This document shows, piece by piece, positions 1 through 39,552 of a DNA stretch of 39,552 nt. The notes beneath the pieces are model-generated. The model had not been told where the DNA came from, did no database searches, and saw nothing but the letters and a program-made list of their open reading frames with translations. The stretch is from a virus, in UHGV virus genome UHGV-0150234. The stretch is one strand, 5' to 3'. The translations under genes and the position numbers were made by a program. Positions within the stretch are counted from its first letter, which is position 1, and each line of letters starts with the position of its first letter.

Positions 1-46
1 GTACATAATTCACCATTATACGCGCGTATAATGGTGAATTATGTAC
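1..46. other. telRL: Telomere resolution site telRL: perfect 46-bp palindrome (may extend left of the window) containing a 22-bp telO-like core
   Basis: Positions 1-23 are the exact reverse complement of 24-46. The core CCATTATACGCGCGTATAATGG (13-34) matches the N15 telO sequence as I recall it. Protelomerase gene lies immediately downstream. Confidence 0.85.
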
Positions 47-90
47 TGATTATCGAAACAAAGTCAAGGAACAAAATTTCACGTTCTGCT

Positions 91-180
91 ATTGTGTTTC
101 ATTTTATAGTCTGATATTGTGTTCTACTATTTTGTGAGTAAGTTAACTAGGTATTGGTTATTTTATTCTTAAATTGTGTT
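91..180 (+). repeat. Three direct copies of ATTGTGTT (91-98, 116-123, 173-180) between telRL and telN; possible TelN accessory (tos-like) sites or telN promoter elements
   Basis: Exact 8-mer seen three times in the AT-rich leader. The N15 telRL arms contain a related ATTGTGTG motif from memory. GATAATC also occurs three times (48-54 as reverse complement, 183-189, 196-202). Confidence 0.35.
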
Positions 181-214
181 ACGATAATCTGAGCGGATAA
201 TCAGGAGAAGAAAG

Positions 215-2104
215 ATGAGCAAAGTAAAAATCGGTGAATTAATAAACTCACTTGTTAGCGATGTTGAGTCAATAGATAACTCTGACCGTCCTCAAGGAGA
301 GAAAACAAAAAAAATAAAGGCCGTTGCATTAAAATTTAAAAATACATTATTTAATGATAAGCGAAAGTTTAGGGGAAAAGGATTAGAAAAGAGAATTACA
401 GCCAACACATTCAATTCCTATATGAGCAGGGCCAGAAAACGGTTTGATGATAAACTTCATCATAGTTTTGAAAAAAATATACATCGACTATCTGAAAAAT
501 ATCCTTTATATAATGAGGAGCTATTGTCATGGCTCTCTCTACCTGCTGCCGATATTCGCCGGAGAATGTCAGCTTTACAGGCAAAATTAAAATTAATTAT
601 TCCTCTGTCCGAAGATTTATCTAATATCAGAATTGGTGATAATAAAAATAATAATAAGTTAATAAAGTTATCAAATAAATATAAAGAATGGCAATTTGCC
701 ATTTCTGATTTAACTAGCGATAACTGGAAAGATAAACGCGATTATTTATATAAATTACTACAGCAAGGGTCAGCCTTGCTTGAGGAGTTGAATCAGTTAA
801 AGGTTAACCATGAGATTCTCTATCATCTCAAACTAAGCCCTGCCGAACGCGCATCTATCCAGCAACGATGGGCGGACGTACTACACAATAAGAAACGTAA
901 CGTAGTAGTCATTGACTACCCTAAATATATGCAAGCTATTTACGATATTATAAATAGCCCTGCTACATTAAATAATCTAAACACTCGTTCAGGCATGGCT
1001 CCTTTGGCATTTGCTCTTGCTGCATTATCAGGAAGACGAATGATTGAGATTATGTATCAAGGTACATTTACTGTCTCTGGTAAGTATACCGTTGATTTTT
1101 TAGGTCAGGCTAAAAAAAGAACTACTGATGATGTAACCAGAAAAATATATACATTATGCGAAGCAAAAACGTTTGTTTATTTAATAAATGTACTTCGCTC
1201 ATGCCCAGCAGCATCTGATTTTGATGAAGTCGTTATGGGTTACGGAAATAACGACACGCGGTCTGAAAACGGACGTATTAATGCCATATTGGCAAAGGCT
1301 TTTAATCCATGGGTTAAATCATTTTTCAATGATAATCGCCGTGTTTATAAAGATAGTCGTGCTATTTATGCCCGTATTGCGTATGAAATGTTTTTCCGCG
1401 TAGATCCCCGTTGGAAAAATGTAGATGAAGATGTTTTCTTTATGGAAATTTTAGGCCATGACGATGAAAACACTCAATTACACTATAAACAATTCAAGCT
1501 GGCCAACTTCTCAAAGACATGGAGGCCAAATACTGGAAACGAAAATACCAGGCTGGAAGCATTGCAGCTGCTTGATGACGAAATGCCTGGATTCGCCAGA
1601 GGAGATGCCGGGGTTCGTCTGCATAACACAGTTAAGCAGCTGGTAGAGCAGGACCCCTCTATAAAAATCACGAACAGCACTCTAAGAGCATTCAAATTTA
1701 GCCCAACAATGATTAGTCGATACCTGGAATTTGCTGCTGATGCTCTGGGGCAATTTGTTGGCGAAAATGGACAATGGCAGCTGAAAATAGATACTCCAGA
1801 AATCGTTATGCCTGACGAAGAAGAGCTGGAAGCAATACCTGAACAGATGGATGAATTATCAGAGGATGACGATCTGGATGACGACGAAATTGAGATAGAG
1901 GAAGAGGAAGAGAGCGTAGAAGAACAGCAACCGCCAGCGCCTTCTTCACCTGTATCTAAGCCGGTATTTAAGCCTGTGAGAAATATTGGTGATGGCTCAT
2001 ACGTTGTTGAGTTTCATTATAATGGCCAGAATTATGCGTGGTCAGGCAGTGCAAACAGCCCCATGTCAGCAATGCAGTTAGCATGGCTGACATATTTCGG
2101 CTAA
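215..2104 (+). CDS. telN: Protelomerase TelN (telomere resolvase), 629 aa
   Basis: Near-identity along the whole length to N15 TelN as recalled (MSKVKIGELIN..., tyrosine-recombinase-like core, acidic C-terminal region). Sits next to telRL. Confidence 0.95.
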   Translation: MSKVKIGELINSLVSDVESIDNSDRPQGEKTKKIKAVALKFKNTLFNDKRKFRGKGLEKRITANTFNSYMSRARKRFDDKLHHSFEKNIHRLSEKYPLYNEELLSWLSLPAADIRRRMSALQAKLKLIIPLSEDLSNIRIGDNKNNNKLIKLSNKYKEWQFAISDLTSDNWKDKRDYLYKLLQQGSALLEELNQLKVNHEILYHLKLSPAERASIQQRWADVLHNKKRNVVVIDYPKYMQAIYDIINSPATLNNLNTRSGMAPLAFALAALSGRRMIEIMYQGTFTVSGKYTVDFLGQAKKRTTDDVTRKIYTLCEAKTFVYLINVLRSCPAASDFDEVVMGYGNNDTRSENGRINAILAKAFNPWVKSFFNDNRRVYKDSRAIYARIAYEMFFRVDPRWKNVDEDVFFMEILGHDDENTQLHYKQFKLANFSKTWRPNTGNENTRLEALQLLDDEMPGFARGDAGVRLHNTVKQLVEQDPSIKITNSTLRAFKFSPTMISRYLEFAADALGQFVGENGQWQLKIDTPEIVMPDEEELEAIPEQMDELSEDDDLDDDEIEIEEEEESVEEQQPPAPSSPVSKPVFKPVRNIGDGSYVVEFHYNGQNYAWSGSANSPMSAMQLAWLTYFG

Positions 2105-2117
2105 AACATACGTTAAA

Positions 2118-2143
2118 GGCACCGAATTAATCGGTGCCTTGTT
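2118..2143 (+). terminator. Putative intrinsic terminator after telN
   Basis: GGCACCGA / TCGGTGCC stem with 5-nt loop followed by TTGTT, starting 14 nt after the telN stop. Confidence 0.45.
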
Positions 2144-2276
2144 ATGTGGCCCACCTCGCCTACCCCCTGCAAAGGGCAGAAGTAACGGAGGAAACGCGGC
2201 TGCAACCACAGACATCACCGCCCCGACTGCGAGGCTTCCCTTCTCTGAGAAGGGCATAAATTCGGGCTGGCCAACC

Positions 2277-3059
2277 CTATTTATTGGTGATTTCTGCTGG
2301 CTTTAGCTGCGCGGATAACTGCTCAAGTTTTTGAACTGCCAGTTCAAAATGCGCGGGCAACGCCTTTTCCAGATCAGAGTTAATATCGGTGATGGGCAAA
2401 TCACCACACGACATACTCCGCCTACCCCCACGAACAACATCACGCAACAACTCTCGTTCATACGTGCGCATGTTCCCCAATGCCGACTCAGCAGCCGTTA
2501 AAATCCGGCGCAGTTCTGCCGTAATTGCTGGTAAATCATCAACCGTTATGGGGTTCGGGGATGGATTACGACACGCCCGACGCAAAGCCAACCATACACC
2601 GCTAATCCAGGCATTTCGGTACTGAAAACTTTGTGCTATATCGTTGATCAGCCCTCGCAGATACTCTTTCTGCCTCCAGTTCAACGGCTCTGCTGCTCGC
2701 ATTGGCTCAGGTTCGACGTAAACGTACTCTCCATTCTTACGAATAGAGGGCAGGACCTCGTTCGTTACCCATTTACGAAACCGCCATGCAGTCGTGCCCT
2801 GTTTTACAGCGTCACGGCAGCGGAGGATCAGGGTGTATAGACCTGACTCTGAAATAATATTTAGCTTTTGCTCTCCGCCAGGGGTGTAACTTAAAGTTAC
2901 ACCCTTTTCATCCTCATCCAGAGACATTAGCGCCTTCCGGGAGTTAACGAGTCTTAAAGCATCACATACATCCTTAGCCACAAACCACGGCTCGCCGTTA
3001 ATCATCACTACACGAACCTGATGCTCTTCCTGAAAGGAAAAGACTGCTAACGCGCTCAT
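2277..3059 (-). CDS. Bro-N domain antirepressor-like protein, 260 aa
   Basis: N-terminal FSFQEEHQVRVV..GEPWFVAKDVCDALRL is a typical Bro-N/antirepressor signature. Last gene of a three-gene minus-strand operon. Confidence 0.75.
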   Translation of the reverse strand: MSALAVFSFQEEHQVRVVMINGEPWFVAKDVCDALRLVNSRKALMSLDEDEKGVTLSYTPGGEQKLNIISESGLYTLILRCRDAVKQGTTAWRFRKWVTNEVLPSIRKNGEYVYVEPEPMRAAEPLNWRQKEYLRGLINDIAQSFQYRNAWISGVWLALRRACRNPSPNPITVDDLPAITAELRRILTAAESALGNMRTYERELLRDVVRGGRRSMSCGDLPITDINSDLEKALPAHFELAVQKLEQLSAQLKPAEITNK

Positions 3060-3286
3060 TCAGCCTCCTTACCCAGCAATTGCGACGAGAGCGACGCGGA
3101 ATACCCCTGTGCTTCATGAGTTAACTCACACGCGATTTGAAGGAGCTTCCCGGCTTCTGATAGATAAATCGACGCCTCACAGCTGGATACTGTCCGATGG
3201 GCTGATGATACGAGCGCATAGACCTGAGCCAGACGTTCATCCAACGACTCCAGCAGGCCAACAGTGTTCATTTTTACCTGATTCAT
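3056..3286 (-). CDS. Hypothetical small protein, 76 aa (middle gene of antirepressor operon)
   Basis: ORF whose stop overlaps the start of the Bro-N gene and whose ATG overlaps the stop of the upstream small ORF (ATGA coupling). Confidence 0.5.
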   Translation of the reverse strand: MNQVKMNTVGLLESLDERLAQVYALVSSAHRTVSSCEASIYLSEAGKLLQIACELTHEAQGYSASLSSQLLGKEAE

Positions 3287-3447
3287 ACAGCCACCTCGCG
3301 CACCGGAATACGGGCAGACAATACCAGGACAAACCGGCTGGCGAACTGGCGACGAGCTTCCCGTTCAGATGACGCGATGGTGGAAAGATGATGGATGTGT
3401 GACTTTTTGTCTGTGCGAACGACTGCCGCAAATTTGAATTTGAACAT
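3283..3447 (-). CDS. Hypothetical small protein, 54 aa (first gene of antirepressor operon; not in the ORF track because it is under 60 aa)
   Basis: My own translation of the minus strand gives MFKFKFAAVVRTDKKSHIHHLSTIASSEREARRQFASRFVLVLSARIPVREVAV. ATG at 3447 is preceded by GGAG with 7-nt spacing; the stop overlaps the next gene's ATG. Confidence 0.4.
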   Translation of the reverse strand: MFKFKFAAVVRTDKKSHIHHLSTIASSEREARRQFASRFVLVLSARIPVREVAV

Positions 3448-3502
3448 GGTATGCACTCCGTTTAATTGGTCGTGCTACCACCAGAGTTCTCACGCTCTTG
3501 AA

Positions 3503-3584
3503 TGGTGGTAGCCCAAGCGGGGGTGAGAATACCGGCAAACGAAGAAACCGGCCTGACCGAAGTCAGCCCCGCCTGAGCCACCAT
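3503..3584 (-). ncRNA. Structured RNA candidate, copy 1 (about 82 nt; possibly C4/immI-type antisense RNA in the antirepressor operon leader)
   Basis: Minus-strand reading has a CUGAC-UUCG-GUCAG tetraloop hairpin, a GCGGGG/CCCCGC stem, and a 3' end GGGCUACCACCA. A paralogous copy at 3818-3898 shows compensatory changes. Confidence 0.45.
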
Positions 3585-3817
3585 AAATCGGATATGCGCA
3601 GGTATATACACACAAAAAAACACGCTGGCGCGTGTTGTGCGCTTCGTTTATCCGGGTTCTCACGCCCGGCTGCGGGATTTACCGCAGCGGAATAACTTTA
3701 CCGTCAAAACGACGCACACGTCAATAATTTGCAAAGACATTTTACCCTGTGACCAGTCACGGGGATAGGTGTTTTTATAGTTTGCTTAAACAAATGATTA
3801 GAAGATAAACGATATTG

Positions 3818-3898
3818 TGGTGGTAGCCCAGGCAGGGTTCTCAACACCGGCCCAAACGACACCGGCCAGCCTTTCGGCTGCCCCGCCTGAACTACCAT
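3818..3898 (-). ncRNA. Structured RNA candidate, copy 2 (paralogue of 3503-3584)
   Basis: Same conserved 5' (AUGGURGYUCAGGCGGGGC) and 3' (GGGCUACCACCA) ends as copy 1; the hairpin is CAGCC-GAAA-GGCUG (GNRA tetraloop), covarying with copy 1; internal loops differ. Confidence 0.45.
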
Positions 3899-4001
3899 TA
3901 GAATAATATACAACAAAACGTAGCATTTTTACTACATTAAAATATAAATATTGTTTACACTTTACTTTACTAATGGGGCGGCTCGGGCTATCCTGATTTT
4001 G

Positions 4002-4017
4002 CTGTATAAAAACACAG
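4002..4017. promoter_or_regulatory. LexA (SOS) box CTGTATAAAAACACAG
   Basis: Exact CTGT-N8-ACAG with AT-rich spacer, 62 bp upstream of the cma ATG and in the divergent region shared with the antirepressor operon. Confidence 0.6.
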
Positions 4018-4078
4018 TATTTATGCAGCGATTAAACCTGTATGTCTGTTATTTCATTAACTTATAAGGGTTTTTGAT

Positions 4079-4894
4079 ATGGATACTATCGTTGTGACAG
4101 CTCCATCACCATCAACTAACTTACCGAGTTATGGTAATGGCGCATTTTCTCTCTCAGCACCACACGTGCCTGGTTCTGGCCCCCTTTTAGTCCAGGTGGT
4201 TTACAGCTTTTTCCAGAGCCCAAACATGTGTATTCAGGCTCTAACTCAGCTTGAGGACTACATCAAAAAACACGGTGCCAGCGATCCCCTGACATTACAA
4301 ATTATGTCAACAAATATTGCCTACTTCTGTAACGCTGACAGAAACCTTATCCTTCACCGCGGAATAAGTGTTTATGACGCCTACCACTTAGCTAAACCTG
4401 CGCCAAATAAATATGACTATCGCTCAATGAATATGAAACAAATGAGCGGTAATGTCACAACACCAATTGTGGCGCTTGCACACTATTTATGGGGTAATGG
4501 TGCAGACCGAAGCGTTAATATCGCAAATATTGGTCTCAAAATTTCTCCGATGAAAATTAATCAGATAAGAGATATTGTAAAATCTGGTGTAGTAGGCACA
4601 TTCCCTATTTCTACAAAATTCACACACGCCACTGGCGATTATAATGTTATTACCGGCGCATATCTTGGTAATATCACGCTGAAAACAGAAGGTACTTTAA
4701 CTGTCTCCGCTAATGGCTCATGGACCTATAATGGCGTTGTTCGCTCGTATAACGACAAGTATGACTTCAATGCCAGCACTCATCGTGGCGTAATCGGAGA
4801 GTCTCTTACAAGGCTCGGGGCGATGTTCTCTGGTAAAGAGTATCAGATACTACTTCCTGGCGAAATTCACATTAAAGAAAGTGGCAAGCGATAA
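4079..4894 (+). CDS. cma: Colicin M (lipid II-degrading bacteriocin), 271 aa
   Basis: Full-length, near-identical to colicin M as recalled (same 271-aa length, ...VTAPSPSTNLPSYGNGAFSLSAPHVPG..., C-terminal ...GEIHIKESGKR). AT-rich relative to flanks. Confidence 0.92.
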   Translation: MDTIVVTAPSPSTNLPSYGNGAFSLSAPHVPGSGPLLVQVVYSFFQSPNMCIQALTQLEDYIKKHGASDPLTLQIMSTNIAYFCNADRNLILHRGISVYDAYHLAKPAPNKYDYRSMNMKQMSGNVTTPIVALAHYLWGNGADRSVNIANIGLKISPMKINQIRDIVKSGVVGTFPISTKFTHATGDYNVITGAYLGNITLKTEGTLTVSANGSWTYNGVVRSYNDKYDFNASTHRGVIGESLTRLGAMFSGKEYQILLPGEIHIKESGKR

Positions 4895-4895
4895 T

Positions 4896-4922
4896 AAAAA
4901 GGCCGGGATTCCGGCCTTTTTT
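4896..4922. terminator. Bidirectional intrinsic terminator between convergent cma and cmi
   Basis: AAAAA-GGCCGG-gatt-CCGGCC-TTTTTT: GC stem flanked by an A-run and a T-run. Confidence 0.7.
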
Positions 4923-4944
4923 ATGCAGTCTTTATACCGATGTA

Positions 4945-5301
4945 TCAATCATTTGCATATTCAACATAACCTTCCTTGCAATGGTACATTCCATAATACA
5001 TTCTCTTACCTTCCGGGCCTTCGGCTTTAAATGGGACGAGAAGCGTTTTTTCATCTTTAACATCTGTTAAGCTTCTTTCAATCTTTTCCCACGTAATTTT
5101 TGGGGCTTCTGTACCGAGAAGTTGTACATCGTTATTCCAACGCGTTATTTTTTTCAAAAAGTCATTTTTTACAAATTCTCTTGCCTGTTCATCACTAACC
5201 TTATAGCACTCTGGGCCTTTATTAGATTCAGGCCAGAAAAATACAATAGCAAGAGCAATAATTGATAAAATCAAAATGATTTTTATGCTAATTACTTTCA
5301 T
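4945..5301 (-). CDS. cmi: Colicin M immunity protein (membrane-anchored, periplasmic), 118 aa
   Basis: N-terminal hydrophobic anchor (ILILSIIALAIVFF) and strong resemblance to Cmi as recalled (…KITWEKIERSLTDV.DEKTLLVPFKAEGP.GKRMYYGMYHC.EGYVEYAND); convergent with cma. Confidence 0.88.
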   Translation of the reverse strand: MKVISIKIILILSIIALAIVFFWPESNKGPECYKVSDEQAREFVKNDFLKKITRWNNDVQLLGTEAPKITWEKIERSLTDVKDEKTLLVPFKAEGPEGKRMYYGMYHCKEGYVEYAND

Positions 5302-5428
5302 AAAATCTCCATCACCTTAAAAGCAAAACATACATATTTAGCCTTCATATTGTATGAGTATATCAATACAGTGTGTGCTTAATGTGAAGTAAAATTAACA
5401 ATATATAAACATTTAATATGCCGCGCAC

Positions 5429-5836
5429 TTAGTCGGCTTTATGAGTATCAACCATATACTTCAACCAGTAATCAACAATCGGTTGCTCATCTACAGAATG
5501 TTTACCAGGTATAACTCGCCAGCTATCTTGCGAAAATCTGCCGTACTTACGCGGGAATAGGCCTTTCTTTATCTCCCGCCATGTACTAGGAAAACCATCC
5601 ACAAAAGTACCAATTAACAGGAGAGGGACAAAAATCAGAGCTACAAACCATCGTGCAAGAAAGTGTTCAACAACAACATTTTCACCGTTGTAGTAATACG
5701 CATACGCATCCAATATGCGAATTTTCCTTACCTTAAAAATAGCCTTATGCTGAGAACGACTTAACTTGATACGAATGTATCCCTTATCCAAAGGGGATTC
5801 GTATTTGTATGATTGAACAGCCATTTTTAACCCCAC
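5429..5836 (-). CDS. Hypothetical protein with one predicted transmembrane segment, about 131-135 aa
   Basis: ORF with hydrophobic stretch WFVALIFVPLLLIGTFV; overlaps the upstream ORF by 10 nt (operon-like). No family recognised. Confidence 0.5.
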   Translation of the reverse strand: MGLKMAVQSYKYESPLDKGYIRIKLSRSQHKAIFKVRKIRILDAYAYYYNGENVVVEHFLARWFVALIFVPLLLIGTFVDGFPSTWREIKKGLFPRKYGRFSQDSWRVIPGKHSVDEQPIVDYWLKYMVDTHKAD

Positions 5837-6156
5837 TCACCATCAGCAAACAAAGCGTTATACTCTGATAATGGTAAATGATGCCCCTCAATTGCCAGAT
5901 TAAGCCCCAAATGGGTAGATGGGTGTTCCTTATCTGGCTCCTCCTCCCACAATTCAGAAGCTAAAGAAGCTAAACGCTCAGCCGCTTTCACGTAGTTTTC
6001 TGTCCTGAACCAACCCAAATTAATCCCACCATCAGTGATCTCCCAGGCAACTTTCTTCTCTTCTTCCTGAATAGCCTTAATGCGTCGATCGCATTCATCC
6101 CGGCAGAACTTCAGCTGACGGTAATCAAGTTTGTCCAAAAATGCAGTAGTAGACAT
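5827..6156 (-). CDS. Hypothetical protein, 109 aa
   Basis: ORF immediately downstream of repA on the same strand. No family recognised. Confidence 0.5.
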   Translation of the reverse strand: MSTTAFLDKLDYRQLKFCRDECDRRIKAIQEEEKKVAWEITDGGINLGWFRTENYVKAAERLASLASELWEEEPDKEHPSTHLGLNLAIEGHHLPLSEYNALFADGEWG

Positions 6157-6214
6157 ATTTTTACTCCCCGTTCACCGAAAAATCACGATTTCCACATACG
6201 ATAATATCCACTGA

Positions 6215-9200
6215 TTACCCATAGAAAGCGCCCTGCTCTTCGTAGCTGCATGGGCTATTCCCGGTAATATATTCACGTAACCGCCGCAGTTCATTACTGG
6301 ACAAGTGATCCATGAACTCTGTTAGGTACAGAGATGCAAACGTCATAGCTATGCTGGCTGATGACCATGATGACATAGTGGCCAGCTCCTCACAGGAAAG
6401 CGCACTCATAGCCCAGGACTCAGGTACAGCCACCGGCAACACTGCCAAAGCCTCAGAAATTACTGAATGAGGGGCGTTTTGAACCTGCTCATTTGTGGAT
6501 CGCGTTTTATCATCCATATATATATTGAGATCCAAATCGCGATCCATTTCGATGGCGGTCTTCTCGGCTTTGCGCGTTTTCAGGGTTAGGCCATCTTTCT
6601 GACGCTGAGCAAGAATATCCAGCATAAATGCCGCTGATTCAGGCTCAACAAAACGCAAGGTTGGACGCTTATCGCCGTCTCTGCCACGACGTTTACCTGT
6701 TTTAAGGCCAAGAGAGTCGCAAATGTTTTTAAACAACGCTTCCGGCACTTTAGGCTTCCCTTTTGGCGTCATAAAACCACCAATGTGCAGAACGTTATTC
6801 AACAGGTCACGGCGTTCGGCTGTCATGAGGTTATCTCGAGCGAATTTGAGACGCTCCTGAGTCGCCTCGCCGGTCATAGTCTCAGGGTTGATACCGCAGT
6901 CGATAAAGTACTGCCGGAGAGTTGCTGATTTAAGCGCATAGAAACCGCGCGCCCCGACTTCAACAGTAGGAGTAGCTTTTACCTTGTAGTCGATTATTCC
7001 AGGGAATTTAGTTTTAAAGACATCATCAGCCTGCTCGCGAGTCATCGCGGTCACTACAAAATATTGCCACTGTCCCGCCTGACGGTATGCGTAGGTAAAA
7101 TTGATGGCTGCTTCTTCCCGGTCGTAACGACGAGCTGTTACCTCATCTAAAAGCATTGTTTCATAGCGGCGAACTTTGTCTCGAGCACCATCGAAATAGA
7201 ATTTCAGCGTGCCTTCTTCAACCGGTAGTTTCAGTTCGTTCTCAATATCCCAGCGGACAAGTTTTGCCTGTTCTTCAAGCGTCAGCGCGCGTTTTTTTAG
7301 CAGTTCTTCACGCTCTGATTCTTGTGGAGTTTCTGTATTGAGATGCAGATCCAGTGTCTGTTCCCACACAATATCCCGCGCTTCTTTACGCAGATCTTTA
7401 CCGATATCATTCGCAGCATAATCGGTGGCCAGCGGCGATACCTTATAACCGTCGCTGTGCATGATGCAGATCATGTTGCTGGCGTAGTCGTTACGCGCAG
7501 ACGCTTCAATTGCGGCTGCTTTAATTTTCATCCTGGTAAAGTCGGTATTGGCCACCCCCATTGATATACGGTCGCCATCGAAAACGACATCCGTCAGTTC
7601 ACCGTTCATGCCTGCGGTAGCAAGCAATGCCTGGGCGAATGCTCGTTCTATTTTTTGCGGGTCAGTTTCACGTTTTGCGCGAGCTTTATCAAAGCCGATA
7701 ATAAATTCTTTTGCTGTACGGTCGCGGCGTAGCATTTGCACTGCGTCGCTGGGTACAACTTCACCACAGAACATGCCGAAATGACGGTCAAAATGTTTTT
7801 GCTCAATCGACACGCCGGATGAAATAGACGGGCTATAAATCAGGCCGTCGTATTTTTTGACCATCTTTTTCGGTTGATTGGTAAATGCTTCAACTTCTGG
7901 CTCTGGTTTGTTTTTCTGGTTTACACACAGAAATTTCTTACCAGGAAAATGCATTCTCAGGGTGGCGGTCACATCTTCTGCAAAGGTGGAGCTGTCGGTG
8001 GCCAACATAATTTTTTCGCCATCCGATACAGCTTTCACCACCTCGGTCATAATGCGATCTTTTTCTGTATAAAAAACCCGGATTGGCTCACCTGTTTCGC
8101 GGTTGCGAACATCAACAGGTAATTCAATTACGTGGATCTGCAGCCATGCGGGTAAACCGAGTTCTTCGCGGCGTTTCATAGCCAGTTCAGCCAGGTCAAC
8201 CAGCAGATCGTTCGCATCAGCATCCACCATGATTGGGTGTTGTTCCGTTCTGGCCAGCGCATCAATTAGCGTATTGAATACAGCCACCGGGTTTTCCATA
8301 GCCCGACCGGAAAGAACGGCACGTAGCCCTTGTGTTGCCTCGTCAAAGCCAAAATAGTCGTGCTGGCGCATCAACGGTTGCCAGCAGTTTTTAACAATCG
8401 AGTTTATGCAGATGGTCAGTTTACTGGCGTATGGGGCCATTTCCTGATAGCCAGGGTCCTGATAGTGCAGGATATCGGCTTTTACACCTTTTCCTTCAGT
8501 CATCATTTCCCACAGACCACCAATAAGGGAAACACGGTGAGCTACAGAGATACCACGTTCTGAGCTATGCATTAACGGTCGTAACAATCCAGTAGATTTG
8601 CCGGAACCCATACCAGCACGGACGATGACTATCCCCTGTAGTGATTGCACGTACTTCAGGACGTCATCGGTCATTACCGAAGTATCAAAACGCTTATAGG
8701 TGATATGTTGAGGGCGTTTATTGGGATCAGTTATGCGTTCGCTGAAAGAGCGCGGAGCCTGGGCAATACGGCACTTTTTATTCAGGCGACGGGCAATATG
8801 GTCTTTTACCGTAGCGCGATAGATATTTTCCAGCCCCATTTCACGCAGAACGATACAGAACATGTTAAATAAATCTGACGGGCTGTTAGGAACCGGACAG
8901 GTCAGCATGCCAATATCTACCGCTCTCAGCAGCTCTTTGGCAAAAGTACGGCGGTTATCCCGCTTAATTGTCTTCAGGCGGTTGAGTGTCAGAGATAGCA
9001 AATCAGTACCGGTTTTCAGGCGGTTTGCTGTTGCGAATAGTTGACGTGCTGTTTCACGAAGTCCACGTAGTTTGTGCAGGTCGTTGAAGTCACTGCACTC
9101 CATTTGCGGATCGTCTTCAAAAGTTGGGTAGACGCAGCGGACATCGTTGAATTTAGATAAGATTTCATAGCCAGTCCGCAGGCCGGTATTCCCTTTTCCT

Positions 9201-10210
9201 TCTGTGGCAGATTTCCGGTCATTATCCAGTGCGCAGGTGATTTTTGCCGCCGGGTACATGTTTACCAGTTGTTCCACAACATGAACCATGTTGTTAGCGG
9301 ATACAGCGACAACCACAGCGTCAAAGCGTTTATCTTTTTTCGTGGCAAGCCAGATGGATGCACCAGTAGCAAAACCTTCTGTAACAGCGATGTTTTGCGC
9401 CCCTTTCAGCTCACCGATAACAAAGCAGGCACCGACGAAATCGCCGCTGGTTACTGCGCTGGTCTGGTATTTCCCACCTTGTTTGTCGATTCGCTGCCAA
9501 CCCACAATACGACCATCATAACGACCGTCCAGGTGAGCCAGAGGGATAGCCATATATGTGGTTGGCCCCCGGCTCCATTTCGCACTGTCGTGACTGGTCA
9601 CGCGACGCACATCACATGAACTAAAAACGTCACGAATACCTTTTTTAATCGCATATGGCCATGAGCCGTCTTCAGCCTGAGCATGTTCCCACGCGCTGTG
9701 GAATGCCAGCCATCCCAGCAAACGTTCATGGTCCATTTGGTTGTTTTTCAGGTCATTAATTCGTTTTTGTTCTTCACGGCGACGACGTGCTTCGGCCTGA
9801 CGTTCTATTCTTTCCCGTTCTTCTTCCGGTTGTGCGACCACGGTCGCATTATTCCGTTGTTGCTCACGGCGATATTCAGAAAACAGGAAGGAGAAACCGC
9901 TCCATGAGCCAGCATCGCTGCCTTTATGGACGAAGTTAATGAACGGGTAATCAATCCCTTTGCTGTGTTCCAGCCTGGAGTAAATTTCTACGCGTCCTTT
10001 CAGGCTCTTTTCGAGAGCTTCTGGAGATGTTTTATTGTATGAAGAGTAACGCTCAACCCCCCCGCGAGGGTTGAGTTGGATGTTGTCGGAACAGGCAGGC
10101 CAGTTGATACCAGCCATCTGTGCCAGCTCGGTTAGTTCATCCCGTGCTGCTTCAATTAGCGAGAACGGATCGCTGCCAAAGCGATCCGCATAGAAATCGT
10201 TTAATGTCAT
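6215..10210 (-). CDS. repA: Multifunctional replication protein RepA (primase-helicase), 1331 aa
   Basis: Size and position match N15 RepA (about 1324 aa from memory). Walker A motif GMGSGKST is present. Downstream of cB on the same strand. The N15 origin is reported to lie inside the 3' part of repA (recalled, not located here). Confidence 0.9.
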   Translation of the reverse strand: MTLNDFYADRFGSDPFSLIEAARDELTELAQMAGINWPACSDNIQLNPRGGVERYSSYNKTSPEALEKSLKGRVEIYSRLEHSKGIDYPFINFVHKGSDAGSWSGFSFLFSEYRREQQRNNATVVAQPEEERERIERQAEARRRREEQKRINDLKNNQMDHERLLGWLAFHSAWEHAQAEDGSWPYAIKKGIRDVFSSCDVRRVTSHDSAKWSRGPTTYMAIPLAHLDGRYDGRIVGWQRIDKQGGKYQTSAVTSGDFVGACFVIGELKGAQNIAVTEGFATGASIWLATKKDKRFDAVVVAVSANNMVHVVEQLVNMYPAAKITCALDNDRKSATEGKGNTGLRTGYEILSKFNDVRCVYPTFEDDPQMECSDFNDLHKLRGLRETARQLFATANRLKTGTDLLSLTLNRLKTIKRDNRRTFAKELLRAVDIGMLTCPVPNSPSDLFNMFCIVLREMGLENIYRATVKDHIARRLNKKCRIAQAPRSFSERITDPNKRPQHITYKRFDTSVMTDDVLKYVQSLQGIVIVRAGMGSGKSTGLLRPLMHSSERGISVAHRVSLIGGLWEMMTEGKGVKADILHYQDPGYQEMAPYASKLTICINSIVKNCWQPLMRQHDYFGFDEATQGLRAVLSGRAMENPVAVFNTLIDALARTEQHPIMVDADANDLLVDLAELAMKRREELGLPAWLQIHVIELPVDVRNRETGEPIRVFYTEKDRIMTEVVKAVSDGEKIMLATDSSTFAEDVTATLRMHFPGKKFLCVNQKNKPEPEVEAFTNQPKKMVKKYDGLIYSPSISSGVSIEQKHFDRHFGMFCGEVVPSDAVQMLRRDRTAKEFIIGFDKARAKRETDPQKIERAFAQALLATAGMNGELTDVVFDGDRISMGVANTDFTRMKIKAAAIEASARNDYASNMICIMHSDGYKVSPLATDYAANDIGKDLRKEARDIVWEQTLDLHLNTETPQESEREELLKKRALTLEEQAKLVRWDIENELKLPVEEGTLKFYFDGARDKVRRYETMLLDEVTARRYDREEAAINFTYAYRQAGQWQYFVVTAMTREQADDVFKTKFPGIIDYKVKATPTVEVGARGFYALKSATLRQYFIDCGINPETMTGEATQERLKFARDNLMTAERRDLLNNVLHIGGFMTPKGKPKVPEALFKNICDSLGLKTGKRRGRDGDKRPTLRFVEPESAAFMLDILAQRQKDGLTLKTRKAEKTAIEMDRDLDLNIYMDDKTRSTNEQVQNAPHSVISEALAVLPVAVPESWAMSALSCEELATMSSWSSASIAMTFASLYLTEFMDHLSSNELRRLREYITGNSPCSYEEQGAFYG

Positions 10211-10332
10211 TTTTTAGCCATTCCATGCGAATTATGTTTTTTCGGGTTGAAAAAATCCGCAGGAGCAGCCACAATAAACGCATCTTGAATTGACGGAATC
10301 TGTCGCGTTGTTGTGGCTGCTTCCTGAAAAGG

Positions 10333-10361
10333 ACCCGAGTTTGCCGACTCGGGTTTTTTTT
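10333..10361 (+). terminator. Hairpin plus T8 tract in the cB-repA intergenic region (intrinsic terminator as read on the plus strand; possible attenuator or countertranscript end)
   Basis: ACCCGAGT-ttgccg-ACTCGGGT followed by TTTTTTTT; preceded by a long imperfect inverted repeat at 10265-10320. Confidence 0.5.
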
Positions 10362-10455
10362 CGTCTTTTTTCTGCTGCTGTAACCTGAGTCAACCCACAG
10401 AACATATGCCCTGCATTAAACCAGATTTACAGCAAACAATAAACCCCGTATTAAG

Positions 10456-11052
10456 TCATCTACCCTCAACCATGAATGATTTGATCGTTCCGACTATTTG
10501 GTGAACAAATTCAAGATCGCTTTTCCTGAAGATGGCGCGTTGTGAGTTTGTTCCATCCAGATAGTAATTTTCATCATCAAAACGGGCCAGGCGCTGGATA
10601 GTGATATTTCCTGCAGTATCACGAACCAGAACATCCTCGCCGGGGACCAGTTCCAGCGCAGAATCGACCAGGAGAAAATCGCCTGGCTGATAGTTTCCCT
10701 GCGTAAGATTGCTGATAGTTAACGCATAAACAGTATTGCGCTGGCTGATGAATGGCAGGAATCGCTCAGTATTTGGAACCTGTCCTGGCTTCCACTCTTC
10801 ATCAGGTCCACTTTCAGTTGTGCCAATAACAGGAATGCGATCAGGGTCATATTCTGTCCCATACAGCACCCAATGCACTGGCTTGCGTAAGCATTTAGCC
10901 AGGGCAATACCTATCTCCAGTGACGGCATTACGTCGCCACGTTCTAAGTTTTGGACGCCTGCAATAGAGATATCGACAGCCTCAGCAACTTCTCGCAACG
11001 TCAGCTTCATCTCTAAACGGCGTGCTTTCAGTCGTTCGCCTCGTGTTTTCAT
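10456..11052 (-). CDS. cB: CI-like prophage repressor CB (HTH plus LexA-like S24 peptidase domain), 198 aa
   Basis: N-terminal HTH (LTLREVAEAVDISIAGVQNLERG), C-terminal S24-like region; divergent from a Cro-like gene and upstream of repA, as in N15 immB. Confidence 0.85.
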   Translation of the reverse strand: MKTRGERLKARRLEMKLTLREVAEAVDISIAGVQNLERGDVMPSLEIGIALAKCLRKPVHWVLYGTEYDPDRIPVIGTTESGPDEEWKPGQVPNTERFLPFISQRNTVYALTISNLTQGNYQPGDFLLVDSALELVPGEDVLVRDTAGNITIQRLARFDDENYYLDGTNSQRAIFRKSDLEFVHQIVGTIKSFMVEGR

Positions 11053-11074
11053 AGCTTAATCATAAATGATCTTC

Positions 11075-11116
11075 TTATAGCTGGCTATAAAATTTATTTA
11101 TTATAGCTGGCTTTAA
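11075..11116. promoter_or_regulatory. Two operator-like sites TTATAGCTGGCTATAA (11075-11090) and TTATAGCTGGCTTTAA (11101-11116) in the cB-cro divergent region
   Basis: Near-palindromic 16-mers (7-bp inverted arms TTATAGC/GCTATAA) repeated 26 bp apart between divergent repressor and cro genes. Confidence 0.5.
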
Positions 11117-11143
11117 TTGTTGTTTATTGTTTATAATAACAAC

Positions 11144-11365
11144 ATGAAACCAGAAGAACTTATTCGCCACTTTGGCAGTGTAGAAAAAGCAGCGGCAGGG
11201 GTAGGTGTAACACCCGGAGCTGTTTACCAATGGTTAACCGCTGGAGAGATTCCTTCATTGCGGCAAAGCGATATTGAAGTTCGTACTGCTTATAAGCTGA
11301 AGAGTGACTTTACAACTCGGCGGGTAAAGCAGTCGATTAAGGAGAGTCGTAAGCGTGGAGCTTGA
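11144..11365 (+). CDS. cro: Cro-like HTH regulator (YdaS/Cro family), 73 aa
   Basis: HTH motif AAAGVGVTPGAVYQWL; divergent from cB. Start chosen at ATG 11144 rather than the track start 11117. Confidence 0.75.
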   Translation: MKPEELIRHFGSVEKAAAGVGVTPGAVYQWLTAGEIPSLRQSDIEVRTAYKLKSDFTTRRVKQSIKESRKRGA

Positions 11366-12065
11366 GTATATACGCAGCTGCGTCTCTACGGCATTGGCTG
11401 ATGTTCATTATCGCCAGCGTGGCATTCTGGAGGTCCAGCTTGAGCAGATGCGTCTCGGTAGATCAGGACGGTTTAACAATAAACCAGTCCGGTCAATCAG
11501 TGTGGGGGATGATAACTCATACGAAGTGTCCGTTCCTGCTGAGCCGGTAAGATTCCACCAGGGGAAAACATTTAAACAATCATCAATGTTGCTCACTGAT
11601 ATTGATTTTCAGAGCGCCAGCTGGCGCAGGGCTATTGGTCAGTTGAATAACGAGGAATCAGCCTGGCTTTATTATTGCTACGGATGCAAGCCAGATTACA
11701 ACAATGATGTGATTGTTTGTCAGTGGTTATGGCTTGATTTTCTGGTTGCTCATTCGGGGGGCGGCTTTAAAAAAATGAAGGCCTCCACGAAAAAAGCCAT
11801 GCGGAAATTGATTTATTACGCGGCACAGCAGGTTAAATCAGAACTTACGTGTGCTGAGGCAGTTGATGAGAGAGAACAGGACAGGCATCTGAGTTTTCTG
11901 CTGAATATATCTATTGATAGCTGGAGACAAGATTATAAAGAACGCTGGCTTTTAATTAAGTCGCGATGTCTGAGCTTAAATCGAACTGCATTATTAAATG
12001 CGGCGGAGAAGCGCAGTGAAATCATCAAACGCCATCGGGCAGGAAGTGCCATTCTGCCTTTGTAA
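11355..12065 (+). CDS. Hypothetical protein, 236 aa; in the position of the N15 Q-like late regulator (function by synteny only)
   Basis: ORF immediately after cro (GTG start overlapping cro end). No motif recognised with confidence. Confidence 0.5.
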   Translation: MELEYIRSCVSTALADVHYRQRGILEVQLEQMRLGRSGRFNNKPVRSISVGDDNSYEVSVPAEPVRFHQGKTFKQSSMLLTDIDFQSASWRRAIGQLNNEESAWLYYCYGCKPDYNNDVIVCQWLWLDFLVAHSGGGFKKMKASTKKAMRKLIYYAAQQVKSELTCAEAVDEREQDRHLSFLLNISIDSWRQDYKERWLLIKSRCLSLNRTALLNAAEKRSEIIKRHRAGSAILPL

Positions 12066-12072
12066 ACAAGTT

Positions 12073-12318
12073 ATGTTCAGGAAACCGTCGAAGCCAGAAT
12101 TAAGGTATTCGGGGGTAAGAAATGAATATGTTATCTGGTGTCCAACTTGTGGTTACAGGACACGACCAGATAGTAATAAGCAGTCTGTAATTGCCGATTG
12201 GTATTTATCAAATCAGCCAGGTAATAAGCATATAGAAAATCTTTGGATTAAGCGTTACTTGGAAATCAGAGAGGGTGCGACCGTGGTCGCACAAGAAAAT
12301 GAAAATAACGCCATTTAA
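12073..12318 (+). CDS. Hypothetical small protein with CxxC pair (possible zinc ribbon), 81 aa
   Basis: ATG at 12073 inside track ORF 11998-12318; contains CPTCG. The 3' end overlaps a sopC-like palindrome. Confidence 0.4.
   Translation: MFRKPSKPELRYSGVRNEYVIWCPTCGYRTRPDSNKQSVIADWYLSNQPGNKHIENLWIKRYLEIREGATVVAQENENNAI
12275..12292. other. sopC-like centromere-type palindrome GTGCGACCGTGGTCGCAC (copy 1 of 5)
   Basis: 7-bp inverted arms GTGCGAC/GTCGCAC around CGTG; one substitution per arm from the F sopC SopB site (TGGGACCACGGTCCCA) as recalled. Confidence 0.6.
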
Positions 12319-12502
12319 GCAGGGGCCGATGACGCATGATGAAGCAGAGCGTCTTTCAGATACTTATCGGCGGCGTGGTAAGAAAGTTCTGGTTGTTCGT
12401 TCTGATTTTTTAGGTGATGGATATTGCGTTTATGTTCATTTACCTGAATCAGAAAGAACGCCAAAACCATCCAGAACATATCAACAGAAAATTTGGGTAT
12501 AG
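12299..12502 (+). CDS. Hypothetical small protein, 67 aa
   Basis: ORF (internal ATG of track ORF 12275-12502). No family recognised. Confidence 0.35.
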   Translation: MKITPFKQGPMTHDEAERLSDTYRRRGKKVLVVRSDFLGDGYCVYVHLPESERTPKPSRTYQQKIWV

Positions 12503-12525
12503 ATAAACGTTGAGGAGAATTATTC

Positions 12526-13125
12526 GTGACTAATCAGATTATTTACGACAGGAAACGGTCTGATGTAATGATTGACCTTGAAACAATGGGTACTAACACA
12601 TGTGCTCCAATTGTTTCTATCGGGGCAGTGTTTTTTTCTCCAGAAAATGAGGAATTAGGTCCTACTTTTTATGTGCCAGTGAATCTCAGAAGCTCGATGT
12701 TGAATGGTGGTGTCGCCGATGGTGATACCATTTTATGGTGGTTGAAACAGAGCAAGGAAGCCAGAGCCGCAATTTGTACTAATGATGCCCTTGATATTAA
12801 GGATGCACTTTTTGAATTATCACACTTTATTACTTGCCATGCATGTAATTTAAAAAAATTGAAAGTATGGGGAAATGGAGCAACGTTCGATAATGTAATT
12901 TTACGCGGTGCTTATGAGCGCGTTGGCTTAGCCTGTCCGTGGGAATATTTTAATGATCAGGATGTTCGAACAATCGTTAATCTTGGTCAGTTTATTGGTT
13001 TTAATCCTAAAAAAGATATGCCATTTGATGGCGAACGACACAATGCCCTGGCTGATGCTATTCATCAGGCTAAATATGTATCCGCAATTTTCTCCCGTCT
13101 TGTAAAAGGGCAAGGAGAATCGTAA
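12526..13125 (+). CDS. DnaQ-like (DEDDh) 3'-5' exonuclease, 199 aa
   Basis: MIDLETMG (Exo I motif) and HNALADA (Exo III motif); GAGGAG ribosome-binding site 8 nt upstream of the GTG start. Confidence 0.75.
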   Translation: MTNQIIYDRKRSDVMIDLETMGTNTCAPIVSIGAVFFSPENEELGPTFYVPVNLRSSMLNGGVADGDTILWWLKQSKEARAAICTNDALDIKDALFELSHFITCHACNLKKLKVWGNGATFDNVILRGAYERVGLACPWEYFNDQDVRTIVNLGQFIGFNPKKDMPFDGERHNALADAIHQAKYVSAIFSRLVKGQGES

Positions 13126-13547
13126 TGGCAAAGGCTTTTACACCAGAACAGAGGGAAGAACTGAATAAACAAATTGTGGAACTCGTACGCCTGAATGGAC
13201 GAGGAACGGTTAGGCAACTTGCGGATGAAACTGGTATTAGCCGGTGTGCTGTTAGTCGTTTATCAAGAGAGCTTGCTGCCAGTGGTGATTTGTATATCTC
13301 TGGCTCCGGGATATTTCTGTCTGCACAAGCACGCAAGGACTGGCAAAACGCCCGTAAAAAGCTATCAAGAGTAAAGCCGAAGAAATCGGTAGTGGTTGAT
13401 CCAGACCTTATCTGGTCATTACCTGACGGAGAAATACGTCGTTACGACAGGCGCTTGAACATGATTTGTCACGATTGCCAGAAGAGCGAAGTTATGCAGC
13501 GTGTGCTGGCGTTTTATCAGGGAAATCTTCAGGAGGTAGTACTGTGA
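13125..13547 (+). CDS. Hypothetical HTH/winged-helix protein, 140 aa
   Basis: ORF with ATG overlapping the upstream stop (TAATG); HTH-like segment TVRQLADETGISRCAVSRLSRELA. Confidence 0.6.
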   Translation: MAKAFTPEQREELNKQIVELVRLNGRGTVRQLADETGISRCAVSRLSRELAASGDLYISGSGIFLSAQARKDWQNARKKLSRVKPKKSVVVDPDLIWSLPDGEIRRYDRRLNMICHDCQKSEVMQRVLAFYQGNLQEVVL

Positions 13548-14296
13548 GTGAAATCAATTATCAGGTACTGCGTGAGATAGCAAAACAGGCAACACAGGGT
13601 GAATGGGTCGCATTTATTTCGCCGGGTACTGGTACGTATGCAGTGCATACGCCCGGTGATAAACGATGTGAAGACGTTATCAAATGGACCGGCTTTGACG
13701 GACAGAAAAACGCAGAGAACAACGCTCATTATATCGCAGCTTTCAACCCTGAAGTAGTGCAGGCACTGCTGGATGAACGAGAGGCTCAAAGCAAACGCAT
13801 TGCAGAGCTGGAGGCCAGTTGCGCGGCTCTGGCGGCGGAGAATGCAAGACTGAAGGCCGGGGCTATGTATTTCTCATATGGCTCTGAATTTAGTTTCGAG
13901 TGTCACAAAACTGCTGAGGAGGCTATCGCTGCTGCTGAGGCTGCAATTGACGACTATAGAGGCGATGCTTGCGATGGATGGAGCGAAGAGGTCGAAAGCA
14001 TTTGCTGGGGGGTAATTATTCAGCAGGCAACCAAGGTCGGTGAACGCAAGAAGAGGAAATGCGACAGAGTATCACCATGGATTGAAAGAGTTTGTGATTA
14101 TGAGCTTCGACCTAATGTCGAAACCCCAGCCACCGACTCTTTCCTGTCTGAAGTGCGGGCGCAGGGGGTGGAAATGTTTGCACAGAAATGTAACTCAAAA
14201 TCCGAACAGTCGCTTGCATCTGATATACGCGATAACTGGAAACTACTCGGTGAGCATGCGACTGACTTTGCCGCAGAGATTCGCAAAGGAGAGTGA
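13544..14296 (+). CDS. Ead/Ea22-like protein, about 250 aa
   Basis: AGGAGG then GTG start overlapping the upstream stop; acidic, coiled-coil-rich sequence typical of lambdoid Ead/Ea22 proteins (recalled). Confidence 0.6.
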   Translation: MSEINYQVLREIAKQATQGEWVAFISPGTGTYAVHTPGDKRCEDVIKWTGFDGQKNAENNAHYIAAFNPEVVQALLDEREAQSKRIAELEASCAALAAENARLKAGAMYFSYGSEFSFECHKTAEEAIAAAEAAIDDYRGDACDGWSEEVESICWGVIIQQATKVGERKKRKCDRVSPWIERVCDYELRPNVETPATDSFLSEVRAQGVEMFAQKCNSKSEQSLASDIRDNWKLLGEHATDFAAEIRKGE

Positions 14297-14297
14297 T

Positions 14298-14747
14298 ATG
14301 ACCACTATTACCAGAGAAAACTCGAAGATTAAATCATTCATCAATGGCTTCCTGAGCGACCCGGCGCACGATAACCAATCCTCAGACAGCCTGCTTGCCA
14401 ATGTGTTTCGTATCGCACAGGCATCGCTGGAAGCAGAACCGATGGCATGGCGATATCGCTACGTGAAAAAAGGCATTACGGACTCACAGGGGGAGCCGTG
14501 GGTTGGTGACTGGAAATATGTACCGACAAAAGAGGATTGCAACGACAGACCGAACTATGAAATTCAGGCGTTATTCACTGCCCCGCCTGTGCCACTGACA
14601 CCAGAAGGATTGATTAAAGCAGTGCGCTTCTATGAACAGGTTAAGCGTGAAAATCCGCCAGTCGAAACCGGAGCATGGAAAGACGCTGTTGACTGGGTGC
14701 TCAAAGAGGCTTGCCAGGCTGTAAACATTGGTACCAAAGGAGATTGA
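14298..14747 (+). CDS. Hypothetical protein, 149 aa (paralogue of the next gene)
   Basis: ATG at 14298 preceded by AAAGGAG; shares the motif ASLEAEP(M/V)AW with the downstream gene. Confidence 0.6.
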   Translation: MTTITRENSKIKSFINGFLSDPAHDNQSSDSLLANVFRIAQASLEAEPMAWRYRYVKKGITDSQGEPWVGDWKYVPTKEDCNDRPNYEIQALFTAPPVPLTPEGLIKAVRFYEQVKRENPPVETGAWKDAVDWVLKEACQAVNIGTKGD

Positions 14748-14748
14748 T

Positions 14749-15162
14749 ATGAGCACTTTTACCGACAAAGAACTGATTAAAGAAATCAAAGAGCGCATAG
14801 GCAGCCTGGACGTGAGAGACAATATTGAGCGCCGGGCTTATGAAATAGCGTTAGCCTCGCTGGAAGCAGAACCGGTGGCATGGCTGCATTCAGACAATGG
14901 CTTAGGTATTCCGGCAATAACCCGGAGTAAAAACATTGCTGACAGTTGGTTATCAAAGGGCTGGTATGTTCAGTCATTATATGTAGCCCAGCCACTGCCG
15001 GTGGTGCCGGATGATAATCGTATTCAGTTTTCTGTTTCACTTCCTGCAGCGTTTGGTGGAGATAAATATTTTATTGATGGTGTATTTCAACCTTTGAGAT
15101 ATGAGCGTGACTGTGAAAGGGCGGTTGTGGCCGCTGGCGGTGTAGTTAATTGGGTTAAGTAA
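14749..15162 (+). CDS. Hypothetical protein, 137 aa (paralogue of the previous gene)
   Basis: ATG at 14749 preceded by AAGGAG in the same context as the upstream paralogue. Confidence 0.6.
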   Translation: MSTFTDKELIKEIKERIGSLDVRDNIERRAYEIALASLEAEPVAWLHSDNGLGIPAITRSKNIADSWLSKGWYVQSLYVAQPLPVVPDDNRIQFSVSLPAAFGGDKYFIDGVFQPLRYERDCERAVVAAGGVVNWVK

Positions 15163-15177
15163 TTTTCAGGAGGATTT

Positions 15178-15504
15178 ATGGCGCTGACACCGGCAGAACG
15201 GCAAAGGAGACGCAGGGAACGGTTGAAGAAGGAAGGCACATCAAGACGGGACTGGATTCTAGAACCTGACGAGTTACGTATGTTGGGGGAAATTTGTGTA
15301 TTGCGTAGACCAGGGCGAGTTCCATATTCGGAGAACGAAGTCATTGGTTTGCTGATCAGGAAAAACTATAAGGAGCTGCAGAAGCAGCTATCTACTACTT
15401 GCCCGCGATGTGGTCAAAAAATGCCTGTTTCAGAATGCATTTTTGATGGCGAAGGCTCATGCCACCTTACAACCACGAGGTTGAAACTTGCGCTCAAAGC
15501 GTGA
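15178..15504 (+). CDS. Hypothetical protein with Arg-rich N-terminus and C-terminal CxxC motif, 108 aa
   Basis: ORF with AGGAGG upstream. No family recognised. Confidence 0.5.
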   Translation: MALTPAERQRRRRERLKKEGTSRRDWILEPDELRMLGEICVLRRPGRVPYSENEVIGLLIRKNYKELQKQLSTTCPRCGQKMPVSECIFDGEGSCHLTTTRLKLALKA

Positions 15505-15522
15505 CTGGTCACGGAGGGATAA

Positions 15523-15765
15523 ATGGATAAAAAGGCATTGCTTTTTGAAATGATACGAAAACGGAGCGAAAAGAGCTTTTCTGATGGTGGTGATGGGTTT
15601 GTTTTCGCTTCGATGCTTGCTTTTGATGTTGGGTTAAATAGCAGAATTGTTAAAAGGATGCTTGATTCTGCTGTCCGTACTGGACTTCTTGAGAAAGCTG
15701 ATCGTGGCATAGGGAGAGAGCATAAGTATCGGGCCACACAGCAGTTTACGCAGTTAATTCATTGA
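15523..15765 (+). CDS. Hypothetical protein, 80 aa
   Basis: ORF with GGAGGG upstream. No family recognised. Confidence 0.5.
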   Translation: MDKKALLFEMIRKRSEKSFSDGGDGFVFASMLAFDVGLNSRIVKRMLDSAVRTGLLEKADRGIGREHKYRATQQFTQLIH

Positions 15766-15793
15766 AAATTGACCGTAAAGTTTGAGTTTTACC

Positions 15794-15809
15794 CTGTAAT
15801 TTTATACAG
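15794..15809. promoter_or_regulatory. LexA (SOS) box CTGTAATTTTATACAG overlapping a -10-like TATAAAT
   Basis: Exact CTGT-N8-ACAG with AT spacer, 39 bp upstream of the 15848 ATG. Confidence 0.6.
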
Positions 15810-15847
15810 TATAAATAACCTTTTTTAGTTAAATGGTATGAGATTTA

Positions 15848-16051
15848 ATGTCTGAAGCAGCCGTATCAACTCTTGAACAACTCGATTCAAATTTAAGAGA
15901 TATTGACGCCGTTCTGGATCTGGTTAGCGTCACCCTGGCTTCTCCAGAAGCCAGCCTACATATTGGTGAGGTTTCACGACTCATCAACATGTCGCGAGAG
16001 ATTGCCCAGCATTGTCAGAAAACTATCGCTGTTGAGCGTTCACATCATTGA
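15848..16051 (+). CDS. Small SOS-box-associated protein, 67 aa (candidate DNA-damage-inducible antirepressor or regulator)
   Basis: Monocistronic ORF directly downstream of a consensus LexA box. No family recognised. Confidence 0.5.
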   Translation: MSEAAVSTLEQLDSNLRDIDAVLDLVSVTLASPEASLHIGEVSRLINMSREIAQHCQKTIAVERSHH

Positions 16052-16093
16052 TGCACACCCCGCCCTTCTGGACGGGGTGGTAAAAGGGTCTAA

Positions 16094-16381
16094 TTAATAA
16101 ACAGCGCGAATATCGATGGTTGCGCCGCAGGCATGAGCATATTTAGCCAAAGTTTTCATACTTGCCCCTAAAGGATTGCTTTCCAGGCGGCTGATGGCTG
16201 ACGGGCGCAACCCCATTCGTTCAGCCAGAGCTGATTTCGTTAAACCTGCTCTTTCCCTCATTTCGTATAACATTTCGACCATCTCCAGCTCTTTGTCGGC
16301 CTCTTCATATCCTTTGACGGCTTCTGGAGTGTTGAGGAGTTTTTCTTTTACTTCGTTAAACGGGATGCCTTTCGCTTTCAT
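16094..16381 (-). CDS. HTH-XRE antitoxin (HigA-like), 95 aa
   Basis: HTH segment LTKSALAERMGLRPSAISRLE; start overlaps the stop of the upstream RelE/HigB-like gene. Confidence 0.75.
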   Translation of the reverse strand: MKAKGIPFNEVKEKLLNTPEAVKGYEEADKELEMVEMLYEMRERAGLTKSALAERMGLRPSAISRLESNPLGASMKTLAKYAHACGATIDIRAVY

Positions 16382-16692
16382 CAGTTCATCTCCTTCAGGC
16401 GAGTTCTGGCGATTTCGATAGCCTTCACCGGTGTTTTCTGTGTCTTTTTTACAAATGCATGCAATAGATAAATTTCGTTACCAGTCGCGTAGGCGTACAG
16501 CGTTCTTGCGATGTTTTTATCCCCTACTCGTAGTTCAAAAAGCCCTCCACCTATTACACGGCTATGAGGCATCTTCAGTTTGTTGCCTTCTTTCTCCAGT
16601 CGCTCAATTAATCTGGTCATGCGACCTCGCAAATCATCTGGTAGTTCAAGCAGTTCATCCAGTGCTGCAGGGTGGGTTATCACGTTAAACAT
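16381..16692 (-). CDS. RelE/ParE-superfamily toxin (HigB-like), 103 aa
   Basis: Size and sequence features of RelE-like mRNA interferase with toxin-first gene order; GGAGG ribosome-binding site on the minus strand. Confidence 0.7.
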   Translation of the reverse strand: MFNVITHPAALDELLELPDDLRGRMTRLIERLEKEGNKLKMPHSRVIGGGLFELRVGDKNIARTLYAYATGNEIYLLHAFVKKTQKTPVKAIEIARTRLKEMN

Positions 16693-16750
16693 ATTATAGC
16701 CTCCATACCCATAAAATACACCAAAACGAGAAAACAGCGCAAATTAAAAA

Positions 16751-16768
16751 TTTCACTAAAAAGTGAAA
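16751..16768. promoter_or_regulatory. Palindrome TTTCACT-AAAA-AGTGAAA upstream of the toxin-antitoxin operon (candidate autoregulatory operator)
   Basis: Perfect 7-bp inverted arms about 60 bp upstream of the toxin start codon. Confidence 0.4.
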
Positions 16769-16857
16769 AATAACACTGGATGTGTTCGTTTGGCAGAGTT
16801 ACAGTTCGTGTCATTGAGGGGCAATAACCTACTAACTATATGAATTTGGAGGATATT

Positions 16858-17079
16858 ATGAATTATCAAGGTAACGAAAAAATGCGCGACGACGTTGCGG
16901 AGATAGCTAACGAACTGTATGAGTTGTGGCAGAAGGTTGAACGTTTCGAAAAGGAATATGGTTTCAACAGTACCAACCTAGCAGACCGACTGGCTGGTCG
17001 CTTAGTTGGGACTATGGGGTCAAAACTGGCTGAGTTGAACCGCTTTATGGCTGATGTTGATTTCCAGTTTCAAGATTGA
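16858..17079 (+). CDS. Hypothetical protein, 73 aa
   Basis: ATG at 16858 preceded by GGAGG (track ORF starts 18 nt earlier at 16840). Confidence 0.5.
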   Translation: MNYQGNEKMRDDVAEIANELYELWQKVERFEKEYGFNSTNLADRLAGRLVGTMGSKLAELNRFMADVDFQFQD

Positions 17080-17092
17080 TTAGAGAGGCGTT

Positions 17093-17320
17093 ATGAATAT
17101 TAATGAAATTCGTGGAAATATGACTGAAGCGGCCCTGAGTGTGGAATGTGTTATGCGTGGATACCCACGCATTTCCCTGAAAGAGTTAAGCGAAGCCTGT
17201 TTTTTGAGTCAAGTTGCCGTTGAATTTATCATCGAACAGATGATCTGTTTTGGGGTTGCAAAGCGTAGTGGATCTGGTCGATATTCTTTGACCGATGAAT
17301 ATAAGCAGGCAACTTTCTAA
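17093..17320 (+). CDS. Hypothetical protein, 75 aa
   Basis: ORF with GAGAGG upstream. No family recognised. Confidence 0.5.
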   Translation: MNINEIRGNMTEAALSVECVMRGYPRISLKELSEACFLSQVAVEFIIEQMICFGVAKRSGSGRYSLTDEYKQATF

Positions 17321-17325
17321 AAACT

Positions 17326-17343
17326 GTGCGACCACGGTCGCAC
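17326..17343. other. sopC-like centromere-type palindrome GTGCGACCACGGTCGCAC (copy 2 of 5, centre inverted)
   Basis: Same arms as the other copies but centre CACG instead of CGTG (opposite orientation); core GCGACCACGGTCGC. Confidence 0.6.
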
Positions 17344-17429
17344 AGCACAAAAACGAAAAAGCTTGGCAAAATGACGGTTTTTAGTTATTGTTTTATTAAG
17401 TTGGGTTTTTTGTACCCAACAGCCAACAA

Positions 17430-17452
17430 GCCGCCTTTATGGCGGTTTTTTT
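17430..17452 (+). terminator. Intrinsic terminator (GCCGCC-tttat-GGCGGT followed by T7)
   Basis: GC-rich hairpin followed by TTTTTTT in the non-coding region before the methyltransferase gene. Confidence 0.55.
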
Positions 17453-17587
17453 GTGCCTGAAAAGTGGGCGCAGGACAAGTTGCAGCTTGTCCTGCGGTCA
17501 ACCCATGCCAGAGCTATAGGCTGAACCTAAAGCCCACCCGCGATGCGCATCGCCGGGTTAGCTTACCCAGGCAAAAAAATAATAGCT

Positions 17588-18664
17588 ATGTTCAAAACCA
17601 CTAATATTCATGGCGCACAACTCGTTTGCGCAGATTCTCTGCAATTTATCAAAACCATCCCTGATAACTCGGTCAATTTGATTGCAACAGACCCACCATA
17701 CTTCGGCGTAAAGGCTAACGCATGGGATAACCAGTGGGATAGCGATGCTGACTTTTTGGGGTGGATTGACGAATTTTTGGCAGAATTTTGGCGGATATTG
17801 GCCCCTAATGGCAGCCTGTATATGTTTACCGGCTCTCGCCTTGCGTCAAAAATTGAATTATTAACTCGCGACCGTTTCAATGTTCTGAACCATATCATTT
17901 GGGCTAAACCCAGTGGTATGTGGCGCGGTTGTCATAAAGAAAGTTTAAGGGCTTATTTTCCTGCTACTGAAAGAATATTATTTGCAGAGCATTACGGCGC
18001 GTCAGGTTATGCTAAAGGTCAGTCAGGTTATGCTTCAAAATGTGCAGATTTAAGAAAAAATATTTTTTCTCCACTAATTGATGCTTTTTCGCTGGCTCGC
18101 CGTCAGTTAGATATATCAGCCGCAGACATTAATTCAGCGACAGGAAAGCAGATGTGTTCGCACTGGTTTTCTTATTCGCAGTGGCGGCTTCCATCATTAA
18201 TTGATTTTAATAAACTATGCGAATTATTTCGCAGGAAGGCAGATTCACTCGGTGTCCCGTGTCCATATCCTTTTAATGTTGATTATTCAGAACATGAAAA
18301 GCGTTATAGCGATCTGAAATTGCATTATGAGGAAGTAAAGAAGCAGTATGATGATTTGAAGGCTCAGTATGAAAATTTGCGCCGCCCATTTCATGTTACT
18401 GCTGATGTACCTTATACCGATGTATGGGAGTTTCCTCCTGTGCAATATTATCCTGGCAAGCACCCATGTGAAAAACCTGCAGCGATGATGGAACATATTA
18501 TAAAAAGTAGTTCACGCCCCGGAGATATCGTTGCCGATTTCTTTATGGGATCAGGCTCTACTATTAAAGCCGCGCTGAAGTTAGGTCGTCAGGCAATCGG
18601 TATTGAGATTGAGGGTGAACGTTATCTTCAGACAGTTGATGAAGTGAAAAAGTTATTTGAGTAA
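17588..18664 (+). CDS. Orphan DNA methyltransferase (amino-MTase, beta class: DPPY motif before FxGxG), about 358 aa
   Basis: LIATDPPYFG (motif IV) near the N-terminus and ADFFMGSGST (motif I) near the C-terminus; no adjacent restriction endonuclease gene recognised. Confidence 0.85.
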   Translation: MFKTTNIHGAQLVCADSLQFIKTIPDNSVNLIATDPPYFGVKANAWDNQWDSDADFLGWIDEFLAEFWRILAPNGSLYMFTGSRLASKIELLTRDRFNVLNHIIWAKPSGMWRGCHKESLRAYFPATERILFAEHYGASGYAKGQSGYASKCADLRKNIFSPLIDAFSLARRQLDISAADINSATGKQMCSHWFSYSQWRLPSLIDFNKLCELFRRKADSLGVPCPYPFNVDYSEHEKRYSDLKLHYEEVKKQYDDLKAQYENLRRPFHVTADVPYTDVWEFPPVQYYPGKHPCEKPAAMMEHIIKSSSRPGDIVADFFMGSGSTIKAALKLGRQAIGIEIEGERYLQTVDEVKKLFE

Positions 18665-18760
18665 CTGAAGAATATATTCCCCTGCCGTTTTTGATGGGGG
18701 TTATTTCTCGCCGTATAGTTTCCAAGCCGAAACCTCAGCAACTATTGCGAGGTAAGAGAT

Positions 18761-19033
18761 ATGAAGATGGATGAACGATACAGCAGCGCACCTTATGGTA
18801 GTGCTGGTCTTACTGCGTTCTTTGCCAGCCTGTCATTGCAGGATTGGGGCTTCATTATCGGTGTCGCGTTCAGCATTATCCTCGGTGTACTTACATACCG
18901 GCTCAATAAACGCGAGCAGATGAAGCGCACGAAGATATTGCAGGACATATTGGATAAAACTGATGCCAATAATATTTCCGCCACGGCGATGGTTATTGGT
19001 GAATTGGGAAAGAGAGCACCGAAGGAAATATGA
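18761..19033 (+). CDS. Holin, phage-21 S21 pinholin-like, 90 aa
   Basis: Two hydrophobic segments and resemblance to S21 as recalled; directly upstream of a SAR endolysin with ATGA overlap. Confidence 0.8.
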
Positions 19034-19527
19034 TGCAGTCATCATTACGCAAAGCTGTCGCAACTGCTATTGGTGGCGGGGCTATTGCCATAGCATCTGT
19101 GCTCATCTCTGGTCCGAGCGGCAACGATGGTCTGGAAGGTGTGAAACATAACCCCTACAAAGACATCGTTGGTGTATGGACTGTATGTTACGGGCATACA
19201 GGAAAAGACATTATGCTCGGTAAAACGTATACCGAAGCTGAATGCAAAGCTCTCCTGAATAAAGACCTTGCTACTGTCGCCAGACAAATTAACCCGTACA
19301 TCAAAGTCGATATACCGGAAACAACGCGTGGTGCTCTTTACTCGTTCGTTTACAACGTGGGTGCAGGCAATTTCAGAACATCGACGCTTCTTCGCAAAAT
19401 CAACCAGGGCGATATCAAAGGTGCATGTGATCAACTACGTCGCTGGACATATGCTGGCGGTAAGCAATGGAAAGGGCTGATGACTCGCCGTGAGATTGAG
19501 CGTGAAGTCTGTTTGTGGGGGCAGTAA
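19030..19527 (+). CDS. R: SAR endolysin (phage-21 R21-type lysozyme), 165 aa
   Basis: N-terminal signal-anchor-release segment [23 protein letters not shown] followed by a lysozyme domain; near-identical to R21 as recalled. Confidence 0.92.
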
Positions 19528-19988
19528 TGAGCAGAGTCACCGCGATTATCTCCACACTGGTTATCTGCATCATCGTCTGCCTGTCGTTGGCTGTTAATCA
19601 TTACCGTGATAACGCCATCTCCTATAAAGAGCAGCGCGACAAAAACGCCAGAGAGTTGAAGCTGGCGAACGCTACCATCAAAGACATGCAGATCCGCCAG
19701 CGTGATGTAGCGGCTCTGGATGCCAAATACACGAAGGACTTAGCTGATGCCAAAAAGCAGCTTGATGATTTGCAGCGTTGTGTTCGCACTGGCAAGTGTG
19801 GGCTGCACCTCAACGCCAGATGTCCCGCGAACGGAACGACCATCACCGGCGGCCTGGGCGATGCTACCGGCCCCCGACTTACTGACTCCGCTGAACGGGA
19901 TTATTTCATCCTCAGAGAGCGAATCGTCACAGTGACGAAACAGGTTGGATATTTGCAGGAGTACATCAGGACGCAATGCCTGAATTAA
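19527..19988 (+). CDS. Rz: Rz i-spanin, 153 aa
   Basis: ATG at 19527 overlapping the endolysin stop; N-terminal transmembrane segment; coiled-coil; contains the embedded Rz1 frame. Confidence 0.8.
19747..19935 (+). CDS. Rz1: Rz1 o-spanin (lipoprotein) embedded in the +1 frame of Rz, 62 aa
   Basis: Signal peptide ending in a Cys, then a Pro-rich region with PAAWAM..PLNGIIS resembling lambda Rz1 as recalled. Confidence 0.65.
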
Positions 19989-20029
19989 TCCATCTGCATC
20001 AAAAACTAACTTAATTTGTTGGATAGTAA

Positions 20030-20341
20030 ATGAAAATTTATATTGCCGGACCAATGACGGGATATGAGAATTTTAATCGTGACGCCTTTAATAAAGAGGC
20101 TGAGCGTTTGTCACGTCATGGTCATTCGGTCCTGAATCCAGCCACTTTACCCAATGGCCTGACGCAACGTGAATACATGGATATTTGCTTTGCAATGCTT
20201 CGTTCTGCTGATGCTATTTTGATGCTTCCTGGCTGGAAAGCGTCTGCTGGAGCAACTGCTGAGTATCATTACGCATACAAGATGGAGATGCCGGTATTCA
20301 CTACGCTGAATTACCCGCCAGCTTGTTCCTCTGTAGCATAA
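20030..20341 (+). CDS. DUF4406-like protein (nucleoside 2-deoxyribosyltransferase-like), 103 aa
   Basis: MKIYIAGPMTG N-terminus typical of this family in lambdoid prophages (recalled). Confidence 0.6.
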   Translation: MKIYIAGPMTGYENFNRDAFNKEAERLSRHGHSVLNPATLPNGLTQREYMDICFAMLRSADAILMLPGWKASAGATAEYHYAYKMEMPVFTTLNYPPACSSVA

Positions 20342-20360
20342 AAATCTCTTTGTTTCTCGT

Positions 20361-20378
20361 GTGCGACCGTGGTCGCAC
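20361..20378. other. sopC-like centromere-type palindrome GTGCGACCGTGGTCGCAC (copy 3 of 5)
   Basis: Exact 18-mer, directly followed by a 70-bp repeat unit. Confidence 0.6.
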
Positions 20379-20388
20379 GCTAAATTCC

Positions 20389-20458
20389 GCGCTGCATCGT
20401 CGCCGTATTCCCGCATTAACTATGACCGTAGCCCGACGGGGAACTCCTTCTGCGCGAG
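20389..20458. repeat. About 70-bp repeat, copy A (GCGCTGCATCGTCGCCGTATTCCCGCATTAAC...CTGCGCGAG)
   Basis: About 90 percent identical to 22174-22242; both copies sit beside sopC-like palindromes and bracket the AT-rich island. Confidence 0.7.
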
Positions 20459-20581
20459 TGTGCGGGAATAATCAAAAACGATGCACACCGGGTTTTTACC
20501 GCGCTATTGATTCGCGGGTTTGTCCCTCATGTTCGCCAGTCCTGTGCGAGGGTGGAAGAAACAGGGCATGTATTCAGGAGC

Positions 20582-20599
20582 GTGCGACCGTGGTCGCAC
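20582..20599. other. sopC-like centromere-type palindrome GTGCGACCGTGGTCGCAC (copy 4 of 5)
   Basis: Exact 18-mer 24 bp upstream of the 20623 start codon. Confidence 0.6.
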
Positions 20600-20622
20600 G
20601 GTATCTTTGTCAGGAGGTTTTG

Positions 20623-21483
20623 ATGAAAGAGTTGCAAAAAATTAATTCAATAATGGAAAGGTTAAGTGCTCTTGAGCGTAAGCTGGACGATTGTGGAAAG
20701 CTGTGTGTTGAAAAGCAAAATGAGCTTTACCGGGAATTTTTTACAATCGTAAGTGAGCTGATGCCAATTGTTAATAACTGCCTGATGACATCCAGATTTT
20801 TTAATGTCGATGCTACTACATCCAGAAAATTTTCTGTGAAAATTCAAGAAAGAGTTTCTGGTAGTGTGACAAGAGAGATGGCTGAACAGTTGGTGGCAAT
20901 GAGCAATAAAACAAAAAGAAAAAAGGCATTGCTTGTAACAGCAAATCAGCTTTCAGGGCGCGTTGACTTTCAGGTCAGACAGGGTGGGCGTGTACTGGTA
21001 AATGATGCGTTCGTTGGACGTAGCTTTAGTCCTTACTCGATGAAATATGATGTTGATGCAGATGATCAGGATATCAGCATTTCCTGGAAATCTGAGACAG
21101 CAGGGATTGTATTAACAGCAGAGTTGTTGAATGATGATAAAAATGATGTCCAGCATCATTTGGACGAAAAGAATCATATTTCTGAAATTTGTATGAAGCC
21201 ACGCAGCGGAATGACTTTATTGTCACGCACTCTTGCTGCTGGCTTTTCTGCACCGGAAAAACGTGTGCTTCTGGTAGTGCCTGAAGATGCAGATATTCGA
21301 CCACTGAATGGCTGTGATGTTATTAGTGCAAAAACATTGCATACCCGCGTCATTCCTGTACCGGATGTGGTCATTATTGATGATGTTGAGAAATGCAAGT
21401 CTGTTTCCTCAACTGCCACAATCAAGCGAATTTTACGTTGTAGCACGTCGGCTGTTGTATTCCGGAAGCAGTTACATAACTAA
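20623..21483 (+). CDS. Hypothetical protein of unknown function, 286 aa (first gene of AT-rich cargo island)
   Basis: ATG at 20623 preceded by CAGGAGG; the track's longer ORF from 20323 would read through the palindromes and repeat, so the N-terminal extension is rejected. Confidence 0.6.
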   Translation: MKELQKINSIMERLSALERKLDDCGKLCVEKQNELYREFFTIVSELMPIVNNCLMTSRFFNVDATTSRKFSVKIQERVSGSVTREMAEQLVAMSNKTKRKKALLVTANQLSGRVDFQVRQGGRVLVNDAFVGRSFSPYSMKYDVDADDQDISISWKSETAGIVLTAELLNDDKNDVQHHLDEKNHISEICMKPRSGMTLLSRTLAAGFSAPEKRVLLVVPEDADIRPLNGCDVISAKTLHTRVIPVPDVVIIDDVEKCKSVSSTATIKRILRCSTSAVVFRKQLHN

Positions 21484-21607
21484 CCAGTTTTGTTTTGCAG
21501 AACATCCTCAACTAAAAGCTTATAGAAAGAGAGCCTGAGATATTTTTTCTGTCTCTCGTAGTTGTTTGTTTTTTTTCGAACAGACTTACAACTTACAGGA
21601 TATAAAC

Positions 21608-22057
21608 ATGCAAGAAGAAGCAAATAAAATTCTTGTTGATTTATTGAAGAAGGCCAGCGATGGAATTGATTCCGCCATTGTATTCAGTCAGGCTCAAATT
21701 CCGGATGTTGTTCATCAGTTGCTGGTATGGAATATGGTTGATAGCCTGATTAAAACATTAATAGCCATTTCAACAATTCCGCTGGTTATTTGGTTTATGA
21801 AGAAACAGTGCAAAAAAGTTGAAATTGGTAAGTTCGATAATGAAGGACGCTCATGCGATAATGGACAGCCTAAATACAAACCGACTATGATTTGGGAAAG
21901 TGACGGTAGGTTAAGTGGTTTTGTCTTACCATTAGTAGCAGTTTTTATTCTATGGTTCAGTTTTATTATTTCTGTAGTAGCCAATATGACATGGTTAAAA
22001 ATTTGGCTGGCACCTAAGTTATATCTAATCGAATACGCAGCATCACTAATTAAATAG
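21608..22057 (+). CDS. Hypothetical membrane protein with two predicted transmembrane segments, about 150 aa (second gene of cargo island)
   Basis: Hydrophobic segments LIKTLIAISTIPLVIWFM and FVLPLVAVFILWFSFIISVV; AT-rich; followed by a hairpin at 22067-22092. Confidence 0.55.
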   Translation: MQEEANKILVDLLKKASDGIDSAIVFSQAQIPDVVHQLLVWNMVDSLIKTLIAISTIPLVIWFMKKQCKKVEIGKFDNEGRSCDNGQPKYKPTMIWESDGRLSGFVLPLVAVFILWFSFIISVVANMTWLKIWLAPKLYLIEYAASLIK

Positions 22058-22173
22058 TCCATTACAAAAGCCATTCGCTACTGAGTGGCTTTGATAATGG
22101 CTTATACCCTGCACGGGATAACTTAACTGATATCCCTTTTAACGGATAAAGGTATTCAAGCCTGACACATCAT

Positions 22174-22242
22174 GCGCTGTATCGTCGCTGTATTCCCGCA
22201 TTAACCATGACCGTAGTCCGACGGGGAACTCCTCTGCGCGAG
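22174..22242. repeat. About 70-bp repeat, copy B
   Basis: Matches 20389-20458 with a few substitutions; followed 25 bp later by a sopC-like palindrome. Confidence 0.7.
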
Positions 22243-22266
22243 CATGCAGGATGTTGATTCATTGCT

Positions 22267-22284
22267 GTGCGACCGTGGTCGCAC
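22267..22284. other. sopC-like centromere-type palindrome GTGCGACCGTGGTCGCAC (copy 5 of 5)
   Basis: Exact 18-mer between the cargo island and cos. Confidence 0.6.
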
Positions 22285-22329
22285 GACGCAGGTCTGTCAG
22301 ACATTGAATTCATTGCGAATAAACTAGAA

Positions 22330-22555
22330 CGCCTGCGGGTCCTTTCCGGCGATCCGGCAGGCTACGGGGCGGAAGGCGCGCGGGTTTTCGCTATTTATGA
22401 AAATTTTCCGGTTTAAGGCGTTTCCGTTCTTCTTCGCCGTAACTTCATGTTTTTATTTAAAACACCCCCTGAAAAGAAAGGAAACGACAGATGCTGAAAA
22501 CGGGCTTTTTGGCCTCTGTCGTTTCCTTTCTCTGTTTTTGTCCGTGGAATGAACA
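22330..22555. other. cos: cos region (candidate cosN at 22367-22378 GGGCGGAAGGCG, lambda-like cosB downstream to the Nu1 start)
   Basis: Sequence from 22379 (CGCGGGTTTTCGCTATTTATGAAAATTTTCCGG...) matches the start of the lambda genome as recalled, but the 12 nt at the cohesive-end position differ from lambda GGGCGGCGACCT. Confidence 0.55.
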
Positions 22556-23075
22556 ATGGAAGTCAACAAAAAGCAGCTGGCTGATATTTTCGGTGCGAGT
22601 ATCCGTACCATTCAGAACTGGCAAGAGCAGGGAATGCCCGTTCTGCGAGGCGGTGGCAAGGGTAATGAGGTGCTTTATGACTCTGCCGCCGTCATAAAAT
22701 GGTATGCCGAAAGGGATGCTGAAATTGAGAACGAAAAGCTGCGCCGGGAGGTTGAAGAACTGCGGCTGGCCAGCGAGGCAGATCTTCACCCAGGAACACT
22801 TGAATTTGAGCGCCATCGCCTGACTCGTGCTCAGGCGACGGCGCAGGAACTGAAAAATGCCAAAGAATCGGCTGAAGTGGTGGAAACCGCATTCTGTACT
22901 TTCGTGCTGTCGCGTATAGCAAGGGAAATATCCAGTATTCTCGACGGTATTCCTCTGTCGGTGCAGCGACGTTTTCCTGAGCTGGATAACCGGCATATTG
23001 ATTTCCTGAAACGGGATATCATCAAAGCCATGAACAAAGCAGCCGCGCTGGATGAACTGATACCGGGGTTGCTGA

Positions 23076-23101
<26 letters not shown>
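22556..23101 (+). CDS. Nu1: Terminase small subunit Nu1, 181 aa
   Basis: Near-identical to lambda Nu1 as recalled (MEVNKKQLADIFGASIRTIQNWQEQGMPV...). Confidence 0.95.
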
Positions 23102-26782
<3,681 letters not shown>

Positions 26783-26802
<20 letters not shown>

Positions 26803-28102
26803 TCTCCCGCATATTGCCAGTATGGCCTTTAATGAGCCGCTGATGCTTGAACCCGCCTATGCGCGGGTTTTCTTTTGTGCGCTTGCAGGCCAGCTTGGGA
26901 TCAGCCGCCTGACGGATGCGGTATCCGGCGACAGCCTGACTGCCGGAGAGGCACCCGCGACGCTGGCGTTATCCGTTGATGATGACGGACCACGACAGGC
27001 CCGCAGTTATCAGGTCATGAACGGCATCGCCGTGCTGCCGGTTTCCGGCACGCTGGTCAGCCGGACACGGGCGCTGCAGCCGTATTCGGGGATGACCGGT
27101 TACAACGGCATTATCGCCCGTCTGCAACAGGCTGCCAGCGACCCGATGGTGGACGGCATTCTGCTCGATATGGACACGCCCGGCGGAATGGTGGCAGGGG
27201 CATTTGACTGCGCTGACATCATCGCCCGTGTGCGTGACATAAAGCCGGTATGGGCGCTGGCCAACGACATGAACTGCAGTGCAGGTCAGTTGCTTGCCAG
27301 CGCCGCCTCCCGGCGTCTGGTCACGCAGACCGCCCGGACAGGCTCCATCGGCGTCATGATGGCTCACAGTAATTACGGTGCTGCGCTGGAGAAACAGGGC
27401 GTGGAAATCACGCTGATTTACAGCGGCAGCCATAAGGTGGATGGCAACCCCTACAGCCATCTACCGGATGATGTCCGGGAAACACTGCAGTCCCGGATGG
27501 ATGCAACCCGCCGGATGTTTGCACAGAAGGTGTCGGCATATACCGGCCTGTCCGTGCAGGCTGTGCTGGATACCGAGGCTGCAGTGTACAGCGGTCAGGA
27601 GGCCATTGATGCCGGACTGGCTGATGAACTTGTTAACAGTACCGATGCGATCACCGTCATGCGTGATGCACTGGATGCACGTAAATCCCGTCTCTCAGGA
27701 GGGCGAATGACCAAAGAGACTCAATCAACAACTGTTTCAGCCACTGCTTCGCAGGCTGACGTTACTGACGTGGTGCCAGCGACGGAGGGCGAAAACGCCA
27801 GCGCGGCGCAACCGGACGTGAACGCGCAGATCACCGCAGCGGTTGCGGCAGAAAACAGTCGCATTATGGGGATCCTCAACTGTGAGGAGGCTCACGGACG
27901 CGAAGAACAGGCCCGCGTGCTGGCAGAAACCCCCGGTATGACCGTGGAAACGGCCCGCCGCATTCTGGCAGCTGCACCACAGAGTGCACAGGCGCGCAGT
28001 GACACTGCGCTGGATCGTCTGATGCAGGGGGCACCGGCACCGCTGGCTGCAGGTAACCCGGCATCTGATGCCGTTAACGATTTGCTGAACACACCAGTGT
28101 AA
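26783..28102 (+). CDS. C: Head protease / minor capsid protein C, 439 aa
   Basis: Lambda gpC-like; GTG start overlapping the end of B by 20 nt as in lambda. Confidence 0.9.
27497..28102 (+). CDS. Nu3: Scaffolding protein Nu3 (in-frame internal start within C), 201 aa
   Basis: Internal ATG in the C frame giving a 606-nt gene, the same length as lambda Nu3. Confidence 0.6.
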   Translation: MDATRRMFAQKVSAYTGLSVQAVLDTEAAVYSGQEAIDAGLADELVNSTDAITVMRDALDARKSRLSGGRMTKETQSTTVSATASQADVTDVVPATEGENASAAQPDVNAQITAAVAAENSRIMGILNCEEAHGREEQARVLAETPGMTVETARRILAAAPQSAQARSDTALDRLMQGAPAPLAAGNPASDAVNDLLNTPV

Positions 28103-28111
28103 GGGATGTTT

Positions 28112-28444
28112 ATGACGAGCAAAGAAACCTTTACCCATTACCAGCCGCTGGGCAACAGTGACCCGGCACATACGGCAACCGCGCCCGGCGGATTGAGTGC
28201 GAAAACGCCTGCAATGACCCCGCTGATGCCGGATACCTCCACCCGTAAGCTGGTTGTGTGGGATGGCACCACCGACGGTGCTGCCGTTGGCATTCTGGCG
28301 GTTGCTGCTGACCAGACCAGCACCACGCTGACGTTCTACAAGTCCGGCACGTTCCGTTATGAGGATGTGCTCTGGCCGGAGGCTGCCAGCGACGAGACGA
28401 AAAAACGGACTGCGTTTGCCGGAACGGCAATCAGCATCGTTTAA
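28112..28444 (+). CDS. D: Head decoration protein D, 110 aa
   Basis: Lambda gpD-like ([12 protein letters not shown]...), same length. Confidence 0.92.
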
Positions 28445-28464
28445 CCTTACCCTTCATCACTAAA

Positions 28465-28486
28465 GGCCGCCTGTGCGGCTTTTTTT
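28465..28486 (+). terminator. Hairpin plus T-run between D and E (terminator or attenuator-like structure within the late operon)
   Basis: GCCGC-ctgt-GCGGC followed by TTTTTTT. Confidence 0.4.
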
Positions 28487-28499
28487 ACGGGATTTTTTT

Positions 28500-29525
28500 A
28501 TGTCGATGTACACAACCGCCCAGCTGCTGGCGGCAAATGAGAAGAAATTTAAGTTTGATCCGCTGTTTCTGCGTCTCTTTTTCCGTGAGAGCTATCCCTT
28601 CACCACGGAGAAAGTCTATCTCTCACAAATTCCGGGACTGGTAAACATGGCGCTGTACGTTTCGCCGATTGTTTCCGGTGAGGTTATCCGCTCCCGTGGC
28701 GGCTCCACCTCCGAATTTACGCCGGGATATGTCAAGCCGAAGCATGAGGTGAATCCGCAGATGACCCTGCGTCGCCTGCCGGATGAAGATCCACAGAATC
28801 TGGCAGACCCGGCTTACCGCCGCCGTCGCATCATCATGCAGAACATGCGAGACGAAGAGCTGGCCATTGCTCAGGTCGAAGAGATGCAGGCCGTTTCTGC
28901 CGTGCTTAAGGGCAAATACACCATGACCGGTGAAGCCTTCGATCCGGTTGAGGTGGATATGGGCCGCAGTGCGGCGAATAACATCACACAGTCCGGCGGC
29001 ACGGAGTGGAGCAAGCGTGACAAGTCCACGTATGACCCGACCGACGATATCGAAGCCTACGCGCTGAACGCCAGCGGCGTGGTGAATATCATCGTGTTTG
29101 ATCCGAAAGGCTGGGCGCTGTTCCGTTCCTTCAAAGCCGTCAAGGAGAAGCTGGATACCCGTCGCGGCTCTAATTCCGAGCTGGAGACAGCGGTAAAAGA
29201 CCTGGGCGAAGCGGTGTCCTATAAGGGGATGTATGGCGATACGGCGATCGTCGTGTATTCCGGACAGTACGTGGAAAACGACGTCAAAAAGAACTTCCTG
29301 CCGGACAACACGATGGTGCTGGGGAACACTCAGGCACGCGGTCTGCGCACCTATGGATGCATTCAGGATGCGGACGCACAGCGCGAAGGTATTAACGCCT
29401 CTGCCCGCTACCCGAAAAACTGGGTGACCACTGGCGATCCGGCGCGTGAGTTCACCATGATTCAGTCAGCACCGCTGATGCTGCTGGCTGACCCTGATGC
29501 GTTCGTGTCCGTACAACTGGCGTAA
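28500..29525 (+). CDS. E: Major capsid protein E, 341 aa
   Basis: Lambda gpE-like (MSMYTTAQLLAANE...), same length. Confidence 0.95.
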   Translation: MSMYTTAQLLAANEKKFKFDPLFLRLFFRESYPFTTEKVYLSQIPGLVNMALYVSPIVSGEVIRSRGGSTSEFTPGYVKPKHEVNPQMTLRRLPDEDPQNLADPAYRRRRIIMQNMRDEELAIAQVEEMQAVSAVLKGKYTMTGEAFDPVEVDMGRSAANNITQSGGTEWSKRDKSTYDPTDDIEAYALNASGVVNIIVFDPKGWALFRSFKAVKEKLDTRRGSNSELETAVKDLGEAVSYKGMYGDTAIVVYSGQYVENDVKKNFLPDNTMVLGNTQARGLRTYGCIQDADAQREGINASARYPKNWVTTGDPAREFTMIQSAPLMLLADPDAFVSVQLA

Positions 29526-29566
29526 TCATGGCCCTTCGGGGCCATTGTTTCTCTGTGGAGGAGTCC

Positions 29567-29962
29567 ATGACGAAAGATGAACTGATTGCCCGTCTCCGGT
29601 CGCTGGGTGAGCAACTGAACCGTGATGTCAGCCTGACGGGGACGAAAGAAGAACTGGCGCTCCGTGTGGCAGAGCTGGAAGAGGAGCTTGATGACACGGA
29701 TGACGCAGCCGGTCAGGACTCGTCTGTCAGCCCGGAAAATGCGCTGACCGGACATGAAAATGAGGTGGTATCAGCACAGACGGATACCGTGACTGATACG
29801 GCTGCTCTGGTCACGGTTGTGGCACTGGTGACGCTGCATACCGATGCACTTCACGCCACGCGGGATGAACCTGTGGCATTTGTGCTGCCGGGAACGGCGT
29901 TTCGTGTCTCTGCCGGTGTGGCAGCCGAAATGACAGAGCGCGGCCTGGCCAGAATGCAATAA
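29567..29962 (+). CDS. FI: DNA packaging / head assembly protein FI, 131 aa
   Basis: Lambda gpFI-like (MTKDELIARLRSLGEQ...); GGAGG ribosome-binding site. Confidence 0.85.
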   Translation: MTKDELIARLRSLGEQLNRDVSLTGTKEELALRVAELEEELDDTDDAAGQDSSVSPENALTGHENEVVSAQTDTVTDTAALVTVVALVTLHTDALHATRDEPVAFVLPGTAFRVSAGVAAEMTERGLARMQ

Positions 29963-29973
29963 CGGGAGGCGCT

Positions 29974-30327
29974 GTGGCTGATTTCGATAACCTGTTCGAT
30001 GCTGCCATTGCCCGCGCCGATGAAACGATACGCGGGTACATGGGAACGTCAGCCACCATGACATCCGGTGAGCAGTCCGGTGCTGTGATACGTGGTGTTT
30101 TTGATGACCCTGAAAATATCAGCTATGCCGGACAGGGCGTGCGCGTTGAAGGCTCCAGCCCGTCCCTGTTTGTCCGGACTGATGATGTGCGGCAGCTGCG
30201 GCGCGGCGACACGCTGACCATCGGTGAGGAAAACTTCTGGATAGACCGGATTTCGCCGGATGATGGCGGAAGCTGTCATCTCTGGCTTGGGCGTGGCGTG
30301 CCGCCTGCCGTTAACCGTCGTCGCTGA
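29974..30327 (+). CDS. FII: Head-tail connector protein FII, 117 aa
   Basis: Lambda gpFII-like, same length; GTG start. Confidence 0.85.
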   Translation: MADFDNLFDAAIARADETIRGYMGTSATMTSGEQSGAVIRGVFDDPENISYAGQGVRVEGSSPSLFVRTDDVRQLRRGDTLTIGEENFWIDRISPDDGGSCHLWLGRGVPPAVNRRR

Positions 30328-30338
30328 AAGGGGGATGT

Positions 30339-30917
30339 ATGGCCATAAAAGGTCTTGAGCAGGCCGTTGAAAACCTCAGCCGTATCAGCAAAACGGCGGT
30401 GCCTGGTGCGTCAGCAATGGCCATTAACCGCGTTGCTTCATCCGCGATATCGCAGTCGGCGGCACAGGTTGCCCGTGAGACAAAGGTACGCCGGAAACTG
30501 GTAAAGGAAAGGGCCAGGCTGAAAAGGGCCACGGTCAAAAATCCGCAGGCCAGAATCAAGGTTAACCGGGGGGATTTGCCCGTAATCAAGCTGGGGAATG
30601 CGCGGGTTGTCCTGTCCCGCCGCAGGCGTCGTAAAAAGGGGCAGCGTTCATCCCTGAAAGGTGGCGGCAGCGTGCTTGTGGTGGGAAACCGTCGTATTCC
30701 CGGCGCGTTTATTCAGCAACTGAAAAATGGCCGGTGGCATGTCATGCAGCGTGTGGCCGGGAAAAACCGTTACCCCATTGATGTGGTGAAAATCCCGATG
30801 GCGGTGCCGCTGACCACGGCGTTTAAACAGAATATTGAGCAGATACGGCGTGAACGTCTTCCGAAAGAGCTGGGCTATGCGCTGCAGCATCAACTGAGGA
30901 TGGTAATAAAGCGATGA
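30339..30917 (+). CDS. Z: Tail completion protein Z, 192 aa
   Basis: Lambda gpZ-like, same length. Confidence 0.9.
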   Translation: MAIKGLEQAVENLSRISKTAVPGASAMAINRVASSAISQSAAQVARETKVRRKLVKERARLKRATVKNPQARIKVNRGDLPVIKLGNARVVLSRRRRRKKGQRSSLKGGGSVLVVGNRRIPGAFIQQLKNGRWHVMQRVAGKNRYPIDVVKIPMAVPLTTAFKQNIEQIRRERLPKELGYALQHQLRMVIKR

Positions 30918-31309
30918 AACATACTGAACTCCGTGCAGCCGTACTGGATGCACTGGAGAAGCATGACACCGGGGCGACGTTTTTTGATGGTCGCCCCGCT
31001 GTTTTTGATGAGGCGGATTTTCCGGCAGTTGCCGTTTATCTCACCGGCGCTGAATACACGGGCGAAGAGCTGGACAGCGATACCTGGCAGGCGGAGCTGC
31101 ATATTGAAGTTTTCCTGCCTGCTCAGGTGCCGGATTCAGAGCTGGATGCGTGGATGGAGTCCCGGATTTATCCGGTGATGAGCGATATCCCGGCACTGTC
31201 AGATTTGATCACCAGTATGGTGGCCAGTGGCTATGACTACCGGCGCGACGATGATGCGGGCCTGTGGAGTTCAGCCGATCTGACTTATGTCATTACCTAT
31301 GAAATGTGA
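30914..31309 (+). CDS. U: Tail terminator protein U, 131 aa
   Basis: Lambda gpU-like, same length. Confidence 0.9.
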
Positions 31310-31316
31310 GGACGAT

Positions 31317-32057
31317 ATGCCAACACCAAATCCTCTGGCACCGGTGAAAGGGGCCGGAACCACCCTGTGGGTTTATAAGGGGAACGGTGACCCTTATGCG
31401 AACCCGCTTTCAGACGTTGACTGGTCGCGTCTGGCTAAAGTTAAAGACCTGACGCCCGGCGAACTGACCGCTGAGTCCTATGACGACAGCTATCTCGATG
31501 ATGAAGATGCAGACTGGACCGCGACCGGGCAGGGGCAGAAATCTGCCGGAGATACCAGCTTCACGCTGGCGTGGATGCCCGGAGAGCAGGGGCAGCAGGC
31601 GCTGCTGGCGTGGTTTAATGAAGGTGATACCCGTGCCTATAAAATCCGCTTCCCGAACGGCACGGTCGATGTGTTCCGCGGCTGGGTCAGCAGCATCGGT
31701 AAGGCGGTGACAGCGAAGGAAGTGATCACCCGCACGGTGAAAGTCACCAACGTGGGACGTCCGTCGATGGCAGAAGATCGCAGCACGGTAACAGCGGCAA
31801 CCGGTATGACCGTGACGCCTGCCAGCACCTCGGTGGTGAAAGGGCAGAGCACGACGCTGACCGTGGCATTCCAGCCGGAGGGCGCAACCGACAAGAGCTT
31901 CCGTGCGGTGTCTGCGGATAAAACAAAAGCCACCGTGTCGGTCAGTGGTATGACCATCACCGTGAAAGGTGTTGCTGCAGGCAAGGTCAACATTCCGGTT
32001 GTATCCGGTAATGGTGAGTTTGCTGCGGTTGCAGAAATCAACGTCACCGACAGCTAA
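31317..32057 (+). CDS. V: Major tail tube protein V, 246 aa
   Basis: Lambda gpV-like, same gene length (741 nt). Confidence 0.92.
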
Positions 32058-32072
32058 TCCGGAGAGTCAGCG

Positions 32073-32495
32073 ATGTTCCTGAAAACCGAATCATTTGAAC
32101 ATAACGGCGTGACCGTCACGCTTTCTGAACTGTCAGCCCTGCAGCGTATTGAGCATCTTTTTCTGATGAAACGGCAGGCAGAACAGGCGGACTCCGACAG
32201 CAACCAACAGGTTGCTTTGGCAGACCTTATCAGAACCGGTGCTTTTGTGGTGGCGATGTCCCTGTGGCATAACCATCCGAAGAAGACGCAGATGCCGTCC
32301 ATGAATGAAGCCGTTAAACAGATTGAGCAGGAAGTGCTTACCACCTGGCCCGCGGAGGCAATTTCTCATGCTGAAAACGTGGTGTACCGGCTGTCCGGAA
32401 TGTATGAGTTTGTGGTGAATGATGCCCCTGAACAGACAGAGGACGCCGGGCCTGCAGAGCCTGTTTCTGCGGGAAAGTGTTCGACGGTGAGCTGA
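32073..32495 (+). CDS. G: Tail assembly chaperone G, 140 aa
   Basis: Lambda gpG-like, same length. Confidence 0.9.
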   Translation: MFLKTESFEHNGVTVTLSELSALQRIEHLFLMKRQAEQADSDSNQQVALADLIRTGAFVVAMSLWHNHPKKTQMPSMNEAVKQIEQEVLTTWPAEAISHAENVVYRLSGMYEFVVNDAPEQTEDAGPAEPVSAGKCSTVS

Positions 32496-32911
32496 GTTTT
32501 GCCCTGAAACTGGCGCGAGAGATGGGGCGACCCGACTGGCGCGCCATGCTTGCCGGGATGTCATCCACGGAGTACGCCGACTGGCACCGCTTTTACAGTA
32601 CCCATTATTTTCATGATGTTCTGCTGGATATGCACTTTTCCGGGCTGACGTACACCGTACTCAGCCTGTTTTTCAGCGATCCGGATATGCATCCGCTGGA
32701 TTTCAGTCTGCTGAACCGGCGCGAGGCTGACGAAGAGCCTGAAGATGATGTGCTGATGCAGAAAGCGGCAGGGCTTGCCGGAGGCGTCCGCTTTGGTCCG
32801 GACGGGAATGAAGTTATCTCCGCTTCCCCGGATGTGGCTGAAATGACGGAGGATGACGTAATGCTGATGACAGTATCAGAAGGGATCGCAGGAGGAGTCC
32901 GGTATGGCTGA
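32073..32911 (+). CDS. GT: Tail assembly chaperone G-T fusion produced by -1 frameshift at 32471-32477
   Basis: G ORF plus -1-frame T ORF (32477-32911), the conserved lambda arrangement. Confidence 0.8.
32471..32477 (+). promoter_or_regulatory. Programmed -1 ribosomal frameshift slippery heptamer G GGA AAG (G to T frame)
   Basis: GGGAAAG lies in the G frame as G_GGA_AAG 16 nt before the G stop; the -1 frame continues open as the T ORF. Confidence 0.8.
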
Positions 32912-35465
32912 ACCGGTAGGCGATCTGGTCGTTGATTTGAGTCTGGATGCGGCCAGATTTGACGAGCAGATGGCCAGAGTCAGGCGTCATTTTTCCGGTA
33001 CGGAAAGTGATGCGAAAAAAACAGCGGCAGTCGTTGAACAGTCGCTGAGCCGACAGGCGCTGGCTGCACAGAAAGCGGGGATTTCCGTCGGGCAGTATAA
33101 AGCCGCCATGCGTATGCTGCCTGCACAGTTCACCGACGTGGCCACGCAGCTTGCAGGCGGGCAAAGTCCGTGGCTGATCCTGCTGCAACAGGGTGGTCAG
33201 GTTAAGGACTCCTTCGGCGGGATGATCCCCATGTTCAGGGGGCTTGCCGGTGCGATCACCCTGCCGATGGTGGGGGCCACCTCGCTGGCGGTGGCGACCG
33301 GTGCGCTGGCGTATGCCTGGTATCAGGGCAACTCAACCCTGTCCGATTTCAACAAAACGCTGGTCCTTTCCGGCAATCAGGCGGGACTGACGGCAGATCG
33401 CATGCTGGTCCTGTCCAGAGCCGGGCAGGCGGCAGGGCTGACGTTTAACCAGACCAGCGAGTCACTCAGCGCACTGGTTAAGGCGGGGGTAAGCGGTGAG
33501 GCTCAGATTGCGTCCATCAGCCAGAGTGTGGCGCGTTTCTCCTCTGCATCCGGCGTGGAGGTGGACAAGGTCGCTGAAGCCTTCGGGAAGCTGACCACAG
33601 ACCCGACGTCGGGGCTGACGGCGATGGCACGCCAGTTCCATAACGTGACGGCGGAGCAGATTGCGTATGTTGCTCAGTTGCAGCGTTCCGGCGATGAAGC
33701 CGGGGCATTGCAGGCGGCGAACGAGGCCGCAACGAAAGGGTTTGATGACCAGACCCGCCGCCTGAAAGAGAACATGGGCACGCTGGAGACCTGGGCAGAC
33801 AGGACAGCACGGGCATTCAAATCCATGTGGGATGCGGTGCTGGATATTGGTCGTCCTGATACCGCTCAGGAGATGCTGATTAAGGCAGAGGCTGCGTTTA
33901 AGAAAGCAGACGACATCTGGAATCTGCGCAAGGATGATTATTTTGTTAACGATGAAGCGCGGGCGCGTTACTGGGATGATCGTGAAAAGGCCCGTCTTGC
34001 GCTTGAAGCCGCCCGAAAGAAGGCTGAGCAGCAGAGTCAACAGGACAAAAATGCGCAGCAGCAGAGCGATACCGAAGCGTCACGGCTGAAATATACCGAA
34101 GAGGCGCAGAAGGCTTACGAACGCCTGCAAACGCCGCTGGAGAAATATACCGCCCGTCAGGAAGAACTGAATAAGGCACTGAAAGACGGGAAAATCCTGC
34201 AGGCAGATTACAACACGCTGATGGCGGCAGCGAAAAAGGATTATGAAGCTACGCTGAAAAAGCCGAAGCAGTCCGGCGTGAAGGTGTCTGCGGGCGATCG
34301 TCAGGAAGACAGTGCTCATGCTGCCCTGCTGACGCTTCAGGCAGAACTCCGGACGCTGGAGAAGCATGCCGGAGCGAATGAGAAAATCAGCCAGCAGCGC
34401 CGGGATTTGTGGAAGGCGGAGAATCAGTTCGCGGTACTGGAGGAGGCGGCGCAACGTCGCCAGCTGTCTGCACAGGAGAAATCCCTGCTGGCGCATAAAG
34501 ACGAGACGCTGGAGTACAAGCGCCAGCTGGCTGCACTTGGCGATAAGGTCACGTATCAGGAGCACCTGAATGCGCTGGCGCAGCAGGCGGATAAATTCGC
34601 ACAGCAGCAACGGGCAAAACGGGCCGCCATTGATGCGAAAAGCCGGGGGCTGACTGACCGGCAGGCAGCGCGGGAAGCCACGGAACAGCGTCTGAAGGAA
34701 CAGTATGGCGATAATCCGCTGGCGCTGAATAACGTCATGTCAGAGCAGAAAAAGACCTGGGCGGCTGAAGACCAGCTTCGCGGGAGCTGGATGGCAGGCC
34801 TGAAGTCCGGCTGGAGTGAGTGGGAAGAGAGCGCCACGGACAGTATGTCGCAGGTTAAAAGTGCTGCCACGCAGACCTTTGATGGTATTGCACAGAATAT
34901 GGCGGCGATGCTGACCGGCAGTGAACAGAACTGGCGCAGCTTCACCCGTTCCGTGCTGTCCATGATGACAGAAATTCTGCTTAAGCAGGCAATGGTGGGG
35001 ATTGTCGGGAGTATCGGCAGCGCCATTGGCGGTGCTGCCAGTGGTGGAGCATCAGCGTCAGGTGGTACAGCCATTCAGGCCGCTGCGGCGAAATTCCATT
35101 TTGCGACCGGGGGATTTACGGGAACCGGCGGCAAATATGAGCCAGCGGGGATTGTTCACCGTGGTGAGTTTGTCTTCACGAAGGAGGCAACCAGCCGGAT
35201 TGGCGTGGGGAATCTCTACCGGCTGATGCGCGGCTATGCCACCGGCGGTTATGTCGGTACACCGGGCAGCATGGCAGACAGCCGGTCGCAGGCGTCCGGG
35301 ACGTTTGAGCAGAATAACCATGTGGTGATTAACAACGACGGCACGAACGGTCAGATAGGGCCACAGGCACTGAAGGCTGTTTATGACGTAGCCCGTAAGG
35401 CGGCAATGGATGTTGTGACCGGGCAGATGCGCGATGGTGGTCTGTTCTCCGGAGGTGGACGATGA
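32904..35465 (+). CDS. H: Tail tape measure protein H, 853 aa
   Basis: Lambda gpH-like, same length. Confidence 0.95.
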   Translation: MAEPVGDLVVDLSLDAARFDEQMARVRRHFSGTESDAKKTAAVVEQSLSRQALAAQKAGISVGQYKAAMRMLPAQFTDVATQLAGGQSPWLILLQQGGQVKDSFGGMIPMFRGLAGAITLPMVGATSLAVATGALAYAWYQGNSTLSDFNKTLVLSGNQAGLTADRMLVLSRAGQAAGLTFNQTSESLSALVKAGVSGEAQIASISQSVARFSSASGVEVDKVAEAFGKLTTDPTSGLTAMARQFHNVTAEQIAYVAQLQRSGDEAGALQAANEAATKGFDDQTRRLKENMGTLETWADRTARAFKSMWDAVLDIGRPDTAQEMLIKAEAAFKKADDIWNLRKDDYFVNDEARARYWDDREKARLALEAARKKAEQQSQQDKNAQQQSDTEASRLKYTEEAQKAYERLQTPLEKYTARQEELNKALKDGKILQADYNTLMAAAKKDYEATLKKPKQSGVKVSAGDRQEDSAHAALLTLQAELRTLEKHAGANEKISQQRRDLWKAENQFAVLEEAAQRRQLSAQEKSLLAHKDETLEYKRQLAALGDKVTYQEHLNALAQQADKFAQQQRAKRAAIDAKSRGLTDRQAAREATEQRLKEQYGDNPLALNNVMSEQKKTWAAEDQLRGSWMAGLKSGWSEWEESATDSMSQVKSAATQTFDGIAQNMAAMLTGSEQNWRSFTRSVLSMMTEILLKQAMVGIVGSIGSAIGGAASGGASASGGTAIQAAAAKFHFATGGFTGTGGKYEPAGIVHRGEFVFTKEATSRIGVGNLYRLMRGYATGGYVGTPGSMADSRSQASGTFEQNNHVVINNDGTNGQIGPQALKAVYDVARKAAMDVVTGQMRDGGLFSGGGR

Positions 35466-35791
35466 AAACCTTCCGCTGGAAAGTGAAACCCGGTATGGAT
35501 GTGGCTTCGGCCCCTTCCGTAAGAAAGGTGCGCTTTGGTGATGGCTATTCCCAGCGAGCGCCTGCCGGGCTGAACGCTGACCTGAAAACGTACAGCGTGA
35601 CGCTTTCTGTTCCCCGTTGGGAGGCCACAGCGCTGGAGTCGTTTCTGGCTGAGCACGGGGGCTGGAAAGCCTTTCTGTGGACGCCGCCTTATGAGTGGCG
35701 GCAGATAAAGGTGACCTGCGCAAAATGGTCGTCGCGGGTCAGTATGCTGCGTGTTGAGTTCAGCGCAGAGTTTGAACAGGTGGTGAACTGA
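35462..35791 (+). CDS. M: Tail tip protein M, 109 aa
   Basis: Lambda gpM-like, same length. Confidence 0.9.
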   Translation: MKTFRWKVKPGMDVASAPSVRKVRFGDGYSQRAPAGLNADLKTYSVTLSVPRWEATALESFLAEHGGWKAFLWTPPYEWRQIKVTCAKWSSRVSMLRVEFSAEFEQVVN

Positions 35792-36489
35792 TGCAGGATA
35801 TCCAACAGGAAACACTGAATGAATGCACCCGTGCGGAGCAGTCGGCCAGCGTGGTGCTCTGGGAAATCGATCTGACAGAGGTCGGTGGAGAACGTTATTT
35901 TTTCTGTAATGAGCAGAACGAAAAAGGTGAGCCGGTCACCTGGCAGGGGCGACAGTATCAGGCGTATCCCATTCAGGGGAGCGGTTTTGAACTGAATGGC
36001 AAAGGCACCAGTACGCGCCCCACGCTGACGGTTTCTAACCTGTACGGTATGGTCACCGGGATGGTGGAAGATCTGCAGAGTCTGGTCGGCGGAACGGTGG
36101 TCAGGCGTAAGGTTTACGCCCGTTTTCTGGATGCGGTGAATTTCGTCAACGGAAACAGTGATGCCGATCCGGAGCAGGAGGTGATCAGCCGCTGGCGCGT
36201 CGAGCAGTGCAGCGAACTGAGCGCGGTCAGTGCCTCCTTTGTGTTGTCCACGCCGACGGAAACGGATGGTGCTGTTTTTCCGGGGCGCATCATGCTGGCC
36301 AACACCTGCACCTGGACCTATCGCGGTGATGAGTGCGGTTATAGCGGTCCGGCGGTCGCGGATGAATATGACCAGCCGACGTCCGATATCACGAAGGATA
36401 AATGCAGCAAATGCCTGAGTGGCTGTAAGTTCCGCAATAACGTCGGCAACTTTGGCGGCTTCCTTTCCATTAACAAACTTTCGCAGTAA
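35791..36489 (+). CDS. L: Tail tip protein L, 232 aa
   Basis: Lambda gpL-like, same length. Confidence 0.9.
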   Translation: MQDIQQETLNECTRAEQSASVVLWEIDLTEVGGERYFFCNEQNEKGEPVTWQGRQYQAYPIQGSGFELNGKGTSTRPTLTVSNLYGMVTGMVEDLQSLVGGTVVRRKVYARFLDAVNFVNGNSDADPEQEVISRWRVEQCSELSAVSASFVLSTPTETDGAVFPGRIMLANTCTWTYRGDECGYSGPAVADEYDQPTSDITKDKCSKCLSGCKFRNNVGNFGGFLSINKLSQ

Positions 36490-36637
36490 TCCCATGACAG
36501 AGACAGAATCAGCGATTCTGGCGCACGCCCGGCGATGTGCGCCAGCGGAGTCGTGCGGCTTCGTGGTGAGAACGCCGGAGGGGGAAAGATATTTTCCCTG
36601 CGTGAATATCTCCGGTGAGCCGGAGGATTATTTCCGG

Positions 36638-37237
36638 ATGTCGCCGGAGGACTGGCTGCAGGCAGAAATGCAGGGTGAGATTGTGGCGCTGGTCCACAGT
36701 CATCCCGGTGGTCTGCCCTGGCTGAGTGAGGCCGACCGGCGGCTGCAGGTGCAGAGTGATTTGCCGTGGTGGCTGGTCTGCCGGGGGGCGATTCATAAGT
36801 TCCGCTGTGTGCCGCATCTCACCGGGCGGCGCTTTGAGCACGGGGTGACGGACTGTTACACGCTGTTCCGGGACGCTTACCATCTGGCGGGGATTGAGAT
36901 GCCGGACTTTTATCGTGAGGATGACTGGTGGCGTAACGGCCAGAATCTCTATCTTGATAATCTGGAGGCCACAGGGCTGTATCAGGTGCCGTTGTCAGCG
37001 GCGCAGCCGGGCGATGTGCTGCTGTGCTGCTTTGGTTCATCGGTGCCGAATCATGCCGCCATTTACTGTGGTGACGGCGAGCTGCTGCACCATATTCCTG
37101 AACAACTGAGCAAACGAGAGAGGTACACCGACAAATGGCAGCGACGCACACACTCCCTCTGGCGTCACCGGGCATGGCACGCATCTGCCTTTACGGGGAT
37201 TTACAACGATTTGGCCGCCGCATCGATCTTCGTGTGA
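36638..37237 (+). CDS. K: Tail tip assembly protein K (MPN/JAMM plus NlpC/P60-like), 199 aa by lambda-equivalent start; in-frame ORF continues upstream to ATG 36494
   Basis: Lambda gpK-like with HSHPGG JAMM-type motif; the 103-nt overlap with I matches lambda. The upstream in-frame 48 codons may also be coding. Confidence 0.8.
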   Translation: MSPEDWLQAEMQGEIVALVHSHPGGLPWLSEADRRLQVQSDLPWWLVCRGAIHKFRCVPHLTGRRFEHGVTDCYTLFRDAYHLAGIEMPDFYREDDWWRNGQNLYLDNLEATGLYQVPLSAAQPGDVLLCCFGSSVPNHAAIYCGDGELLHHIPEQLSKRERYTDKWQRRTHSLWRHRAWHASAFTGIYNDLAAASIFV

Positions 37238-37806
37238 AAACAGGGGCTGAAGCCATCCGGGCGCTGGCCACGCAGCTCCCGGCGTTTCGTCAGAAACTGA
37301 GCGACGGCTGGTATCAGGTACGGATTGCCGGGCGGGATGTCAGCACGTCCGGATTAACGGCGCAGTTACATGAGGCTCTGCCTGATGGCGCTGTGATTCA
37401 TATTGTTCCCAGAGTCGCCGGGGCCAAGCCCGGAGGTGTATTCCAGATTGTCCTGGGAGCAGCCGCCATTGCCGGATCATTCTTTACCGCCGGAGCCACC
37501 CTTGCAGCATGGGGAGCAGCCATTGGGGCCGGTGGTATGACCGGCATCCTGTTTTCTCTCGGTGCCAGTATGGTGCTCGGTGGTGTGGCGCAGATGCTGG
37601 CACCGAAAGCCCGGACGCCCACAGCGACCAGCACGGATAACGGTAAGCAGAACACCTATTTCTCCTCACTGGATAACATGGTTGCCCAGGGCAATGTTCT
37701 GCCCGTTCTGTTCGGTGAAATGCGCGTGGGGTCACGTGTGGCATCTCAGGAAATCAGTACAGCTGATGAAGGTGATGGTGGTGAAATCGTGGTGATTGGT
37801 CGCTGA
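37135..37806 (+). CDS. I: Tail tip assembly protein I, 223 aa
   Basis: Lambda gpI-like, same length. Confidence 0.85.
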   Translation: MAATHTLPLASPGMARICLYGDLQRFGRRIDLRVKTGAEAIRALATQLPAFRQKLSDGWYQVRIAGRDVSTSGLTAQLHEALPDGAVIHIVPRVAGAKPGGVFQIVLGAAAIAGSFFTAGATLAAWGAAIGAGGMTGILFSLGASMVLGGVAQMLAPKARTPTATSTDNGKQNTYFSSLDNMVAQGNVLPVLFGEMRVGSRVASQEISTADEGDGGEIVVIGR

Positions 37807-37866
37807 TGGAACATGTTTTATGTGAAACCGCCTGCGGGCGGTTTTGTCGTTTATGGAGCATGAGGA

Positions 37867-39552
37867 ATGGGTAAAGGCAGCAGTAAGGGGCATACCCCGC
37901 GTGAAGCGAAGGACAACCTGAAATCCACGCAGTTGCTGAGTGTGATCGATGTCATCAGCGAAGGGCCGATTGAAGGTCCGGTGGATGGGTTAAAAAGCGT
38001 GTTGCTGAACAGTACGCCGGTGCTGGACAGTGAGGGGAATACCAATATCTCCGGTGTCACGGTGGTGTTCCGGGCAGGTGAGCAGGAGCAGACACCGCCG
38101 GAGGGGTTTGAATCCTCCGGCTCCGAGACGGTGCTGGGTACGGAAGTGAAATATGACACGCCGATCACCCGCACCATCACGTCGGCAAACATCGACCGTC
38201 TGCGCTTTACCTTCGGTGTGCAGGCACTGGTGGAAACCACCTCAAAAGGGGATCGGAATCCGTCGGAGGTCCGCCTGCTGGTTCAGATACAGCGTAATGG
38301 TGGCTGGGTGACGGAAAAAGACATCACCATTAAGGGTAAAACCACCTCGCAGTATCTGGCCTCAGTGGTGGTGGATAACCTGCCGCCGCGCCCGTTTAAT
38401 ATCCGGATGCGCAGGATGACGCCGGACAGCACCACAGACCAGCTGCAGAACAAAACGCTCTGGTCGTCATACACCGAAATCATCGATGTGAAACAGTGCT
38501 ACCCGAACACGGCACTGGTCGGTGTGCAGGTGGACTCGGAACAGTTCGGCAGCCAGCAGGTGAGCCGTAATTATCATCTTCGCGGGCGCATTCTGCAGGT
38601 GCCGTCGAACTATAACCCGCAGACGCGGCAATACAGCGGTATCTGGGACGGAACGTTTAAGCCAGCATACAGCAACAACATGGCCTGGTGTCTGTGGGAT
38701 ATGCTGACCCACCCGCGCTATGGCATGGGGAAACGTCTTGGTGCGGCGGATGTGGACAAATGGGCGCTGTATGTCATCGGCCAGTACTGCGACCAGTCAG
38801 TGCCGGACGGCTTTGGCGGCACGGAGCCGCGCATCACCTGTAATGCGTACCTGACCACACAGCGCAAGGCGTGGGATGTGCTCAGTGATTTCTGCTCGGC
38901 GATGCGCTGTATGCCGGTATGGAACGGGCAGACGCTGACATTCGTGCAGGACCGACCGTCGGATAAGGTGTGGACCTATAACCGCAGTAATGTGGTGATG
39001 CCGGATGATGGCGCGCCGTTCCGCTACAGCTTCAGCGCCCTGAAAGACCGCCATAATGCCGTTGAGGTGAACTGGATTGACCCGAACAACGGCTGGGAGA
39101 CGGCGACAGAGCTTGTGGAGGATACGCAGGCCATTGCCCGTTACGGTCGTAACGTCACGAAGATGGATGCTTTTGGCTGTACCAGCCGGGGGCAGGCACA
39201 CCGCGCCGGGCTGTGGCTGATTAAAACAGAACTGCTGGAAACGCAGACCGTGGACTTCAGCGTGGGCGCAGAAGGGCTTCGCCATGTGCCGGGCGATGTC
39301 ATTGAAATCTGTGATGATGACTATGCCGGTATCAGCACCGGCGGGCGCGTGCTGGCGGTAAACAGCCAGACCCGGACGCTGACGCTCGACCGTGAAATCA
39401 CGCTGCCATCCTCCGGCACCACGCTGATAAGCCTGGTTGACGGTGAGGGTAATCCGGTCAGCGTGGAGGTCCAGTCCGTCACCGACGGCGTGAAGGTAAA
39501 AGTGAGCCGTGTTCCTGACGGTGTTGCTGAATACAGCGTATGGGGGCTGAAG
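37867..39552 (+). CDS. J: Central tail fibre / host specificity protein J, N-terminal 562 codons (truncated by window end)
   Basis: Starts MGKGSSKGHTPREAKDNLKSTQLLSV... as lambda gpJ; the frame is open to the end of the window. Not in the ORF track because no stop is reached. Confidence 0.9.
   Translation, partial: MGKGSSKGHTPREAKDNLKSTQLLSVIDVISEGPIEGPVDGLKSVLLNSTPVLDSEGNTNISGVTVVFRAGEQEQTPPEGFESSGSETVLGTEVKYDTPITRTITSANIDRLRFTFGVQALVETTSKGDRNPSEVRLLVQIQRNGGWVTEKDITIKGKTTSQYLASVVVDNLPPRPFNIRMRRMTPDSTTDQLQNKTLWSSYTEIIDVKQCYPNTALVGVQVDSEQFGSQQVSRNYHLRGRILQVPSNYNPQTRQYSGIWDGTFKPAYSNNMAWCLWDMLTHPRYGMGKRLGAADVDKWALYVIGQYCDQSVPDGFGGTEPRITCNAYLTTQRKAWDVLSDFCSAMRCMPVWNGQTLTFVQDRPSDKVWTYNRSNVVMPDDGAPFRYSFSALKDRHNAVEVNWIDPNNGWETATELVEDTQAIARYGRNVTKMDAFGCTSRGQAHRAGLWLIKTELLETQTVDFSVGAEGLRHVPGDVIEICDDDYAGISTGGRVLAVNSQTRTLTLDREITLPSSGTTLISLVDGEGNPVSVEVQSVTDGVKVKVSRVPDGVAEYSVWGLK

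Follow-up and report, generated by a model that had tools for sequence, protein, structure and literature searches.

A palindrome at the start of an N15-type phage-plasmid contig is probably the telL hairpin end read together with its own mirror image

The stretch of DNA analysed here (the window, 39,552 nt) begins with a perfect palindrome followed by a protelomerase gene. This raises the question of whether the start is the uncut telomere junction (telRL) of an N15-type linear plasmid-prophage, or only one of its hairpin ends read together with a mirror image. A sequence-only reading had taken the assembly to represent the uncut junction and had suggested that the palindrome may extend to the left of coordinate 1. 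The window is the complete contig Ga0495776_026176 from JGI metagenome 3300045988, with identical sequence over the 12,104 nt compared. Because it is the entire contig, base 1 is the contig end and nothing lies beyond it into which the palindrome could extend. The window most probably starts with the telL end. Next come a telomere-proximal flank of some 190 bp, the telN gene and a stem-loop resembling a terminator, and the palindrome is then composed of telL and its own mirror rather than of an uncut telRL.

The palindrome itself, as first described, is a perfect one of 46 bp with a 22-bp telO core. It occupies positions 1-46, with arms (1-23 and 24-46) that are 100% complementary and have no spacer between them; the chance expectation for palindromes of this kind in 39.5 kb is about 6e-10. 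The single-stranded form has a folding energy of -18.8 kcal/mol (z = -9.4). The telO core at 13-34, CCATTATACGCGCGTATAATGG, is the same as the telO of phage N15 letter for letter. Exact copies of this core were found at 38 further public loci, every one in an N15-like context, and a scan of genome contigs gave one locus only, in Pseudocitrobacter. The centre of telO is CGCGCG at 21-26, and in the native TelK target the scissile positions flank this hexamer (PMC3558466). By homology, the exact cut positions of TelN would lie on either side of 21-26, and the hairpin tip is placed between 23 and 24.

The telL arm comprises 28 nt on the plus strand (24-51), as delimited by an alignment of 13 relatives and by the annotated telRL of N15. 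It is made up of the right half of telO (24-34), a variable spacer at position 35 and an R3-type repeat at approximately 36-50, AATTATGTACTGAT, and the motif ATTrTGTrCTGAT is conserved in this arm among the 13 relatives. Its mirror image starts at the contig end and covers positions 1-23. The window thus has what an N15-type resolution site consists of, namely a 22-bp telO with a CGCGCG centre, an R3-type arm and degenerate copies of the arm repeat in the flank. An uncut junction has a telR arm and sopA-side flank to the left and the telL arm and telN to the right; this arrangement was not found in the window.

Degenerate R1 and R2 copies of R3 have been described in N15 (PMC12624138), and the layout of R3 and R-series repeats in the window agrees with that architecture. 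The repeat ATTGTGTT is found on the plus strand at 91-98 and 116-123, and a third copy at 173-180 lies inside a longer block; all three are conserved as ATTrTGTT across relatives. These are the only three copies in the 39.5-kb window and all fall within 91-180. The count itself is not significant (21 of 100 shuffles reach three copies), and the weight of the repeats comes only from their clustering and conservation. The flank repeats presumably have a role in the telomere module. The longer block at 166-188 on the plus strand, TTCTtaaATTGTGTTACGATAAT, is the most conserved part of the flank, with near-invariant columns among relatives whose TelN proteins have 72-100% amino acid identity. It is a candidate TelN-binding element, telN promoter element or both, and GATAAT at 183-188 is a possible -10 sequence. 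Such a function can only be inferred because a consensus promoter scan found no plus-strand site upstream of telN.

The gene following the flank is telN, as the sequence-only reading had also stated. It is an open reading frame on the plus strand (215-2104), with AGGAG upstream at 203-207, and encodes a protelomerase (telomere resolvase) of 629 amino acids. Four Pfam domains, TelK_N, TelK_muzzle, ResT-TelK_cat and TelK_stirrup, are found in canonical order with E-values from 1e-25 to 6e-51 and scores 3-6 times the cut-off of each model. Residues 1-536 can be aligned to the TelK structure (2v6e) at E = 7.9e-292, interrupted by just one gap of one residue. A TelN homologue lacking the catalytic tyrosine region would have spoken against a telomere module, and the tyrosine is present at Y424. 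In the HY motif it is aligned to Y425 of TelK (residue 445 of the 2v6e chain minus a 20-residue tag), and its counterpart in N15 TelN is likewise residue 425. R275, K300, K379, R382 and H415 are also identical in the 2v6e alignment, and the R-K-K/Y-R-H-Y positions are conserved between the window TelN and ResT. The active-site hexad of TelA is listed in PMC3558466, and the roles of the residues follow in part from this list. By homology, TelN would be expected to cleave and join its site into hairpins.

Between the convergent telN and Bro-N genes there is a stem-loop with a 10-bp stem and a 5-nt loop (2116-2125/2131-2140; -20.4 kcal/mol, z = -4.75), and none of 200 shuffles fold as well. It lies near the end of the interval first noted (1-2143) and is a probable terminator. 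Its T-tract is weak, which is why it was missed in a scan for consensus terminators.

The bases that discriminate between a hairpin end with its mirror image and a junction are few: positions 1-2 and one mirror pair, in a wraparound of 23 nt. Bases 1-2 are GT, the exact mirror of bases 45-46 of the window. Three contigs with an identical TelN (L045, L047 and L048) have true sopB-sopA-telRL-telN junctions, in which symmetry extends for only 21 nt per arm, after which the telR arm has AA where the window has GT. The telR arm of L045 reads ...CGAAACATAATT; in an uncut junction the sopA-side sequence would read ...AACATAACGAA in place of GT. Were the mirror continued to the left of base 1, it would read ...CGATAATCA before GTAC. 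The window and L045 differ at only four places in 12,104 nt: at positions 1 and 2, and at the mirrored positions 12 and 35, where the window has the same rare substitution (A) on both arms. GT was absent from the outer positions of the telR arm in the 20 full junctions surveyed, all of which have AA or GC, and in six further junctions the telR arm also has AA or GC. The claim of an uncut junction is therefore not supported by bases 1-2, which are unlike any surveyed telR arm, nor by the mirror pair.

Some features of the palindrome carry less information. Many true junctions (approximately 15 of 25) are also symmetric at position 12, and symmetry alone is therefore weak evidence. The length of the perfect arms was rejected as a discriminator, since true junctions have 11-27 perfect nucleotides per arm, which makes 23 uninformative. 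Exact scans of metagenome and viral contigs for the A-variant arm gave no match (the metagenome collection evidently does not include the window contig), and the variant is therefore a singleton; an exact metagenome scan for the C-variant arm gave no match either.

Terminal inverse duplication is an accepted assembly signature of hairpin telomeres (bioRxiv 10.1101/2025.07.18.665644). It is present here as a 23-nt mirror centred on telO at the contig end, and similar mirror images are found in many public records. Two telR-side contigs (L020 and L043) mirror their own arm in the same way, and in the GenBank record of YDC107_1 the telN and BRO genes recur as mirror images, with symmetry over 368 nt. 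The most extensive case, L046, is of the same lineage as the window; this contig measures 96,085 nt, twice a unit length of 48,042, and folds back on itself with 9,809 nt of symmetry. A wraparound of the telL hairpin, or else a replicated telLL site, is the likeliest source of bases 1-23, and the palindrome would have arisen because reads ran round the closed end or across an unresolved telLL. The conclusion that the element has hairpin telomeres is strengthened by the wraparound reading, under which the sampled element would have had a physical hairpin.

The rival that survives best, though it is unlikely, is that the telR arm of this particular strain also begins with GTAC and would read ...GTACATAATTCACC. 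The 46 bp would then be common to telRL, telLL and telRR, and the assembler would have stopped at the left boundary of this shared node, where several continuations (the sopA side and the mirror) are possible, so that bases 1-23 belong to no single form. This would explain why both the window and the independent MEGAHIT contig L049 stop at +23, and in other lineages contigs do end exactly at the edge of the shared palindrome, at +21 in L008 and L017 (one genome) and at +27 in L062-L064. However, the +27 cases are equally explained by a (k-1)/2 rule with k = 55. The window contig does not include the telR end of its own element, and a telR arm starting with GTAC, with GT at its positions 23-22, was seen in no surveyed junction. 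The three junctions with identical TelN, otherwise undifferentiated from the window in 12 kb, have AA and thereby a boundary at 21 nt and not at 23, and the rare A variant would be needed on both arms independently.

It is very unlikely that the window start is the uncut telRL of a phage or circular form, in a contig that ends at the palindrome by chance. In favour of this view, all 46 bp of the palindrome are present without a mismatch, and related elements have real junctions with up to 27 perfect nucleotides per arm. Against this stand bases 1-2, which differ from the telR arm of near-identical relatives with junctions, the mirror-pair substitution at 12/35 and the missing left extension of a contig that is complete; moreover, the flanks of a pure junction are unique, and an assembler would have no cause to break off there.

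The stop at +23 shared by the window and L049 was considered further. The (k-1)/2 rule for the length of the wrap fits +27 in L062-L064 if k = 55 (a value assumed from the contig names), but fails for +23 in a k141 MEGAHIT contig and for the mixed wraps of 18, 23 and 1,759 nt within one JGI assembly. A branch-point model, in which assembly halts at the divergence of mirror and junction, would place the stop of the window lineage at +21 and not +23. Both were rejected. It is highly unlikely that the shared stop reflects a discrete DNA end or nick 23 nt past the hairpin tip rather than assembler noise. In that case, a nuclease of the SbcCD type may, for example, incise at a fixed distance from the TelN-capped end, with the end being filled in during library preparation, and the ends of metagenome contigs would report telomere processing in vivo. 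A more modest, likewise improbable reading is an undescribed sublineage of telomere phage-plasmids, with a 42-bp perfect core, strongly asymmetric outer arms (telR CGAAAC versus telL CAGTAC) and a diverged colicin M as its cargo.

Inverted chimeric reads and palindromic contig ends are known general artefacts, and the mirror might be a technical fold-back chimera, formed at an arbitrary contig end while the library was prepared or the reads were assembled. This is exceedingly improbable since the axis of symmetry lies exactly at the centre of telO, the known resolution point of TelN, and is placed in the same way in dozens of independent assemblies, at telL as well as at telR. That the element is chromosomally integrated or a defective remnant is barely credible. 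A 4.85-Mb record (CP088660.1) does include a related TelN (P0006), but some 13 kb from the end of this record telN is duplicated as a mirror image, with 6,823 nt of symmetry, and the record was judged to be a wraparound mis-joined to a chromosome. In the window the N15-type backbone is intact and is not flanked by host sequence.

Among 5,426 complete E. coli genomes, 17 carry close relatives, at 23 places in all; each of these places is on a plasmid and none on a chromosome. This distribution supports an extrachromosomal state of the element, and evidence of integration, which would have contradicted the proposed linear-plasmid prophage with hairpin telomeres, was thus looked for in relatives without being found. 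Together with telO, telN and the N15 backbone it upholds that part of the sequence-only reading. The gene table of the window has telN beside tel, RepA, CB/Cro/Q and lambda-like morphogenesis genes. RepA, a primase-helicase, matches Toprim and Herpes_ori_bp, and the RNAs C4 (two copies) and isrK are present. The late region is 96.8% identical to YDC107_1. The window ends inside gene J; in L045, L047 and L048, which are 99.98% identical to it, sopAB lies beside telRL. The element is an N15-type plasmid-prophage of E. coli, of an already catalogued kind, and its exact TelN protein is in NCBI under the name "protelomerase". It also carries a diverged colicin M/immunity cassette, not found in the phage records searched.

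By homology to N15 TelN and phiKO2 TelK, the module would work as follows. After infection and circularisation at cos, a TelN dimer would bind telRL and make staggered cuts 6 bp apart around CGCGCG through a 3'-phosphotyrosyl link to Y424. Each half would then be refolded and resealed by TelN, resulting in the hairpins telL and telR. Replication would proceed from an origin inside repA, with the duplicated ends telLL and telRR being resolved likewise, and TelN might stay bound and shield the hairpins from SbcCD. The contig would start 23 nt beyond the hairpin tip as a consequence of reads passing round the closed end or across a replicated, unresolved telLL.

N15-type telomere modules are well characterised and the window adds little to their biology. 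The result bears more on how assemblies are read: a complete-looking palindrome at the contig end of a telomere phage should be read as hairpin wraparound and not as uncut telRL. Such mirror-image artefacts are present in many public records of these elements that are labelled 'circular' or are oversized, at 61-96 kb, and also in one 'chromosome' or more. Reading the asymmetric bases that directly flank the shared palindrome is a simple way to tell telRL from telLL or telRR.

Compared with known systems, the module is most familiar from N15 telRL/tos and its TelN (gp29). The 22-bp telO is identical, the arm is of R3 type, degenerate repeats are found in the flank, telN starts about 190 bp from the dyad, and the neighbours are a Bro-N antirepressor-like gene, immA RNAs and repA. 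Identity between the TelN proteins is 79.1% over the whole length and reaches 88-92% in the catalytic domain and the stirrup, but is only 68% in the muzzle and 61% in the acidic C-terminal tail, and a deletion of one amino acid in the window protein places its tyrosine at 424. At the DNA level the two modules share no more than about 72% identity, the arm is GTACATAATTCA in the window and GCACACAATTGC in N15, and the window has the telL side only, plus its mirror. TelK of phiKO2 is alike end to end over residues 1-536 in its four domains and active-site residues, and its target has the same CGCGCG centre, whereas the outer target arms and the host genus (Klebsiella) differ. A crystal structure of approximately 80% identity to the window protein thus already exists.

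Closer relatives are YDC107_1 (CP025712.1), PhiR46_1 (PV340565.1) and N15-like plasmids of E. coli, E. albertii, E. fergusonii and Shigella, with 94-95% nucleotide identity over the module and 97% amino acid identity in TelN (97.0% for YDC107_1). These phages are classified as Ravinvirus. The identity of 96.8% to YDC107_1 covers 93% of the late region, and its 368-nt mirror is a wraparound of the same kind. The group differs from the window in that the telL arm has CAGCAC instead of CAGTAC and the colicin M cassette is missing. The contigs with identical TelN (such as GCA_014461515.1 DABRAT010000018.1 and ERZ27228175 k141_27587) are 99.96-99.98% identical over the 12 kb compared and have the same colicin M cargo. 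Unlike the window, they have C and not A at arm position 12, and they contain a true telRL junction, have the full 96-kb fold-back or stop 11-22 nt short of the tip.

ResT of Borrelia and TelA of Agrobacterium share the catalytic-domain family and the chemistry (PMC3558466), and terminal inverse duplications in assemblies are a signature of hairpins there too. They are only distantly related (E = 1e-3 for ResT over the catalytic domain), have neither muzzle nor stirrup, act on other targets and belong to chromosomal or plasmid systems rather than to phages.

The contig opens with a perfect palindrome of 46 bp, in which arms 1-23 and 24-46 of the window sequence are fully complementary without a spacer; the number of equally good palindromes expected by chance in 39.5 kb is about 6e-10. 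The 22-bp telO core at 13-34, CCATTATACGCGCGTATAATGG, is the same as telO of phage N15, which confirms the palindrome and core described in the sequence-only reading. At positions 12 and 35, in the spacer that separates telO from the R3 arm, the window carries a singleton variant, A/T in place of the C/G of all near-identical relatives compared. It is at this position that telRL of N15, the uncut junction, is asymmetric, and relatives are highly variable there. Scans of viral and metagenome collections gave no match to the exact variant arm.

The same reading took the intact palindrome for the uncut junction, possibly extending left of coordinate 1. By a look-up of the exact protelomerase (TelN), the window was identified as contig Ga0495776_026176 of JGI metagenome 3300045988 in its full length (39,552 nt), locus L050 in the comparison, with identity across the 12,104 nt compared. 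Base 1 is the end of that contig and there is no sequence to the left of it, which disposes of the extension.

The survey of telomere loci covered 38 further loci with the exact telO core and 22 encoding the same or a sister TelN, all oriented with telN rightward. They fall into three classes: true junctions, fold-backs and terminal contigs. True junctions have sopB-sopA to the left and telN to the right, and their arms are symmetric for just 11-27 nt and unrelated past 28 nt; the N15 junction has 11 perfect nt per arm (26/28 matching). Fold-backs, such as the GenBank record of phage YDC107_1, are perfectly symmetric over 99 to 9,809 nt and have mirror-image telN genes. Terminal contigs end 11-51 nt beyond the centre or 11-22 nt before it, and two contigs from the telR side (L020 and L043) behave in the same way with their own arm mirrored.

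Three junction contigs (L045, L047 and L048) encode an identical TelN and have 21 perfect nt per arm, past which the telR arm reads ...CGAA followed by ACATAATT and the telL mirror ...CAGT followed by ACATAATT. Among close E. coli elements the telR arm is dimorphic at ~22-28 nt left of the telO centre, with ...ACGAAAC... in these three and in L004, L021, L036 and L058, and ...ATCAGCAC... in L006, L029, L037, L055 and L060. A telRL of the ...ACGAAAC... type is perfect over 42 bp only, with asymmetric outer L3/R3 positions and 23/28 arm positions matching, which implies that TelN tolerates one-sided loss of outer-arm symmetry.

The window differs from L045 at only 4 of 12,104 nt: at positions 1 and 2 (GT versus AA) and at the mirror pair 12 and 35 (A/T versus C/G). 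The initial GT corresponds to the telL-mirror bases, where L045, L047 and L048 have AA, and the difference explains why BLAST matches to relatives all start at query base 3. None of 20 full junctions has GT at these telR-arm positions (all have AA or GC), and six further junctions agree. A substitution in one arm of a hairpin is mirrored automatically, whereas the arms of a true junction change independently, as in L056, where the same A variant is present on the telR arm alone. Given bases 1-2, the junction survey and the mirror pair, in a contig that ends at base 1, the palindrome is best read as telL plus 23 nt of wraparound, that is, sequence continuing round the hairpin tip as a mirror image, and the claim of an uncut junction is not supported. 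The wraparound could have arisen when reads traversed a closed hairpin, or from a telLL site that had been replicated and not yet resolved; both kinds of site are predicted from N15 biology (PMC12624138). In Borrelia work on hairpin telomeres, terminal inverse duplication is an accepted assembly signature.

The alternative is that the 46 bp are a palindrome common to telRL, telLL and telRR in a strain whose telR arm was unobserved. It is kept because only two bases and one mirror pair discriminate between wraparound and junction, the telR end of this strain lies off the contig, and the stopping point recurs: an independent MEGAHIT k141 contig of the same lineage (L049, ENA ERZ27285750) begins at the same +23 past the hairpin centre. 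This stop in both contigs fits neither the 21-nt boundary of the shared palindrome nor (k-1)/2 for k = 141. Three contigs of a sister lineage end at +27, a value that matches (55-1)/2 as well as the length of the shared arm in that lineage, and the single JGI assembly 3300045988 contains wraps of 18, 23 and 1,759 nt. With GT absent from the junctions surveyed, a shared 46-bp palindrome is improbable.

Wraparound of telL agrees with a 96,085-nt contig encoding an identical TelN, which is symmetric over the 9,809 nt compared left of the centre and has the length expected of 2 x 48,042-nt units, suggesting a duplex with both ends closed that was read as a single strand. Numerous public N15-like records carry mirror-image duplications round telL (loci L001 (CP025712.1), L054 (CP088660.1), L046 and L059; plasmid matches H21, H24, H26, H31, H32, H38, H40 and H44). 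Examples are phage YDC107_1, 'plasmids' enlarged to 61-91 kb in which telN occurs at two places, this 96-kb metagenome contig, which is two units long, and a 'chromosome' record of 4.85 Mb in which a wraparound of 6.8 kb per arm lies near the end. These are assembly read-throughs of hairpin ends and not real structures.

The telN gene (215-2104, + strand; AGGAG upstream at 203-207) encodes 629 amino acids, as previously described. The protein has matches to the complete set of four Pfam domains of a TelK-type protelomerase, in the canonical order, and residues 1-536 align to the phiKO2 TelK crystal structure 2v6e with one 1-residue gap (E = 7.9e-292). Identity is 79.1% to N15 TelN and 97.0% to TelN of Escherichia phage YDC107_1; compared with N15, the catalytic and stirrup domains are best conserved (88-92%) and the muzzle and the acidic C-terminal tail least. 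By alignment the nucleophilic tyrosine is Y424, corresponding to Y425 in N15 TelN and TelK because of a one-residue deletion near position 306, and R275, K300, K379, R382 and H415 are likewise conserved in alignments to 2v6e and N15 TelN. The protein thus does not lack its catalytic tyrosine region. The active-site motifs also align to Borrelia ResT, and the equivalent TelA hexad is given in PMC3558466. A stem-loop at 2116-2140 (-20.4 kcal/mol, z = -4.75), between telN and a convergent Bro-N gene, is the reason why the module is reported as ending at 2143.

Alignment of the 190 bp from the dyad to the telN start among relatives with 72-100% TelN identity reveals conserved islands: an R3-type arm (36-50), an AACA box (about 57-60), ATTrTGTT repeats (91-98 and 116-123) and, immediately before the ribosome-binding site, a block that hardly varies, TTCT...ATTGTGTTAyGAT (166-188). 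This flank also contains every exact copy of ATTGTGTT in the 39.5-kb window, three in all; their number alone is not significant. The repeats agree with the N15 target of ~310 bp, which has degenerate R1/R2 copies of R3 (PMC12624138), and may serve as additional TelN-binding sites and/or as the promoter of telN.

The contig carries the N15 backbone, including the Bro-N gene, RepA (1,331 amino acids, with Toprim and origin-binding helicase signatures), CB, Cro, Q and lambda-like morphogenesis genes (19000-39552). Two C4 RNAs (3501-3588 and 3615-3688; 82 and 69 bits) and an isrK RNA (3816-3902; 64 bits), all on the - strand and above Rfam gathering scores, form the N15/P1-type secondary-immunity (immA) region and adjoin Icd-like and Ash-family small ORFs. 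The early-right region holds a HigBA-like pair of Gp49-family toxin and HTH_3 antitoxin (16094-16692, -) and an N6/N4 DNA methylase (17543-18664, +), as is usual for the accessory genes of N15. Among 5,426 complete E. coli genomes, 17 contain close relatives of the module, at 23 places that are all on plasmids, in line with the linear-plasmid prophage proposed from the sequence. The sole apparent chromosomal case, a sister TelN in the 4.85-Mb record, was rejected as a mirror-image wraparound mis-joined near the record end.

The other contig end lies inside tail gene J, in a region that hundreds of lambdoid phages share at ~96% identity, and this matching sequence is the likely reason for the break, probably through its repeats among co-resident lambdoid prophages. 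Many lambdoid and Stx-converting phages share the morphogenesis module at ~96% identity. Missing from the contig are ~8.5 kb of the ~48-kb element (the rest of J, lom, the tail fibre, sopBA and telR).

By all sequence-level criteria tested, the module belongs to the N15/phiKO2 telomere system, the uncut junction being the sole tested feature that it lacks. It is already known, because NCBI lists the exact TelN, from E. coli and Shigella sonnei, under the names 'protelomerase' or 'telomere resolvase', and public draft genomes contain near-identical DNA (99.96-99.98%). The exact TelN was found on 21 contigs, and the 90%-identity cluster to which it belongs comprises 682 members. The chief value of the analysis is caution in interpreting a palindrome where a telomere-phage contig ends.

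The N15-like element carries a colicin M cassette as cargo, located between the immA RNAs and the genes next to repA. It consists of a full-length colicin M gene (4079-4894, +; 271 amino acids, matching structure 2xmx end to end, E = 9e-174) and a YebF-family, Cmi-like immunity gene (4945-5301, -). No match was found among 50,697 phage records, and none of the 440 colicin-M plasmids in PLSDB is >90% identical to the cassette, each having ~86% nucleotide identity. No paper in the literature searched linked colicin M to a protelomerase, and for colicin M together with phage-plasmids just two general reviews came up. The cassette is present in all nine loci with an identical TelN, and the exact colicin M protein occurs on 61 contigs.

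What the first reader, a model, noticed from the sequence alone, without database searches (positions are those of the whole stretch)
3474..3898. Two paralogous structured-RNA candidates in the leader of the antirepressor operon (C4/immI-type antisense RNA?)
Two elements of about 82 nt (3503-3584 and 3818-3898) share conserved ends but differ internally. Read on the minus strand, each has a 5-bp hairpin closed by a canonical tetraloop (UUCG in copy 1, GAAA in copy 2) with compensatory stem changes (CUGAC/GUCAG versus CAGCC/GGCUG), and both end in ...GGGCUACCACCA, a tRNA-like 3' end. In copy 1 this 3' end can alternatively pair with a downstream 10-nt complement (hairpin 3474-3512) just before the ribosome-binding site of the first operon gene. 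Conserved ends with divergent loops and a cis target next to the first gene resemble antisense control of an icd/ant-type operon as in P1/P7 immI; I recall an analogous small RNA being described for N15 but cannot verify it.
Basis: partly seen in the sequence, partly recalled or inferred. Interest (0 to 1): 0.7.

Follow-up and report, generated by a model that had tools for sequence, protein, structure and literature searches.

The report
Two C4 antisense RNA genes, N15-type
Both elements are genes for the well-known C4/CA antisense RNA that keeps a phage antirepressor operon silent; the one next to the operon is the ordinary resident copy, while the upstream one carries the target-recognition loops of a different immunity type and has no target in this genome, so it is either a spare weapon against rival phage-plasmids or a recombination leftover.

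Summary
Rfam places both elements in the C4 antisense RNA family (82.2 and 69.2 bits against a cut-off of 45). It also finds an isrK/seqA-type leader with a terminator between them. The window is an N15-type linear phage-plasmid.

Copy 1 (3588-3501, minus strand) is the orthologue of N15 cA. Its junction (a') and hairpin-2 loop (b') are complementary to a1/b1 in the leader and to a2/b2 in front of icd, as in P1 immI. These sites co-vary in 17 of 17 distinct relatives. That part is already known biology.

Copy 2 (3902-3816) lies upstream of promoter Pa, beside a colicin M cargo module. It folds perfectly, but its a'/b' are those of another immunity type (YDC107_1, pPEC1013-3). It has no target in the window and no promoter better than chance. 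Intact extra copies recur only in a small Enterobacter-associated group, and one relative holds a decayed copy.

I favour a trans-acting cross-immunity RNA (about 0.45) over a recombination relic (about 0.4). Interest is modest.

The parts
3816..3902 (-). C4-family RNA gene, copy 2 (orphan, heterotypic). The predicted mature RNA is about 3896-3819 (GGU...CCACC). Hairpin 1 is 3880-3867 with a GAAA loop. The hairpin-2 loop b' is 3861-3851 (UGUCGUUUGGG). The junction a' is 3845-3838 (GUUGAGAA).
   Evidence: Rfam C4 69.2 bits and own model 100.2 bits. Fold -49.4 kcal/mol, z -6.2. Its a'/b' are identical to YDC107_1 and pPEC1013-3. No a+b target exists in the window.
3745..3764 (.). Near-perfect 20-bp palindrome, CCCCGTGACTGGTCACAGGG, about 20 bp upstream of the Pa -35 element. 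It is operator-like and lies between copy 2 and Pa.
   Evidence: The core GTGAC[T/G]GGTCAC sits at the same place in all N15-like loci listed, except L035. Its role was not tested.
3695..3724 (-). Predicted sigma-70 promoter Pa: TTGACG, 18-nt spacer, TAAAGT.
   Evidence: It is the only promoter-like site on this strand in 3300-4200. It is conserved in the relatives. The leader model starts 7 nt after the -10 element.
3615..3688 (-). Leader RNA of the isrK / P4 seqA / c4-a1b1 type. Hairpin 1 is 3688-3669. Hairpin 2 is 3668-3652 and displays a1 (GUGAGAA, 3663-3657). b1 is AAACGAAG (3649-3642).
   Evidence: Rfam isrK 64.1 bits against 50. Rfam c4-a1b1 42.5 bits, E 3e-9, below its 46.7 cut-off. 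a1 and b1 are complementary to a' and b' of copy 1.
3614..3636 (-). Intrinsic terminator Ta: AACACGCGCCAGCGUGUU followed by a U run.
   Evidence: Terminator scan. The homologous N15 site is annotated 'putative rho-indep. transcription terminator'.
3501..3588 (-). C4/CA antisense RNA gene, copy 1 (resident, cognate). The predicted mature RNA is about 3582-3504. The b' core is CUUCGUUU (3544-3537). a' is AUUCUCAC (3530-3523). The 3' strand plus tail is ...GCUACCACCA (3512-3503).
   Evidence: Rfam C4 82.2 bits. It is orthologous to the N15 cA region. Fold z -7.0. The summed duplex energy with its own four boxes is -40.3 kcal/mol, against -20 to -23 with foreign boxes.
3483..3498 (-). Mini-hairpin AGAG/CUCU that displays target box a2 (GUGAGAA, 3493-3487).
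   Evidence: The a':a2 Watson-Crick run is at least 7 nt in 17 of 17 cognate pairs. In pairs of different type the mean is 3.5 and the maximum 6. None of 5000 permutations reaches the observed total.
3472..3483 (-). Conserved element UGGUGGUAGC(AC). It is complementary to the 3' strand of C4 copy 1 (3512-3503). It can pair instead with UGCAUACCAUG (3455-3445) at the icd start codon.
   Evidence: It lies at the same offset in 18 of 21 diverse loci. RNAalifold shows covariation, for example one pair with CG in 11 and UA in 10 sequences. P1 has GGGUAGCAGG at the same place. The alternative pairing with the start region appears in the 151-nt fold, but only one pair shows compensatory change.
3456..3464 (-). 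Target box b2, UAAACGGAG, which overlaps the icd Shine-Dalgarno sequence GGAG (3459-3456).
   Evidence: 9-bp complementarity to b', including one G-U pair. Its position matches the annotated P1 b2 site.
3283..3447 (-). icd-like gene (54 aa), the first gene of the anti-immunity operon.
   Evidence: NCBIfam phage_ICD_like, 67 bits against 25.
2277..3286 (-). Two downstream operon genes. The first is a 76-aa homologue of N15 gp31 (3286-3056). The second is a 260-aa Bro-N antirepressor-type protein (3059-2277).
   Evidence: Pfam Bro-N 9.8e-22. PHROGs 'anti-repressor' families match both proteins. The gene order matches N15 genes 32-31-30 next to the protelomerase gene.

Best explanation
The region is the anti-immunity (immA) control module of an N15-type linear phage-plasmid. 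It is built like P1 immI.

**The resident circuit.** Promoter Pa makes a leader RNA that carries boxes a1 and b1 and mostly ends at terminator Ta. Read-through transcripts contain copy 1, the resident C4/CA RNA. Like other C4 RNAs, copy 1 has a tRNA-like acceptor stem, a GGU 5' start and an ACCACCA 3' end. These features mark it as something RNase P would cut out of the transcript as a roughly 79-nt RNA.

The free RNA uses two exposed segments. These are the 8-nt junction a' (AUUCUCAC) and the hairpin-2 loop b' (CUUCGUUU).
- They pair with a1/b1 in nascent leaders. This favours stopping at or before Ta.
- They pair with a2/b2 downstream, where b2 covers the icd Shine-Dalgarno sequence. This blocks translation of icd and, through coupling, of the antirepressor genes.

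**Copy 2.** It is a second, structurally intact C4 gene parked upstream of Pa, at the edge of the variable cargo slot next to colicin M. Its a'/b' belong to another immunity type, and its only predicted targets lie in other phage-plasmids such as YDC107_1 and pPEC1013-3. My preferred reading (about 0.45) is that it is transcribed at some level and silences the antirepressor operon of incoming phages of that type. That would protect the resident prophage from induction.

**What is shown and what is inferred.**
- Shown here: family membership, structure, complementarity and its covariation, and the orphan status of copy 2.
- Inferred: transcription, processing, termination, and any trans action of copy 2.
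For: - **Family hits.** Rfam matches C4 twice and isrK once, and c4-a1b1 at E 3e-9.
- **Synteny and annotation.** The layout matches N15, including its annotated cA gene and terminator. The operon genes are icd and Bro-N antirepressor types.
- **P1 layout.** The P1 record annotates a1, b1, c4, a2, b2 and icd in the same order. Its a' is the junction and its b' is the hairpin-2 loop.
- **Structure.** Covariation supports the three-helix fold.
- **Targets.** Cognate a'/a1, b'/b1, a'/a2 and b'/b2 pairing holds in 17 of 17 distinct types, and 0 of 5000 permutations match it. The only a+b sites for copy 1 in 39.5 kb are the leader and the icd site.
- **Duplex energies.** Copy 1 against its own boxes sums to -40.3 kcal/mol. 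Copy 2 against the window's boxes sums to -20.0, and against Y-type boxes to -47.
- **State of copy 2.** It differs from pPEC1013-3 at 5 stem positions, all of which preserve pairing, and at none of the inner 46 nt.
- **Recurrence.** Heterotypic extra copies sit at the same spot in L015 and L017.
- **Literature.** RNase P processing at GGW and the roles of a' and b' are summarised in PMC5320573. The homology between the IsrK/C4 pair and the P4, P1 and N15 systems is stated in PMC3632133 and PMC4825925.
Against: - **No transcription data.** I found no promoter upstream of copy 2 better than chance. 80% of shuffles of that AT-rich stretch score as well.
- **A unique arrangement.** The window's layout occurs in none of the collections searched.
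- **Close relatives lack it.** Relatives 97-98% identical across immA have a single copy.
- **Decay is possible.** L027 holds a decayed extra copy at the same position, scoring 16.8 bits. Such copies are therefore not always maintained.
- **N15 mechanism.** The primary N15 paper was not available. The termination step rests on secondary sources and on analogy with P4.
Confidence: 0.7

Rival explanations
1. Copy 2 is a silent recombination relic. On this reading, exchange between two heteroimmune N15-type phages, or the insertion of the colicin M module, left a foreign C4 gene at the edge of the cargo slot. It is not expressed and does nothing.
For: - There is no promoter better than chance.
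- It sits exactly where homology to the closest relatives breaks, at about 3803.
- Its flanks match nothing in any collection.
- A decayed copy lies at the same position in L027.
- It lacks its own a1b1 leader and terminator.
Against: - All 27 pairs of the fold are intact.
- All five differences from the nearest cognate copy preserve pairing, and none falls in the a'/b' core.
- L015 and L017 carry two leaderless extra copies 11 nt apart. Both are above the Rfam threshold, and the array is shared by phages of different resident types. Single crossovers do not easily explain that.
Confidence: 0.4
2. Copy 2 is a redundant or reinforcing repressor of the window's own icd-ant operon.
For: Its b' loop has partial complementarity to the window's boxes. 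The run against b1 is 7 nt and against b2 is 8 nt, counting G-U pairs.
Against: - Its a' matches the window's a1 and a2 over only 3 nt.
- The summed duplex energy is -20 kcal/mol, against -40 for copy 1.
- In P1 and P7, a few differences in a' are enough for heteroimmunity (PMC5320573, citing Citron and Schuster 1990).
Confidence: 0.05
3. The elements are parts of small protein-coding genes, as public records annotate them ('ash family protein', 'cA secondary immunity repressor', gp32).
For: Annotated CDSs overlap the homologous DNA in N15, YDC107_1 and RefSeq plasmids.
Against: - Substitutions follow base-pairing, with 19 of 27 pairs showing compensatory change.
- Both copies give strong covariance-model hits.
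- The title of the 1999 N15 paper itself attributes control to a small processed RNA (cited in PMC4488713).
Confidence: 0.02

Closest known systems
N15 immA anti-immunity system: CA RNA with icd, antA and antB (Ravin, Svarchevsky and Deho 1999)
   Same: The replicon type and gene order are the same: repA side, then Pa, leader, terminator, C4, icd, a 76-aa gene, a Bro-N gene, then the protelomerase gene. DNA identity over 3787-3302 is 80.7%. N15 also has one C4 hit and one isrK hit.
   Different: N15 has a single C4 gene. The window's resident copy has different a' and b' boxes (AUUCUCAC and CUUCGUUU, against GUUGAGAA and CUUCUUGU in N15). It is therefore predicted to be heteroimmune with N15 at immA. 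The window also has a second copy and a colicin M module upstream.
P1/P7 immI: c4, icd and ant with targets a1, b1, a2 and b2
   Same: The layout and logic are the same. a' is the junction and b' the hairpin-2 loop. a1/b1 lie upstream and a2/b2 downstream, with b2 over the icd ribosome-binding site. A complement to the C4 3' strand lies between a2 and b2. The RNA has a GGW 5' start.
   Different: The phage family is different and there is little primary sequence identity. P1's promoters are controlled by the C1 operator Oc4, whereas here a different palindrome precedes Pa. P1 has one c4 gene.
P4 immunity: CI RNA with seqA and seqC
   Same: The C4/CI RNA is homologous, with blastn identity of 77% to the P4 cI region. 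The isrK-like leader corresponds to seqA. Target sites lie both upstream and downstream of the RNA gene (PMC4825925, PMC3632133).
   Different: P4 uses the RNA for its primary immunity, controlling replication genes. It does not control an icd-antirepressor operon.
Gifsy-1 isrK, STnc1160, orf45 and anrP locus of Salmonella
   Same: The leader matches the isrK family above its threshold. An approximately 80-nt RNA is processed from read-through transcripts, and an antirepressor gene lies downstream. Alternative mRNA structures gate translation (PMC4825925).
   Different: In Gifsy-1 the short leader RNA was shown to activate translation in trans. That was not tested here. orf45 overlaps the C4-like RNA there, whereas here icd is a separate gene downstream.
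Multi-copy C4-like small RNAs of Acinetobacter baumannii (PMC5320573)
   Same: One genome holds several C4-fold RNAs that differ in a'. Those authors also suggested defence against incoming phages.
   Different: Those copies are chromosomal and scattered, with unknown targets. Here the extra copy sits beside a working immA module, and its loops match a known, co-circulating immunity type exactly.

Membership tests
C4 antisense RNA (Rfam RF01695) | Covariance-model score at or above the curated gathering score of 45 bits | tested here: met
   Copy 1 scores 82.2 bits and copy 2 scores 69.2 bits, both full length over model positions 1-87.
C4 antisense RNA (Rfam RF01695) | A long outer stem enclosing two hairpins, supported by covariation | tested here: met
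   98.2% of cells are paired and 19 of 27 pairs change on both sides. None of 500 shuffles reaches this. Each copy folds alone into this structure.
C4 antisense RNA (Rfam RF01695) | Exposed a' and b' segments complementary to a2/b2 in front of an icd/ant operon in the same element | tested here: met
   This row is for copy 1. a' pairs with a2 over 7 nt and b' with b2 over 9 nt, and b2 covers the Shine-Dalgarno sequence. These are the only such sites in the window.
C4 antisense RNA (Rfam RF01695) | The same feature, tested for copy 2 | tested here: not met
   The window has no a+b target site for copy 2. Its a' matches the window's a1 and a2 over only 3 nt. By sequence and fold it is a family member, but it is an orphan in this genome.
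C4 antisense RNA (Rfam RF01695) | Processing by RNase P into a stable RNA of about 77 nt | not testable with these tools
   Both copies have the sequence hallmarks: a GGU start and an ACCACCA 3' end. The requirement itself comes from PMC5320573 and PMC2190699.
isrK / P4 seqA-type leader (Rfam RF01394) | Covariance-model score of at least 50 bits, with two 5' hairpins and an intrinsic terminator | tested here: met
   64.1 bits over 3688-3615. The terminator is also found by the pattern scan.
c4-a1b1 (Rfam RF03163) | Covariance-model score of at least 46.7 bits | tested here: not met
   42.5 bits with E 3e-9 over 3701-3649. The relatives L009 and L017 pass, at 52-54 bits. The functional criterion, complementarity to a' and b', is met.
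N15 immA anti-immunity module | Pa, leader, terminator, cA, icd and two ant genes, lying between repA and the protelomerase gene of a linear phage-plasmid | tested here: met
N15 immA anti-immunity module | CA RNA causes premature termination of Pa transcripts | not testable with these tools
   The primary paper is not held. This is inferred from b1 lying directly 5' of Ta and from the P4 analogy (PMC4825925).

The most novel reading that the evidence does not exclude
Orphan, heterotypic C4 genes parked at the left edge of immA are cargo for competition between phage-plasmids. This covers one copy here and a tandem pair in an Enterobacter-associated lineage. Each would silence the antirepressor operon of rival phage-plasmids of another immunity type. 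A resident prophage would thereby collect RNA 'immunities' in the same slot where it carries a bacteriocin.
Probability: 0.4. Interest if true: 0.6.

Novelty: new member of a known kind. Interest (0 to 1): 0.35.

Why it matters
The main result is a clean annotation. Two RNA genes and their four target boxes can be placed to the nucleotide, in a region that public records still annotate as small proteins.

The survey also shows that N15-type phage-plasmids have diversified into many immA specificities. They mix at least five a' types with at least six b' types, and three sites co-evolve in each. This gives a simple sequence-based way to predict which of these elements are mutually immune at the antirepressor level.

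If the orphan copy is active, it would be a natural case of a prophage broadening its immunity by acquiring a rival's antisense RNA.

Tried and rejected
- **A second C4 in YDC107_1.** The second 'place' at 33173-33255 looked like an extra copy. It is the mirror image of immA in a palindromic assembly that also holds two protelomerase genes.
- **Searches for the window's own arrangement.** An exact-junction scan of IMG/VR found nothing. A gapped pattern (a C4 3' end followed by the immA block) returned only the contigs of L015, L017 and L027, plus two stretches without any C4. megablast and blastn of the copy-2 flanks found nothing in plasmids, phages or E. coli genomes.
- **A promoter for copy 2.** The consensus scans found none on that strand. 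A rough position-weight scan gave TATATT ending at 3905 as the best candidate, but 80% of shuffles of the region score as well.
- **A target for copy 2 in the window.** Only isolated 7-8-mers turned up, at about the number expected by chance.
- **A hairpin hiding the icd start codon.** It is predicted, but only one pair shows compensatory change. I keep it as a hypothesis only.
- **Hairpin 1 as a specificity loop.** I rejected this. Its tetraloops vary without any matching change in the targets.
- **Literature.** The 1999 N15 paper and PMC1951935 are not held.

Full report
**What is there.** A gathering-threshold Rfam scan of the whole window returns three hits, all on the minus strand in this region.
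- C4 antisense RNA (RF01695) at 3588-3501, 82.2 bits.
- C4 antisense RNA at 3902-3816, 69.2 bits.
- isrK (RF01394) at 3688-3615, 64.1 bits. This hit lies between the two C4 hits and ends in an intrinsic terminator.

Each C4 copy folds alone into the family structure, with z-scores of -7.0 and -6.2. No other C4-like element exists in the 39.5 kb, even with the search filters off.

**Where the window comes from.** It is an N15-type linear phage-plasmid. The genes present are:
- a protelomerase at 215-2104;
- a 1331-aa ORF at 6215-10210, in the position of the replication gene repA (not scanned against any family here);
- an Icd-like gene at 3447-3283;
- a 76-aa homologue of N15 gp31;
- a 260-aa Bro-N antirepressor-type protein.

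N15 matches 3787-3302 at 80.7% identity. Its records annotate 'cA, secondary immunity repressor' and a rho-independent terminator at the homologous positions. From gene order, and from memory of the N15 literature, the 76-aa gene should be antA and the Bro-N gene antB. I could not check this naming.

**How copy 1 works (shown by sequence, mechanism inferred).** The P1 record annotates a1, b1, c4, a2, b2 and icd in that order. In P1, a' is the junction between hairpin 2 and the 3' strand, and b' is the hairpin-2 loop. The window has the same layout.
- Pa has its -35 element at 3724-3719 and its -10 element at 3700-3695.
- The leader holds a1 (GUGAGAA, 3663-3657) in a hairpin loop and b1 (AAACGAAG, 3649-3642) directly before terminator Ta (3636-3614).
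- Copy 1 carries b' (CUUCGUUU, 3544-3537) and a' (AUUCUCAC, 3530-3523).
- a2 (3493-3487) sits in a small AGAG/CUCU hairpin.
- b2 (UAAACGGAG, 3464-3456) overlaps the icd Shine-Dalgarno sequence.

A relaxed Rfam scan also matches the leader to 'c4-a1b1, targets of C4 antisense RNA' at 42.5 bits. That is just under the 46.7 cut-off, with E 3e-9.

**Support from relatives.** I fetched about 120 loci around relatives of the Bro-N protein and built a covariance model from four C4 sequences. The model found 66 matches.
- The C4 fold has strong covariation. 98.2% of cells are paired, 19 of 27 pairs change on both sides, and 0 of 500 shuffles reach this.
- The boxes co-vary with their targets. In 17 distinct N15-type loci, each phage's a' matches its own a1 and a2 over at least 7 nt. 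Foreign types average 3.5-3.9 nt.
- Each b' matches its own b1 and b2. None of 5000 permutations of partners reaches the observed total.
- At least five a' types and six b' types occur in mixed combinations.

The only sites in the window that carry both an a box and a b box for copy 1 are the leader and the icd site. Published work says C4 RNAs are cut from longer transcripts by RNase P at a GGW motif. It also says a' sets specificity and b' occludes the ribosome-binding site (PMC5320573, PMC2190699). The IsrK/seqA plus C4/CI pair is shared by P4, P1, P7 and N15 (PMC3632133, PMC4825925). All of this is already-known biology.

**Copy 2.** It lies upstream of Pa and of a conserved palindrome (3764-3745), so it is not part of the Pa leader. 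Three points describe it.
- Its a' (GUUGAGAA) and b' loop (UGUCGUUUGGG) are identical to those of the single, cognate C4 of YDC107_1 and of E. coli plasmid pPEC1013-3. The leaders and icd sites of those elements carry the matching boxes.
- Predicted duplex energies summed over the four boxes are -47 kcal/mol against those elements. They are only -20 against the window's own boxes, where copy 1 reaches -40.3.
- No a+b target for copy 2 exists in the window.

Copy 2 is therefore a structurally intact, heterotypic orphan.

**Context of copy 2.** Immediately upstream is a divergent colicin M gene (4079-4894, Pfam E 8e-145) with a YebF-like gene that is probably its immunity gene (4945-5301). This module is 86.5% identical to pColBM-type plasmids over 4045-5318.

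The closest immA relatives are 97-98% identical. They have one C4 each, and their homology to the window stops at about 3803, just beside copy 2. The flanks of copy 2 match nothing in any collection I could search.

**Is copy 2 functional?**
- For:
  - All pairs of the fold are intact.
  - Its five differences from pPEC1013-3 all lie in the outer stem and all preserve pairing. The inner 46 nt are identical.
  - Extra copies recur at exactly this position, abutting the left edge of the conserved immA block. L015 and L017 hold two leaderless copies 11 nt apart, both above the Rfam threshold. Both are heterotypic to the resident copy, and the two phages have different resident types. One Enterobacter plasmid has the same array.
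- Against:
  - I found no promoter better than chance.
  - The arrangement is unique to this window.
  - L027 holds a decayed copy at the same spot, scoring 16.8 bits.

I put trans-acting cross-immunity at about 0.45, a silent relic at about 0.4, and other readings at the remainder.

**The 10-nt complement.** UGGUGGUAGC (3483-3474) lies between a2 and b2 and pairs with the 3' strand of copy 1.
- It occupies the same offset in 18 of 21 diverse loci, including phages of Arsenophonus, Symbiopectobacterium and a Cardiobacteriaceae genome.
- P1 has GGGUAGCAGG at the same place, opposite CCUGCCACC.
- RNAalifold finds covariation. One pair is CG in 11 sequences and UA in 10.
- In a fold of the whole 151-nt stretch, the element pairs instead with UGCAUACCAUG at the icd start codon. 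Covariation for that alternative is weak.

It may be a switch linking C4 folding to icd translation. This recalls the inactive and active mRNA structures described for the Gifsy-1 isrK locus (PMC4825925). That idea is inference only.

**Verdict.** Copy 1 and the leader are an ordinary member of a known system. The orphan heterotypic copy is a modestly interesting, untested lead.

Noticed in passing
window 4000-5318: A colicin M gene (4079-4894, plus strand) and a YebF-like, probable Cmi immunity gene (4945-5301, minus strand) sit in the variable slot between the replication genes and immA. They are 86.5% identical to pColBM-type plasmids over 4045-5318. A LexA-box-like palindrome, TGCTGTATAAAAACACAGTA (4000-4019), lies upstream of cma and outside that homology. 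This is an E. coli-type counterpart of the Klebsiella 'telocin' cargo described in PMC12042878.
   Followed up: partly
window 3745-3764: A near-perfect 20-bp palindrome, CCCCGTGACTGGTCACAGGG, lies about 20 bp upstream of the Pa -35 element. Its core is conserved in almost all N15-type loci. It is operator-like, and its binding protein is unknown.
   Followed up: no
L001 1717-2007; L002 413-715; L130 3220-3342; L131 3233-3355: Public records annotate protein-coding genes over the C4 RNA gene. The names used are gp32, 'cA secondary immunity repressor' and 'ash family protein'. The PHROG families that hit Icd are also named 'transcriptional repressor'. These are probably legacy misannotations.
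   Followed up: partly
L015 3152-3239 and L017 3155-3242, against position 4002 of most N15-type loci: The hairpin-2 loop of extra copy x1 (UUUGUGCGUUCA) is complementary over 9 nt to AUGAACGCAC. That sequence is the start codon and first codons of the Bro-N antirepressor gene in most N15-type phages, though not in this window. It may be a second kind of target for orphan C4 RNAs.
   Followed up: partly
L015 2598-3050: The sequence TTGTCAATTTACAAGTCTTCAT occurs twice. The second copy is followed by a strong intrinsic terminator that ends 6 nt before the tandem C4 array. It may be a small toxin or small-RNA cassette. Rfam has no hit there.
   Followed up: no
L123 10419-10515 (same contig as L027): A decayed extra C4 copy, scoring 16.8 bits with several broken pairs, lies at the same position as the window's copy 2. 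Its loops resemble the x1 type.
   Followed up: yes
L122 and L003 (CP025712.1); L004/L005; L030/L031: Several records and IMG/VR contigs of linear phage-plasmids contain mirror-image duplications around the telomere, for example two protelomerase genes and two immA copies. These are probably artefacts of assembling across the hairpin ends. They can be mistaken for extra gene copies.
   Followed up: partly
L093 3595-3682: In a contig labelled Limoniibacter endophyticus, the immA module is truncated. The Pa promoter and leader are missing, and the C4 sequence runs directly from its junction into the b2/icd start. This looks like a deletion derivative.
   Followed up: no

Follow-up and report, generated by a model that had tools for sequence, protein, structure and literature searches.

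A colicin M and immunity cassette preceded by a LexA box in the accessory slot of an Escherichia telomere phage-plasmid

We analysed a 39,552-nucleotide stretch of the virus genome UHGV-0150234 (hereafter the window), which holds only part of the phage, the replicon being 47-kb long. A complete cma gene lies on its plus strand at 4079-4894 (ATG at 4079, stop at 4894) and encodes colicin M (ColM), a lipid II-degrading bacteriocin of 271 aa. Residues 1-271 of the product align with residues 1-271 of the PDB colicin M structure 2xmx (E=9e-174), the Pfam family Colicin_M (PF14859) is matched with E=8e-145 and 481 bits against a cut-off of 27, and 250 of the 271 residues (92%) are common to the window ColM and the ColM of pColBM; the full-length colicin M gene of the original prediction is therefore present. 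The catalytic motif D226-K-Y-D-F-N-A-S-T-H-R236 is whole and includes all five residues (D226, Y228, D229, H235 and R236) that are essential in colicin M (PMC8469651). Residue 225 is N instead of D, as it is in other phage-borne alleles. The TonB box, ETLTV (E2-V6) in the studied protein, reads DTIVV in the window ColM, with V6 kept and L4 replaced by I; the changes are conservative, and the ColM alleles of Salmonella and Klebsiella phages have DTIVV too or the closely similar DTLVV. The TonB-box changes known to inactivate colicin M are L4P/N and V6E/G/R (PMC8469651). The window ColM very likely kills through FhuA, with uptake specificity not guaranteed because its TonB box is unlike that of the studied protein. 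The gene is under purifying selection (dN/dS = 0.064 and dS = 0.62 between window and pColBM cma), and nine other contigs carry a cma coding sequence with 100% identity to it.

Convergent with cma, the minus-strand gene cmi (4945-5301) encodes a YebF-like colicin M immunity protein of 118 aa with an N-terminal membrane anchor. The product matches the PDB Cmi structures 4aeq (E=1e-55) and 2xgl as well as Pfam YebF, and is ~83% identical to canonical Cmi, so that both proteins compare with their known counterparts as the original prediction would have it. The hydrophobic residues 1-23, both Cys residues and the C-terminal E-Y pair (...EGYVEYAND) are kept in the window Cmi; the anchor, the Cys pair and the C-terminal E-Y residues all matter for the immunity protein (PMC8469651). 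The acidic patch E81-D82-E83 is K-D-E in the window protein, a change that may reflect co-evolution with the window ColM allele. Loss of immunity has been reported only for a triple mutant of this patch (PMC8469651); since the patch is unlike that of the studied protein, the specificity of immunity is not guaranteed. The region upstream of cmi (5349-5412, minus strand) contains a weak candidate promoter, CACACA-17-TACAAT, at 5377-5349, and its DNA is common to other ColM cassettes and pColBM: 5356-5412 matches a Salmonella locus (L021) and 5353-5402 matches positions 5297-5346 of pColBM (L011). Between the two genes, cma and cmi share a bidirectional intrinsic terminator at 4896-4921 (AAAAAGGCCGG-GAUU-CCGGCCUUUUU), a hairpin with an 11-bp stem, an A5 run on one side and a T6 run on the other (-19.6 kcal/mol, z=-3.6), which a consensus terminator scanner missed because the T-run is absorbed into the stem. 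The predicted convergent arrangement around a common terminator is thus borne out.

The carrier is, judging from its genes, an N15-like Escherichia telomere phage-plasmid, whose prophage would be kept as a linear plasmid. Its backbone is 96-97% identical to the Escherichia phages YDC107_1 and PhiR46_1 and includes a protelomerase gene (215-2104, plus strand), the hallmark of telomere phages, which is so annotated in relatives and gives Pfam TelK and ResT matches on the identical gene of two other loci (L002, L008). An immA-type anti-immunity operon follows on the minus strand (2277-3724), with a promoter-like site, an a1b1/isrK element, a C4 RNA (C4#1, 3501-3588), an icd-like gene, an AntA-like gene of 76 aa and a Bro-N antirepressor. 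The N15-type replication protein RepA (1331 aa) is encoded at 6215-10210 on the minus strand, and two small conserved backbone genes, also on the minus strand, lie between cmi and repA (5429-5836 and 5827-6156). The cassette therefore sits where the original prediction had placed it, between the antirepressor operon (2277-3456, minus strand) and repA. The backbone also carries sopAB partition genes, a RelE/ParE-type toxin-antitoxin pair and virion genes. A small ORF near sopB in locus L002, which we considered as a Cor-type exclusion gene with a link to FhuA, matches only PHROG families of unknown function.

The cassette occupies a variable accessory block, the 'telocin' slot, at 3817-5436, which comprises an additional C4 RNA, cma with its promoter region, the terminator, and cmi with its upstream region. 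Backbone homology with the relative pG749_3 ends at 3816 and restarts at 5437, and homology with the Klebsiella phage NAR688 ends at 3798 and restarts at 5969, exactly flanking telA/immA of NAR688. The 270-aa gene that pG749_3 carries in the slot has no Pfam, PHROG or PDB match. Homology to the Salmonella phage cassette covers 3927-5412 of the window. The predicted extent of 3999-5301 does contain the cassette; by these breaks, however, the mobile unit is wider. The block is AT-rich as predicted, with a GC content of 0.33-0.42 over 3800-5600 against ~0.48-0.53 on both sides. The window gave no ORF or Pfam match for cba, cbi or a colicin lysis gene, and 3700-6300 contains in no frame a small ORF with a lipobox, such as the lipoprotein lysis gene that follows the toxin or immunity gene in group A-type colicin operons, which agrees with the original prediction that no colicin B gene or lysis gene lies upstream. 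The cassette, which the original prediction proposed to look for in related phage-plasmids, recurs in nine other loci, and ColM versions are present on telomere phages of Salmonella and K. pasteurii.

Between the antirepressor operon and cma lies a second C4 antisense RNA (C4#2, 3816-3902, minus strand; Rfam RF01695, 69 bits, E=1.6e-12). It has ~75% identity to C4#1 and 85-89% to the C4 RNAs of Klebsiella and Enterobacter telomere phage-plasmids, and by sequence is heterologous to the phage's own C4. No second C4 was found in the toxin-less relatives examined or in those carrying telA, in which respect the latter differ from the window; one is present in the ColM-carrying loci of Salmonella (L022) and K. 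pasteurii (L024), while two further Salmonella ColM loci (L021, L023) and that of E. kobei are without it. Regulation of cma by C4#2 was considered and rejected, as the window contains no complement to the C4#2 loop elsewhere.

The 176-bp region upstream of cma contains a LexA (SOS) box, CTGTATAAAAACACAG, on the plus strand at exactly the predicted 4002-4017, with 61 nt between the box and the cma ATG. Sites of the form CTGT-N8-ACAG number three in the window against 0.46 expected, which puts the chance of one in this upstream region at ~0.002. The site and its flanks match 16 of 20 positions of the LexA consensus TACTGTATATATATACAGTA, and its spacer is AT-rich. The core of the box is identical in all nine other loci with the window's cassette. 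LexA boxes also precede the ColM ATG by 61 nt in the Salmonella and K. pasteurii telomere phages and by 60 nt on the E. kobei chromosome; while the surrounding DNA in the ColM lineages is only ~68-75% identical, the spacing of 60-61 nt is fixed in four diverged lineages. Unrelated toxins at this locus have boxes with the same promoter geometry, as seen before telA (three loci) and before a ColA_N-type toxin (two K. pasteurii loci), whereas none was found at the slot in the six toxin-less relatives compared. Because boxes stand 60-61 nt before the ATG in the diverged Salmonella, K. pasteurii and E. kobei genes, the box at cma is probably functional, and it is likely that LexA binds the predicted operator. 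It is a single box, with no second pair of half-sites at the right spacing for an overlapping one; many colicin operons have two overlapping boxes (PMC2994835), and cba on pColBM has dual boxes.

We infer that cma is driven by a candidate sigma-70 promoter at 3966-3994 (plus strand; TTTACT-17-TATCCT), with the LexA box starting 7 nt after the -10. This is the best plus-strand candidate in the sole available intergenic space; it is weak, matching 8 of 12 consensus positions, and falls below the threshold of a standard scanner. Its hexamers and spacing recur in the Salmonella ColM cassette (TTTACT-17-TATCTT-7-box), and the NAR688 telA promoter has the same geometry (TTGACT-17-TACCTT-7-box), with the LexA box just past a -10-like hexamer as at the window cma; the gap between -10 and box is 5 nt in the cba promoter. 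As transcription diverges from this region and C4#2 must have a promoter, the box could instead govern leftward transcription to C4#2 (3902-3816) and tie SOS to the anti-immunity RNA, and weak minus-strand hexamers (CATACA-17-AATACT, 7/12) do overlap it. A better minus-strand candidate lies at 3934-3905 by the 5′ end of C4#2, however, ~70 bp from the box; the distance from box to ATG is fixed even where the second C4 is absent (Salmonella L021 and L023, and E. kobei); and the same box and promoter geometry precedes telA with no adjacent C4. We consider control of C4#2 by this box most improbable.

Among the closest known systems is ColM/Cmi of pColBM, which has in common with the window a 271-aa toxin with an identical catalytic motif, a Cmi of the same fold family, convergent genes, the same terminator and no lysis gene. 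The two differ in what lies before cma and in what carries it. The pColBM cma stands behind cba/cbi, lacks both an SOS box and a recognisable promoter of its own, and relies for transcription on the SOS promoter of cba (PMC2994835, PMC8469651; pEC_B24 compared), a contrast that the original prediction had drawn correctly. The window cma stands alone with its own LexA box, and its upstream neighbour is the C4 RNA gene on the opposite strand. DNA homology between the two starts only 34 nt before the ATG (window 4045), with nothing homologous upstream of -34, whereas pColBM keeps the homology upstream of cmi; and the carrier is a temperate phage in one case and a conjugative F-type plasmid in the other. 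A remnant LexA box before pColBM cma was considered, as MAFFT placed TTGT...GGAG under the window's box; the half-sites are wrong and the distance is 52 nt against 61 nt, and we regard the match as spurious. When PLSDB was searched for homologues of the LexA-box region with 3817-4050 of the window, the matches were confined to the C4 part.

Recent acquisition of cma-cmi from a conjugative plasmid of the pColBM type, with the LexA box a chance feature of the insertion site, would fit the abundance of such plasmids in E. coli (633 PLSDB records matched) and the fact that the pColBM allele is the closest protein relative of the window ColM. Several observations argue against it. All plasmid copies are just 86-87% identical to the window in nucleotide sequence, with the dS given above, and neither the window allele, its context nor any intermediate allele was found in PLSDB or the complete E. 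coli genomes, which returned only the pColBM allele. The promoter and the LexA box have homologues in the Salmonella phage cassette but none in pColBM, and the next-closest ColM clade is also borne by telomere phages. A recent plasmid origin is thus highly unlikely. The extent of synonymous divergence instead marks the window cma as an old allele that has evolved separately from pColBM.

The ColM of pColBM groups as sister with the Escherichia phage allele, and the rest of their clade is found on Salmonella and Klebsiella telomere phages (200/200 bootstraps); the pColBM protein is also the odd one out at ~14 positions. Because of this placement, pColBM cma may be a promoter-less derivative, and we tentatively put forward, at somewhat under an even chance, that the telomere-phage cassette (LexA promoter, cma, terminator, cmi and cmi promoter) could be the ancestral complete colicin M module and pColBM cma-cmi a 5′-truncated escapee behind cba-cbi. 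The LexA box at 60 nt in the more distant chromosomal ColM copy of E. kobei fits this reading, as does the pColBM homology that persists upstream of cmi and stops at -34 of cma. On context alone, it is equally parsimonious that the phage slot took up the genes twice, independently, from an ancestor on a plasmid or chromosome. A phage ancestry, if true, would explain why pColBM cma has neither promoter nor SOS box of its own and also why colicin M has no known release route, as the native toxin would have been co-induced with a prophage and freed by phage lysis.

Bacteriocin-immunity cassettes at this phage locus are already known as telocins: TelA-TelE are encoded by Klebsiella telomere phages at a site flanked by repA and the protelomerase gene (Byers et al., Sci Adv 2025, PMC12042878). 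The window cassette occupies the backbone gap that holds TelA/ImmA in NAR688, and we therefore class it on sequence grounds as a telocin, the colicin-M-type Escherichia counterpart of the Klebsiella ones. Both consist of a bacteriocin and its cognate immunity gene in convergent layout on an N15/phiKO2-like telomere phage. They differ in toxin class: the window ColM is of the lipid II-degrading type, while the Klebsiella set comprises two pore formers (TelA and TelE), a pesticin-like toxin (TelB) and two that resemble colicin Z (TelC and TelD) (PMC12042878). They also differ in host, with Escherichia (and the ColM versions of Salmonella and K. pasteurii phages) on one side and Klebsiella on the other. 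Among the N15-like elements of Escherichia, Shigella and Salmonella in a UKHSA preprint, no homologue of a telocin was found. If confirmed, our assignment would widen the telocin concept from Klebsiella to Escherichia and, through the loci found here, to Salmonella, and would add a toxin class that attacks lipid II. SOS and LexA go unmentioned in Byers et al. (PMC12042878); LexA/SOS control appears general for the toxin genes at this phage locus.

Control of the prophage itself appears to respond to the same signal. A backbone LexA box, CTGTAATTTTATACAG, lies on the plus strand at 15794-15809 in the promoter of an antC-like gene (15848-16051, plus strand) and is conserved in pG749_3, 48ST307, NAR688 and N15. 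The gene encodes a 67-aa antirepressor through which SOS presumably triggers prophage induction; this small protein matches a PHROG family of anti-repressors and has 56% identity to the product of an unannotated N15 ORF that follows N15's LexA box at the equivalent position. SOS induction of N15 is reported to proceed via the antirepressor AntC, which is under LexA repression (Mardanov & Ravin 2007, as cited in PMC4488713). No toxin cassette occupies the slot in the N15 prototype, whereas the window has a second LexA-boxed promoter, before the bacteriocin. Downstream, the lysis cassette (18761-19988, plus strand) is intact and consists of a holin-like gene (Phage_holin_2_3, below the curated cut-off), an endolysin (Phage_lysozyme, E=1e-47) and Rz (Phage_lysis, E=1e-39).

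We favour, as a rather likely reading, that the block is a self-contained SOS-controlled bacteriocin module in the telocin slot with phage-coupled induction and release. In a lysogen, cmi would be read leftward from its own promoter, and membrane-anchored periplasmic Cmi would guard the cell against imported colicin M. Rightward transcription of cma from the weak TTTACT-17-TATCCT, with one LexA box over the start region, would stay low until DNA damage inactivates LexA. The same signal would free the antC-like antirepressor, which by analogy with N15 would inactivate the CB repressor and start lytic growth; holin, endolysin and Rz, our proposed device for colicin M release, would then lyse the cell and let out virions and cytoplasmic colicin M together. 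The freed colicin M would enter FhuA/TonB-proficient non-lysogens and cleave lipid II, and sibling lysogens would be saved by Cmi. The LexA box before the antC-like gene and the intact lysis cassette support co-induction of cma with the prophage, which we judge fairly probable; that phage lysis is the main release route for colicin M is, on balance, slightly favoured. The coupling of cma expression to SOS and of release to lysis, as originally predicted, is therefore plausible.

The release route of colicin M has been described as unknown (PMC8469651), and some form of lysis is needed because the protein has no signal sequence and no lysis gene. A precedent exists in colicin Ib of Salmonella Typhimurium, a group B colicin without a lysis gene, which is SOS-induced and was shown experimentally to be released by the lysis genes of lambdoid prophages (Nedialkova 2016; Spriewald 2020, PMC7374059). 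There the toxin is on a plasmid and the lysis genes act in trans from separate prophages, whereas here toxin, immunity, SOS switch and lysis genes are, as read from sequence, on one replicon. Given the telocins published at the repA-protelomerase locus in 2025 (PMC12042878) and the established release of colicin Ib by prophage lysis (PMC7374059), the concept is not as novel as the original prediction had assumed. With all components on one 47-kb replicon, the exit of colicin M from its producer can be tested directly.

Proteomics of mid-log NAR688 lysogens revealed TelA and ImmA without induction, and these lysogens had an advantage in plain co-culture (PMC12042878), so basal or subpopulation expression may outweigh full SOS induction. 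Of the Salmonella cells that express colicin Ib, only some also switch on prophage lysis (PMC7374059). These NAR688 data, the uniform low expression of a pColBM cma-gfp fusion without any SOS box, and the weak promoter hexamers of the window could all be accommodated if lysogens expressed cma weakly and more or less constitutively, with colicin M leaking out or leaving by cell death unrelated to the phage, the LexA box minor and the phage a mere vehicle. We find this unlikely, as the distance of the box is fixed across the ColM lineages and boxes precede the unrelated toxins of the locus, some lysis is required in any case, and uninduced detection of TelA/ImmA fits spontaneous SOS in a subpopulation equally well. 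Alternatively, the cassette may be selected mainly for maintenance of the phage-plasmid, since segregants lacking Cmi would be killed by the colicin M of their siblings, a form of population-level addiction. The toxin and immunity genes are inherited as a single unit on a low-copy plasmid with sopAB and already with its RelE/ParE-type pair, which would suit such a role. However, telocins at the same locus have been directly shown to kill competitor strains (PMC12042878), and addiction would need the same steps of expression and release and is compatible with the SOS-controlled module that we favour; as the main selective force, we rate it as quite unlikely.

In the assembly collection, 148 blocks contain the exact window immunity protein, whereas none of the complete genome, plasmid and phage records searched does; the window cassette had no blastn match among 50,697 phage records, and scans with ColM peptides gave no real match in IMG/VR viral contigs or GTDB species representatives. 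The E. coli carriers of colicin M may include elements missed by plasmid-typing and colicin-typing schemes, and colicin M production can spread by phage infection besides conjugation. In the same 50,697 records, tblastn found a sole ColM-type catalytic domain, in a gene annotated cma in the phage-like cluster of Pseudomonas fluorescens Q8r1-96 (Pseudomonas phage DVM-2008, EU982300). Its catalytic domain is of the same type as in the window; the 36% identity is limited to that domain, and the gene differs in host, phage type and receptor domains, its carrier not being a telomere phage.

The colicin M cassette of the window is intact and matches the original prediction closely. The cma gene, predicted to be full length, spans 4079 (ATG) to 4894 (stop) on the + strand and encodes 271 aa, all of which align with the crystallised colicin M (PDB 2xmx, E=9e-174) and which match Pfam Colicin_M at 481 bits. 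The convergent immunity gene, cmi, lies where anticipated at 4945-5301 (- strand, 118 aa, intact), and its product matches both solved Cmi structures, 4aeq (E=1e-55) and 2xgl, as well as Pfam YebF. Between the genes we find the expected bidirectional terminator, a hairpin at 4896-4921 (AAAAAGGCCGG/CCGGCCUUUUU; -19.6 kcal/mol, z=-3.6) whose 11-bp stem with A/T runs either side can, as judged from its sequence, terminate transcription both ways. The block is AT-rich as described, with a GC content of 0.33-0.42 vs ~0.5 in both flanks, and the reported absence of colicin B and colicin lysis genes holds, as ORF and Pfam searches of the window and a lipobox search of 3700-6300 returned no cba, cbi or lipoprotein-type lysis gene. 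Together with the LexA box considered below, these checks therefore confirm the original observation as written, and its interpretation is also supported. At the residue level, the window ColM keeps D226, Y228, D229, H235 and R236, the five residues essential to colicin M (PMC8469651), and its TonB box reads DTIVV vs the classical ETLTV, a change that appears conservative. Cmi retains its cysteine pair and C-terminal E-Y residues, and its acidic patch is altered from EDE to KDE (E81K).

The carrier is an N15-like telomere phage-plasmid. The window, a 39.5-kb metagenome contig (JGI 3300045988), encodes a protelomerase, an N15-type repA, a CB/Cro/Q immunity region, and a lambda-like lysis and virion module, and it shares 96-97% identity over 25 kb with the Escherichia phages YDC107_1 and PhiR46_1 and with many "plasmids" of E. 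coli, E. fergusonii, E. albertii, and Shigella. Its P1/N15-type anti-immunity operon contains a C4 RNA, icd, an AntA-like gene, and a Bro-N antirepressor. Upstream of this backbone C4 RNA (3501-3588, - strand, 82 bits in Rfam), overlapping Rfam matches to isrK (64 bits) and c4-a1b1 (42.5 bits, below gathering) at 3615-3701 (- strand) are preceded by a promoter-like TTGACG-18-TAAAGT site (3724-3695); this stretch is the leader expected of such an operon. Elsewhere, a Gp49-like (RelE/ParE/HigB-type) toxin and an HTH antitoxin (16094-16692, - strand), equivalent to N15 genes 48 and 49, form a plasmid-stabilising pair next to an antC-like gene. One assembly with an identical cma cassette (L004) has two inverted protelomerase gene copies face to face at 11189-15506, as would be expected if the assembler had run on through the hairpin telomere of a linear plasmid, and such read-through probably also explains 96-kb "contigs" with the cassette.

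The cassette occupies a variable slot in this backbone. Homology to the close relative pG749_3 ends at 3816 and restarts at 5437, and the interval differs among relatives: pG749_3 encodes a 270-aa protein there (L001 4334-5146) that matches nothing in Pfam, PHROG or PDB, PhiR46_1 carries a gene with the annotation of a Spackle superinfection-exclusion protein (L016 3086-3373), and the slot is essentially empty in YDC107_1 and N15. Because close Escherichia relatives carry other cargo here, including at least one annotated phage-exclusion gene, the slot is a general accessory-cargo hotspot. In the Klebsiella telomere phage NAR688, a pore-forming toxin and its immunity gene, telA and immA, lie convergently between the same two break points. 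Cassettes of this type, sited between the RepA and protelomerase genes, have been named telocins (Byers et al. 2025, PMC12042878), and the shared break points and convergent layout thus make the cma-cmi block a telocin by location and organisation. The most fitting description is a colicin-M-type telocin carried by Escherichia telomere phages.

Bacteriocin cargo at this telomere-phage locus was already known; the toxin class and the host genus appear to be new for a telocin. The published telocins are pore-forming, pesticin-like and colicin Z-like toxins found only in Klebsiella, whereas the window carries colicin M in Escherichia, and colicin M, lipid II, SOS and LexA are nowhere mentioned in that paper (PMC12042878). 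N15-like elements of Escherichia, Shigella or Salmonella reportedly yielded no telocin homologues in a 2025 survey of clinical isolates from England, and full-text literature searches returned no paper connecting colicin M with a telomere phage or phage-plasmid.

A LexA box had been proposed upstream of cma, and we locate it (CTGTATAAAAACACAG) at 4002-4017 on the + strand, 61 nt before the ATG. The window contains three CTGT-N8-ACAG matches vs 0.46 expected. Perfect boxes of this form precede ColM in Salmonella phage (CTGTATATAAATACAG) and Klebsiella pasteurii phage (CTGTACGTATGTACAG) cassettes, both 61 nt before the ATG, and in the E. kobei chromosome (CTGTACATGCATACAG, 60 nt before the ATG), although the DNA around the boxes of these loci and the window is just 68-75% identical. 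LexA boxes also lie ahead of unrelated slot toxins, namely telA in NAR688, 48ST307 and a K. pneumoniae plasmid, and a ColA_N-type toxin at two K. pasteurii loci; none was found at the slot in the six toxin-less relatives fetched. The telA boxes are perfect, reading CTGTACGTTTATACAG or CTGTATGTTTATACAG, at 3811-3826 in NAR688 (L013), 3079-3094 in 48ST307 (L012), and 3623-3638 in the K. pneumoniae plasmid (L020). The best plus-strand promoter candidate in the sole available space, TTTACT-17-TATCCT, ends 7 nt before the window box; its placement is an inference, as both hexamers are weak, and transcription is predicted to start at about 4000-4003. The same 7-nt spacing to the box follows TTTACT-17-TATCTT in the Salmonella cassette, TTGACT-17-TACCTT at NAR688 telA, and TTGACT-17-TACGTT at the second K. 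pasteurii toxin, and this arrangement of -10 element and box looks like that of a repressed promoter. Since the box is conserved in diverged ColM loci, is present at unrelated slot toxins and has this geometry, we regard it as meaningful, and cma is probably under LexA control. The recurring LexA box at telocin promoters appears to be new. A third match in the window (CTGTCCATGATGACAG, 34956-34971) falls inside an 853-aa ORF (32904-35465), the largest of the virion module, and is probably a chance match, as its spacer is not AT-rich and it has no evident promoter context.

The remaining box (CTGTAATTTTATACAG, 15794-15809, + strand) belongs to the phage backbone and is also present in pG749_3, 48ST307, NAR688 and N15. 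It lies within a TTGACC promoter ahead of the 67-aa antC-like ORF (15848-16051, + strand) of a PHROG anti-repressor family, which is paralogous to the 76-aa AntA-like protein (3056-3286) and 56% identical to an unannotated N15 ORF downstream of N15's own LexA box, presumably antC. N15 induction proceeds via the LexA-repressed antirepressor AntC, according to Mardanov & Ravin 2007 as cited in PMC4488713. The window lysis genes (18761-19988) comprise a holin-like gene, an endolysin and Rz, so that toxin, immunity, induction switch and lysis genes are all on one replicon. With cma and the antC-like gene both LexA-boxed and these lysis genes present, DNA damage should induce cma and the lytic programme together, and phage lysis would then free the cytoplasmic colicin M. 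We somewhat favor this course of joint induction and release. Colicin M has no lysis protein, and its release route is described as unknown (PMC8469651). Release of group B colicins through phage lysis is already known; colicin Ib, which like colicin M belongs to group B and lacks a lysis gene, has been proven to depend on prophage lysis genes for release in Salmonella (PMC7374059). Uninduced NAR688 lysogens already produce TelA and out-compete sensitive strains (PMC12042878), so what matters in practice may be spontaneous induction in part of the population.

The exact window Cmi protein is recorded on 67 contigs (148 blocks of the assembly collection); the sources are isolates of E. coli and E. 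albertii as well as metagenomes, and the phage context was the same in each contig read. Assemblies GCA_014461515.1 and GCA_036617775.1 are examples from E. coli isolates with a carrier phage. Comparison of nine of these loci showed no difference in the cma and cmi coding sequences (100% identity) or in the LexA core. The window allele is in no record of INPHARED, PLSDB, the complete RefSeq E. coli genomes, IMG/VR or the GTDB representatives. Related phage-plasmids do carry the cassette at the same site: a Cmi homologue search recovered diverged ColM/Cmi cassettes in the slot of telomere phages of Salmonella enterica (22 contigs) and K. pasteurii, with Cmi 68-69% and ColM 86% identical to the window. 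The Salmonella loci L021-L023 lie on contigs of ~43-47 kb (ColM 86%, Cmi-like 69%). The E. kobei chromosome (L027-L029, 5925-7193) has a ColM (75%) and Cmi-like pair, near umuDC-like and phage-tail-fibre-like genes. Another pair, with ColM at 72%, lies at 6001-7217 of L026 (Logan SRR21633407, 109.6 kb), where no LexA box was seen within 220 bp upstream of ColM; L026 also encodes Rep3-type initiator, gp32-like, RecA-like, 5'-3' exonuclease and SbcCD-like genes and may be a different, large phage-plasmid type.

On the conjugative colicin B-M plasmids (pColBM), cma follows cba-cbi, lacks both an SOS box and a recognisable promoter of its own, and relies on the SOS promoter of cba (PMC2994835, PMC8469651). 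This layout, with the cba/cbi context given in the original prediction, was confirmed in the pColBM copy pEC_B24, as were dual LexA boxes ahead of cba. The identification as colicin M stands, with 250 of 271 residues identical to pEC_B24 ColM; dS=0.62, dN=0.039 and dN/dS=0.064 mark the window cma as an old allele under strong purifying selection. A recent capture of the cassette from pColBM is very unlikely in view of this dS and of a DNA identity of only 86-87% to all plasmid copies. Homology to pColBM DNA starts just 34 nt before the cma ATG and reaches ~100 bp past the cmi start; the promoter and cmi-upstream DNA are homologous between the window and Salmonella cassettes, and pColBM retains the cmi side only. 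Full-length ColM homologues were placed in a neighbour-joining tree, with Klebsiella and Rouxiella proteins (50-54%) as the root; in it the window and pColBM proteins group together (200/200 bootstraps), and the phage alleles of K. pasteurii and Salmonella form their sister group (200/200). At ~14 ColM positions pColBM departs from a residue shared by all three phage alleles. A simple account, which we put forward tentatively, would make the whole cassette, LexA promoter included, the ancestral form and the pColBM copy a 5'-truncated derivative that escaped from a telomere phage to a position behind cba-cbi. Judged by context alone, two separate captures into the slot would be just as parsimonious. 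A stand-alone, SOS-boxed cma, possibly ancestral to the pColBM copy, appears to be new.

At the left edge of the cargo block lies a second C4 antisense RNA gene (3816-3902, - strand; Rfam RF01695, 69 bits), 85-89% identical to the C4 of Klebsiella/Enterobacter telomere phages and ~75% to its backbone neighbour. It lacks an a1b1 target partner, and the rest of the window contains no site complementary to it. A second C4 was absent from every toxin-less or telA-carrying relative examined, and in sublineages with an identical cma cassette (L004, L006, L007) its loop sequences differ from those in the window. It may be the scar of a recombination event or may provide an additional anti-immunity specificity. 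The Salmonella variant L022 also has two C4 copies. In K. pasteurii (L024/L025, 4276-7243), two cassettes are stacked in the slot, one with a ColM-type toxin and Cmi-like gene and the other with a 299-aa ColA_N-domain protein, each toxin having its own LexA box. A complete extra isrK/C4 module separates them, suggesting that the C4 module may serve as a recombination anchor for telocin swapping or stacking.

Follow-up and report, generated by a model that had tools for sequence, protein, structure and literature searches.

The locus described here raises the question of whether repA of an N15-like phage-plasmid is controlled, in addition to the CB repressor, by an RNA encoded in the spacer between cB and repA. 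N15-type replicons serve as the model of linear phage-plasmids, and the pJAZZ linear cloning vectors are built on them; N15-like elements are also common in clinical Klebsiella and E. coli. The window, that is, the whole stretch of 39 552 nt that was analysed (virus genome UHGV-0150234), represents an N15-like telomere phage-plasmid with 78% identity to N15 and phiKO2 and 99.3% identity to Escherichia phage YDC107_1. A perfect palindrome of 46 bp at positions 1–46 contains a tel-type core, TATACGCGCGTATA, as fits a telomere phage-plasmid.

The minus strand of the window carries cB (ORF 10456–11052, stop codon 10456–10458), encoding an HTH repressor of 198 amino acids, followed by repA (ORF 6215–10210, start codon 10208–10210), encoding a polypeptide of 1331 amino acids of the CyRepA1 family; both assignments are from NCBIfam. 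The two genes are separated by a spacer of 245 nt (10211–10455) and are syntenic with those of N15 and phiKO2. An initial annotation of the DNA had described this spacer as highly structured and suggested that it might control repA either through a short plus-strand countertranscript or through a leaky attenuator on the minus strand.

Existing annotation of the homologous region

Features of the homologous region in N15 were recorded in 1996 in the immB sequence entry (GenBank accession number U45242). This entry lists 'Pinc; promoter of putative antisense RNA', with a −35 hexamer TTGAAA and a −10 hexamer CACAAT. For the plus strand it gives a 'putative terminator of RNA antisense to repA transcript', for the minus strand a 'putative terminator of repA leader transcript'. 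Also entered are the CB operators OL1 and OL2, the repA RBS and 'PL; putative promoter of repA gene'. The two promoters, the two terminators and the operators are at positions homologous to those in the window. The N15 genome record (AF064539) gives the stem-loop as a rho-independent terminator that adjoins the CB operator, and the record of phiKO2 labels the homologous hairpin a 'putative bidirectional' terminator. Judged by sequence homology, the element in the window is an unannotated ortholog of the N15 repA-leader control module, for which the hypothesis of antisense control has been attached to the type phage since 1996. The predicted plus-strand countertranscript ending at a T8 tract that the initial annotation had put forward matches the U45242 entry, including the same Pinc hexamers and terminator, and agrees with the comparative data presented below; the putative leaky attenuator on the minus strand has its counterpart in the 'putative terminator of repA leader transcript' of U45242 and in the bidirectional label given in phiKO2.

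In N15 and phiKO2, CB binds two OL sites between cB and repA (PMC4997575), represses repA and lowers prophage copy number (PMC4997575; PMC4488713). Cro did not bind at the OL sites between cB and repA (PMC4997575; PMC4488713), and binding of the phiKO2 CB and Cro proteins was limited to the part of the OL region that contains the operators (PMC4997575). In N15-based vectors, expression of the antirepressor raised the copy number from about 5 to about 50 (PMC2847241). No mention of an N15 antisense RNA was found in these three papers (PMC4997575; PMC4488713; PMC2847241) or in the open full-text literature searched. The antisense layer is recorded only as a 'putative' database annotation, and the accessible papers credit copy-number control to CB alone. 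Either Mardanov and Ravin in 2006 or Ravin in 2011 are said to have discussed antisense RNA in N15.

Inverted repeat and terminator hairpin

The long imperfect inverted repeat that the initial annotation had placed between the cB stop and the repA start was recovered by a repeat search, with arms of 14 nt at 10264–10277 and 10308–10321 that are 93% complementary; allowing one bulge extended the pairing to 10260–10281 and 10305–10326. The arms pair as a long hairpin in the repA leader mRNA, that is, on the minus strand. The left arm, designated gamma (10260–10281), is the invariant 3' arm of this hairpin and corresponds on the DNA to the Pinc spacer and −10 hexamer, while the right arm, designated beta (10305–10326), is the variable 5' arm and pairs with gamma at −33 kcal/mol. 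The loop and most of the right arm of the repeat make up a variable cassette (10283–10322), of which 21 alleles of approximately 40–45 nt were found. In the mRNA direction the long hairpin is closed by GUCC/GGAU and is followed directly by a run of five to six U residues.

The GC hairpin with a T8 tract on the plus strand was likewise present as described, at 10327–10361, with a core stem formed by CCCGAGT (10334–10340) and ACTCGGG (10347–10353), A/T-rich flanks and the T8 tract at 10354–10361. A terminator scan identified it as a plus-strand terminator-like site of 16 pairs with a GC-rich core of 7–8 bp followed by T8. Read on the minus strand the same hairpin has A8 before it and UCCUUUUC, a weak U-tract, after it, and was not called by the scan. 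The sequence of the hairpin, CCCGAGTTTGCCGACTCGGG, together with T8 (10334–10361) was the same in N15, phiKO2 and 48 IMG/VR contigs. On the repressor side lies a conserved tract, CGTC-T6-C-TGCTGCT (10362–10381), which in the minus-strand mRNA gives an A-rich tract and GCAGCAGC ('alpha', 10381 to 10373), an alternative partner for gamma.

The region folded far better than shuffled sequences. Positions 10255–10370 of the plus strand reached −55.4 kcal/mol against −29.6 ± 3.6 kcal/mol for shuffles (z −7.2, 0 of 200 shuffles as stable), and positions 10190–10420 of the minus strand reached −68.5 against −50.7 ± 4.4 kcal/mol (z −4.0, 0 of 200). The numbers of terminator-like and promoter-like matches in the 1.8-kb region were not by themselves above chance; the weight of the observation lies with fold energy, conservation and homology. 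A search of positions 9500–11500 against Rfam 15 by E-value yielded no family that fits; the best hit within 10211–10455, to NsiR1, scored 26.4 bits, below the threshold of 39, and is regarded as a chance match to a terminator-like shape.

Predicted repA promoter and CB operators

The initial annotation had assumed a cB-repA transcript. However, repA is not simply the distal gene, having its own predicted promoter PL with putative CB operators at 10404–10443, between the cB stop and the hairpin. The PL homolog, identified as the putative repA promoter by the N15 annotation, occupies positions 10415–10443 on the minus strand, with the −35 hexamer TTTATT (10443 to 10438), a spacer of 17 nt and the −10 hexamer TTTAAT (10420 to 10415); its transcript is predicted to start near 10408. 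The hexamers were conserved in the alignment of relatives and were too weak to be detected by a consensus promoter scan. A homolog of OL2, a predicted CB operator, is present at 10427–10442 (TTACAGCAAACAATAA) with two mismatches to TTATAG-N4-CTATAA, a palindrome that is also that of the OR sites of the window (11075–11139). The candidate OL1-equivalent at 10404–10419 (ATATGCCCTGCATTAA) keeps the TA-N10-TA core and has palindrome mismatches at 5 of 12 positions, compared with 4 of 12 in OL1 of N15.

Pinc and the predicted countertranscript

A homolog of Pinc was matched by the promoter scan on the plus strand at 10247–10275, with the −35 hexamer TTGAAA at 10247–10252, a spacer of 17 nt and the −10 hexamer CACAAT at 10270–10275. 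Both hexamers and their spacing are those annotated for N15 in U45242, the promoter reads away from repA, and the hexamers were invariant among 34 distinct relatives. Pinc agrees with the consensus at 9 of 12 positions, and matches of this quality were no commoner in the region than in shuffles. Transcription is predicted to begin at A 10282, which would yield a countertranscript of 80 nt (10282–10361, plus strand) composed of a free 5' tail (10282–10294), stem-loop I (10295–10324), the terminator as stem-loop II and a U8 tail.

The −10 hexamer of Pinc lies within the left arm of the repeat, so that the countertranscript would start without this arm; on the predicted coordinates the long hairpin belongs to the repA leader mRNA and is absent from the countertranscript. 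The predicted RNA is, by construction, fully complementary to the PL leader over the terminator hairpin, beta and the apical loop. Direct occlusion of the RBS by the countertranscript was ruled out on coordinates, as pairing could extend no further than 10282 and the AUG lies at 10210. Since the predicted RNA thus stops 72 nt short of the repA AUG, any effect on RepA would have to be indirect.

Folding of the predicted countertranscripts showed the architecture of 5' tail, stem-loop I and terminator to be kept in all 21 variants, with a free tail of 11–13 nt and a stem-loop I closed by GGA/UCC that comprised 10–12 pairs including 2–5 G·U pairs. Stem-loop I averaged −9.1 kcal/mol on the plus strand and −2.2 kcal/mol on the other strand of the same DNA, an asymmetry that is partly a by-product of G/U richness, and its z-scores against shuffles were modest (−2.9 to +0.4). 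At clade level, the two halves of stem-loop I summed to −102.7 in their native combinations, compared with −87.6 ± 5.7 when partners were permuted to give between-clade chimeras (permutation p 0.0035). RNAalifold applied to a MAFFT alignment of the 21 predicted countertranscripts detected no covariation and recovered the invariant terminator only; because the terminator does not vary and indels misalign stem-loop I, alignment-free tests were used instead. A functional plus-strand RNA is thereby predicted with moderate support.

Conservation among close relatives

The spacer was present in 214 plasmids of PLSDB, from Klebsiella (176), Escherichia (28), Enterobacter (7), Citrobacter (2) and Shigella (1). 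Among 5426 complete E. coli genomes, 18 contained it, in every case on a plasmid. The left arm was found as an exact string in 49 IMG/VR contigs, 48 of which also contained the terminator. We aligned 34 distinct spacers, and pairwise differences were calculated from 17 sequences with flanks; Klebsiella phage Kpn_R1 was left out, its record being unverified and partial and ending inside the cassette. Third codon positions differed by a mean of 0.357 per pair in repA (9311–10210) and 0.300 in cB (10459–11052). Within the spacer, the mean pairwise difference was 0.016 in the Pinc block through +1 (10236–10282), 0.054 in the translation-initiation region (10211–10235), 0.060 in the terminator block (10323–10373), 0.198 in the PL/OL region (10374–10455) and 0.355, with indels in addition, in the cassette (10283–10322). 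Most variants were invariant through the predicted +1 (A 10282) and variable from 10283 onwards, two alleles differing at 10280 or 10281.

Although the cassette has diverged as fast as synonymous sites, the predicted structures on both strands are preserved in it. On the mRNA strand the long hairpin was retained in 21 of 21 cassette alleles at −27 to −40 kcal/mol, with z-scores of −3.3 to −7.5 relative to shuffled cassettes paired with the fixed arm. As one arm never changes, the pairing is preserved by one-sided changes; in N15, for example, two G·U pairs of the mRNA strand would be C·A mismatches on the other strand.

Comparison of N15 with L021 showed near identity in cB (17 of 198 third positions different) and in the PL/OL region (1 of 82 positions), in contrast to the cassette (19 of 39) and repA (109 of 300 third positions), which had diverged. 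This contrast indicates a mosaic junction at or near the terminator, with the cassette travelling together with repA. In a search for co-resident elements as a measure of cassette specificity, none of the 18 complete E. coli genomes (18 records) contained two separate N15-like plasmids. In contigs with two copies of the spacer the cassettes were always identical, which indicates dimers. A search of genome contigs with a single RepA fragment found one locus only.

A model for control of repA

We favour, with a probability of roughly 70%, the reading that the spacer is an ortholog of the N15 repA-leader module in which a PL-driven, CB-controlled leader and a countertranscript from Pinc pair and thereby lower RepA. 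In this model, repA would be transcribed leftward from its own CB-repressible PL (start near 10408) with a leader of about 200 nt, and read-through from cB would probably add to its transcription. The convergent Pinc would produce the 80-nt plus-strand RNA, ending at the T8 tract of the hairpin, and the same hairpin would also stop leader transcripts travelling the opposite way, less efficiently. Pairing of the countertranscript with the leader would reduce RepA in proportion to copy number, which would provide both feedback and incompatibility. If correct, the model would explain copy-number sensing that is independent of the lysis-lysogeny repressor and the possible exclusion or mutual tolerance of related phage-plasmids, and it would point to the bases to change for tuning the copy number of vectors.

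Pairing that ends upstream of the RBS would most likely be conveyed to translation by a change of partners. Beta would normally hold gamma within the leader hairpin; capture of beta by the countertranscript would free gamma to pair with the repA Shine-Dalgarno sequence and AUG, which would shut translation. In such folding models, the freed gamma may mask the ribosome-binding site of repA. A switch of this kind would explain why gamma is frozen, as it would be promoter, hairpin arm and anti-Shine-Dalgarno sequence at once, and would account for the frozen initiation region, the drifting cassette and an antisense target that does not reach the RBS. The cassette would be free to drift while pairing with gamma in the mRNA and forming stem-loop I in the antisense RNA. 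In its fullest form the proposal is tentative, and we would sooner doubt than accept it: a three-way RNA switch in which the invariant segment 10257–10282 would combine the roles of Pinc spacer and −10 hexamer, 3' arm of the leader hairpin and anti-Shine-Dalgarno/anti-AUG sequence, in which the drifting cassette alleles, at least 21, would represent incompatibility specificity groups among N15-like phage-plasmids, and of which the design would be common, in the absence of sequence similarity, to PY54 and to marine telomere phages such as VP882.

The repA initiation region and the proposed switch

A Shine-Dalgarno-like sequence of repA, GGAAUGG (10218–10224, minus strand), was read from the sequence and coincides with the RBS annotation of N15. 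The translation-initiation region that contains it (10211–10235) was nearly invariant, at 0.054 against 0.357 at synonymous sites. Predicted minimum free energy structures contained a local hairpin at the repA start (10185–10231, minus strand), in which UUCGCAUGGAA of the mRNA (10231 to 10221) pairs with UUCUAUGCGGA (10195 to 10185, repA codons 6–9) and the AUG is in the loop. Gamma, which in the mRNA reads UGCGUUUAUUGUGGCUGCUCCUGCGG (10282 to 10257), can also pair with the repA initiation region in a predicted duplex that spans CGCAUGGA, GGCUA and the AUG, with energies of −17.5 to −21.7 kcal/mol and z-scores of −1.5 to −3.6 against shuffled gamma.

When the leader was folded from gamma onward with gamma free, the fold gained 13–17 kcal/mol and the unpaired probability of the initiation region fell in both sequences (window, 0.63 to 0.41; N15, 0.51 to 0.40), while blocking gamma, as in the long hairpin, placed the AUG in the loop of the local hairpin. 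These switch states appeared only with the upstream part of the leader excluded from folding. When the entire leader was folded with the stretch bound by the antisense RNA kept unpaired, the accessibility of the initiation region was unchanged and gamma took the upstream GCAGCAGC instead, so that a simple switch is unsupported by equilibrium folding. Pairing of gamma with GCAGCAGC across an 80-bp duplex is doubtful, by a steric argument and not as a result. The free 5' tail of the countertranscript could base-pair with the unpaired portion of the apical loop in the leader hairpin, and in the modelled structures the two would make a plausible nucleation site for pairing.

The only strong hairpin with a U-run in the mRNA direction was the one that antisense pairing would disrupt. 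If the long hairpin and the five to six U residues following it were a terminator, antisense pairing would relieve termination, an effect with the opposite sign to that proposed. Folds with gamma free, searched for terminators of the pT181/pIP501 type, contained no alternative strong terminator upstream of repA. A leader ORF conserved across clades was not found, a 57-codon ORF being confined to the clade of the window, and leader-peptide coupling of the IncFII/IncB type was rejected on the grounds that no such conserved ORF exists.

Distant telomere phages

Searches with the N-terminus of RepA (tblastn) identified homologs in PY54 and P840 (47% identity), VP882 (30%) and phiHAP-1 (28%), in all of which a repressor gene is followed by repA on one strand. 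Read in the antisense direction, the spacer of PY54 contains TTGCGC-18-TACAAT, an inverted repeat with the −10 hexamer in its promoter-side arm, and a GC hairpin that ends in T5; folding of the predicted RNA, about 80 nt long, gave tail, stem-loop and terminator, and the gamma-equivalent UUUCCGC is complementary to the Shine-Dalgarno sequence GCGGAAA. In VP882, TTGCTA-17-TACACT lies inside a repeat arm with a bidirectional A6...T6 hairpin downstream, and the outer arm CCUCGG is complementary to the Shine-Dalgarno region CCGAGG. An antisense promoter-like site and a terminator-like hairpin were found at equivalent places in phiHAP-1. The elements of PY54, VP882 and phiHAP-1 are individually weak consensus matches, and the duplexes of gamma with the initiation region in PY54 and VP882 (z −1.0 and −1.2, respectively) were not individually significant. 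As predicted from their sequences, PY54 and VP882 show the layout of the N15-like module without sequence similarity to it.

Alternative explanations

The spacer might act as an insulator only, with a bidirectional terminator ending the cB/PL leader transcripts and keeping stray antisense transcription out of PL and cB, no regulatory RNA acting on repA, and CB at OL/PL alone setting the copy number. The phiKO2 record does label the hairpin merely a 'putative bidirectional' terminator, control by CB is the only regulation of repA and copy number documented in the accessible papers (PMC2847241; PMC4488713; PMC4997575), and Pinc reaches only 9 of 12 consensus positions. We nevertheless consider this explanation unlikely, as it does not account for 47 near-invariant nucleotides that span the −35 hexamer, spacer, −10 hexamer and +1 of Pinc next to a synonymous difference of 36%, for a plus-strand stem-loop with co-adapted halves in the cassette, or for the −10-like hexamer in the equivalent repeat arm of PY54 and VP882. 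Quite unlikely, in our judgement, is a cis-acting attenuator without antisense RNA, in which one or both of two intrinsic terminators in the mRNA direction, formed by the GC hairpin and UCCUUUUC and by the long hairpin and its five to six U residues, would hold read-through into repA at a fixed low level, which a protein or translation might modulate. Against it, the U-tracts on the minus strand are short or interrupted, the U-run that follows the long hairpin corresponds, on the other strand, to the A-run beside the −35 box of Pinc and has no conserved counterpart behind the analogous hairpins in PY54 and VP882, and there is no conserved leader ORF that could couple translation with attenuation; the 'putative terminator of repA leader transcript' of U45242, the position of the U-run immediately after the closed long hairpin and the presence of this hairpin in every cassette allele speak for it. 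A cis-acting attenuator and the antisense model are compatible, and the one need not displace the other.

A protein-binding site at 10236–10282, for RepA autoregulation or a host factor, with the inverted repeat as its DNA recognition element, would be in keeping with the extreme conservation of this block and with part of it being an inverted repeat. Only one arm is conserved, however, while the other drifts at a neutral rate with indels, and conservation of a single arm fits RNA pairing with tolerance of G·U pairs and not a palindromic protein site. No operator-like match is present within the block, and phiKO2 CB and Cro bound just the operator-containing part of OL (PMC4997575). We consider a protein site very improbable.

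Comparison with known systems

The window shares with the N15 module the gene order, the hexamers and spacing of Pinc, the terminator with T8, and homologous PL and OL2 elements. Intergenic identity is about 81%, with identical promoter and terminator blocks. The cassettes differ at 19 of 40 positions, and the OL1-equivalent is more diverged in the window. Two ORFs found in the clade of the window are lacking in N15: the 57-codon leader ORF and one of 4 codons that overlaps the repA AUG.

Short, constitutive and structured countertranscripts serve as copy-number sensors and incompatibility determinants in R1/IncFII (CopA-CopT) and in IncI/IncB plasmids (Inc RNA). In IncFII, IncI and IncB they act via a leader peptide (tap, repY) whose translation is coupled to that of rep; IncI/B systems additionally use an activator pseudoknot. 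The RNA predicted here resembles CopA, Inc RNA and the RNAI of pT181 and pSK41, as far as can be judged in silico, in being short and structured, in having its own promoter and an intrinsic terminator and in being fully complementary to the rep leader, and its variable cassette is reminiscent of the diversification of incompatibility groups. Unlike R1 and IncI/B, the module of the window has no conserved leader ORF.

The RNAI of the staphylococcal plasmid pSK41 is said, in a 2006 study by Kwong, Skurray and Firth, to bind the rep leader upstream of the RBS and to cause attenuation as well as sequestration of the RBS. If the proposed switch operates, the two systems would have in common an antisense target away from the RBS and a leader whose refolding releases a segment that covers the initiation region. 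By this analogy, the module appears closest in logic to pSK41 RNAI, and its mechanistic class would be copy control by a cis-encoded countertranscript. There is no relationship in sequence or replicon to pSK41, the window encoding the primase-helicase of a linear phage-plasmid; it further differs in having the predicted antisense promoter inside the putative sequestering arm and a prophage repressor as a second layer of control.

Another small antisense RNA of N15-type phage-plasmids is the C4/CA antisense RNA of P1, P7 and N15 (Rfam RF01695), which is represented in the window at 3501–3588 and 3816–3902. A search of the whole window at Rfam gathering thresholds identified only C4 (twice) and isrK, all within 3501–3902. 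In contrast to the predicted repA-leader RNA, to which it is unrelated in sequence and target, C4 controls the antirepressor operon.

Mosaicism and repeated copies of the repA control region

Between N15 and the aligned relatives of the L021 type (L021 and L024), cB and PL/OL were near-identical; the variable cassette and repA were strongly diverged. As judged from these alignments, a mosaic junction between the N15 and L021/L024 types is placed in the region homologous to window positions 10323–10373, and the terminator block seems to form a recombination boundary between an immunity module and a replication module. In Klebsiella phage Kpn_R1 (PQ800144.1, a record labelled 'unverified partial genome'), homology stopped inside the variable cassette, at about 1470–1500 of that record, with unrelated sequence beyond; the break reflects either rearrangement or faulty assembly.

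The control region was found twice, with identical cassettes, in several IMG/VR contigs (those behind the aligned regions L029/L060, L032/L063, L037/L041, L051/L055, L062/L070 and L038) and in PLSDB and RefSeq records (for example, H33, H42, H61, H90, H98 and H105). Where the strand was reported, the two copies were mostly inverted, L038 having both in the same orientation, and several of the plasmid records exceeded unit length. The identity of the cassettes, the prevailing inversion and the excess length suggest that hairpin-ended linear plasmids are represented here as head-to-head dimers, or were assembled incorrectly, rather than that different plasmids reside together.

Additional features of the repA leader and coding region

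Two small open reading frames were identified on the minus strand in the repA leader: one of 57 codons (10232–10405), whose start lies within about 3 nt of where PL transcription is predicted to begin, and one of four codons (10207–10221, MAKK), the UGA of which overlaps the repA start codon as AUGA. Both were confined to the clade of the window and, in the clade comparison, were absent from N15, phiKO2 and the other clades, and are therefore probably fortuitous. In the leader mRNA, the terminator hairpin is immediately preceded on its 5' side by a conserved A-rich tract, GAAAAAAGACGAAAAAAAA (10354–10371), and a U8 run closes the predicted countertranscript; one might speculate that the two represent the sort of feature pair bound by Hfq. 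The terminator scan also flagged a 10-bp GC-rich hairpin on the minus strand, CTCAACCCTCGCGGGGGGGTTGAG (10052–10075), which falls inside the repA reading frame at around codon 50.

Other putative regulatory and structural elements

Sequence matching identified an 18-bp palindrome, GTGCGACC(A/G)(C/T)GGTCGCA(C/T), in six scattered copies (9832–9849, 12275–12292, 17326–17343, 20361–20378, 20582–20599 and 22267–22284), against approximately 0.03 matches expected by chance. One copy lies within repA, about 360 nt from its start, and the same palindrome is annotated in phiKO2 as a 'putative plasmid partitioning site'.

On the minus strand, searches against Rfam revealed an isrK match (3615–3688, 64 bits) between two matches to C4 antisense RNA (3501–3588 and 3816–3902; 82 bits for one and 69 bits for the other). 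Based on these matches, the region 3501–3902 is presumably a secondary-immunity (antirepressor) control region equivalent to the N15 CA RNA. This C4-type region is a second antisense RNA system of the same element, unrelated to the one predicted for repA.

A perfect 46-bp palindrome (1–46), GTACATAATTCACCATTATACGC-GCGTATAATGGTGAATTATGTAC with the core TATACGCGCGTATA, resembles the site of telRL/telO type at which telomeres are resolved in N15-like phages. It is intact and located at the extreme start of the window.

Follow-up and report, generated by a model that had tools for sequence, protein, structure and literature searches.

The SopB-binding sites of N15, IR1–IR4, are printed with one and the same 18-mer, GTGCGACC-NN-GGTCGCAC (PMC7205306, Table 4), and N15 SopB forms foci on IR1–IR4 (PMC7205306). 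The SopB site of the F plasmid is TGGGACCACGGTCCCA (PMC3597684); N15 SopB can use F sopC, but F SopB cannot use the N15 sites (PMC7205306). One published paper announces, in its title, that the N15 Sop system facilitates late gene expression. The RefSeq record of phiKO2 of Klebsiella oxytoca (NC_005857.1) contains four 18-bp features with the same 18-mer, each labelled 'putative plasmid partitioning site'. Within the N15 genome, the IR sites were located at 33479, 35930, 41124 and 45561. Reportedly, Ravin and Lane in 1999 and Grigoriev and Lobocka in 2001 found that the identical N15 sites each act as centromeres.

The DNA analysed here, 39,552 nucleotides of the virus genome UHGV-0150234 (hereafter the window), is an N15-like linear plasmid-prophage of E. 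coli, extending from the telL hairpin and telN through part of gene J. It constitutes a new example of the known N15-like system, the biology of which has been known since 1999–2001. The left end of the plasmid is formed by the telL palindrome, which the assembly had run through, and sopAB would be expected at the opposite end; in the close relative PhiR46_1 telL is annotated at the corresponding place.

A pattern search of the window recovered the exact 18-mer GTGCGACC-(GT/AC)-GGTCGCAC at 12275, 17326, 20361, 20582 and 22267, that is, all five copies listed in the initial annotation, including the one with an inverted centre. The plus strand spells GTGCGACCGTGGTCGCAC at each of these positions except 17326, where it carries the reverse complement, with AC rather than GT in the centre. 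The five listed copies are real, but the census was incomplete, as a sixth copy (GTGCGACCACGGTCGCAT) inside repA had been overlooked. This copy deviates at the outermost base only, so its 16-bp core, TGCGACCACGGTCGCA, is perfect. No seventh copy was found in the window at up to three mismatches; with the same tolerance, shuffled sequences gave a mean of 0.05 matches, and none of them reached the observed number. The six copies extend from 9.8 to 22.3 kb of the linear map and are thus spread over 12.5 kb, they occur in either orientation relative to transcription, and their central dinucleotide is AC/GT throughout (Table 1). The last three are clustered around the cargo island and cos, as had been noticed earlier, between the DUF4406 gene (ending at 20341) and Nu1 (starting at 22556). 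We consider the six palindromes very probably to be the dispersed centromere (parS-type) sites of this N15-like linear plasmid-prophage. The basis of this reading is the identity with the N15 sites, synteny, conservation, and the presence of cognate sopAB genes in near-identical replicons.

Table 1. Palindromic sites of the window and the features that surround them
Feature	Coordinates	Strand	Remarks
telL hairpin palindrome and protelomerase gene telN	1..2104	+	palindrome 1-46, telN 215..2104
repA, CyRepA1 family replication protein	6215..10210	-	host gene of site 1
Site 1, N15 IR1 equivalent	9832..9849	.	GTGCGACCACGGTCGCAT, perfect 16-bp core; codes N-A-T-V-V-A on the minus strand of repA
Small Lar-like ORF	11998..12318		holds site 2; Lar-like match weak
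Site 2, N15 IR2 equivalent	12275..12292	.	209 nt after Q; within the 3' end of the small Lar-like ORF
Site 3, N15 IR3 equivalent	17326..17343	.	19 nt upstream of the -35 of the late (Q-dependent) promoter
Late promoter-like hexamers and downstream terminator hairpin	17363..17448	+	context of site 3; TTGGCA-17-TATTGT; promoter-like site 17363-17391, terminator-like hairpin 17428-17448
Site 4 (D; IR4 region)	20361..20378	.	19 nt past the stop of the DUF4406 gene
Segment S, lambdoid pre-cos sequence	20389..20578	.	about 190 bp, between sites 4 and 5
Site 5 (E; IR4 region)	20582..20599	.	23 nt upstream of the first cargo ORF
Two cargo ORFs	20623..22057	+	286 aa and 163 aa; between sites 5 and 6
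S', truncated second copy of S	22174..22251	.	just before site 6
Site 6 (F; IR4 region)	22267..22284	.	82 nt upstream of predicted cosN (12-mer at 22367-22378)

The proposal that the 18-mer is an N15-type SopB site is supported by its complete identity to IR1–IR4 of N15. Moreover, the copies of the window occupy the four contexts found in N15 and phiKO2, namely repA, the region after Q, the region upstream of the late promoter, and the stretch from the lysis genes to cos. The flanks of site 1 are homologous to those of the copies at 33479 in N15 and 37905 in phiKO2, and the flank of site 2 ('atcagagagg...aagaaaatga') to those of N15 35930 and of the annotated phiKO2 site. Site 3 forms a unit with its promoter and terminator that aligns in N15, phiKO2, C. 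freundii and E. fergusonii, and the counterparts of this promoter and terminator are annotated in N15 (41162–41250) and phiKO2. The annotated phiKO2 site corresponding to site 4 likewise follows a DUF4406-like gene, gp58, while site 5 occurs with the same flanks in PhiR46_1, in IMG/VR contigs and in chromosomal prophages.

The conservation of the palindrome was surveyed with its 14 paired core positions as the search criterion. The core TGCGACC-RY-GGTCGCA is perfect in 83 of the 87 distinct site-plus-flank contexts collected from Escherichia, Klebsiella, Citrobacter and Pseudocitrobacter elements, the constancy of the paired positions in the logo being there by construction. Outside this criterion, 88% of the contexts have G/C at positions 1/18, and every centre except one is purine-pyrimidine; the flanks of the 87 contexts carry at most 0.6 bit of information per position, mostly less than 0.4. 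Almost every N15-like locus has core-perfect copies at the positions syntenic with IR2, IR3 and IR4. Absence of the sites from homologous elements, which the initial annotation had named as evidence against its proposal, is not what was found, as they are kept across the four genera. Inside repA, four of the five synonymous third positions within site 1 are invariant, versus 7 of 39 in its flanks (seven diverged elements, Fisher p = 0.01). This freezing of synonymous positions only within the site suggests that selection acts on the site DNA itself.

The GenBank record of N15 annotates IR4 as a putative rho-independent terminator. Each copy of the window folds, in a 48-nt context, to an RNA hairpin of 6–9 bp with about −13 to −17 kcal/mol, and site 5, which is followed by a weak T-rich stretch, appears terminator-like in a terminator scan. 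Nevertheless, a function of the palindromes as intrinsic terminators of transcription or as RNA hairpins is extremely improbable. In five copies no T-run follows the hairpin, site 1 is embedded in the coding frame of repA, and the copies face both ways relative to transcription. What stays invariant is the sequence and not pairing alone, with no compensatory changes among the 87 contexts. The intrinsic terminator class was therefore rejected for these copies, a hairpin being possible but the T-run mostly missing and one copy coding.

The sopAB genes are not in the window, as the initial annotation had stated, and its guess that they lie beyond J across telRL is borne out in near-identical contigs. 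Contigs with an identical TelN and 4–5 mismatches over positions 1–8000 of the window encode SopB (321 aa, PF18090) and SopA (388 aa) directly across telRL, and their SopB is 72% identical to N15 SopB. In PhiR46_1, ParB/ParA are located at the telR end; its SopB is 74% identical to that of N15 and matches the structures of the F SopB DNA-binding domain 3MKY, 3MKW and 3MKZ (E = 6e-39 to 3e-33), as well as the NCBIfam Sop equivalogs. SopB of the relatives retains the helix-turn-helix region as well as the arginine of the ELSAR(A/S)GD motif, and sopAB are present in all complete relatives examined.

By analogy with the N15-like family, SopB binding, centromere activity and an effect on transcription would be expected in the element of the window. 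A dimer of its own SopB, a ParB-family protein, would bind each core TGCGACC-RY-GGTCGCA with one arm per helix-turn-helix. SopB would load at the sites and spread onto the adjoining DNA, giving rise to partition complexes that stimulate the SopA ATPase; plasmid copies would then be moved apart on the nucleoid, and the low-copy linear plasmid would be inherited by each daughter cell. Several sites, some of them closely paired, may make the complex more robust than a single site could. A second role seems likely for the sites adjoining regulatory elements, site 3 above all and perhaps site 2 after Q, where SopB occupancy could be coupled to late gene expression, as reported for N15. For site 3, its position 19 nt upstream of a conserved late promoter makes such a link plausible.

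The same position bears on another explanation, in which the sites are operators for a dedicated late-gene regulator, SopB or another protein, and not centromeres in this element. The 19-nt distance between site 3 and the late promoter is kept in every aligned relative, site 2 follows Q, and the title on N15 late gene expression points the same way. However, four of the six copies have no recognisable promoter nearby, one copy is inside repA, and the identical N15 sites are each said to be centromeric. The element also needs a centromere, for which no other candidate was found in the window or in the sop-proximal 6 kb of the relatives. We regard the operator explanation as very improbable and retain the centromere reading.

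All three copies of the IR4 region lie at mosaic junctions. Segment S has matches in 3799 of the 5426 complete E. coli genomes, where the palindromes are normally lacking, and gave no RNA-structure signal; sites are absent from lambdoid prophages whose DUF4406 homologue is more distant. Since S' before site 6 duplicates S, the cargo ORFs, neither of which has a Pfam match, are flanked by direct repeats of S plus a site. Generic lambdoid pre-cos sequence is devoid of the palindrome, and comparison with the generic lambdoid locus L225 indicates that site 6 is part of an insertion of about 29 bp into such sequence. Hybrids of sites 4 and 5 indicate that copy-to-copy recombination deletes the intervening segment, which is missing from E. 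fergusonii L124 and chromosome L219. Core-perfect sites were also found in nine chromosomal loci, in the lysis-to-cos module of prophages integrated in E. coli chromosomes; the one locus examined fully, L003, is a lambdoid prophage. As the module of sites 4–6 occurs in integrated prophages too, its presence alone is no proof of current use.

The integrated copies and the deletions between sites 4 and 5 would suit a scheme in which sites 4–6 are functionally redundant passengers, amplified through recombination within a mobile lysis-to-cos module, and partition proceeds via sites 1–3. A single site in this region suffices for N15 and phiKO2, and a variant of site 4 with two core mismatches, present in some relatives including one N15-like contig, indicates that not every copy is indispensable. 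We still consider it unlikely that sites 4–6 are mere passengers. Nearly every N15-like element sampled retains one or more core-perfect copies in the IR4 region, pairs 150–220 bp apart arose in several lineages, and the precise insertion of site 6 into lambdoid sequence suggests acquisition under selection. Additionally, two N15 sites together are reported to give better stabilisation than one.

The mosaic junctions, the site 4/5 hybrids and the resemblance of site 6 to a small insertion might further be taken to mean that the palindrome serves above all in recombination or mobility, as a small spreading cassette that joins modules, with no protein-binding role. That is scarcely credible, as sites 1–3 are fixed at syntenic positions across elements with only about 75% DNA identity, which points to inheritance and not mobility, and the sequence matches an experimentally used SopB site. 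The copies might also double as recombination joints that shuffle lysis-to-cos cargo between N15-like plasmid-prophages and integrated lambdoid prophages. Intact SopB sites would thereby be exported to the chromosome, where interactions with a co-resident N15-like plasmid would be possible. We think this extension rather improbable; were it true, the exported sites could act through titration of SopB, centromere-type incompatibility, or SopB silencing of neighbouring cargo.

The analysis allows the centromere of an E. coli phage-plasmid lineage to be annotated with confidence, a kind of feature that usually goes unannotated in sequence records, and indicates that members of the family differ in the number of their sites, which ranges from four up to at least six or seven. 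No new question about partition is opened by it. The side observations, i.e., the mosaic junctions, the copy-to-copy recombination and the SopB sites in lambdoid prophages, may interest those who study incompatibility or gene flow between phage-plasmids and prophages.

Among the described systems, IR1–IR4 of N15 share with the window the 18-mer and the four contexts, are likewise dispersed and far from sopAB, and have a SopB homologous to that of the near-identical contigs and of PhiR46_1 (72–74% identity). N15 has four copies versus six here, because the IR4 region holds three copies in the window and one in N15. The central dinucleotides of the N15 sites are AC, TC, AT and AC, whereas those of the window never depart from AC/GT, and the copies of the IR4 region lie around a duplicated lambdoid segment and two cargo genes absent from N15. 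phiKO2 has the same sequence at the same positions, with its fourth site also after a DUF4406-like gene, but differs from the window in its HK97-like head genes and in the single site of the last region. An extra site after the major capsid gene, present in some phiKO2-like and Citrobacter elements, is absent from the window.

The F plasmid and the element of the window belong to the same type Ia SopABC family. F sopC is likewise built on a 16-bp palindrome for a SopB homologue, one base per arm apart (TGGGACCACGGTCCCA vs TGCGACCACGGTCGCA), as had been recognised before. Each of the six copies differs from the F site at two positions, and the window contains no exact or 1-mismatch match to it. 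F sopC consists of tandem 43-bp repeats adjoining sopAB, whereas the sites described here are single or paired and about 20 kb or more away from these genes. A centromere of the F sopC type was ruled out, as the window has no tandem 43-bp array with TGGGACCACGGTCCCA; its only tandem array is a 26-bp operator repeat at 11075–11128, and the sop-proximal 6 kb of the relatives have no sopC-like tandem array.

Chromosomal parS sites cluster on the origin-proximal part of the replicon, as the sites of the window do. The parS sites of Spo0J/ParB around oriC are likewise dispersed 16-bp palindromes that serve as ParB loading sites, some of them inside genes (cf. PMC3597684). They differ from the sites described here in their consensus (TGTTNCACGTGAAACA) and in the cognate ParB, which is of the type Ib/chromosomal and not of the SopB type.

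The window opens with a perfect palindrome of 46 bp (1-46; GTACATAATTCACCATTATACGC/GCGTATAATGGTGAATTATGTAC), which is a hairpin telomere with about 23 nt around it read through by the assembler. The protelomerase and replication genes are followed by a CB-like repressor, cro and Q (PF06323), then by accessory genes and a DNA methylase; further on come a lysis cassette, the DUF4406 gene, two unknown ORFs, cos and lambda-like head and tail genes, and the window ends inside J. In sequence the window comes closest to PhiR46_1 and YDC107_1, linear phage-plasmids of E. coli (98% identity), and N15 and phiKO2 are about 75% identical across the replication and immunity region. The hairpin telomere, the protelomerase, the gene order and these matches therefore identify the window as the left-hand 39.5 kb of a linear plasmid-prophage of the N15 type. 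In one metagenome contig (L133), telL is spanned by a full inverted duplication.

Several other elements were noted in this left part. A full-length colicin M homologue (4079-4894, plus strand; PF14859, E=8e-145) adjoins a YebF-like small protein (4945-5301, minus strand), likely its immunity partner. Together they make up a bacteriocin module, carried by a telomere phage-plasmid of E. coli, and fit the 'telocin' idea put forward for Klebsiella telomere phages (PMC12042878). On the minus strand at 3501-3902, two matches to C4 antisense RNA (82 and 69 bits) with one isrK match (64 bits) between them probably mark the region for anti-immunity (antirepressor control) that N15 and P1 are known to have. 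Between the repressor gene and cro, at 11075-11128, a tandem repeat with a 26-bp unit (2.1 copies, TTATAGCTGGCTATAA-type) probably represents the CB operators, judging by the N15 annotation.

The initial annotation had listed five dispersed copies of an 18-bp palindrome as candidate centromere sites. All five are real: the exact 18-mer is present at sites 2, 4, 5 and 6, and its reverse complement, with AC at the centre, at site 3. A pattern search of the window for further copies added a sixth, site 1, in which only the last base is different, and nothing beyond these six was found in the window at up to three mismatches; at the same threshold, shuffled sequence gave a mean of 0.05 matches. 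The 16-bp core TGCGACCACGGTCGCA is common to all six copies and, as had been claimed, is separated by one base per arm from the SopB site of F, TGGGACCACGGTCCCA (PMC3597684). The sites span 12.5 kb, and the three copies said to cluster around cos and the cargo ORFs (the two ORFs between sites 5 and 6) do lie between the DUF4406 gene and cos. Since the sop-proximal 6 kb and the tail region of close relatives are without additional sites, the whole element probably has six. A sopC-like array was not found in the window.

Positions and contexts of the palindromes and the main genes in the window, with the corresponding sites of N15
Feature	Position	Strand	Context or product	N15 equivalent
Protelomerase gene	215..2104		629 aa, TelK-family domains	
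CyRepA1 replication gene (repA)	6215..10210	-	1331 aa	
Site 1	9832		in repA, homologous flanks	IR1
Site 2	12275		209 nt after Q	IR2
Site 3	17326		19 nt before TTGGCA-17-TATTGT promoter-like site, then terminator hairpin	IR3
Sites 4, 5, 6	20361, 20582, 22267		DUF4406 gene to cos	IR4 region
N15 site	33479		gene 37 (repA)	
N15 site	35930		after gene 40 (Q)	
N15 site	41124		20 nt before annotated -35 of late promoter	
N15 site	45561		after gene 58	

The palindromes correspond to IR1-IR4, the published SopB-binding inverted repeats of N15. The oligonucleotides from which an N15 centromere was built (Table 4 of PMC7205306) each read GTGCGACC-NN-GGTCGCAC, with the centres AC, TC, AT and AC for IR1 to IR4. 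Foci of N15 SopB form on the IR sites, and while F SopB uses its own sopC only, N15 SopB can use sopC too (PMC7205306). In the phiKO2 RefSeq entry, four 18-bp features annotated as "putative plasmid partitioning site" occupy the four contexts of N15 with identical sequence, and the unit of site, promoter and terminator at IR3 aligns among N15, phiKO2, a C. freundii plasmid and an E. fergusonii plasmid. IR1 in the GenBank sequence of N15 (L002 33479) reads GAGCGACC, with one core mismatch; the oligonucleotide of PMC7205306 has GTGCGACC, and one further locus (L174) carries the GenBank-type variant, but on the other arm.

The cognate partition genes, sopAB, are absent from the window. They had been placed across telRL, and this was borne out in three contigs with the exact TelN of the window and 4-5 mismatches over positions 1-8000, which run across telRL into SopA (388 aa) and SopB (321 aa, PF18090 SoPB_HTH). 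Contigs with an identical protein I are near-identical to the window and end in the tail-fibre gene before sopAB. In PhiR46_1, telL and telR are annotated, and ParB and ParA, both matching NCBIfam Sop equivalogs, are encoded at the telR end. The SopB of the TelN-identical contigs is 72% identical to that of N15; the PhiR46_1 protein is 74% identical to it and matches the DNA-binding-domain structures of F SopB (3MKY, 3MKW and 3MKZ). The helix-turn-helix region and an ELSAR(A/S)GD motif are conserved in these homologues, and the arginine of this motif corresponds to R219 of SopB, which is essential in F (PMC3597684).

By homology, SopB dimers would bind the six cores, spread onto the flanking DNA and, together with SopA, partition the low-copy linear plasmid. 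SopB bound to site 3, which immediately precedes the late promoter, and to site 2, after Q, could also influence late transcription. Grigoriev and Lobocka (2001) reportedly found that any N15 site alone is a centromere, that every site exerts incompatibility and that two sites outperform one. The palindromes might otherwise be read as terminators, as a hairpin can form; this reading was rejected, because a T-run is missing in five of the six copies, one copy lies in a coding frame, and it is the sequence that is conserved, not the pairing.

The palindromes are kept in homologous elements: when all N15-like sequences were pooled, 83 of 87 distinct site-plus-flank contexts were core-perfect. Because the search itself was defined by the 14 paired core positions, their constancy in the logo arises by construction. 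Outside this criterion, G/C occupies the outer position in 88% of the 87 contexts, every centre except one is purine-pyrimidine, and information beyond the 18-mer does not exceed 0.6 bit per position (mostly below 0.4). Site 1 codes for N-A-T-V-V-A in repA; among seven diverged elements, 4/5 synonymous third positions were invariant within the site versus 7/39 in the flanking codons (Fisher p=0.01), which shows selection on the DNA sequence itself. We also sampled 80 IMG/VR loci encoding a DUF4406 homologue, each together with 10 kb of DNA to either side, and sorted them by marker proteins. Where N15-type cB, Q and methylase were present, core-perfect sites nearly always stood at the IR2, IR3 and IR4 positions; among the same 80, lambdoid-context loci with a more distant DUF4406 homologue had none.

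A scan of genome contigs with GTGCGACCNNGGTCGCAC, for which our own arithmetic predicts a few hundred chance matches (16 specified bases, 596 Gb), returned among the matches listed mostly single chance occurrences in GC-rich genomes; the only relevant ones listed were in a 46-kb contig of Pseudocitrobacter (L038) and in one of Escherichia sp. (L062). At position 2127 of the latter, the flanks of site 5 surround a flipped central dinucleotide (AC, not GT), and the palindrome centre can therefore invert with its flanks staying in place.

Additional sites were observed in some relatives. The C. freundii plasmid L125 has one at 44802, immediately following the annotated major capsid gene; neither N15 nor the window has a counterpart at this position. 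A probably equivalent position, about 8.5-9 kb downstream of the DUF4406 gene, is occupied in L160 (18976), L162 (19057), L182 (19284), L183 (14766) and L184 (12348) and, with one outer-base mismatch, in L180 (18779) and L190 (18868). In some elements with the extra site, IR3 is doubled, the copies being 47 bp apart.

The IR4 region, with three copies here, is a mosaic. A segment of about 190 bp (S, 20389-20578) lies between sites 4 and 5 and recurs truncated (S', 22174-22251) before site 6, so that the two cargo ORFs are enclosed by a direct repeat of "S plus site". S itself is generic pre-cos DNA of the lambdoid type: 3799 of the 5426 complete E. coli genomes (~70%) carry it, nearly always lacking the palindrome, and annotations of other prophages place a small ORF on its reverse strand. 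That S is a small RNA was considered and rejected, given no structure signal (z about -0.1 to -0.2) and no Rfam match. Where a typical lambdoid prophage reads GTATTCAGG/TCTGTCAG, site 6 appears as an insertion of about 29 bp, some 82 nt before cosN. In an E. fergusonii plasmid (L124 27517) and one E. coli chromosome (L219 706), a lone hybrid palindrome has the flank of site 4 on its left and that of site 5 on its right, showing that S was deleted, a loss of ~200 bp, through recombination between the two 18-bp copies.

Nine E. coli chromosomal loci (L003, L217-L224) contain the lysis-to-cos module with one to three core-perfect sites. L003, the only one of the nine examined in full, is an integrated, lambda-like prophage that has cI, cro, cII, O/P-type replication, nin genes and Q. 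The only decayed form in these loci is a site 4 variant, GTGCGATCGTGGTCGCTC, with two core mismatches, which four of the nine loci share with one N15-like contig; the remaining chromosomal copies are core-perfect. Site decay in sop-less prophages was set aside as a natural experiment: the variant also occurs in the N15-like contig and looks like a single evolutionary event in a recently exchanged module, and for this reason no conclusion on relaxed selection is drawn.

The mosaic junctions, the copy-to-copy recombination and the export of sites to chromosomal prophages offer modest leads. The palindromes themselves are a known feature of N15-like phage-plasmids, of which the window is a new member carrying six sites. 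The first of these lies inside repA, and the placing of all six within 12.5 kb is reminiscent of chromosomal parS sites, which cluster close to the origin.

What the first reader, a model, noticed from the sequence alone, without database searches (positions are those of the whole stretch)
15794..16051. Second consensus LexA box driving a monocistronic 67-aa gene
CTGTAATTTTATACAG overlaps a -10-like TATAAAT 39 bp upstream of a 67-aa ORF with no recognisable family. Small LexA-controlled phage proteins often act as antirepressors (coliphage 186 Tum and Gifsy-type antirepressors, recalled). With the Bro-N operon there may be two SOS-responsive induction inputs, or this gene may have a different damage-induced role.
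Basis: partly seen in the sequence, partly recalled or inferred. Interest (0 to 1): 0.5.

Follow-up and report, generated by a model that had tools for sequence, protein, structure and literature searches.

The report
SOS-controlled AntC antirepressor of N15-like prophage
The LexA box and the 67-codon gene are real, but they are the local copy of an already characterised switch: the DNA-damage-controlled antirepressor AntC, which phage N15 and its relatives use to inactivate their non-cleavable repressor CB and leave lysogeny.

Summary
Observation confirmed. CTGTAATTTTATACAG (15794-15809) is a high-scoring LexA box, 38 nt upstream of a 67-aa gene (15848-16051) that has its own promoter and a hairpin after the stop.

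The window is an N15-like linear phage-plasmid (Ravinvirus). The gene is the syntenic orthologue (55.6% identity) of an unannotated N15 ORF between genes 47 and 48. That ORF carries one of only two strong LexA boxes in N15, so I infer it is N15 antC. AntC is the published LexA-repressed antirepressor that acts against CB (Mardanov and Ravin 2007).

- The box, the geometry TTGnnn-6 nt-box (-10 = TACAGT inside the box) and the ORF are kept in 10 of 10 diverged loci. Synonymous sites are near saturation, and dN/dS is 0.1-0.4.
- The window's CB is 77.8% identical to N15 CB and lacks the catalytic Lys and Ser needed for self-cleavage.
- The protein is a predicted helical hairpin. It belongs to PHROG 6301/10889 ("anti-repressor") and is a distant paralogue of AntA, the antirepressor of the Bro-N (immA) operon.

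The "two SOS inputs" idea fails. immA is C4-RNA-controlled and has no LexA box in relatives. The window's other strong box precedes an inserted colicin M gene.

Already known; low interest.

The parts
15782..15787 (+). Probable -35 hexamer, TTGAGT
   Evidence: A TTGnnn hexamer lies exactly 6 nt upstream of the LexA box in all 10 homologous loci. The function is inferred; the transcription start has not been mapped here.
15794..15809 (.). LexA (SOS) box CTGTAATTTTATACAG (20-mer 15792-15811)
   Evidence: Perfect CTGT-N8-ACAG. Weight-matrix score 20.4 bits against a median of 21.0 for real E. coli sites. Conserved in 10 of 10 loci, with one half-site change (ATGT) in the two phiKO2-type loci.
15805..15810 (+). 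Probable -10 hexamer TACAGT, formed by the right half of the box plus the next T
   Evidence: It lies 17 nt after the conserved TTGnnn and is invariant in all 10 loci. LexA bound here would occlude RNA polymerase (inferred).
15810..15816 (+).
   Evidence: It is present, but this stretch varies among relatives and has no conserved -35 at 16-18 nt. It is the less likely -10.
15848..16051 (+). antC orthologue: a 67-aa helical-hairpin antirepressor
   Evidence: 55.6% identical to the N15 ORF at 39619-39807, and syntenic with it. dN/dS is 0.1-0.4. Hits phrog_6301 at 1.8e-35 and phrog_10889 'anti-repressor' at 6e-8. AlphaFold2 predicts helices 3-29 and 33-66 with pLDDT 91.4.
16052..16082 (.). GC-rich hairpin between the antC stop codon and the end of the convergent higA-like gene
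   Evidence: Fold energy -19.2 kcal/mol, shuffle z-score -1.88. It has no U-tract on the + strand. Relatives also carry GC-rich hairpin-forming sequence at the same place.
10456..11052 (-). cB, the prophage repressor and presumed target of AntC
   Evidence: 77.8% identical to N15 CB. It has an HTH_3 domain plus a sub-threshold Peptidase_S24-like C-terminal region. LexA K156 aligns with Gln and S119 with Thr. The literature reports that N15 and phiKO2 CB lack the cleavage site and the Ser/Lys pair, and that the N15 repressor is not proteolysed.
3056..3286 (-). antA orthologue (N15 gp31-like, 76 aa), a distant paralogue of the 67-aa protein, in the C4-RNA-controlled immA operon
   Evidence: 61.8% identical to N15 gp31. 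The phiKO2 homologue is annotated 'similar to antirepressor N15 AntA'. It hits the same PHROGs as the 67-aa protein. hhalign of the AntC family against the AntA family gives probability 92.5%, E = 4.9e-7.

Best explanation
The 67-aa gene is the orthologue of N15 antC, a LexA-repressed antirepressor that couples induction of this N15-like linear plasmid prophage to the host SOS response.

Proposed mechanism:
1. In a lysogen, host LexA sits on the box at 15794-15809. The box fills the spacer and the -10 of the antC promoter (TTGAGT, 17 nt, TACAGT), so the gene is silent.
2. DNA damage activates RecA, and LexA cleaves itself.
3. antC is then transcribed as a short message of its own.
4. The helical-hairpin protein binds the prophage repressor CB (10456-11052). 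CB cannot cleave itself because it lacks the catalytic Lys and Ser.
5. CB releases its operators, and cro, Q and the late genes are expressed.

What is shown here: the box and its quality; conservation of the promoter, box and ORF; orthology and synteny with the N15 locus; purifying selection; the degenerate protease domain of CB; and the paralogy with AntA.

What is taken from the literature: LexA control of antC and AntC acting against CB in N15.

What is inferred: that the N15 ORF at 39619-39807 is the published antC, that LexA binds this particular box, and that this AntC binds this CB.
For: - The window is a Ravinvirus-type phage-plasmid. It has a protelomerase, a repA-like gene, cB, cro and Q, and the queried segment is about 99% identical to phages PhiR46_1 and YDC107_1.
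- The 67-aa protein matches an unannotated N15 ORF between genes 47 and 48 (55.6% identity, E = 9e-16) and phiKO2 Gp47. The neighbours are the same: gp46/gp47 homologues upstream and the convergent gp48/gp49 (HigA/HigB-like) pair downstream.
- N15 has only two high-scoring LexA boxes. One precedes the umuD-like gene 26 and the other precedes this ORF.
- Held papers cite Mardanov and Ravin 2007 for the N15 system. [quoted passage not shown] - The box and the TTGnnn-6 nt-box spacing are kept in 10 of 10 loci, although dS is 0.9-1.9 and protein identity falls to about 52% or lower.
- dN/dS is 0.1-0.4.
- The protein hits phrog_10889 'anti-repressor' and phrog_6301 and is homologous to AntA.
- CB is non-cleavable.
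Against: - The primary N15 paper is not in the held library. The equation 'N15 ORF 39619-39807 = antC' therefore rests on inference and on my recollection.
- No database entry names any member of this family AntC.
- AntC identity to N15 is only 55.6%, against 77.8% for CB, so the partner specificity is untested.
- There is no experimental evidence for LexA binding or CB binding in this element.
- The hairpin after the gene has no U-tract, so termination on the + strand is not certain.
Confidence: 0.88

Rival explanations
1. The gene is truly SOS-induced, but its product does something other than antirepression. It might modulate RecA or LexA (as DinI or GIL01 gp7 do), inhibit cell division, or act on the neighbouring HigBA-like toxin-antitoxin pair.
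For: The protein has no Pfam or NCBIfam family and no significant structural neighbour. It lies next to a Gp49/HTH toxin-antitoxin-like pair. The N15 box is inferred, not read, to be the antC box.
Against: It hits an 'anti-repressor' PHROG and is homologous to the N15/phiKO2 antirepressor AntA. In N15 the only other strong LexA box precedes a umuD homologue, which leaves this ORF as the only candidate for the published LexA-controlled antC. A distant homologue (L015) keeps the box and the ORF but has no gene called between it and the downstream methylase, so the HigBA-like pair is absent there.
Confidence: 0.07
2. The LexA box mainly regulates something else, and the 67-aa ORF is incidental. 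For example, a damage-induced transcript might run antisense into the convergent higBA-like genes.
For: The hairpin after the ORF has no U-tract on the + strand. A transcript could therefore read into the antisense strand of 16094-16692.
Against: The ORF is under purifying selection, with an invariant SPEASLH core and a confident fold. The box-to-ATG distance is kept at 36-42 nt. The module persists without higBA in L015.
Confidence: 0.03
3. The box is a chance palindrome in AT-rich intergenic DNA and has no LexA function.
For: One shuffle in 100 gave three CTGT-N8-ACAG matches. The third match in the window is probably chance.
Against: The score of 20.4 bits is close to the median of real sites and well above the next-best site in the window (10.8 bits) and above the best of 30 shuffles (18.6). 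The box is conserved in 10 of 10 loci where synonymous sites are near saturation.
Confidence: 0.01

Closest known systems
AntC of coliphage N15 (Mardanov and Ravin 2007, J Bacteriol 189:6333; cited in PMC4488713, PMC3121763, PMC11652158)
   Same: Both sit in the same phage group (Ravinvirus) and at the same genomic position, between the gp47 and gp48 homologues. The LexA box and promoter layout match, as do the small size of the protein and the CB-type non-cleavable repressor partner.
   Different: The proteins are only 55.6% identical and their C-terminal tails differ. The window's CB differs from N15 CB at 22% of positions, so cross-specificity is unknown. None of the database entries returned for this family is named AntC.
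AntA (N15 gp31 / phiKO2 gp28), the antirepressor of the immA anti-immunity operon
   Same: Both belong to the same PHROGs, 6301 and 10889. Profile-profile comparison gives 92.5% probability with 30% identity over 53 columns, including the shared [SC]-x-EAS-[LI] turn motif. Both are small proteins of about 70 aa, and both are present in this window.
   Different: AntA is the middle gene of the icd-antA-antB(Bro-N) operon. That operon is preceded by C4-type antisense RNA elements and has no LexA box in relatives. AntC stands alone and is LexA-controlled. BLASTP finds no pairwise similarity.
Tum of coliphage 186 and the GfoA/GftA antirepressors of the Gifsy prophages
   Same: The logic is the same: a LexA-repressed gene outside the immunity region encodes a small protein that inactivates a non-cleavable repressor by binding it (PMC3121763).
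   Different: I detected no relationship, although none of these proteins was compared directly. Tum is 146 aa and its second half shows significant identity to DinI, whereas this protein is a 67-aa hairpin with no Pfam hit. The resemblance is analogy, not family membership.
P22 Ant / Bro-N type antirepressors
   Same: They share the functional label of antirepressor. A Bro-N protein (AntB-like, 2277-3059) is present elsewhere in the window.
   Different: The 67-aa protein has no Bro-N or Ant domain and is far smaller.

Membership tests
N15 AntC-type LexA-controlled antirepressor module | Protein homologous to the N15 antC product and at the syntenic position | tested here: met
   tblastn gives 55.6% identity over 94% of the protein, E = 9e-16, to N15 39619-39807. 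The flanking genes are the same: gp46/gp47 homologues upstream and gp48/gp49 homologues convergent downstream.
N15 AntC-type LexA-controlled antirepressor module | The N15 ORF used for comparison is the published antC | tested here: inconclusive
   The primary paper is not held and no database entry carries the name. I infer the identity because N15 has only two strong LexA boxes, one before umuD-like gene 26 and one before this ORF.
N15 AntC-type LexA-controlled antirepressor module | LexA operator overlapping the core promoter of the gene | tested here: met
   The box is a perfect CTGT-N8-ACAG scoring 20.4 bits. It covers the spacer and the -10 of the conserved TTGnnn-17-TACAGT promoter in 10 of 10 loci. 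This is sequence evidence only.
N15 AntC-type LexA-controlled antirepressor module | Partner repressor is CB-type and cannot cleave itself | tested here: met
   The window's CB is 77.8% identical to N15 CB. Its S24-like domain falls below the Pfam cut-off. LexA K156 aligns with Gln and S119 with Thr. The literature agrees.
N15 AntC-type LexA-controlled antirepressor module | LexA binds the box, and expression requires RecA-dependent LexA cleavage | not testable with these tools
   This needs EMSA or footprinting, plus lexA(Ind-) and recA reporter assays.
N15 AntC-type LexA-controlled antirepressor module | The protein binds CB and relieves its repression | not testable with these tools
   This needs a pull-down or two-hybrid assay and a CB-repressed promoter reporter. 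No complex prediction was available here.
AntA/AntC small-antirepressor family (PHROG 6301/10889) | Significant profile match to the family | tested here: met
   phrog_6301 at 1.8e-35 over the full length and phrog_10889 'anti-repressor' at 6e-8. hhalign against the AntA alignment gives 92.5% probability, E = 4.9e-7.
186 Tum / DinI-fusion antirepressors | Tum-like sequence with a DinI-like C-terminal half, about 146 aa | tested here: not met
   The protein is 67 aa and has no DinI or other Pfam hit. Tum's size and DinI similarity are taken from PMC3121763. Only the regulatory logic is shared.
Gifsy GfoA/GftA antirepressors | Sequence homology to GfoA or GftA | not tested
   I had no GfoA or GftA sequences to compare. 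None appeared among the homologues found.
Bro-N / P22 Ant antirepressors | Bro-N or Ant domain | tested here: not met
   The 67-aa protein has no Bro-N hit. The window's Bro-N protein is a different gene, at 2277-3059.

The most novel reading that the evidence does not exclude
The window's two strong LexA boxes may make this phage-plasmid a self-contained device for producing and releasing colicin M. LexA cleavage would switch on the inserted colicin M gene (box at 4002-4017). It would also switch on AntC (box at 15794-15809). AntC would then inactivate CB and trigger the phage's own holin and endolysin.

That lysis would supply the release function that colicin M lacks, since no lysis gene lies next to colM in E. 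coli (PMC5821083). There is precedent for colicin Ib, which is released through prophage lysis (PMC7374059).

A lesser novelty is that AntC and AntA are paralogues wired to different signals, LexA and C4 RNA. I could not find this stated in the held literature.
Probability: 0.3. Interest if true: 0.55.

Novelty: already known. Interest (0 to 1): 0.15.

Why it matters
For the finding itself, the value is in annotation. None of the database entries returned for this small protein, including phiKO2 Gp47 and the unannotated N15 ORF, carries a functional name; they read "hypothetical protein" or "Gp47". The protein can now be labelled as the AntC antirepressor, with a defined LexA operator and promoter. 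That explains how these widespread Escherichia, Klebsiella and Enterobacter phage-plasmids sense DNA damage even though their repressor cannot be cleaved.

The paralogy with AntA suggests that one protein fold has been duplicated and wired to two different signals. The neighbouring observation is the more interesting lead: an SOS-boxed colicin M cargo gene on the same element.

Tried and rejected
- **Primary paper.** I tried to read Mardanov and Ravin 2007 by PMC id and by PubMed id. It is not held. Further literature searches for the position of antC, or for a stated AntA/AntC relationship, found nothing.
- **Domain libraries.** Pfam and NCBIfam gave only sub-threshold noise for the 67-aa protein.
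- **Word-indexed protein search.** It returned only close relatives, all unnamed.
- **Exhaustive profile search.** Against 1.8 billion representatives it returned five short proteins that belong to the family and four long multi-stretch proteins that look spurious. The family is therefore narrow.
- **Exact-sequence look-ups.** The N15 and phiKO2 proteins carry no functional name in any source.
- **Structure.** Foldseek against the PDB gave only generic helical hairpins, all with E > 1. A PDB sequence-profile search gave nothing meaningful.
- **Pairwise AntC against AntA.** BLASTP found nothing. Only the profile methods show the relationship.
- **Promoter scan.** The consensus scan found no promoter at the box, because TTGAGT/TACAGT scores 8 of 12 and the tool's threshold is 9.
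- **Rfam around the gene.** Only a sub-threshold RyhB-like hit appeared, at 16744-16815. I dismissed it.
- **Box at 4002 controlling the Bro-N/immA operon.** I considered this and rejected it as the main reading. The box lies about 100 nt upstream of the first C4 RNA element (3902). It lies outside the homology with the immA regions of relatives, none of which has a box. A secondary effect on immA cannot be excluded.

Full report
**1. The observation**

CTGTAATTTTATACAG lies at 15794-15809. An ATG-initiated ORF of 67 codons runs from 15848 to the TGA at 16049-16051.

The pattern CTGT-N8-ACAG occurs three times in the window, against 0.46 expected from shuffles. I built a 20-nt weight matrix from E. 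coli SOS boxes that I recalled from memory, so it is approximate. With it, the site 15792-15811 scores 20.4 bits, and the median of the real sites is 21.0. Only the box at 4000-4019 scores higher (23.2). The next best site in the window scores 10.8, and the best score in 30 shuffles was 18.6. The third pattern match, at 34956, is not among the 12 best-scoring sites and is most likely chance.

**2. The element**

The window is an N15-like linear phage-plasmid.
- It opens with a tel-type palindrome.
- It encodes a protelomerase, a large rep gene, a CB-type repressor, Cro and Q.
- The region around the finding is about 99% identical to Escherichia phages PhiR46_1 and YDC107_1; YDC107_1 is classified as Ravinvirus.

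**3. The gene**

By tblastn, the 67-aa protein is 55.6% identical (E = 9e-16) to an unannotated ORF of N15 at 39619-39807, between genes 47 and 48. It is 55-57% identical to phiKO2 Gp47 and to ORFs of many Klebsiella and Enterobacter phage-plasmids. There were 13 phage records and 213 plasmid records with a match.

The neighbourhood is the same everywhere. Homologues of gp46 and gp47 lie upstream, and a convergent Gp49/HTH (HigB/HigA-like) pair lies downstream.

The N15 locus reads CTGTGTTTATATACAG-TATTAAATAACC...AATGGTAT...ATG, which is the layout seen in the window.

N15 has only two strong LexA boxes. One precedes the umuD-like gene 26, and the other precedes this ORF.

Held papers cite Mardanov and Ravin 2007 for the N15 system. 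[quoted passage not shown] PMC3121763 lists AntC of N15 among LexA-controlled antirepressors. [quoted passage not shown]

I could not read the primary paper. That the N15 ORF is antC is therefore an inference. It agrees with my recollection of that paper, and I am confident of it but have not verified it.

**4. Comparative evidence**

I compared ten diverged loci: the window, N15, phiKO2, KpLi5, Enterobacter MStein-2023a, an E. coli plasmid, an E. cloacae plasmid, a K. grimontii plasmid, a K. pneumoniae plasmid, and a distant Logan contig (L015).
- All ten keep a [C/A]TGT-N8-ACAG box 36-42 nt before the ATG.
- All ten keep a TTGnnn hexamer exactly 6 nt upstream of the box.
- With a 17-nt spacer, this places the -10 at TACAGT, inside the box (15805-15810 in the window). 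TACAGT is invariant in all ten.
- Either way, bound LexA would cover the core promoter (inferred).

The coding region is under purifying selection. dN/dS is 0.1-0.4, and dS is 0.9-1.9, which is close to saturation. The near-invariance of the 16-nt box is therefore informative.

In L015 the module stands alone. It has the box, the ORF and a strong terminator, and no gene is called between it and the downstream methylase, so the toxin-antitoxin neighbours are absent. This supports a self-contained, monocistronic unit.

In the window, a hairpin at 16052-16082 (-19.2 kcal/mol; shuffle z-score -1.88) follows the stop codon but has no U-tract.

**5. The protein**

AlphaFold2, run with a shallow alignment of five sequences, predicts a two-helix hairpin: residues 3-29 and 33-66, mean pLDDT 91.4. 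The turn falls at the invariant SPEASLH motif. Foldseek against the PDB and a PDB sequence-profile search gave nothing significant.

Pfam and NCBIfam have no family for it. PHROGs does: phrog_6301 at 1.8e-35 and phrog_10889 'anti-repressor' at 6e-8.

The 76-aa gene at 3056-3286 (minus strand) hits the same two PHROGs, at 2.3e-36 and 2.8e-18. It is the homologue of N15 gp31. The phiKO2 homologue is annotated 'similar to antirepressor encoded by N15 AntA'.

Profile-profile comparison of the AntC and AntA alignments gives 92.5% probability, E = 4.9e-7, with 30% identity over 53 columns. BLASTP finds no pairwise similarity. AntC and AntA are therefore distant paralogues. I found no statement of this in the held literature, but the unread primary paper may contain it.

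The family is narrow. An exhaustive profile search of 1.8 billion representative proteins returned five short proteins that belong to the family, plus four long multi-stretch proteins that look spurious.

**6. The target**

The window's CB (10456-11052, minus strand) is 77.8% identical to N15 CB. It has an HTH_3 domain and a Peptidase_S24-like C-terminal region that scores below the Pfam cut-off (21.3 against 23.3 bits).

I aligned the window and N15 CB proteins to E. coli LexA, using a LexA sequence recalled from memory. Only the N15 alignment spans the catalytic motifs. There, the LexA TVKRL motif (K156) aligns with TIQRL, and S119 aligns with Ile. The window CB carries the same TIQRL motif and has Thr at the position that corresponds to S119.

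This agrees with the literature. Hammerl et al. 2016 report that N15 and phiKO2 CB lack the RecA cleavage site and the essential Ser and Lys. Silpe et al. 2023 show that the N15 repressor is not proteolysed on SOS induction. A repressor of this kind needs an antirepressor.

**7. Mechanism**

In a lysogen, LexA occupies the box and blocks the antC promoter. DNA damage activates RecA and LexA cleaves itself. AntC is then made, and it binds and inactivates CB. Derepression of cro and Q and lytic growth follow.

- Shown here: the sequence features, their conservation, the orthology, and the state of CB.
- Taken from the literature on N15: LexA control of antC and AntC acting on CB.
- Inferred for this element: LexA binding to this box and AntC binding to this CB.

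**8. The 'two SOS inputs' idea**

The Bro-N gene (2277-3059, minus strand) is the last gene of the immA operon, after an Icd-like gene and antA.

Upstream of these genes on the same strand, Rfam finds:
- two C4 antisense RNA elements, at 3501-3588 and 3816-3902;
- an a1/b1 target element;
- an isrK-like element.

This fits the published control of the N15 antirepressor gene by a small processed RNA (Ravin et al. 1999, cited).

No CTGT-N8-ACAG box occurs in the immA regions of N15, phiKO2, YDC107_1 or PhiR46_1.

The window's other strong box (4002-4017) lies 61 nt upstream of a gene that is colicin M, not a Bro-N gene (Pfam Colicin_M, 8e-145). A cmi-like immunity gene converges on it.
- The closest phages lack this cassette.
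- It is only about 86% identical to the cma-cmi genes of 440 plasmid records, 397 of them predicted conjugative. That homology starts at window position 4045, downstream of the box.
- No match among 5,426 complete E. coli genomes covers more than about a third of the immA-cma junction region that I queried.

There are thus two antirepressor inputs, AntA and AntC, but only AntC is SOS-wired. The second LexA box belongs to a cargo gene.

**9. Verdict**

The feature is the orthologue of a system characterised in N15 in 2007, so it is already known and interest in the finding itself is low.

Two by-products are worth recording: the AntA/AntC paralogy, and the SOS-boxed colicin M cassette on a phage-plasmid. 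In the second case, SOS-triggered phage lysis could provide the release function that colicin M lacks. PMC5821083 notes that no lysis gene lies near colM, and PMC7374059 gives the precedent of prophage-dependent colicin Ib release.

Noticed in passing
window 4002-4017 (box), 4079-4894 (+), 4945-5301 (-): The best LexA box in the window (CTGTATAAAAACACAG, 23.2 bits) lies 61 nt upstream of a colicin M gene (Pfam Colicin_M, 8e-145), and a cmi-like immunity gene converges on it. The closest phages (PhiR46_1, YDC107_1) lack the cassette. It is only about 86% identical to cma-cmi on mostly conjugative plasmids, with homology starting downstream of the box. No match among 5,426 complete E. coli genomes covers more than about a third of the immA-cma junction region. 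Colicin M has no lysis gene, so SOS-triggered lysis by this phage-plasmid through AntC could be its release route.
   Followed up: partly
window 3056-3286 (-): The 76-aa AntA orthologue (N15 gp31-like) in the immA operon is a distant paralogue of the 67-aa AntC-like protein. Both hit PHROG 6301 and 10889, and hhalign gives 92.5% probability, E = 4.9e-7. One fold is wired to two different controls.
   Followed up: yes
window 3501-3588, 3615-3688, 3649-3701, 3816-3902 (all -): Rfam finds two full-length C4 antisense RNA elements (82 and 69 bits), an isrK-like element (64 bits) and a c4-a1b1 target element (42.5 bits, just under its threshold) upstream of icd-antA-antB. This is a P1/N15-type RNA-controlled anti-immunity region, and it carries a duplicated C4.
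   Followed up: no
window 1-46: The window starts with an intact 46-nt perfect palindrome, gtacataattcaccattatacgcgcgtataatggtgaattatgtac. It contains the TATACGCGCGTATA core typical of the N15 telRL/telO site and lies about 170 nt upstream of the protelomerase gene (215-2104).
   Followed up: no
window 16094-16381 (-), 16381-16692 (-): A Gp49-family (HigB/RelE-like) gene and an HTH_3 (HigA-like) gene, homologues of N15 gp49 and gp48, converge on antC. A distant relative (L015) keeps the antC module but has no such pair called.
   Followed up: partly
window 10456-11052 (-): CB keeps a recognisable but degenerate S24 peptidase-like C-terminal domain (21.3 bits against a 23.3-bit cut-off). Gln replaces the catalytic Lys, and Thr lies at the position corresponding to the catalytic Ser (Ile in N15).
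   Followed up: yes
window 15833-15841: A conserved AATGGTA motif upstream of antC forms a two-codon in-frame mini-ORF here (ATG GTA TGA). In N15 and in an E. coli plasmid relative the same ATG is open and gives a five-residue N-terminal extension (the 75-aa and 72-aa database variants), so the start codon may differ between lineages.
   Followed up: partly
N15 (L011) 21660-21675: N15's strongest LexA box (CTGTATAAAAAAACAG, 24.9 bits) precedes its umuD-like gene 26. In this window the top-scoring box instead serves colicin M, so different SOS-controlled cargo genes carry the strongest box in related phage-plasmids.
   Followed up: no
protein P0009 (ENA contig, 783 nt): One database homologue of the 67-aa protein matches it at both ends but has an unrelated middle segment. 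The pattern looks like a double frameshift or an assembly error.
   Followed up: no

Follow-up and report, generated by a model that had tools for sequence, protein, structure and literature searches.

The linear phage-plasmid N15 carries four inverted repeats that serve as centromere sites for SopB. The site at N15 position 35931 follows Q, that at 41125 precedes the late promoter and that at 45562 precedes gene 59; a single repeat, IR4, stands upstream of gene 59, the last gene before cos. The sequence of IR1 and IR4 has been given in the form of the oligonucleotide that was synthesised (Table 4, PMC7205306). Lambdoid phages have a moron slot between Rz and cos, which is occupied by bor in lambda and by Rha, KilA-N or HNH genes elsewhere; the cargo is AT-rich and varies at a constant position, and conserved flanking DNA shared by hundreds of phages forms the recombination joints. 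Comparable 'boundary sequences' were marked in phage CUS-3 by its annotators. Classical morons such as bor have their own promoter and terminator. A layout of one soluble and one membrane protein is common among abortive-infection and exclusion systems, and T4 Imm, P22 SieA, HK97 gp15 and SieB of lambda and P22 are small membrane proteins.

The locus described here lies between the lysis genes and cos of an element whose sequence was analysed as one stretch of 39,552 nt (the window). A preliminary description, made from the sequence, had proposed an AT-rich cassette of two genes, here termed A and B, exchanged by recombination at flanking repeats and palindromes and encoding a candidate defence or exclusion pair. 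We consider it reasonably likely that, in this N15-like phage-plasmid, recombination has built an accessory slot at the 3' end of the late operon, with no dedicated two-gene system.

Genomic context and composition of the island

The window encodes a protelomerase and an N15-type RepA and its relatives include members of Ravinvirus, which identifies an N15-like (Ravinvirus) linear phage-plasmid and bears out the phage-plasmid context assumed at the outset. Tail genes stand at the end of the window and the sopA/sopB genes fall outside it; a complete relative with 97 % identity across the island, NZ_CP117614.1, carries sopA and a ParB/RepB/Spo0J (ParB/SopB-family) partition gene.

Both open reading frames of the island were confirmed. 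Gene A (20623–21483, plus strand) encodes 286 aa and gene B (21608–22057, plus strand) encodes a 149-aa protein with two predicted transmembrane helices; the same two CDSs have been called by RefSeq annotators in relatives. The genes share a strand with the holin–endolysin–Rz lysis cassette and lie directly downstream of it. The left neighbour of the island is a DUF4406 gene (20030–20341, plus strand; Pfam PF14359, E 7e-34), nucleoside 2-deoxyribosyltransferase-like and homologous to N15 gene 57, which is itself annotated as DUF4406. To the right lies the cos region (22336–22555, plus strand), with 96–98 % identity to that of relatives, followed by Nu1 (22556–23101); Pfam matches to Nu1 and GpA in relatives support the cos/terminase assignment. 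A 12-mer at 22367–22378, GGGCGGAAGGCG, is presumably the counterpart of lambda cosN.

The GC content is 0.407 for gene A and 0.358 for gene B. The island as a whole (20601–22173) has a GC content of 0.387, at the 1.7th percentile among windows of the same size across the whole stretch, compared with 0.50–0.58 in its flanks and 0.575 in the repeat-plus-palindrome units, so that the visual impression of AT-richness was upheld by calculation. Further AT-rich patches occur elsewhere in the window, for example at 1–1000 and 5001–6000. An Rfam search of 19900–22700 in E-value mode returned microRNA and lncRNA matches at chance level only.

Palindromes bracketing the island

The sequence GTGCGACCGTGGTCGCAC occurs at 20361–20378 (pal1), 20582–20599 (pal2) and 22267–22284 (pal3) and thereby brackets the island. 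Pal2 lies 24 bp 5' of the start codon of gene A and also has a terminator-like score; pal3 precedes the cos region by about 80 bp. Three more copies are present in the window, at 9832 (one mismatch), 12275 and 17326, giving 12 strand-matches against 0.05 expected by chance. The 18-bp inverted repeat, GTGCGACC-NN-GGTCGCAC, is that of the experimentally defined N15 repeats, and the IR1/IR4 sequence GTGCGACCACGGTCGCAC is found in the window in reverse complement. By sequence identity, the three island palindromes are N15-type SopB centromere sites. The earlier label 'sopC-like' was thus sharpened to identity with the sites used experimentally in N15, and the additional palindrome at 20582 was confirmed.

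Placement is also shared with N15, as the sites at 12275, 17326 and 20361/20582/22267 occupy N15-equivalent positions. Six sites are likewise present, exactly, in the complete relative NZ_CP117614.1, and a palindrome of the pal2 type is kept upstream of A or A-like ORFs in four relatives (L016, L022, L024 and L025). With three of the six SopB sites clustered around AT-rich cargo, insulation or silencing of accessory genes by partition complexes becomes testable.

The direct repeat and the pre-cos block

A direct repeat on both sides of the island, each copy beside a palindrome, was found as proposed: 20389–20448 and 22174–22233 are 93 % identical over 60 nt, and the match runs on with one indel to 20467 and 22251 (two copies of 70–79 bp). 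By alignment to phage records, this repeat is a piece of a pre-cos block common to hundreds of lambdoid phages. The block measures about 300 bp and has three parts, all read here on the plus strand. The first, Bflank (22058–22173), starts with a hairpin that is an annotated terminator in phage Ayreon; among 5426 complete E. coli genomes, 2508 contain Bflank. The second, rep, is the repeat itself (copy 1, 20389–20467; copy 2, 22174–22251). The third, cons (20468–20578), is found in the window's left unit alone and has been lost at the right-hand copy; it is 94 % identical to lambda-like phages, in which its counterpart sits about 100–300 bp from the right end. Bflank–rep–cons is unbroken in Ayreon and in Stx2 phage 1717, and 327 phage records match the block between Rz and cos. 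When the two repeat copies were folded as RNA in either strand orientation, z-scores ranged from −0.8 to +1.3, giving no evidence of structured RNA.

Variation of the slot among relatives

Comparison of the locus across relatives revealed alternative cargo between the palindromes and the block. Arrangements included DUF4406–palindrome–A–B–block; block–palindrome–A without B; palindrome–block–palindrome followed by a 69-aa ORF homologous to the N-terminus of A; and truncated forms of A, with A-truncating deletions being common. N15 has Dcm–IR4–gp59 at this position, and both N15 and several close relatives lack the A–B island, in agreement with the proposal of a moron-type slot of varying content between lysis genes and cos. 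Like a moron, the island has a patchy presence in close relatives and a composition unlike its flanks.

Two relatives are informative about the joints. In both L024 and L025, DUF4406 travels with A and B as a contiguous set and an exact junction of the pal1-by-pal2 type is present. L024, a lambdoid phage of another kind, has a small terminase subunit of a different type; even so, identity to the window is 95 % for gene A and 99 % for gene B, and the match stops inside cons. That the breakpoints of these variants fall at the palindromes and the block supports exchange by recombination, as had been suggested. Cargo has been stacked, and the repeat units duplicated, by recombination at these elements, and the relatives show deletion and exchange products that match such a process.

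Gene A

Gene A is preceded by AGGAGG 7 nt before its ATG and encodes a predicted cytoplasmic orphan protein with an N-terminal helical hairpin (residues ~1–58), a beta domain (~101–169) and a C-terminal alpha/beta domain (~190–280). The preliminary statement that no family could be recognised for either protein requires amendment: both belong to PHROG families, A to phrog_2571 (E 2e-163) and B to phrog_3054 (E 1e-56). It stands in so far as both families are of unknown function and neither protein, as single sequence or as profile, matched Pfam, NCBIfam, PADLOC or PDB sequences. The distribution of A is limited to Escherichia. When 1.84 billion representatives were searched exhaustively with HMMER, a single full-length representative was recovered, besides fragments and two remote relatives that match in part. 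BLASTP detected no significant similarity between A and N15 gp59.

Parts of A recur elsewhere. The 69-aa homologue of its N-terminus is located before cos, and P0143, a remote relative in the beta domain, sits in the slot between Q and the holin gene. A 74-aa CDS in an Stx phage matches the first 55 aa of P0143 and overlaps the Rz stop codon. Judged by these homologies, modules of A also occur singly, as small ORFs of their own, in the late-operon slots of lambdoid phages.

The C-terminal domain contains a degenerate Walker-A-like loop, PRSGMT (within MKPRSGMT), in which Met replaces Lys in all homologues; a Walker A motif GxxxxGK[ST] with the catalytic lysine was sought in this domain and was not found. 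In the predicted structure, the domain looks like a P-loop/RecA-type fold minus the catalytic lysine. Foldseek preferred beta-sandwich and SGNH-type architectures for A, at a TM score of about 0.15. Loss of the catalytic lysine weakly suggests that A is a binding protein rather than an enzyme.

Gene B

The two hydrophobic stretches of B, at residues ~46–64 and 105–127, are evident in the sequence and as helices in the AF2 model. A profile search that included distant homologues placed at least 1675 protein clusters in the B family, and none of the 120 listed was named or carried a Pfam domain. In alignments, the first 45 and the last 22 residues hardly vary throughout the family. Between the two B alleles found in N15-like elements, pN was about 0–0.01 in the termini and 0.14 in the loop plus the second transmembrane helix (TM2), where pN equalled or exceeded pS. 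The B protein of the window has Cys where more than 90 % of the family have Trp.

B homologues are usually found in the early pL operon after N, beside sieB, in P22-like and lambdoid prophages (the N–sieB–cIII accessory region). They also occur in the early-gene regions of virulent phages, and carriers include N4-like, phi92-like, Vibrio and jumbo phages. Two class assignments were rejected. Membership of the SieB family (PF14163) was discarded on an hhalign probability of 0.5 % between the B profile and the neighbouring SieB and the lack of a Pfam match; assignment as a holin was discarded because no holin family in Pfam or PHROGs was matched and the homologues sit in early operons remote from the lysis genes. 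Foldseek found no match for B in BFVD, a set of predicted viral protein structures. This very large, uncharacterised family of membrane proteins with unusually conserved termini is a good target for functional screens.

Relationship between A and B and alternative explanations

Both genes are under purifying selection: over dS of 0.4–0.9, dN/dS is 0.26 in A and near 0.2 in B, which indicates that both are genuine. Most of the N15-like carriers in E. coli have A together with B (28 genomes), and the two may cooperate in that setting, but co-inheritance across lineages was not observed. A occurs without B in L022, where it is intact, and in L023, whereas B is present without A in over a thousand clusters, in another genomic slot (pL operons) and in virulent phages, and the families comprise 15 clusters for A against at least 1675 for B. 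The patterns of carriage and substitution indicate that A and B are real, independent accessory genes and give no support for a functional pair. A simple sigma-70 consensus scan, which may miss weak or atypical lysogen promoters, gave 5 promoter matches against 5.0 expected, none of them upstream of A or B, and the hairpin after B is not followed by a T-run. AT-rich make-up and patchy distribution are also expected of morons expressed in the lysogen.

The proposed soluble-plus-membrane defence pair was not borne out by the independence of the two genes, nor by PADLOC-DB, whose HMMs matched none of A, B and DUF4406 at E values up to 1. A module for abortive infection or superinfection exclusion in which A and B cooperate, with expression from the prophage-plasmid protecting the lysogen, would agree with an AT-rich, patchily distributed island in a known moron slot, with the familiar layout of such systems, with the adjacency of A and B in most E. 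coli carriers and with a pN no lower than pS in the loop and TM2 of B, as in an arms race. We nevertheless regard this as quite unlikely, given that A persists intact without B, that promoter signal does not exceed chance and that the genes lie on the late-operon strand straight after the lysis genes. The overwhelming occurrence of B without A, in early lytic operons and virulent phages, is likewise a poor fit to a module expressed in the lysogen. A recent survey of N15-like phage-plasmids reported no complete defence systems and did not mention the locus. The case for the locus as a new defence system is weak. An exclusion-type role for B alone is possible by analogy: B would be an inner-membrane protein, comparable in function to T4 Imm, P22 SieA or HK97 gp15, that excludes superinfecting phages or blocks injection during the lytic cycle, and A would be unrelated cargo. 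Its small size, two helices, very wide distribution, variable central segment between conserved termini, and homologues beside sieB and in early regions of virulent phages point in this direction; the lack of similarity to SieB or any named family, an ambiguous charge tally for topology and the location of the strongest conservation in the termini rather than the loop leave it somewhat doubtful. Conserved termini suggest a conserved cellular partner rather than recognition of diverse incoming phages.

The position of the genes directly 3' of holin–endolysin–Rz on the same strand, together with the P0143-like CDS overlapping the Rz stop codon and P0143 itself before the holin gene, would suit a role of one or both in tuning lysis or the last phase of the lytic cycle, as members of the lysis cassette, with B as a regulator of holin or antiholin type and A as its cytoplasmic partner. 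This is improbable to a similar degree as a lysogen-protecting module, since relatives of B in other phages reside far from lysis genes, B itself matches no holin family in Pfam or PHROGs, and N15 and several close relatives lyse without A or B. That the ORFs are decaying, functionless remnants trapped between repeats is highly improbable: the frequency of A-truncating deletions and the Cys substitution in B are what decay might produce, but the dN/dS values, the retention of full-length frames in many lineages and the strong Shine–Dalgarno sequence of A are not.

A and B move independently of each other and are kept by purifying selection. The lack of a detected autonomous promoter suggests that they are most likely co-transcribed with the Q-antiterminated late operon, and they are probably quiet in the lysogen, within an AT-rich stretch between predicted SopB-bound sites. 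A and B are thus most likely two late-transcribed accessory proteins of the lytic cycle. As modelled, B is probably an inner-membrane protein whose near-invariant N- and C-terminal helices act on a conserved target in the cell during lytic growth; our best guess, weakly held, is a role in exclusion or envelope protection, or in control of lysis timing. A bolder proposal, which we consider unlikely, is that B exemplifies a so far unrecognised class of inner-membrane effectors, shared widely among phages, whose terminal helices target a conserved bacterial membrane component, for example excluding superinfecting phages or neutralising membrane-based abortive infection; in N15-like elements B would have been taken up into a slot with SopB sites on its flanks and would thereby be kept silent by the partition protein until induction.

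Comparison with known systems

Among exclusion proteins, B resembles T4 Imm, SieA, gp15 and SieB in being a small membrane protein, and its prophage homologues adjoin sieB, but homology to these proteins is not detectable and, unlike in this comparison set, conservation sits in the termini and not in an exposed loop. The resemblance of the C-terminal domain of A to P-loop/RecA-like NTPases (SF2 helicase domain 1) is weak and comes from a low-confidence model; the domain is much shorter than theirs and has Met in place of the Walker A lysine. In contrast with classical morons, neither A nor B showed a detectable promoter of its own or a clear terminator.

The scaffold of the locus is made of elements that are already known, namely N15 centromere sites and lambdoid boundary DNA. 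The 18-bp sequence and its placement, including the site before the last cargo gene upstream of cos, are those of N15, but this element has six sites instead of four, and the single IR4 position of N15 is represented three times within 1.9 kb, around different cargo. Position, AT-rich variable cargo and conserved joints are those of the lambdoid moron slot; unlike in those slots, the boundary block is present in duplicate here and alternates with centromere sites. The locus is a clear example of centromere palindromes and pre-cos blocks acting as joints for the swapping of cargo between phage-plasmids and ordinary lambdoid phages.

Genome context and composition of the island

The window, a linear phage-plasmid of the N15-like (Ravinvirus) type in prophage orientation, starts with a protelomerase gene with TelK/ResT domains (215–2104), followed on the minus strand by a giant N15-type replication protein gene. 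A late region with an N6 methyltransferase gene precedes the holin, lysozyme and Rz genes (18761–19988), and the order past Rz is cos, lambda-type terminase, then head and tail genes. The nearest database relatives are plasmids of E. coli, E. albertii, E. fergusonii and Shigella, mostly of about 46–48 kb and typed as non-mobilizable, together with Ravinvirus phages. One complete relative, NZ_CP117614.1 (97 % identity over the island), carries sopA and a ParB/SopB-family protein gene on the other arm.

Both genes described from the sequence alone were found to be genuine ORFs, called as the same CDSs by RefSeq in relatives: A (20623–21483, plus strand), encoding 286 aa, with AGGAGG 7 nt 5' of its ATG, and B (21608–22057, plus strand), encoding 149 aa with two hydrophobic stretches. 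The AT-richness noted by eye was borne out by calculation, with a GC content of 0.387 placing the island (20601–22173) at the 1.7th percentile among windows of equal size (A 0.407, B 0.358, flanking repeat units 0.575).

Elsewhere in the window, another AT-rich patch (GC 0.38–0.41) on the protelomerase arm holds a 271-aa colicin M family ORF (4079–4894, plus strand; Pfam PF14859, E 8e-145) adjoining an oppositely oriented 117-aa YebF-like ORF (4945–5301, minus strand; PF13995, E 9e-8). Cmi, the immunity protein for colicin M, adopts a YebF-like fold, and the 4079–5301 pair looks like bacteriocin and immunity cargo. The cosN-like 12-mer at 22367–22378 reads GGGCGGAAGGCG, a variant shared with L016, a related locus, within otherwise lambda-like cos DNA; the lambda and N15 version is GGGCGGCGACCT, apparently kept in some viral-contig relatives, as judged from ORF translations.

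Palindromes match N15 centromere sites

The palindrome GTGCGACCGTGGTCGCAC brackets the island, as first described, with copies at 20361 and 22267 and an extra one at 20582. Further copies lie at 9832 (one mismatch, within the replication gene), 12275 and 17326, against a chance expectation of 0.05 matches. In N15, whose centromere has been rebuilt from oligonucleotides, IR1 and IR4 read GTGCGACCACGGTCGCAC, while the IR2 and IR3 oligonucleotides contain ...TC... and ...AT..., respectively (Table 4, PMC7205306). The window palindromes, initially called sopC-like, are the reverse complement of IR1/IR4 and, judged by this match, would be the N15 centromere sites themselves. N15 IR2 was located at 35931, after the Q gene, IR3 at 41125, between gene 51 and the late promoter, and IR4 at 45562, separating gene 58 from gene 59, the final gene ahead of cos. 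The window has sites in places equivalent to IR2–IR4, with the IR4-position site present three times, and six SopB-type sites in total compared with the four described in N15 (IR1–IR4). NZ_CP117614.1 has exactly six sites, all positioned as in the window. Three of the window's six sites fall within 1.9 kb beside cos.

A variable slot between the lysis cassette and cos

The direct repeat flanking the island (20389–20467 and 22174–22251; first 60 nt at 93 % identity) was confirmed, and the 70-bp unit originally recognized is a fragment of a block of about 300 bp. In this block the repeat is preceded by the segment that follows B (22058–22173) and continues into a conserved segment (20468–20578). 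The block lies between lysis-side accessory genes and cos/terminase in hundreds of lambdoid phages, is matched by 327 phage records and is contiguous in Ayreon and Stx2 phage 1717; of 5426 complete E. coli genomes, 2508 carry its first 115 bp. Folding gave no significant RNA structure, and there was no Rfam match. We read the block as a mosaic boundary sequence, providing shared homology for module exchange.

Related loci showed seven arrangements. In the window, L001 and L030, the DUF4406 gene is followed by a palindrome, repeat and conserved segment, a second palindrome, A, B, and the block (in some cases lacking the conserved segment or the final palindrome) before cos. In L025, an N15-like plasmid of E. 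fergusonii, a single palindrome stands between DUF4406 and A, and B is followed by the complete block, a palindrome and cos. This single palindrome has the left flank of the copy at 20361 and the right flank of that at 20582, the exact junction expected from recombination between the two. The third arrangement, in L024, is the cassette from DUF4406 through this junction to A and B in another lambdoid phage, whose small terminase is of the DUF1441 type; A and B are 95 and 99 % identical to those of the window, homology stops within the conserved segment, and an exact palindrome copy is absent. L016 and L106 lack B and have a palindrome, repeat and conserved segment, palindrome and then a 69-aa ORF before cos, homologous to A residues 11–60 (phrog_2571, E 1e-6). 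In L022, with lambdoid surroundings (RusA, Q-like, HicAB), Rz is followed by the block, a palindrome, an 80 % identical A and cos, without B or DUF4406. A is truncated by internal deletions in YDC107_1 and L017. Finally, N15, from which A and B are missing, and Klebsiella-type relatives have gp56, DUF4406, in some cases Dcm, IR4, a gp59-like gene and cos.

The slot is thus truly variable, with alternative cargo, and the proposed exchange by recombination was supported: the palindromes and the conserved block are the joints, and the cassette has passed from one type of phage to another. Just 28 of the 5426 complete E. coli genomes had the full island; of the 3358 matching places, 29 were on plasmids.

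The DUF4406/nucleoside 2-deoxyribosyltransferase-like gene (20030–20341, plus strand), directly 3' of the lysis cassette, is a homologue of N15 gene 57, belongs to a family labelled nucleotide metabolism in PHROG and accompanies A and B into the unrelated L024. The post-IR4 cargo of N15 and Klebsiella-type relatives, gp59 (5697–6320 in L007; also L065, L142 and L147), has a region matching central tail fibre J families (phrog_31, E 3e-9; phrog_2589, E 6e-13); for a small non-structural protein, such a J-like domain might indicate a receptor-related function.

Gene A is an orphan and gene B belongs to a large family

Compared with the diverged L022 copy, A gives a dN/dS of 0.26 at dS 0.40 and is thus a genuine gene, though an orphan. 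A word-indexed search of 5.8 billion sequences gave 15 clusters, all those with a source name being Escherichia, and an exhaustive search of 1.84 billion representatives gave one full-length representative plus fragments. The central beta domain recurs in two remote partial relatives; one, P0143, also has an A-like helical region, but at its C-terminus, and is encoded between Q and holin in a lambdoid prophage. A 74-aa CDS matching P0143 residues 1–55 overlaps the Rz stop codon of an Stx2a phage. On this evidence, A looks like a fusion of small modules circulating in late-operon accessory slots. The only role proposed for it is non-enzymatic binding.

With a dN/dS of about 0.2 against 70 %-identical homologues, B too is genuine, and its family is large, with 490 clusters by single-sequence search and at least 1675 by profile search. 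None of the 120 clusters listed per search had a Pfam domain or a name beyond 'hypothetical' or 'uncharacterised', and no similarity was detected to SieB, holins, any named family, PDB sequences or viral structure models. Prophages of Salmonella, E. coli, Citrobacter and Cronobacter carry the homologues at 70 % identity within the pL operon, with N immediately before them, sieB alongside in the opposite orientation, and cIII and kil after them. Distant homologues occur in N4-like, phi92-like, Vibrio, Pseudomonas and jumbo Ralstonia phages. Residues 1–45 and the final 22 hardly vary, even in an N4-like Salmonella phage at 39 % overall identity; the two hydrophobic helices and intervening loop vary in sequence and length. 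Differences between the two alleles found in N15-like elements are almost confined to the loop and second helix (pN 0.14 versus pS about 0.10; termini pN about 0). The pattern points to a conserved cellular partner that is contacted by the termini.

Codon 83 of B (21854–21856) encodes Cys in the window and Trp in more than 90 % of the family, including the otherwise near-identical L025 allele; the Cys83 form may be mildly impaired. In Salmonella and E. coli prophages (L008–L015), the gene 3' of the B homologue always starts at locus position 5503 and, depending on the prophage, encodes a pentapeptide-repeat protein, an HNH_3 nuclease or a Phage_P22_Y8K6 family protein; this position marks an abrupt mosaic junction within the pL operon.

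Roles of A and B

The preliminary description likened A and B to an abortive-infection or exclusion pair. No test supports treating them as one system: they are found apart, in different genomic slots, neither matched defence models, and promoter-like sites in 19900–22700 were at chance level (5 versus 5.0 expected), with none upstream of A or B. These results neither support nor refute the idea of a defence system not described before. Both genes are on the late-operon strand directly 3' of the lysis cassette, and relatives of B are found both in operons switched off during lysogeny and in virulent phages. Together these observations favour two independent lytic-cycle accessory proteins, which would be transcribed by Q-antiterminated read-through. 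In a lysogen A and B would probably be quiet, in an AT-rich stretch bracketed by SopB sites, a silencing that we infer. The single most likely function of B is, tentatively, exclusion or envelope protection; alternatively, it may act in lysis timing or target another component of the host. The B family is the best lead from the locus.

Comparison with known systems

The N15 IR centromere sites are already known, as is the lambdoid accessory slot between Rz and cos with its boundary sequences. New here are the triplication of the IR4-position site around cargo, the evidence that the palindromes themselves serve as joints for recombination, and the cargo genes. The scaffold of the window unites the IR sites of N15 with the Rz–cos slot and boundary sequences of lambdoid phages.
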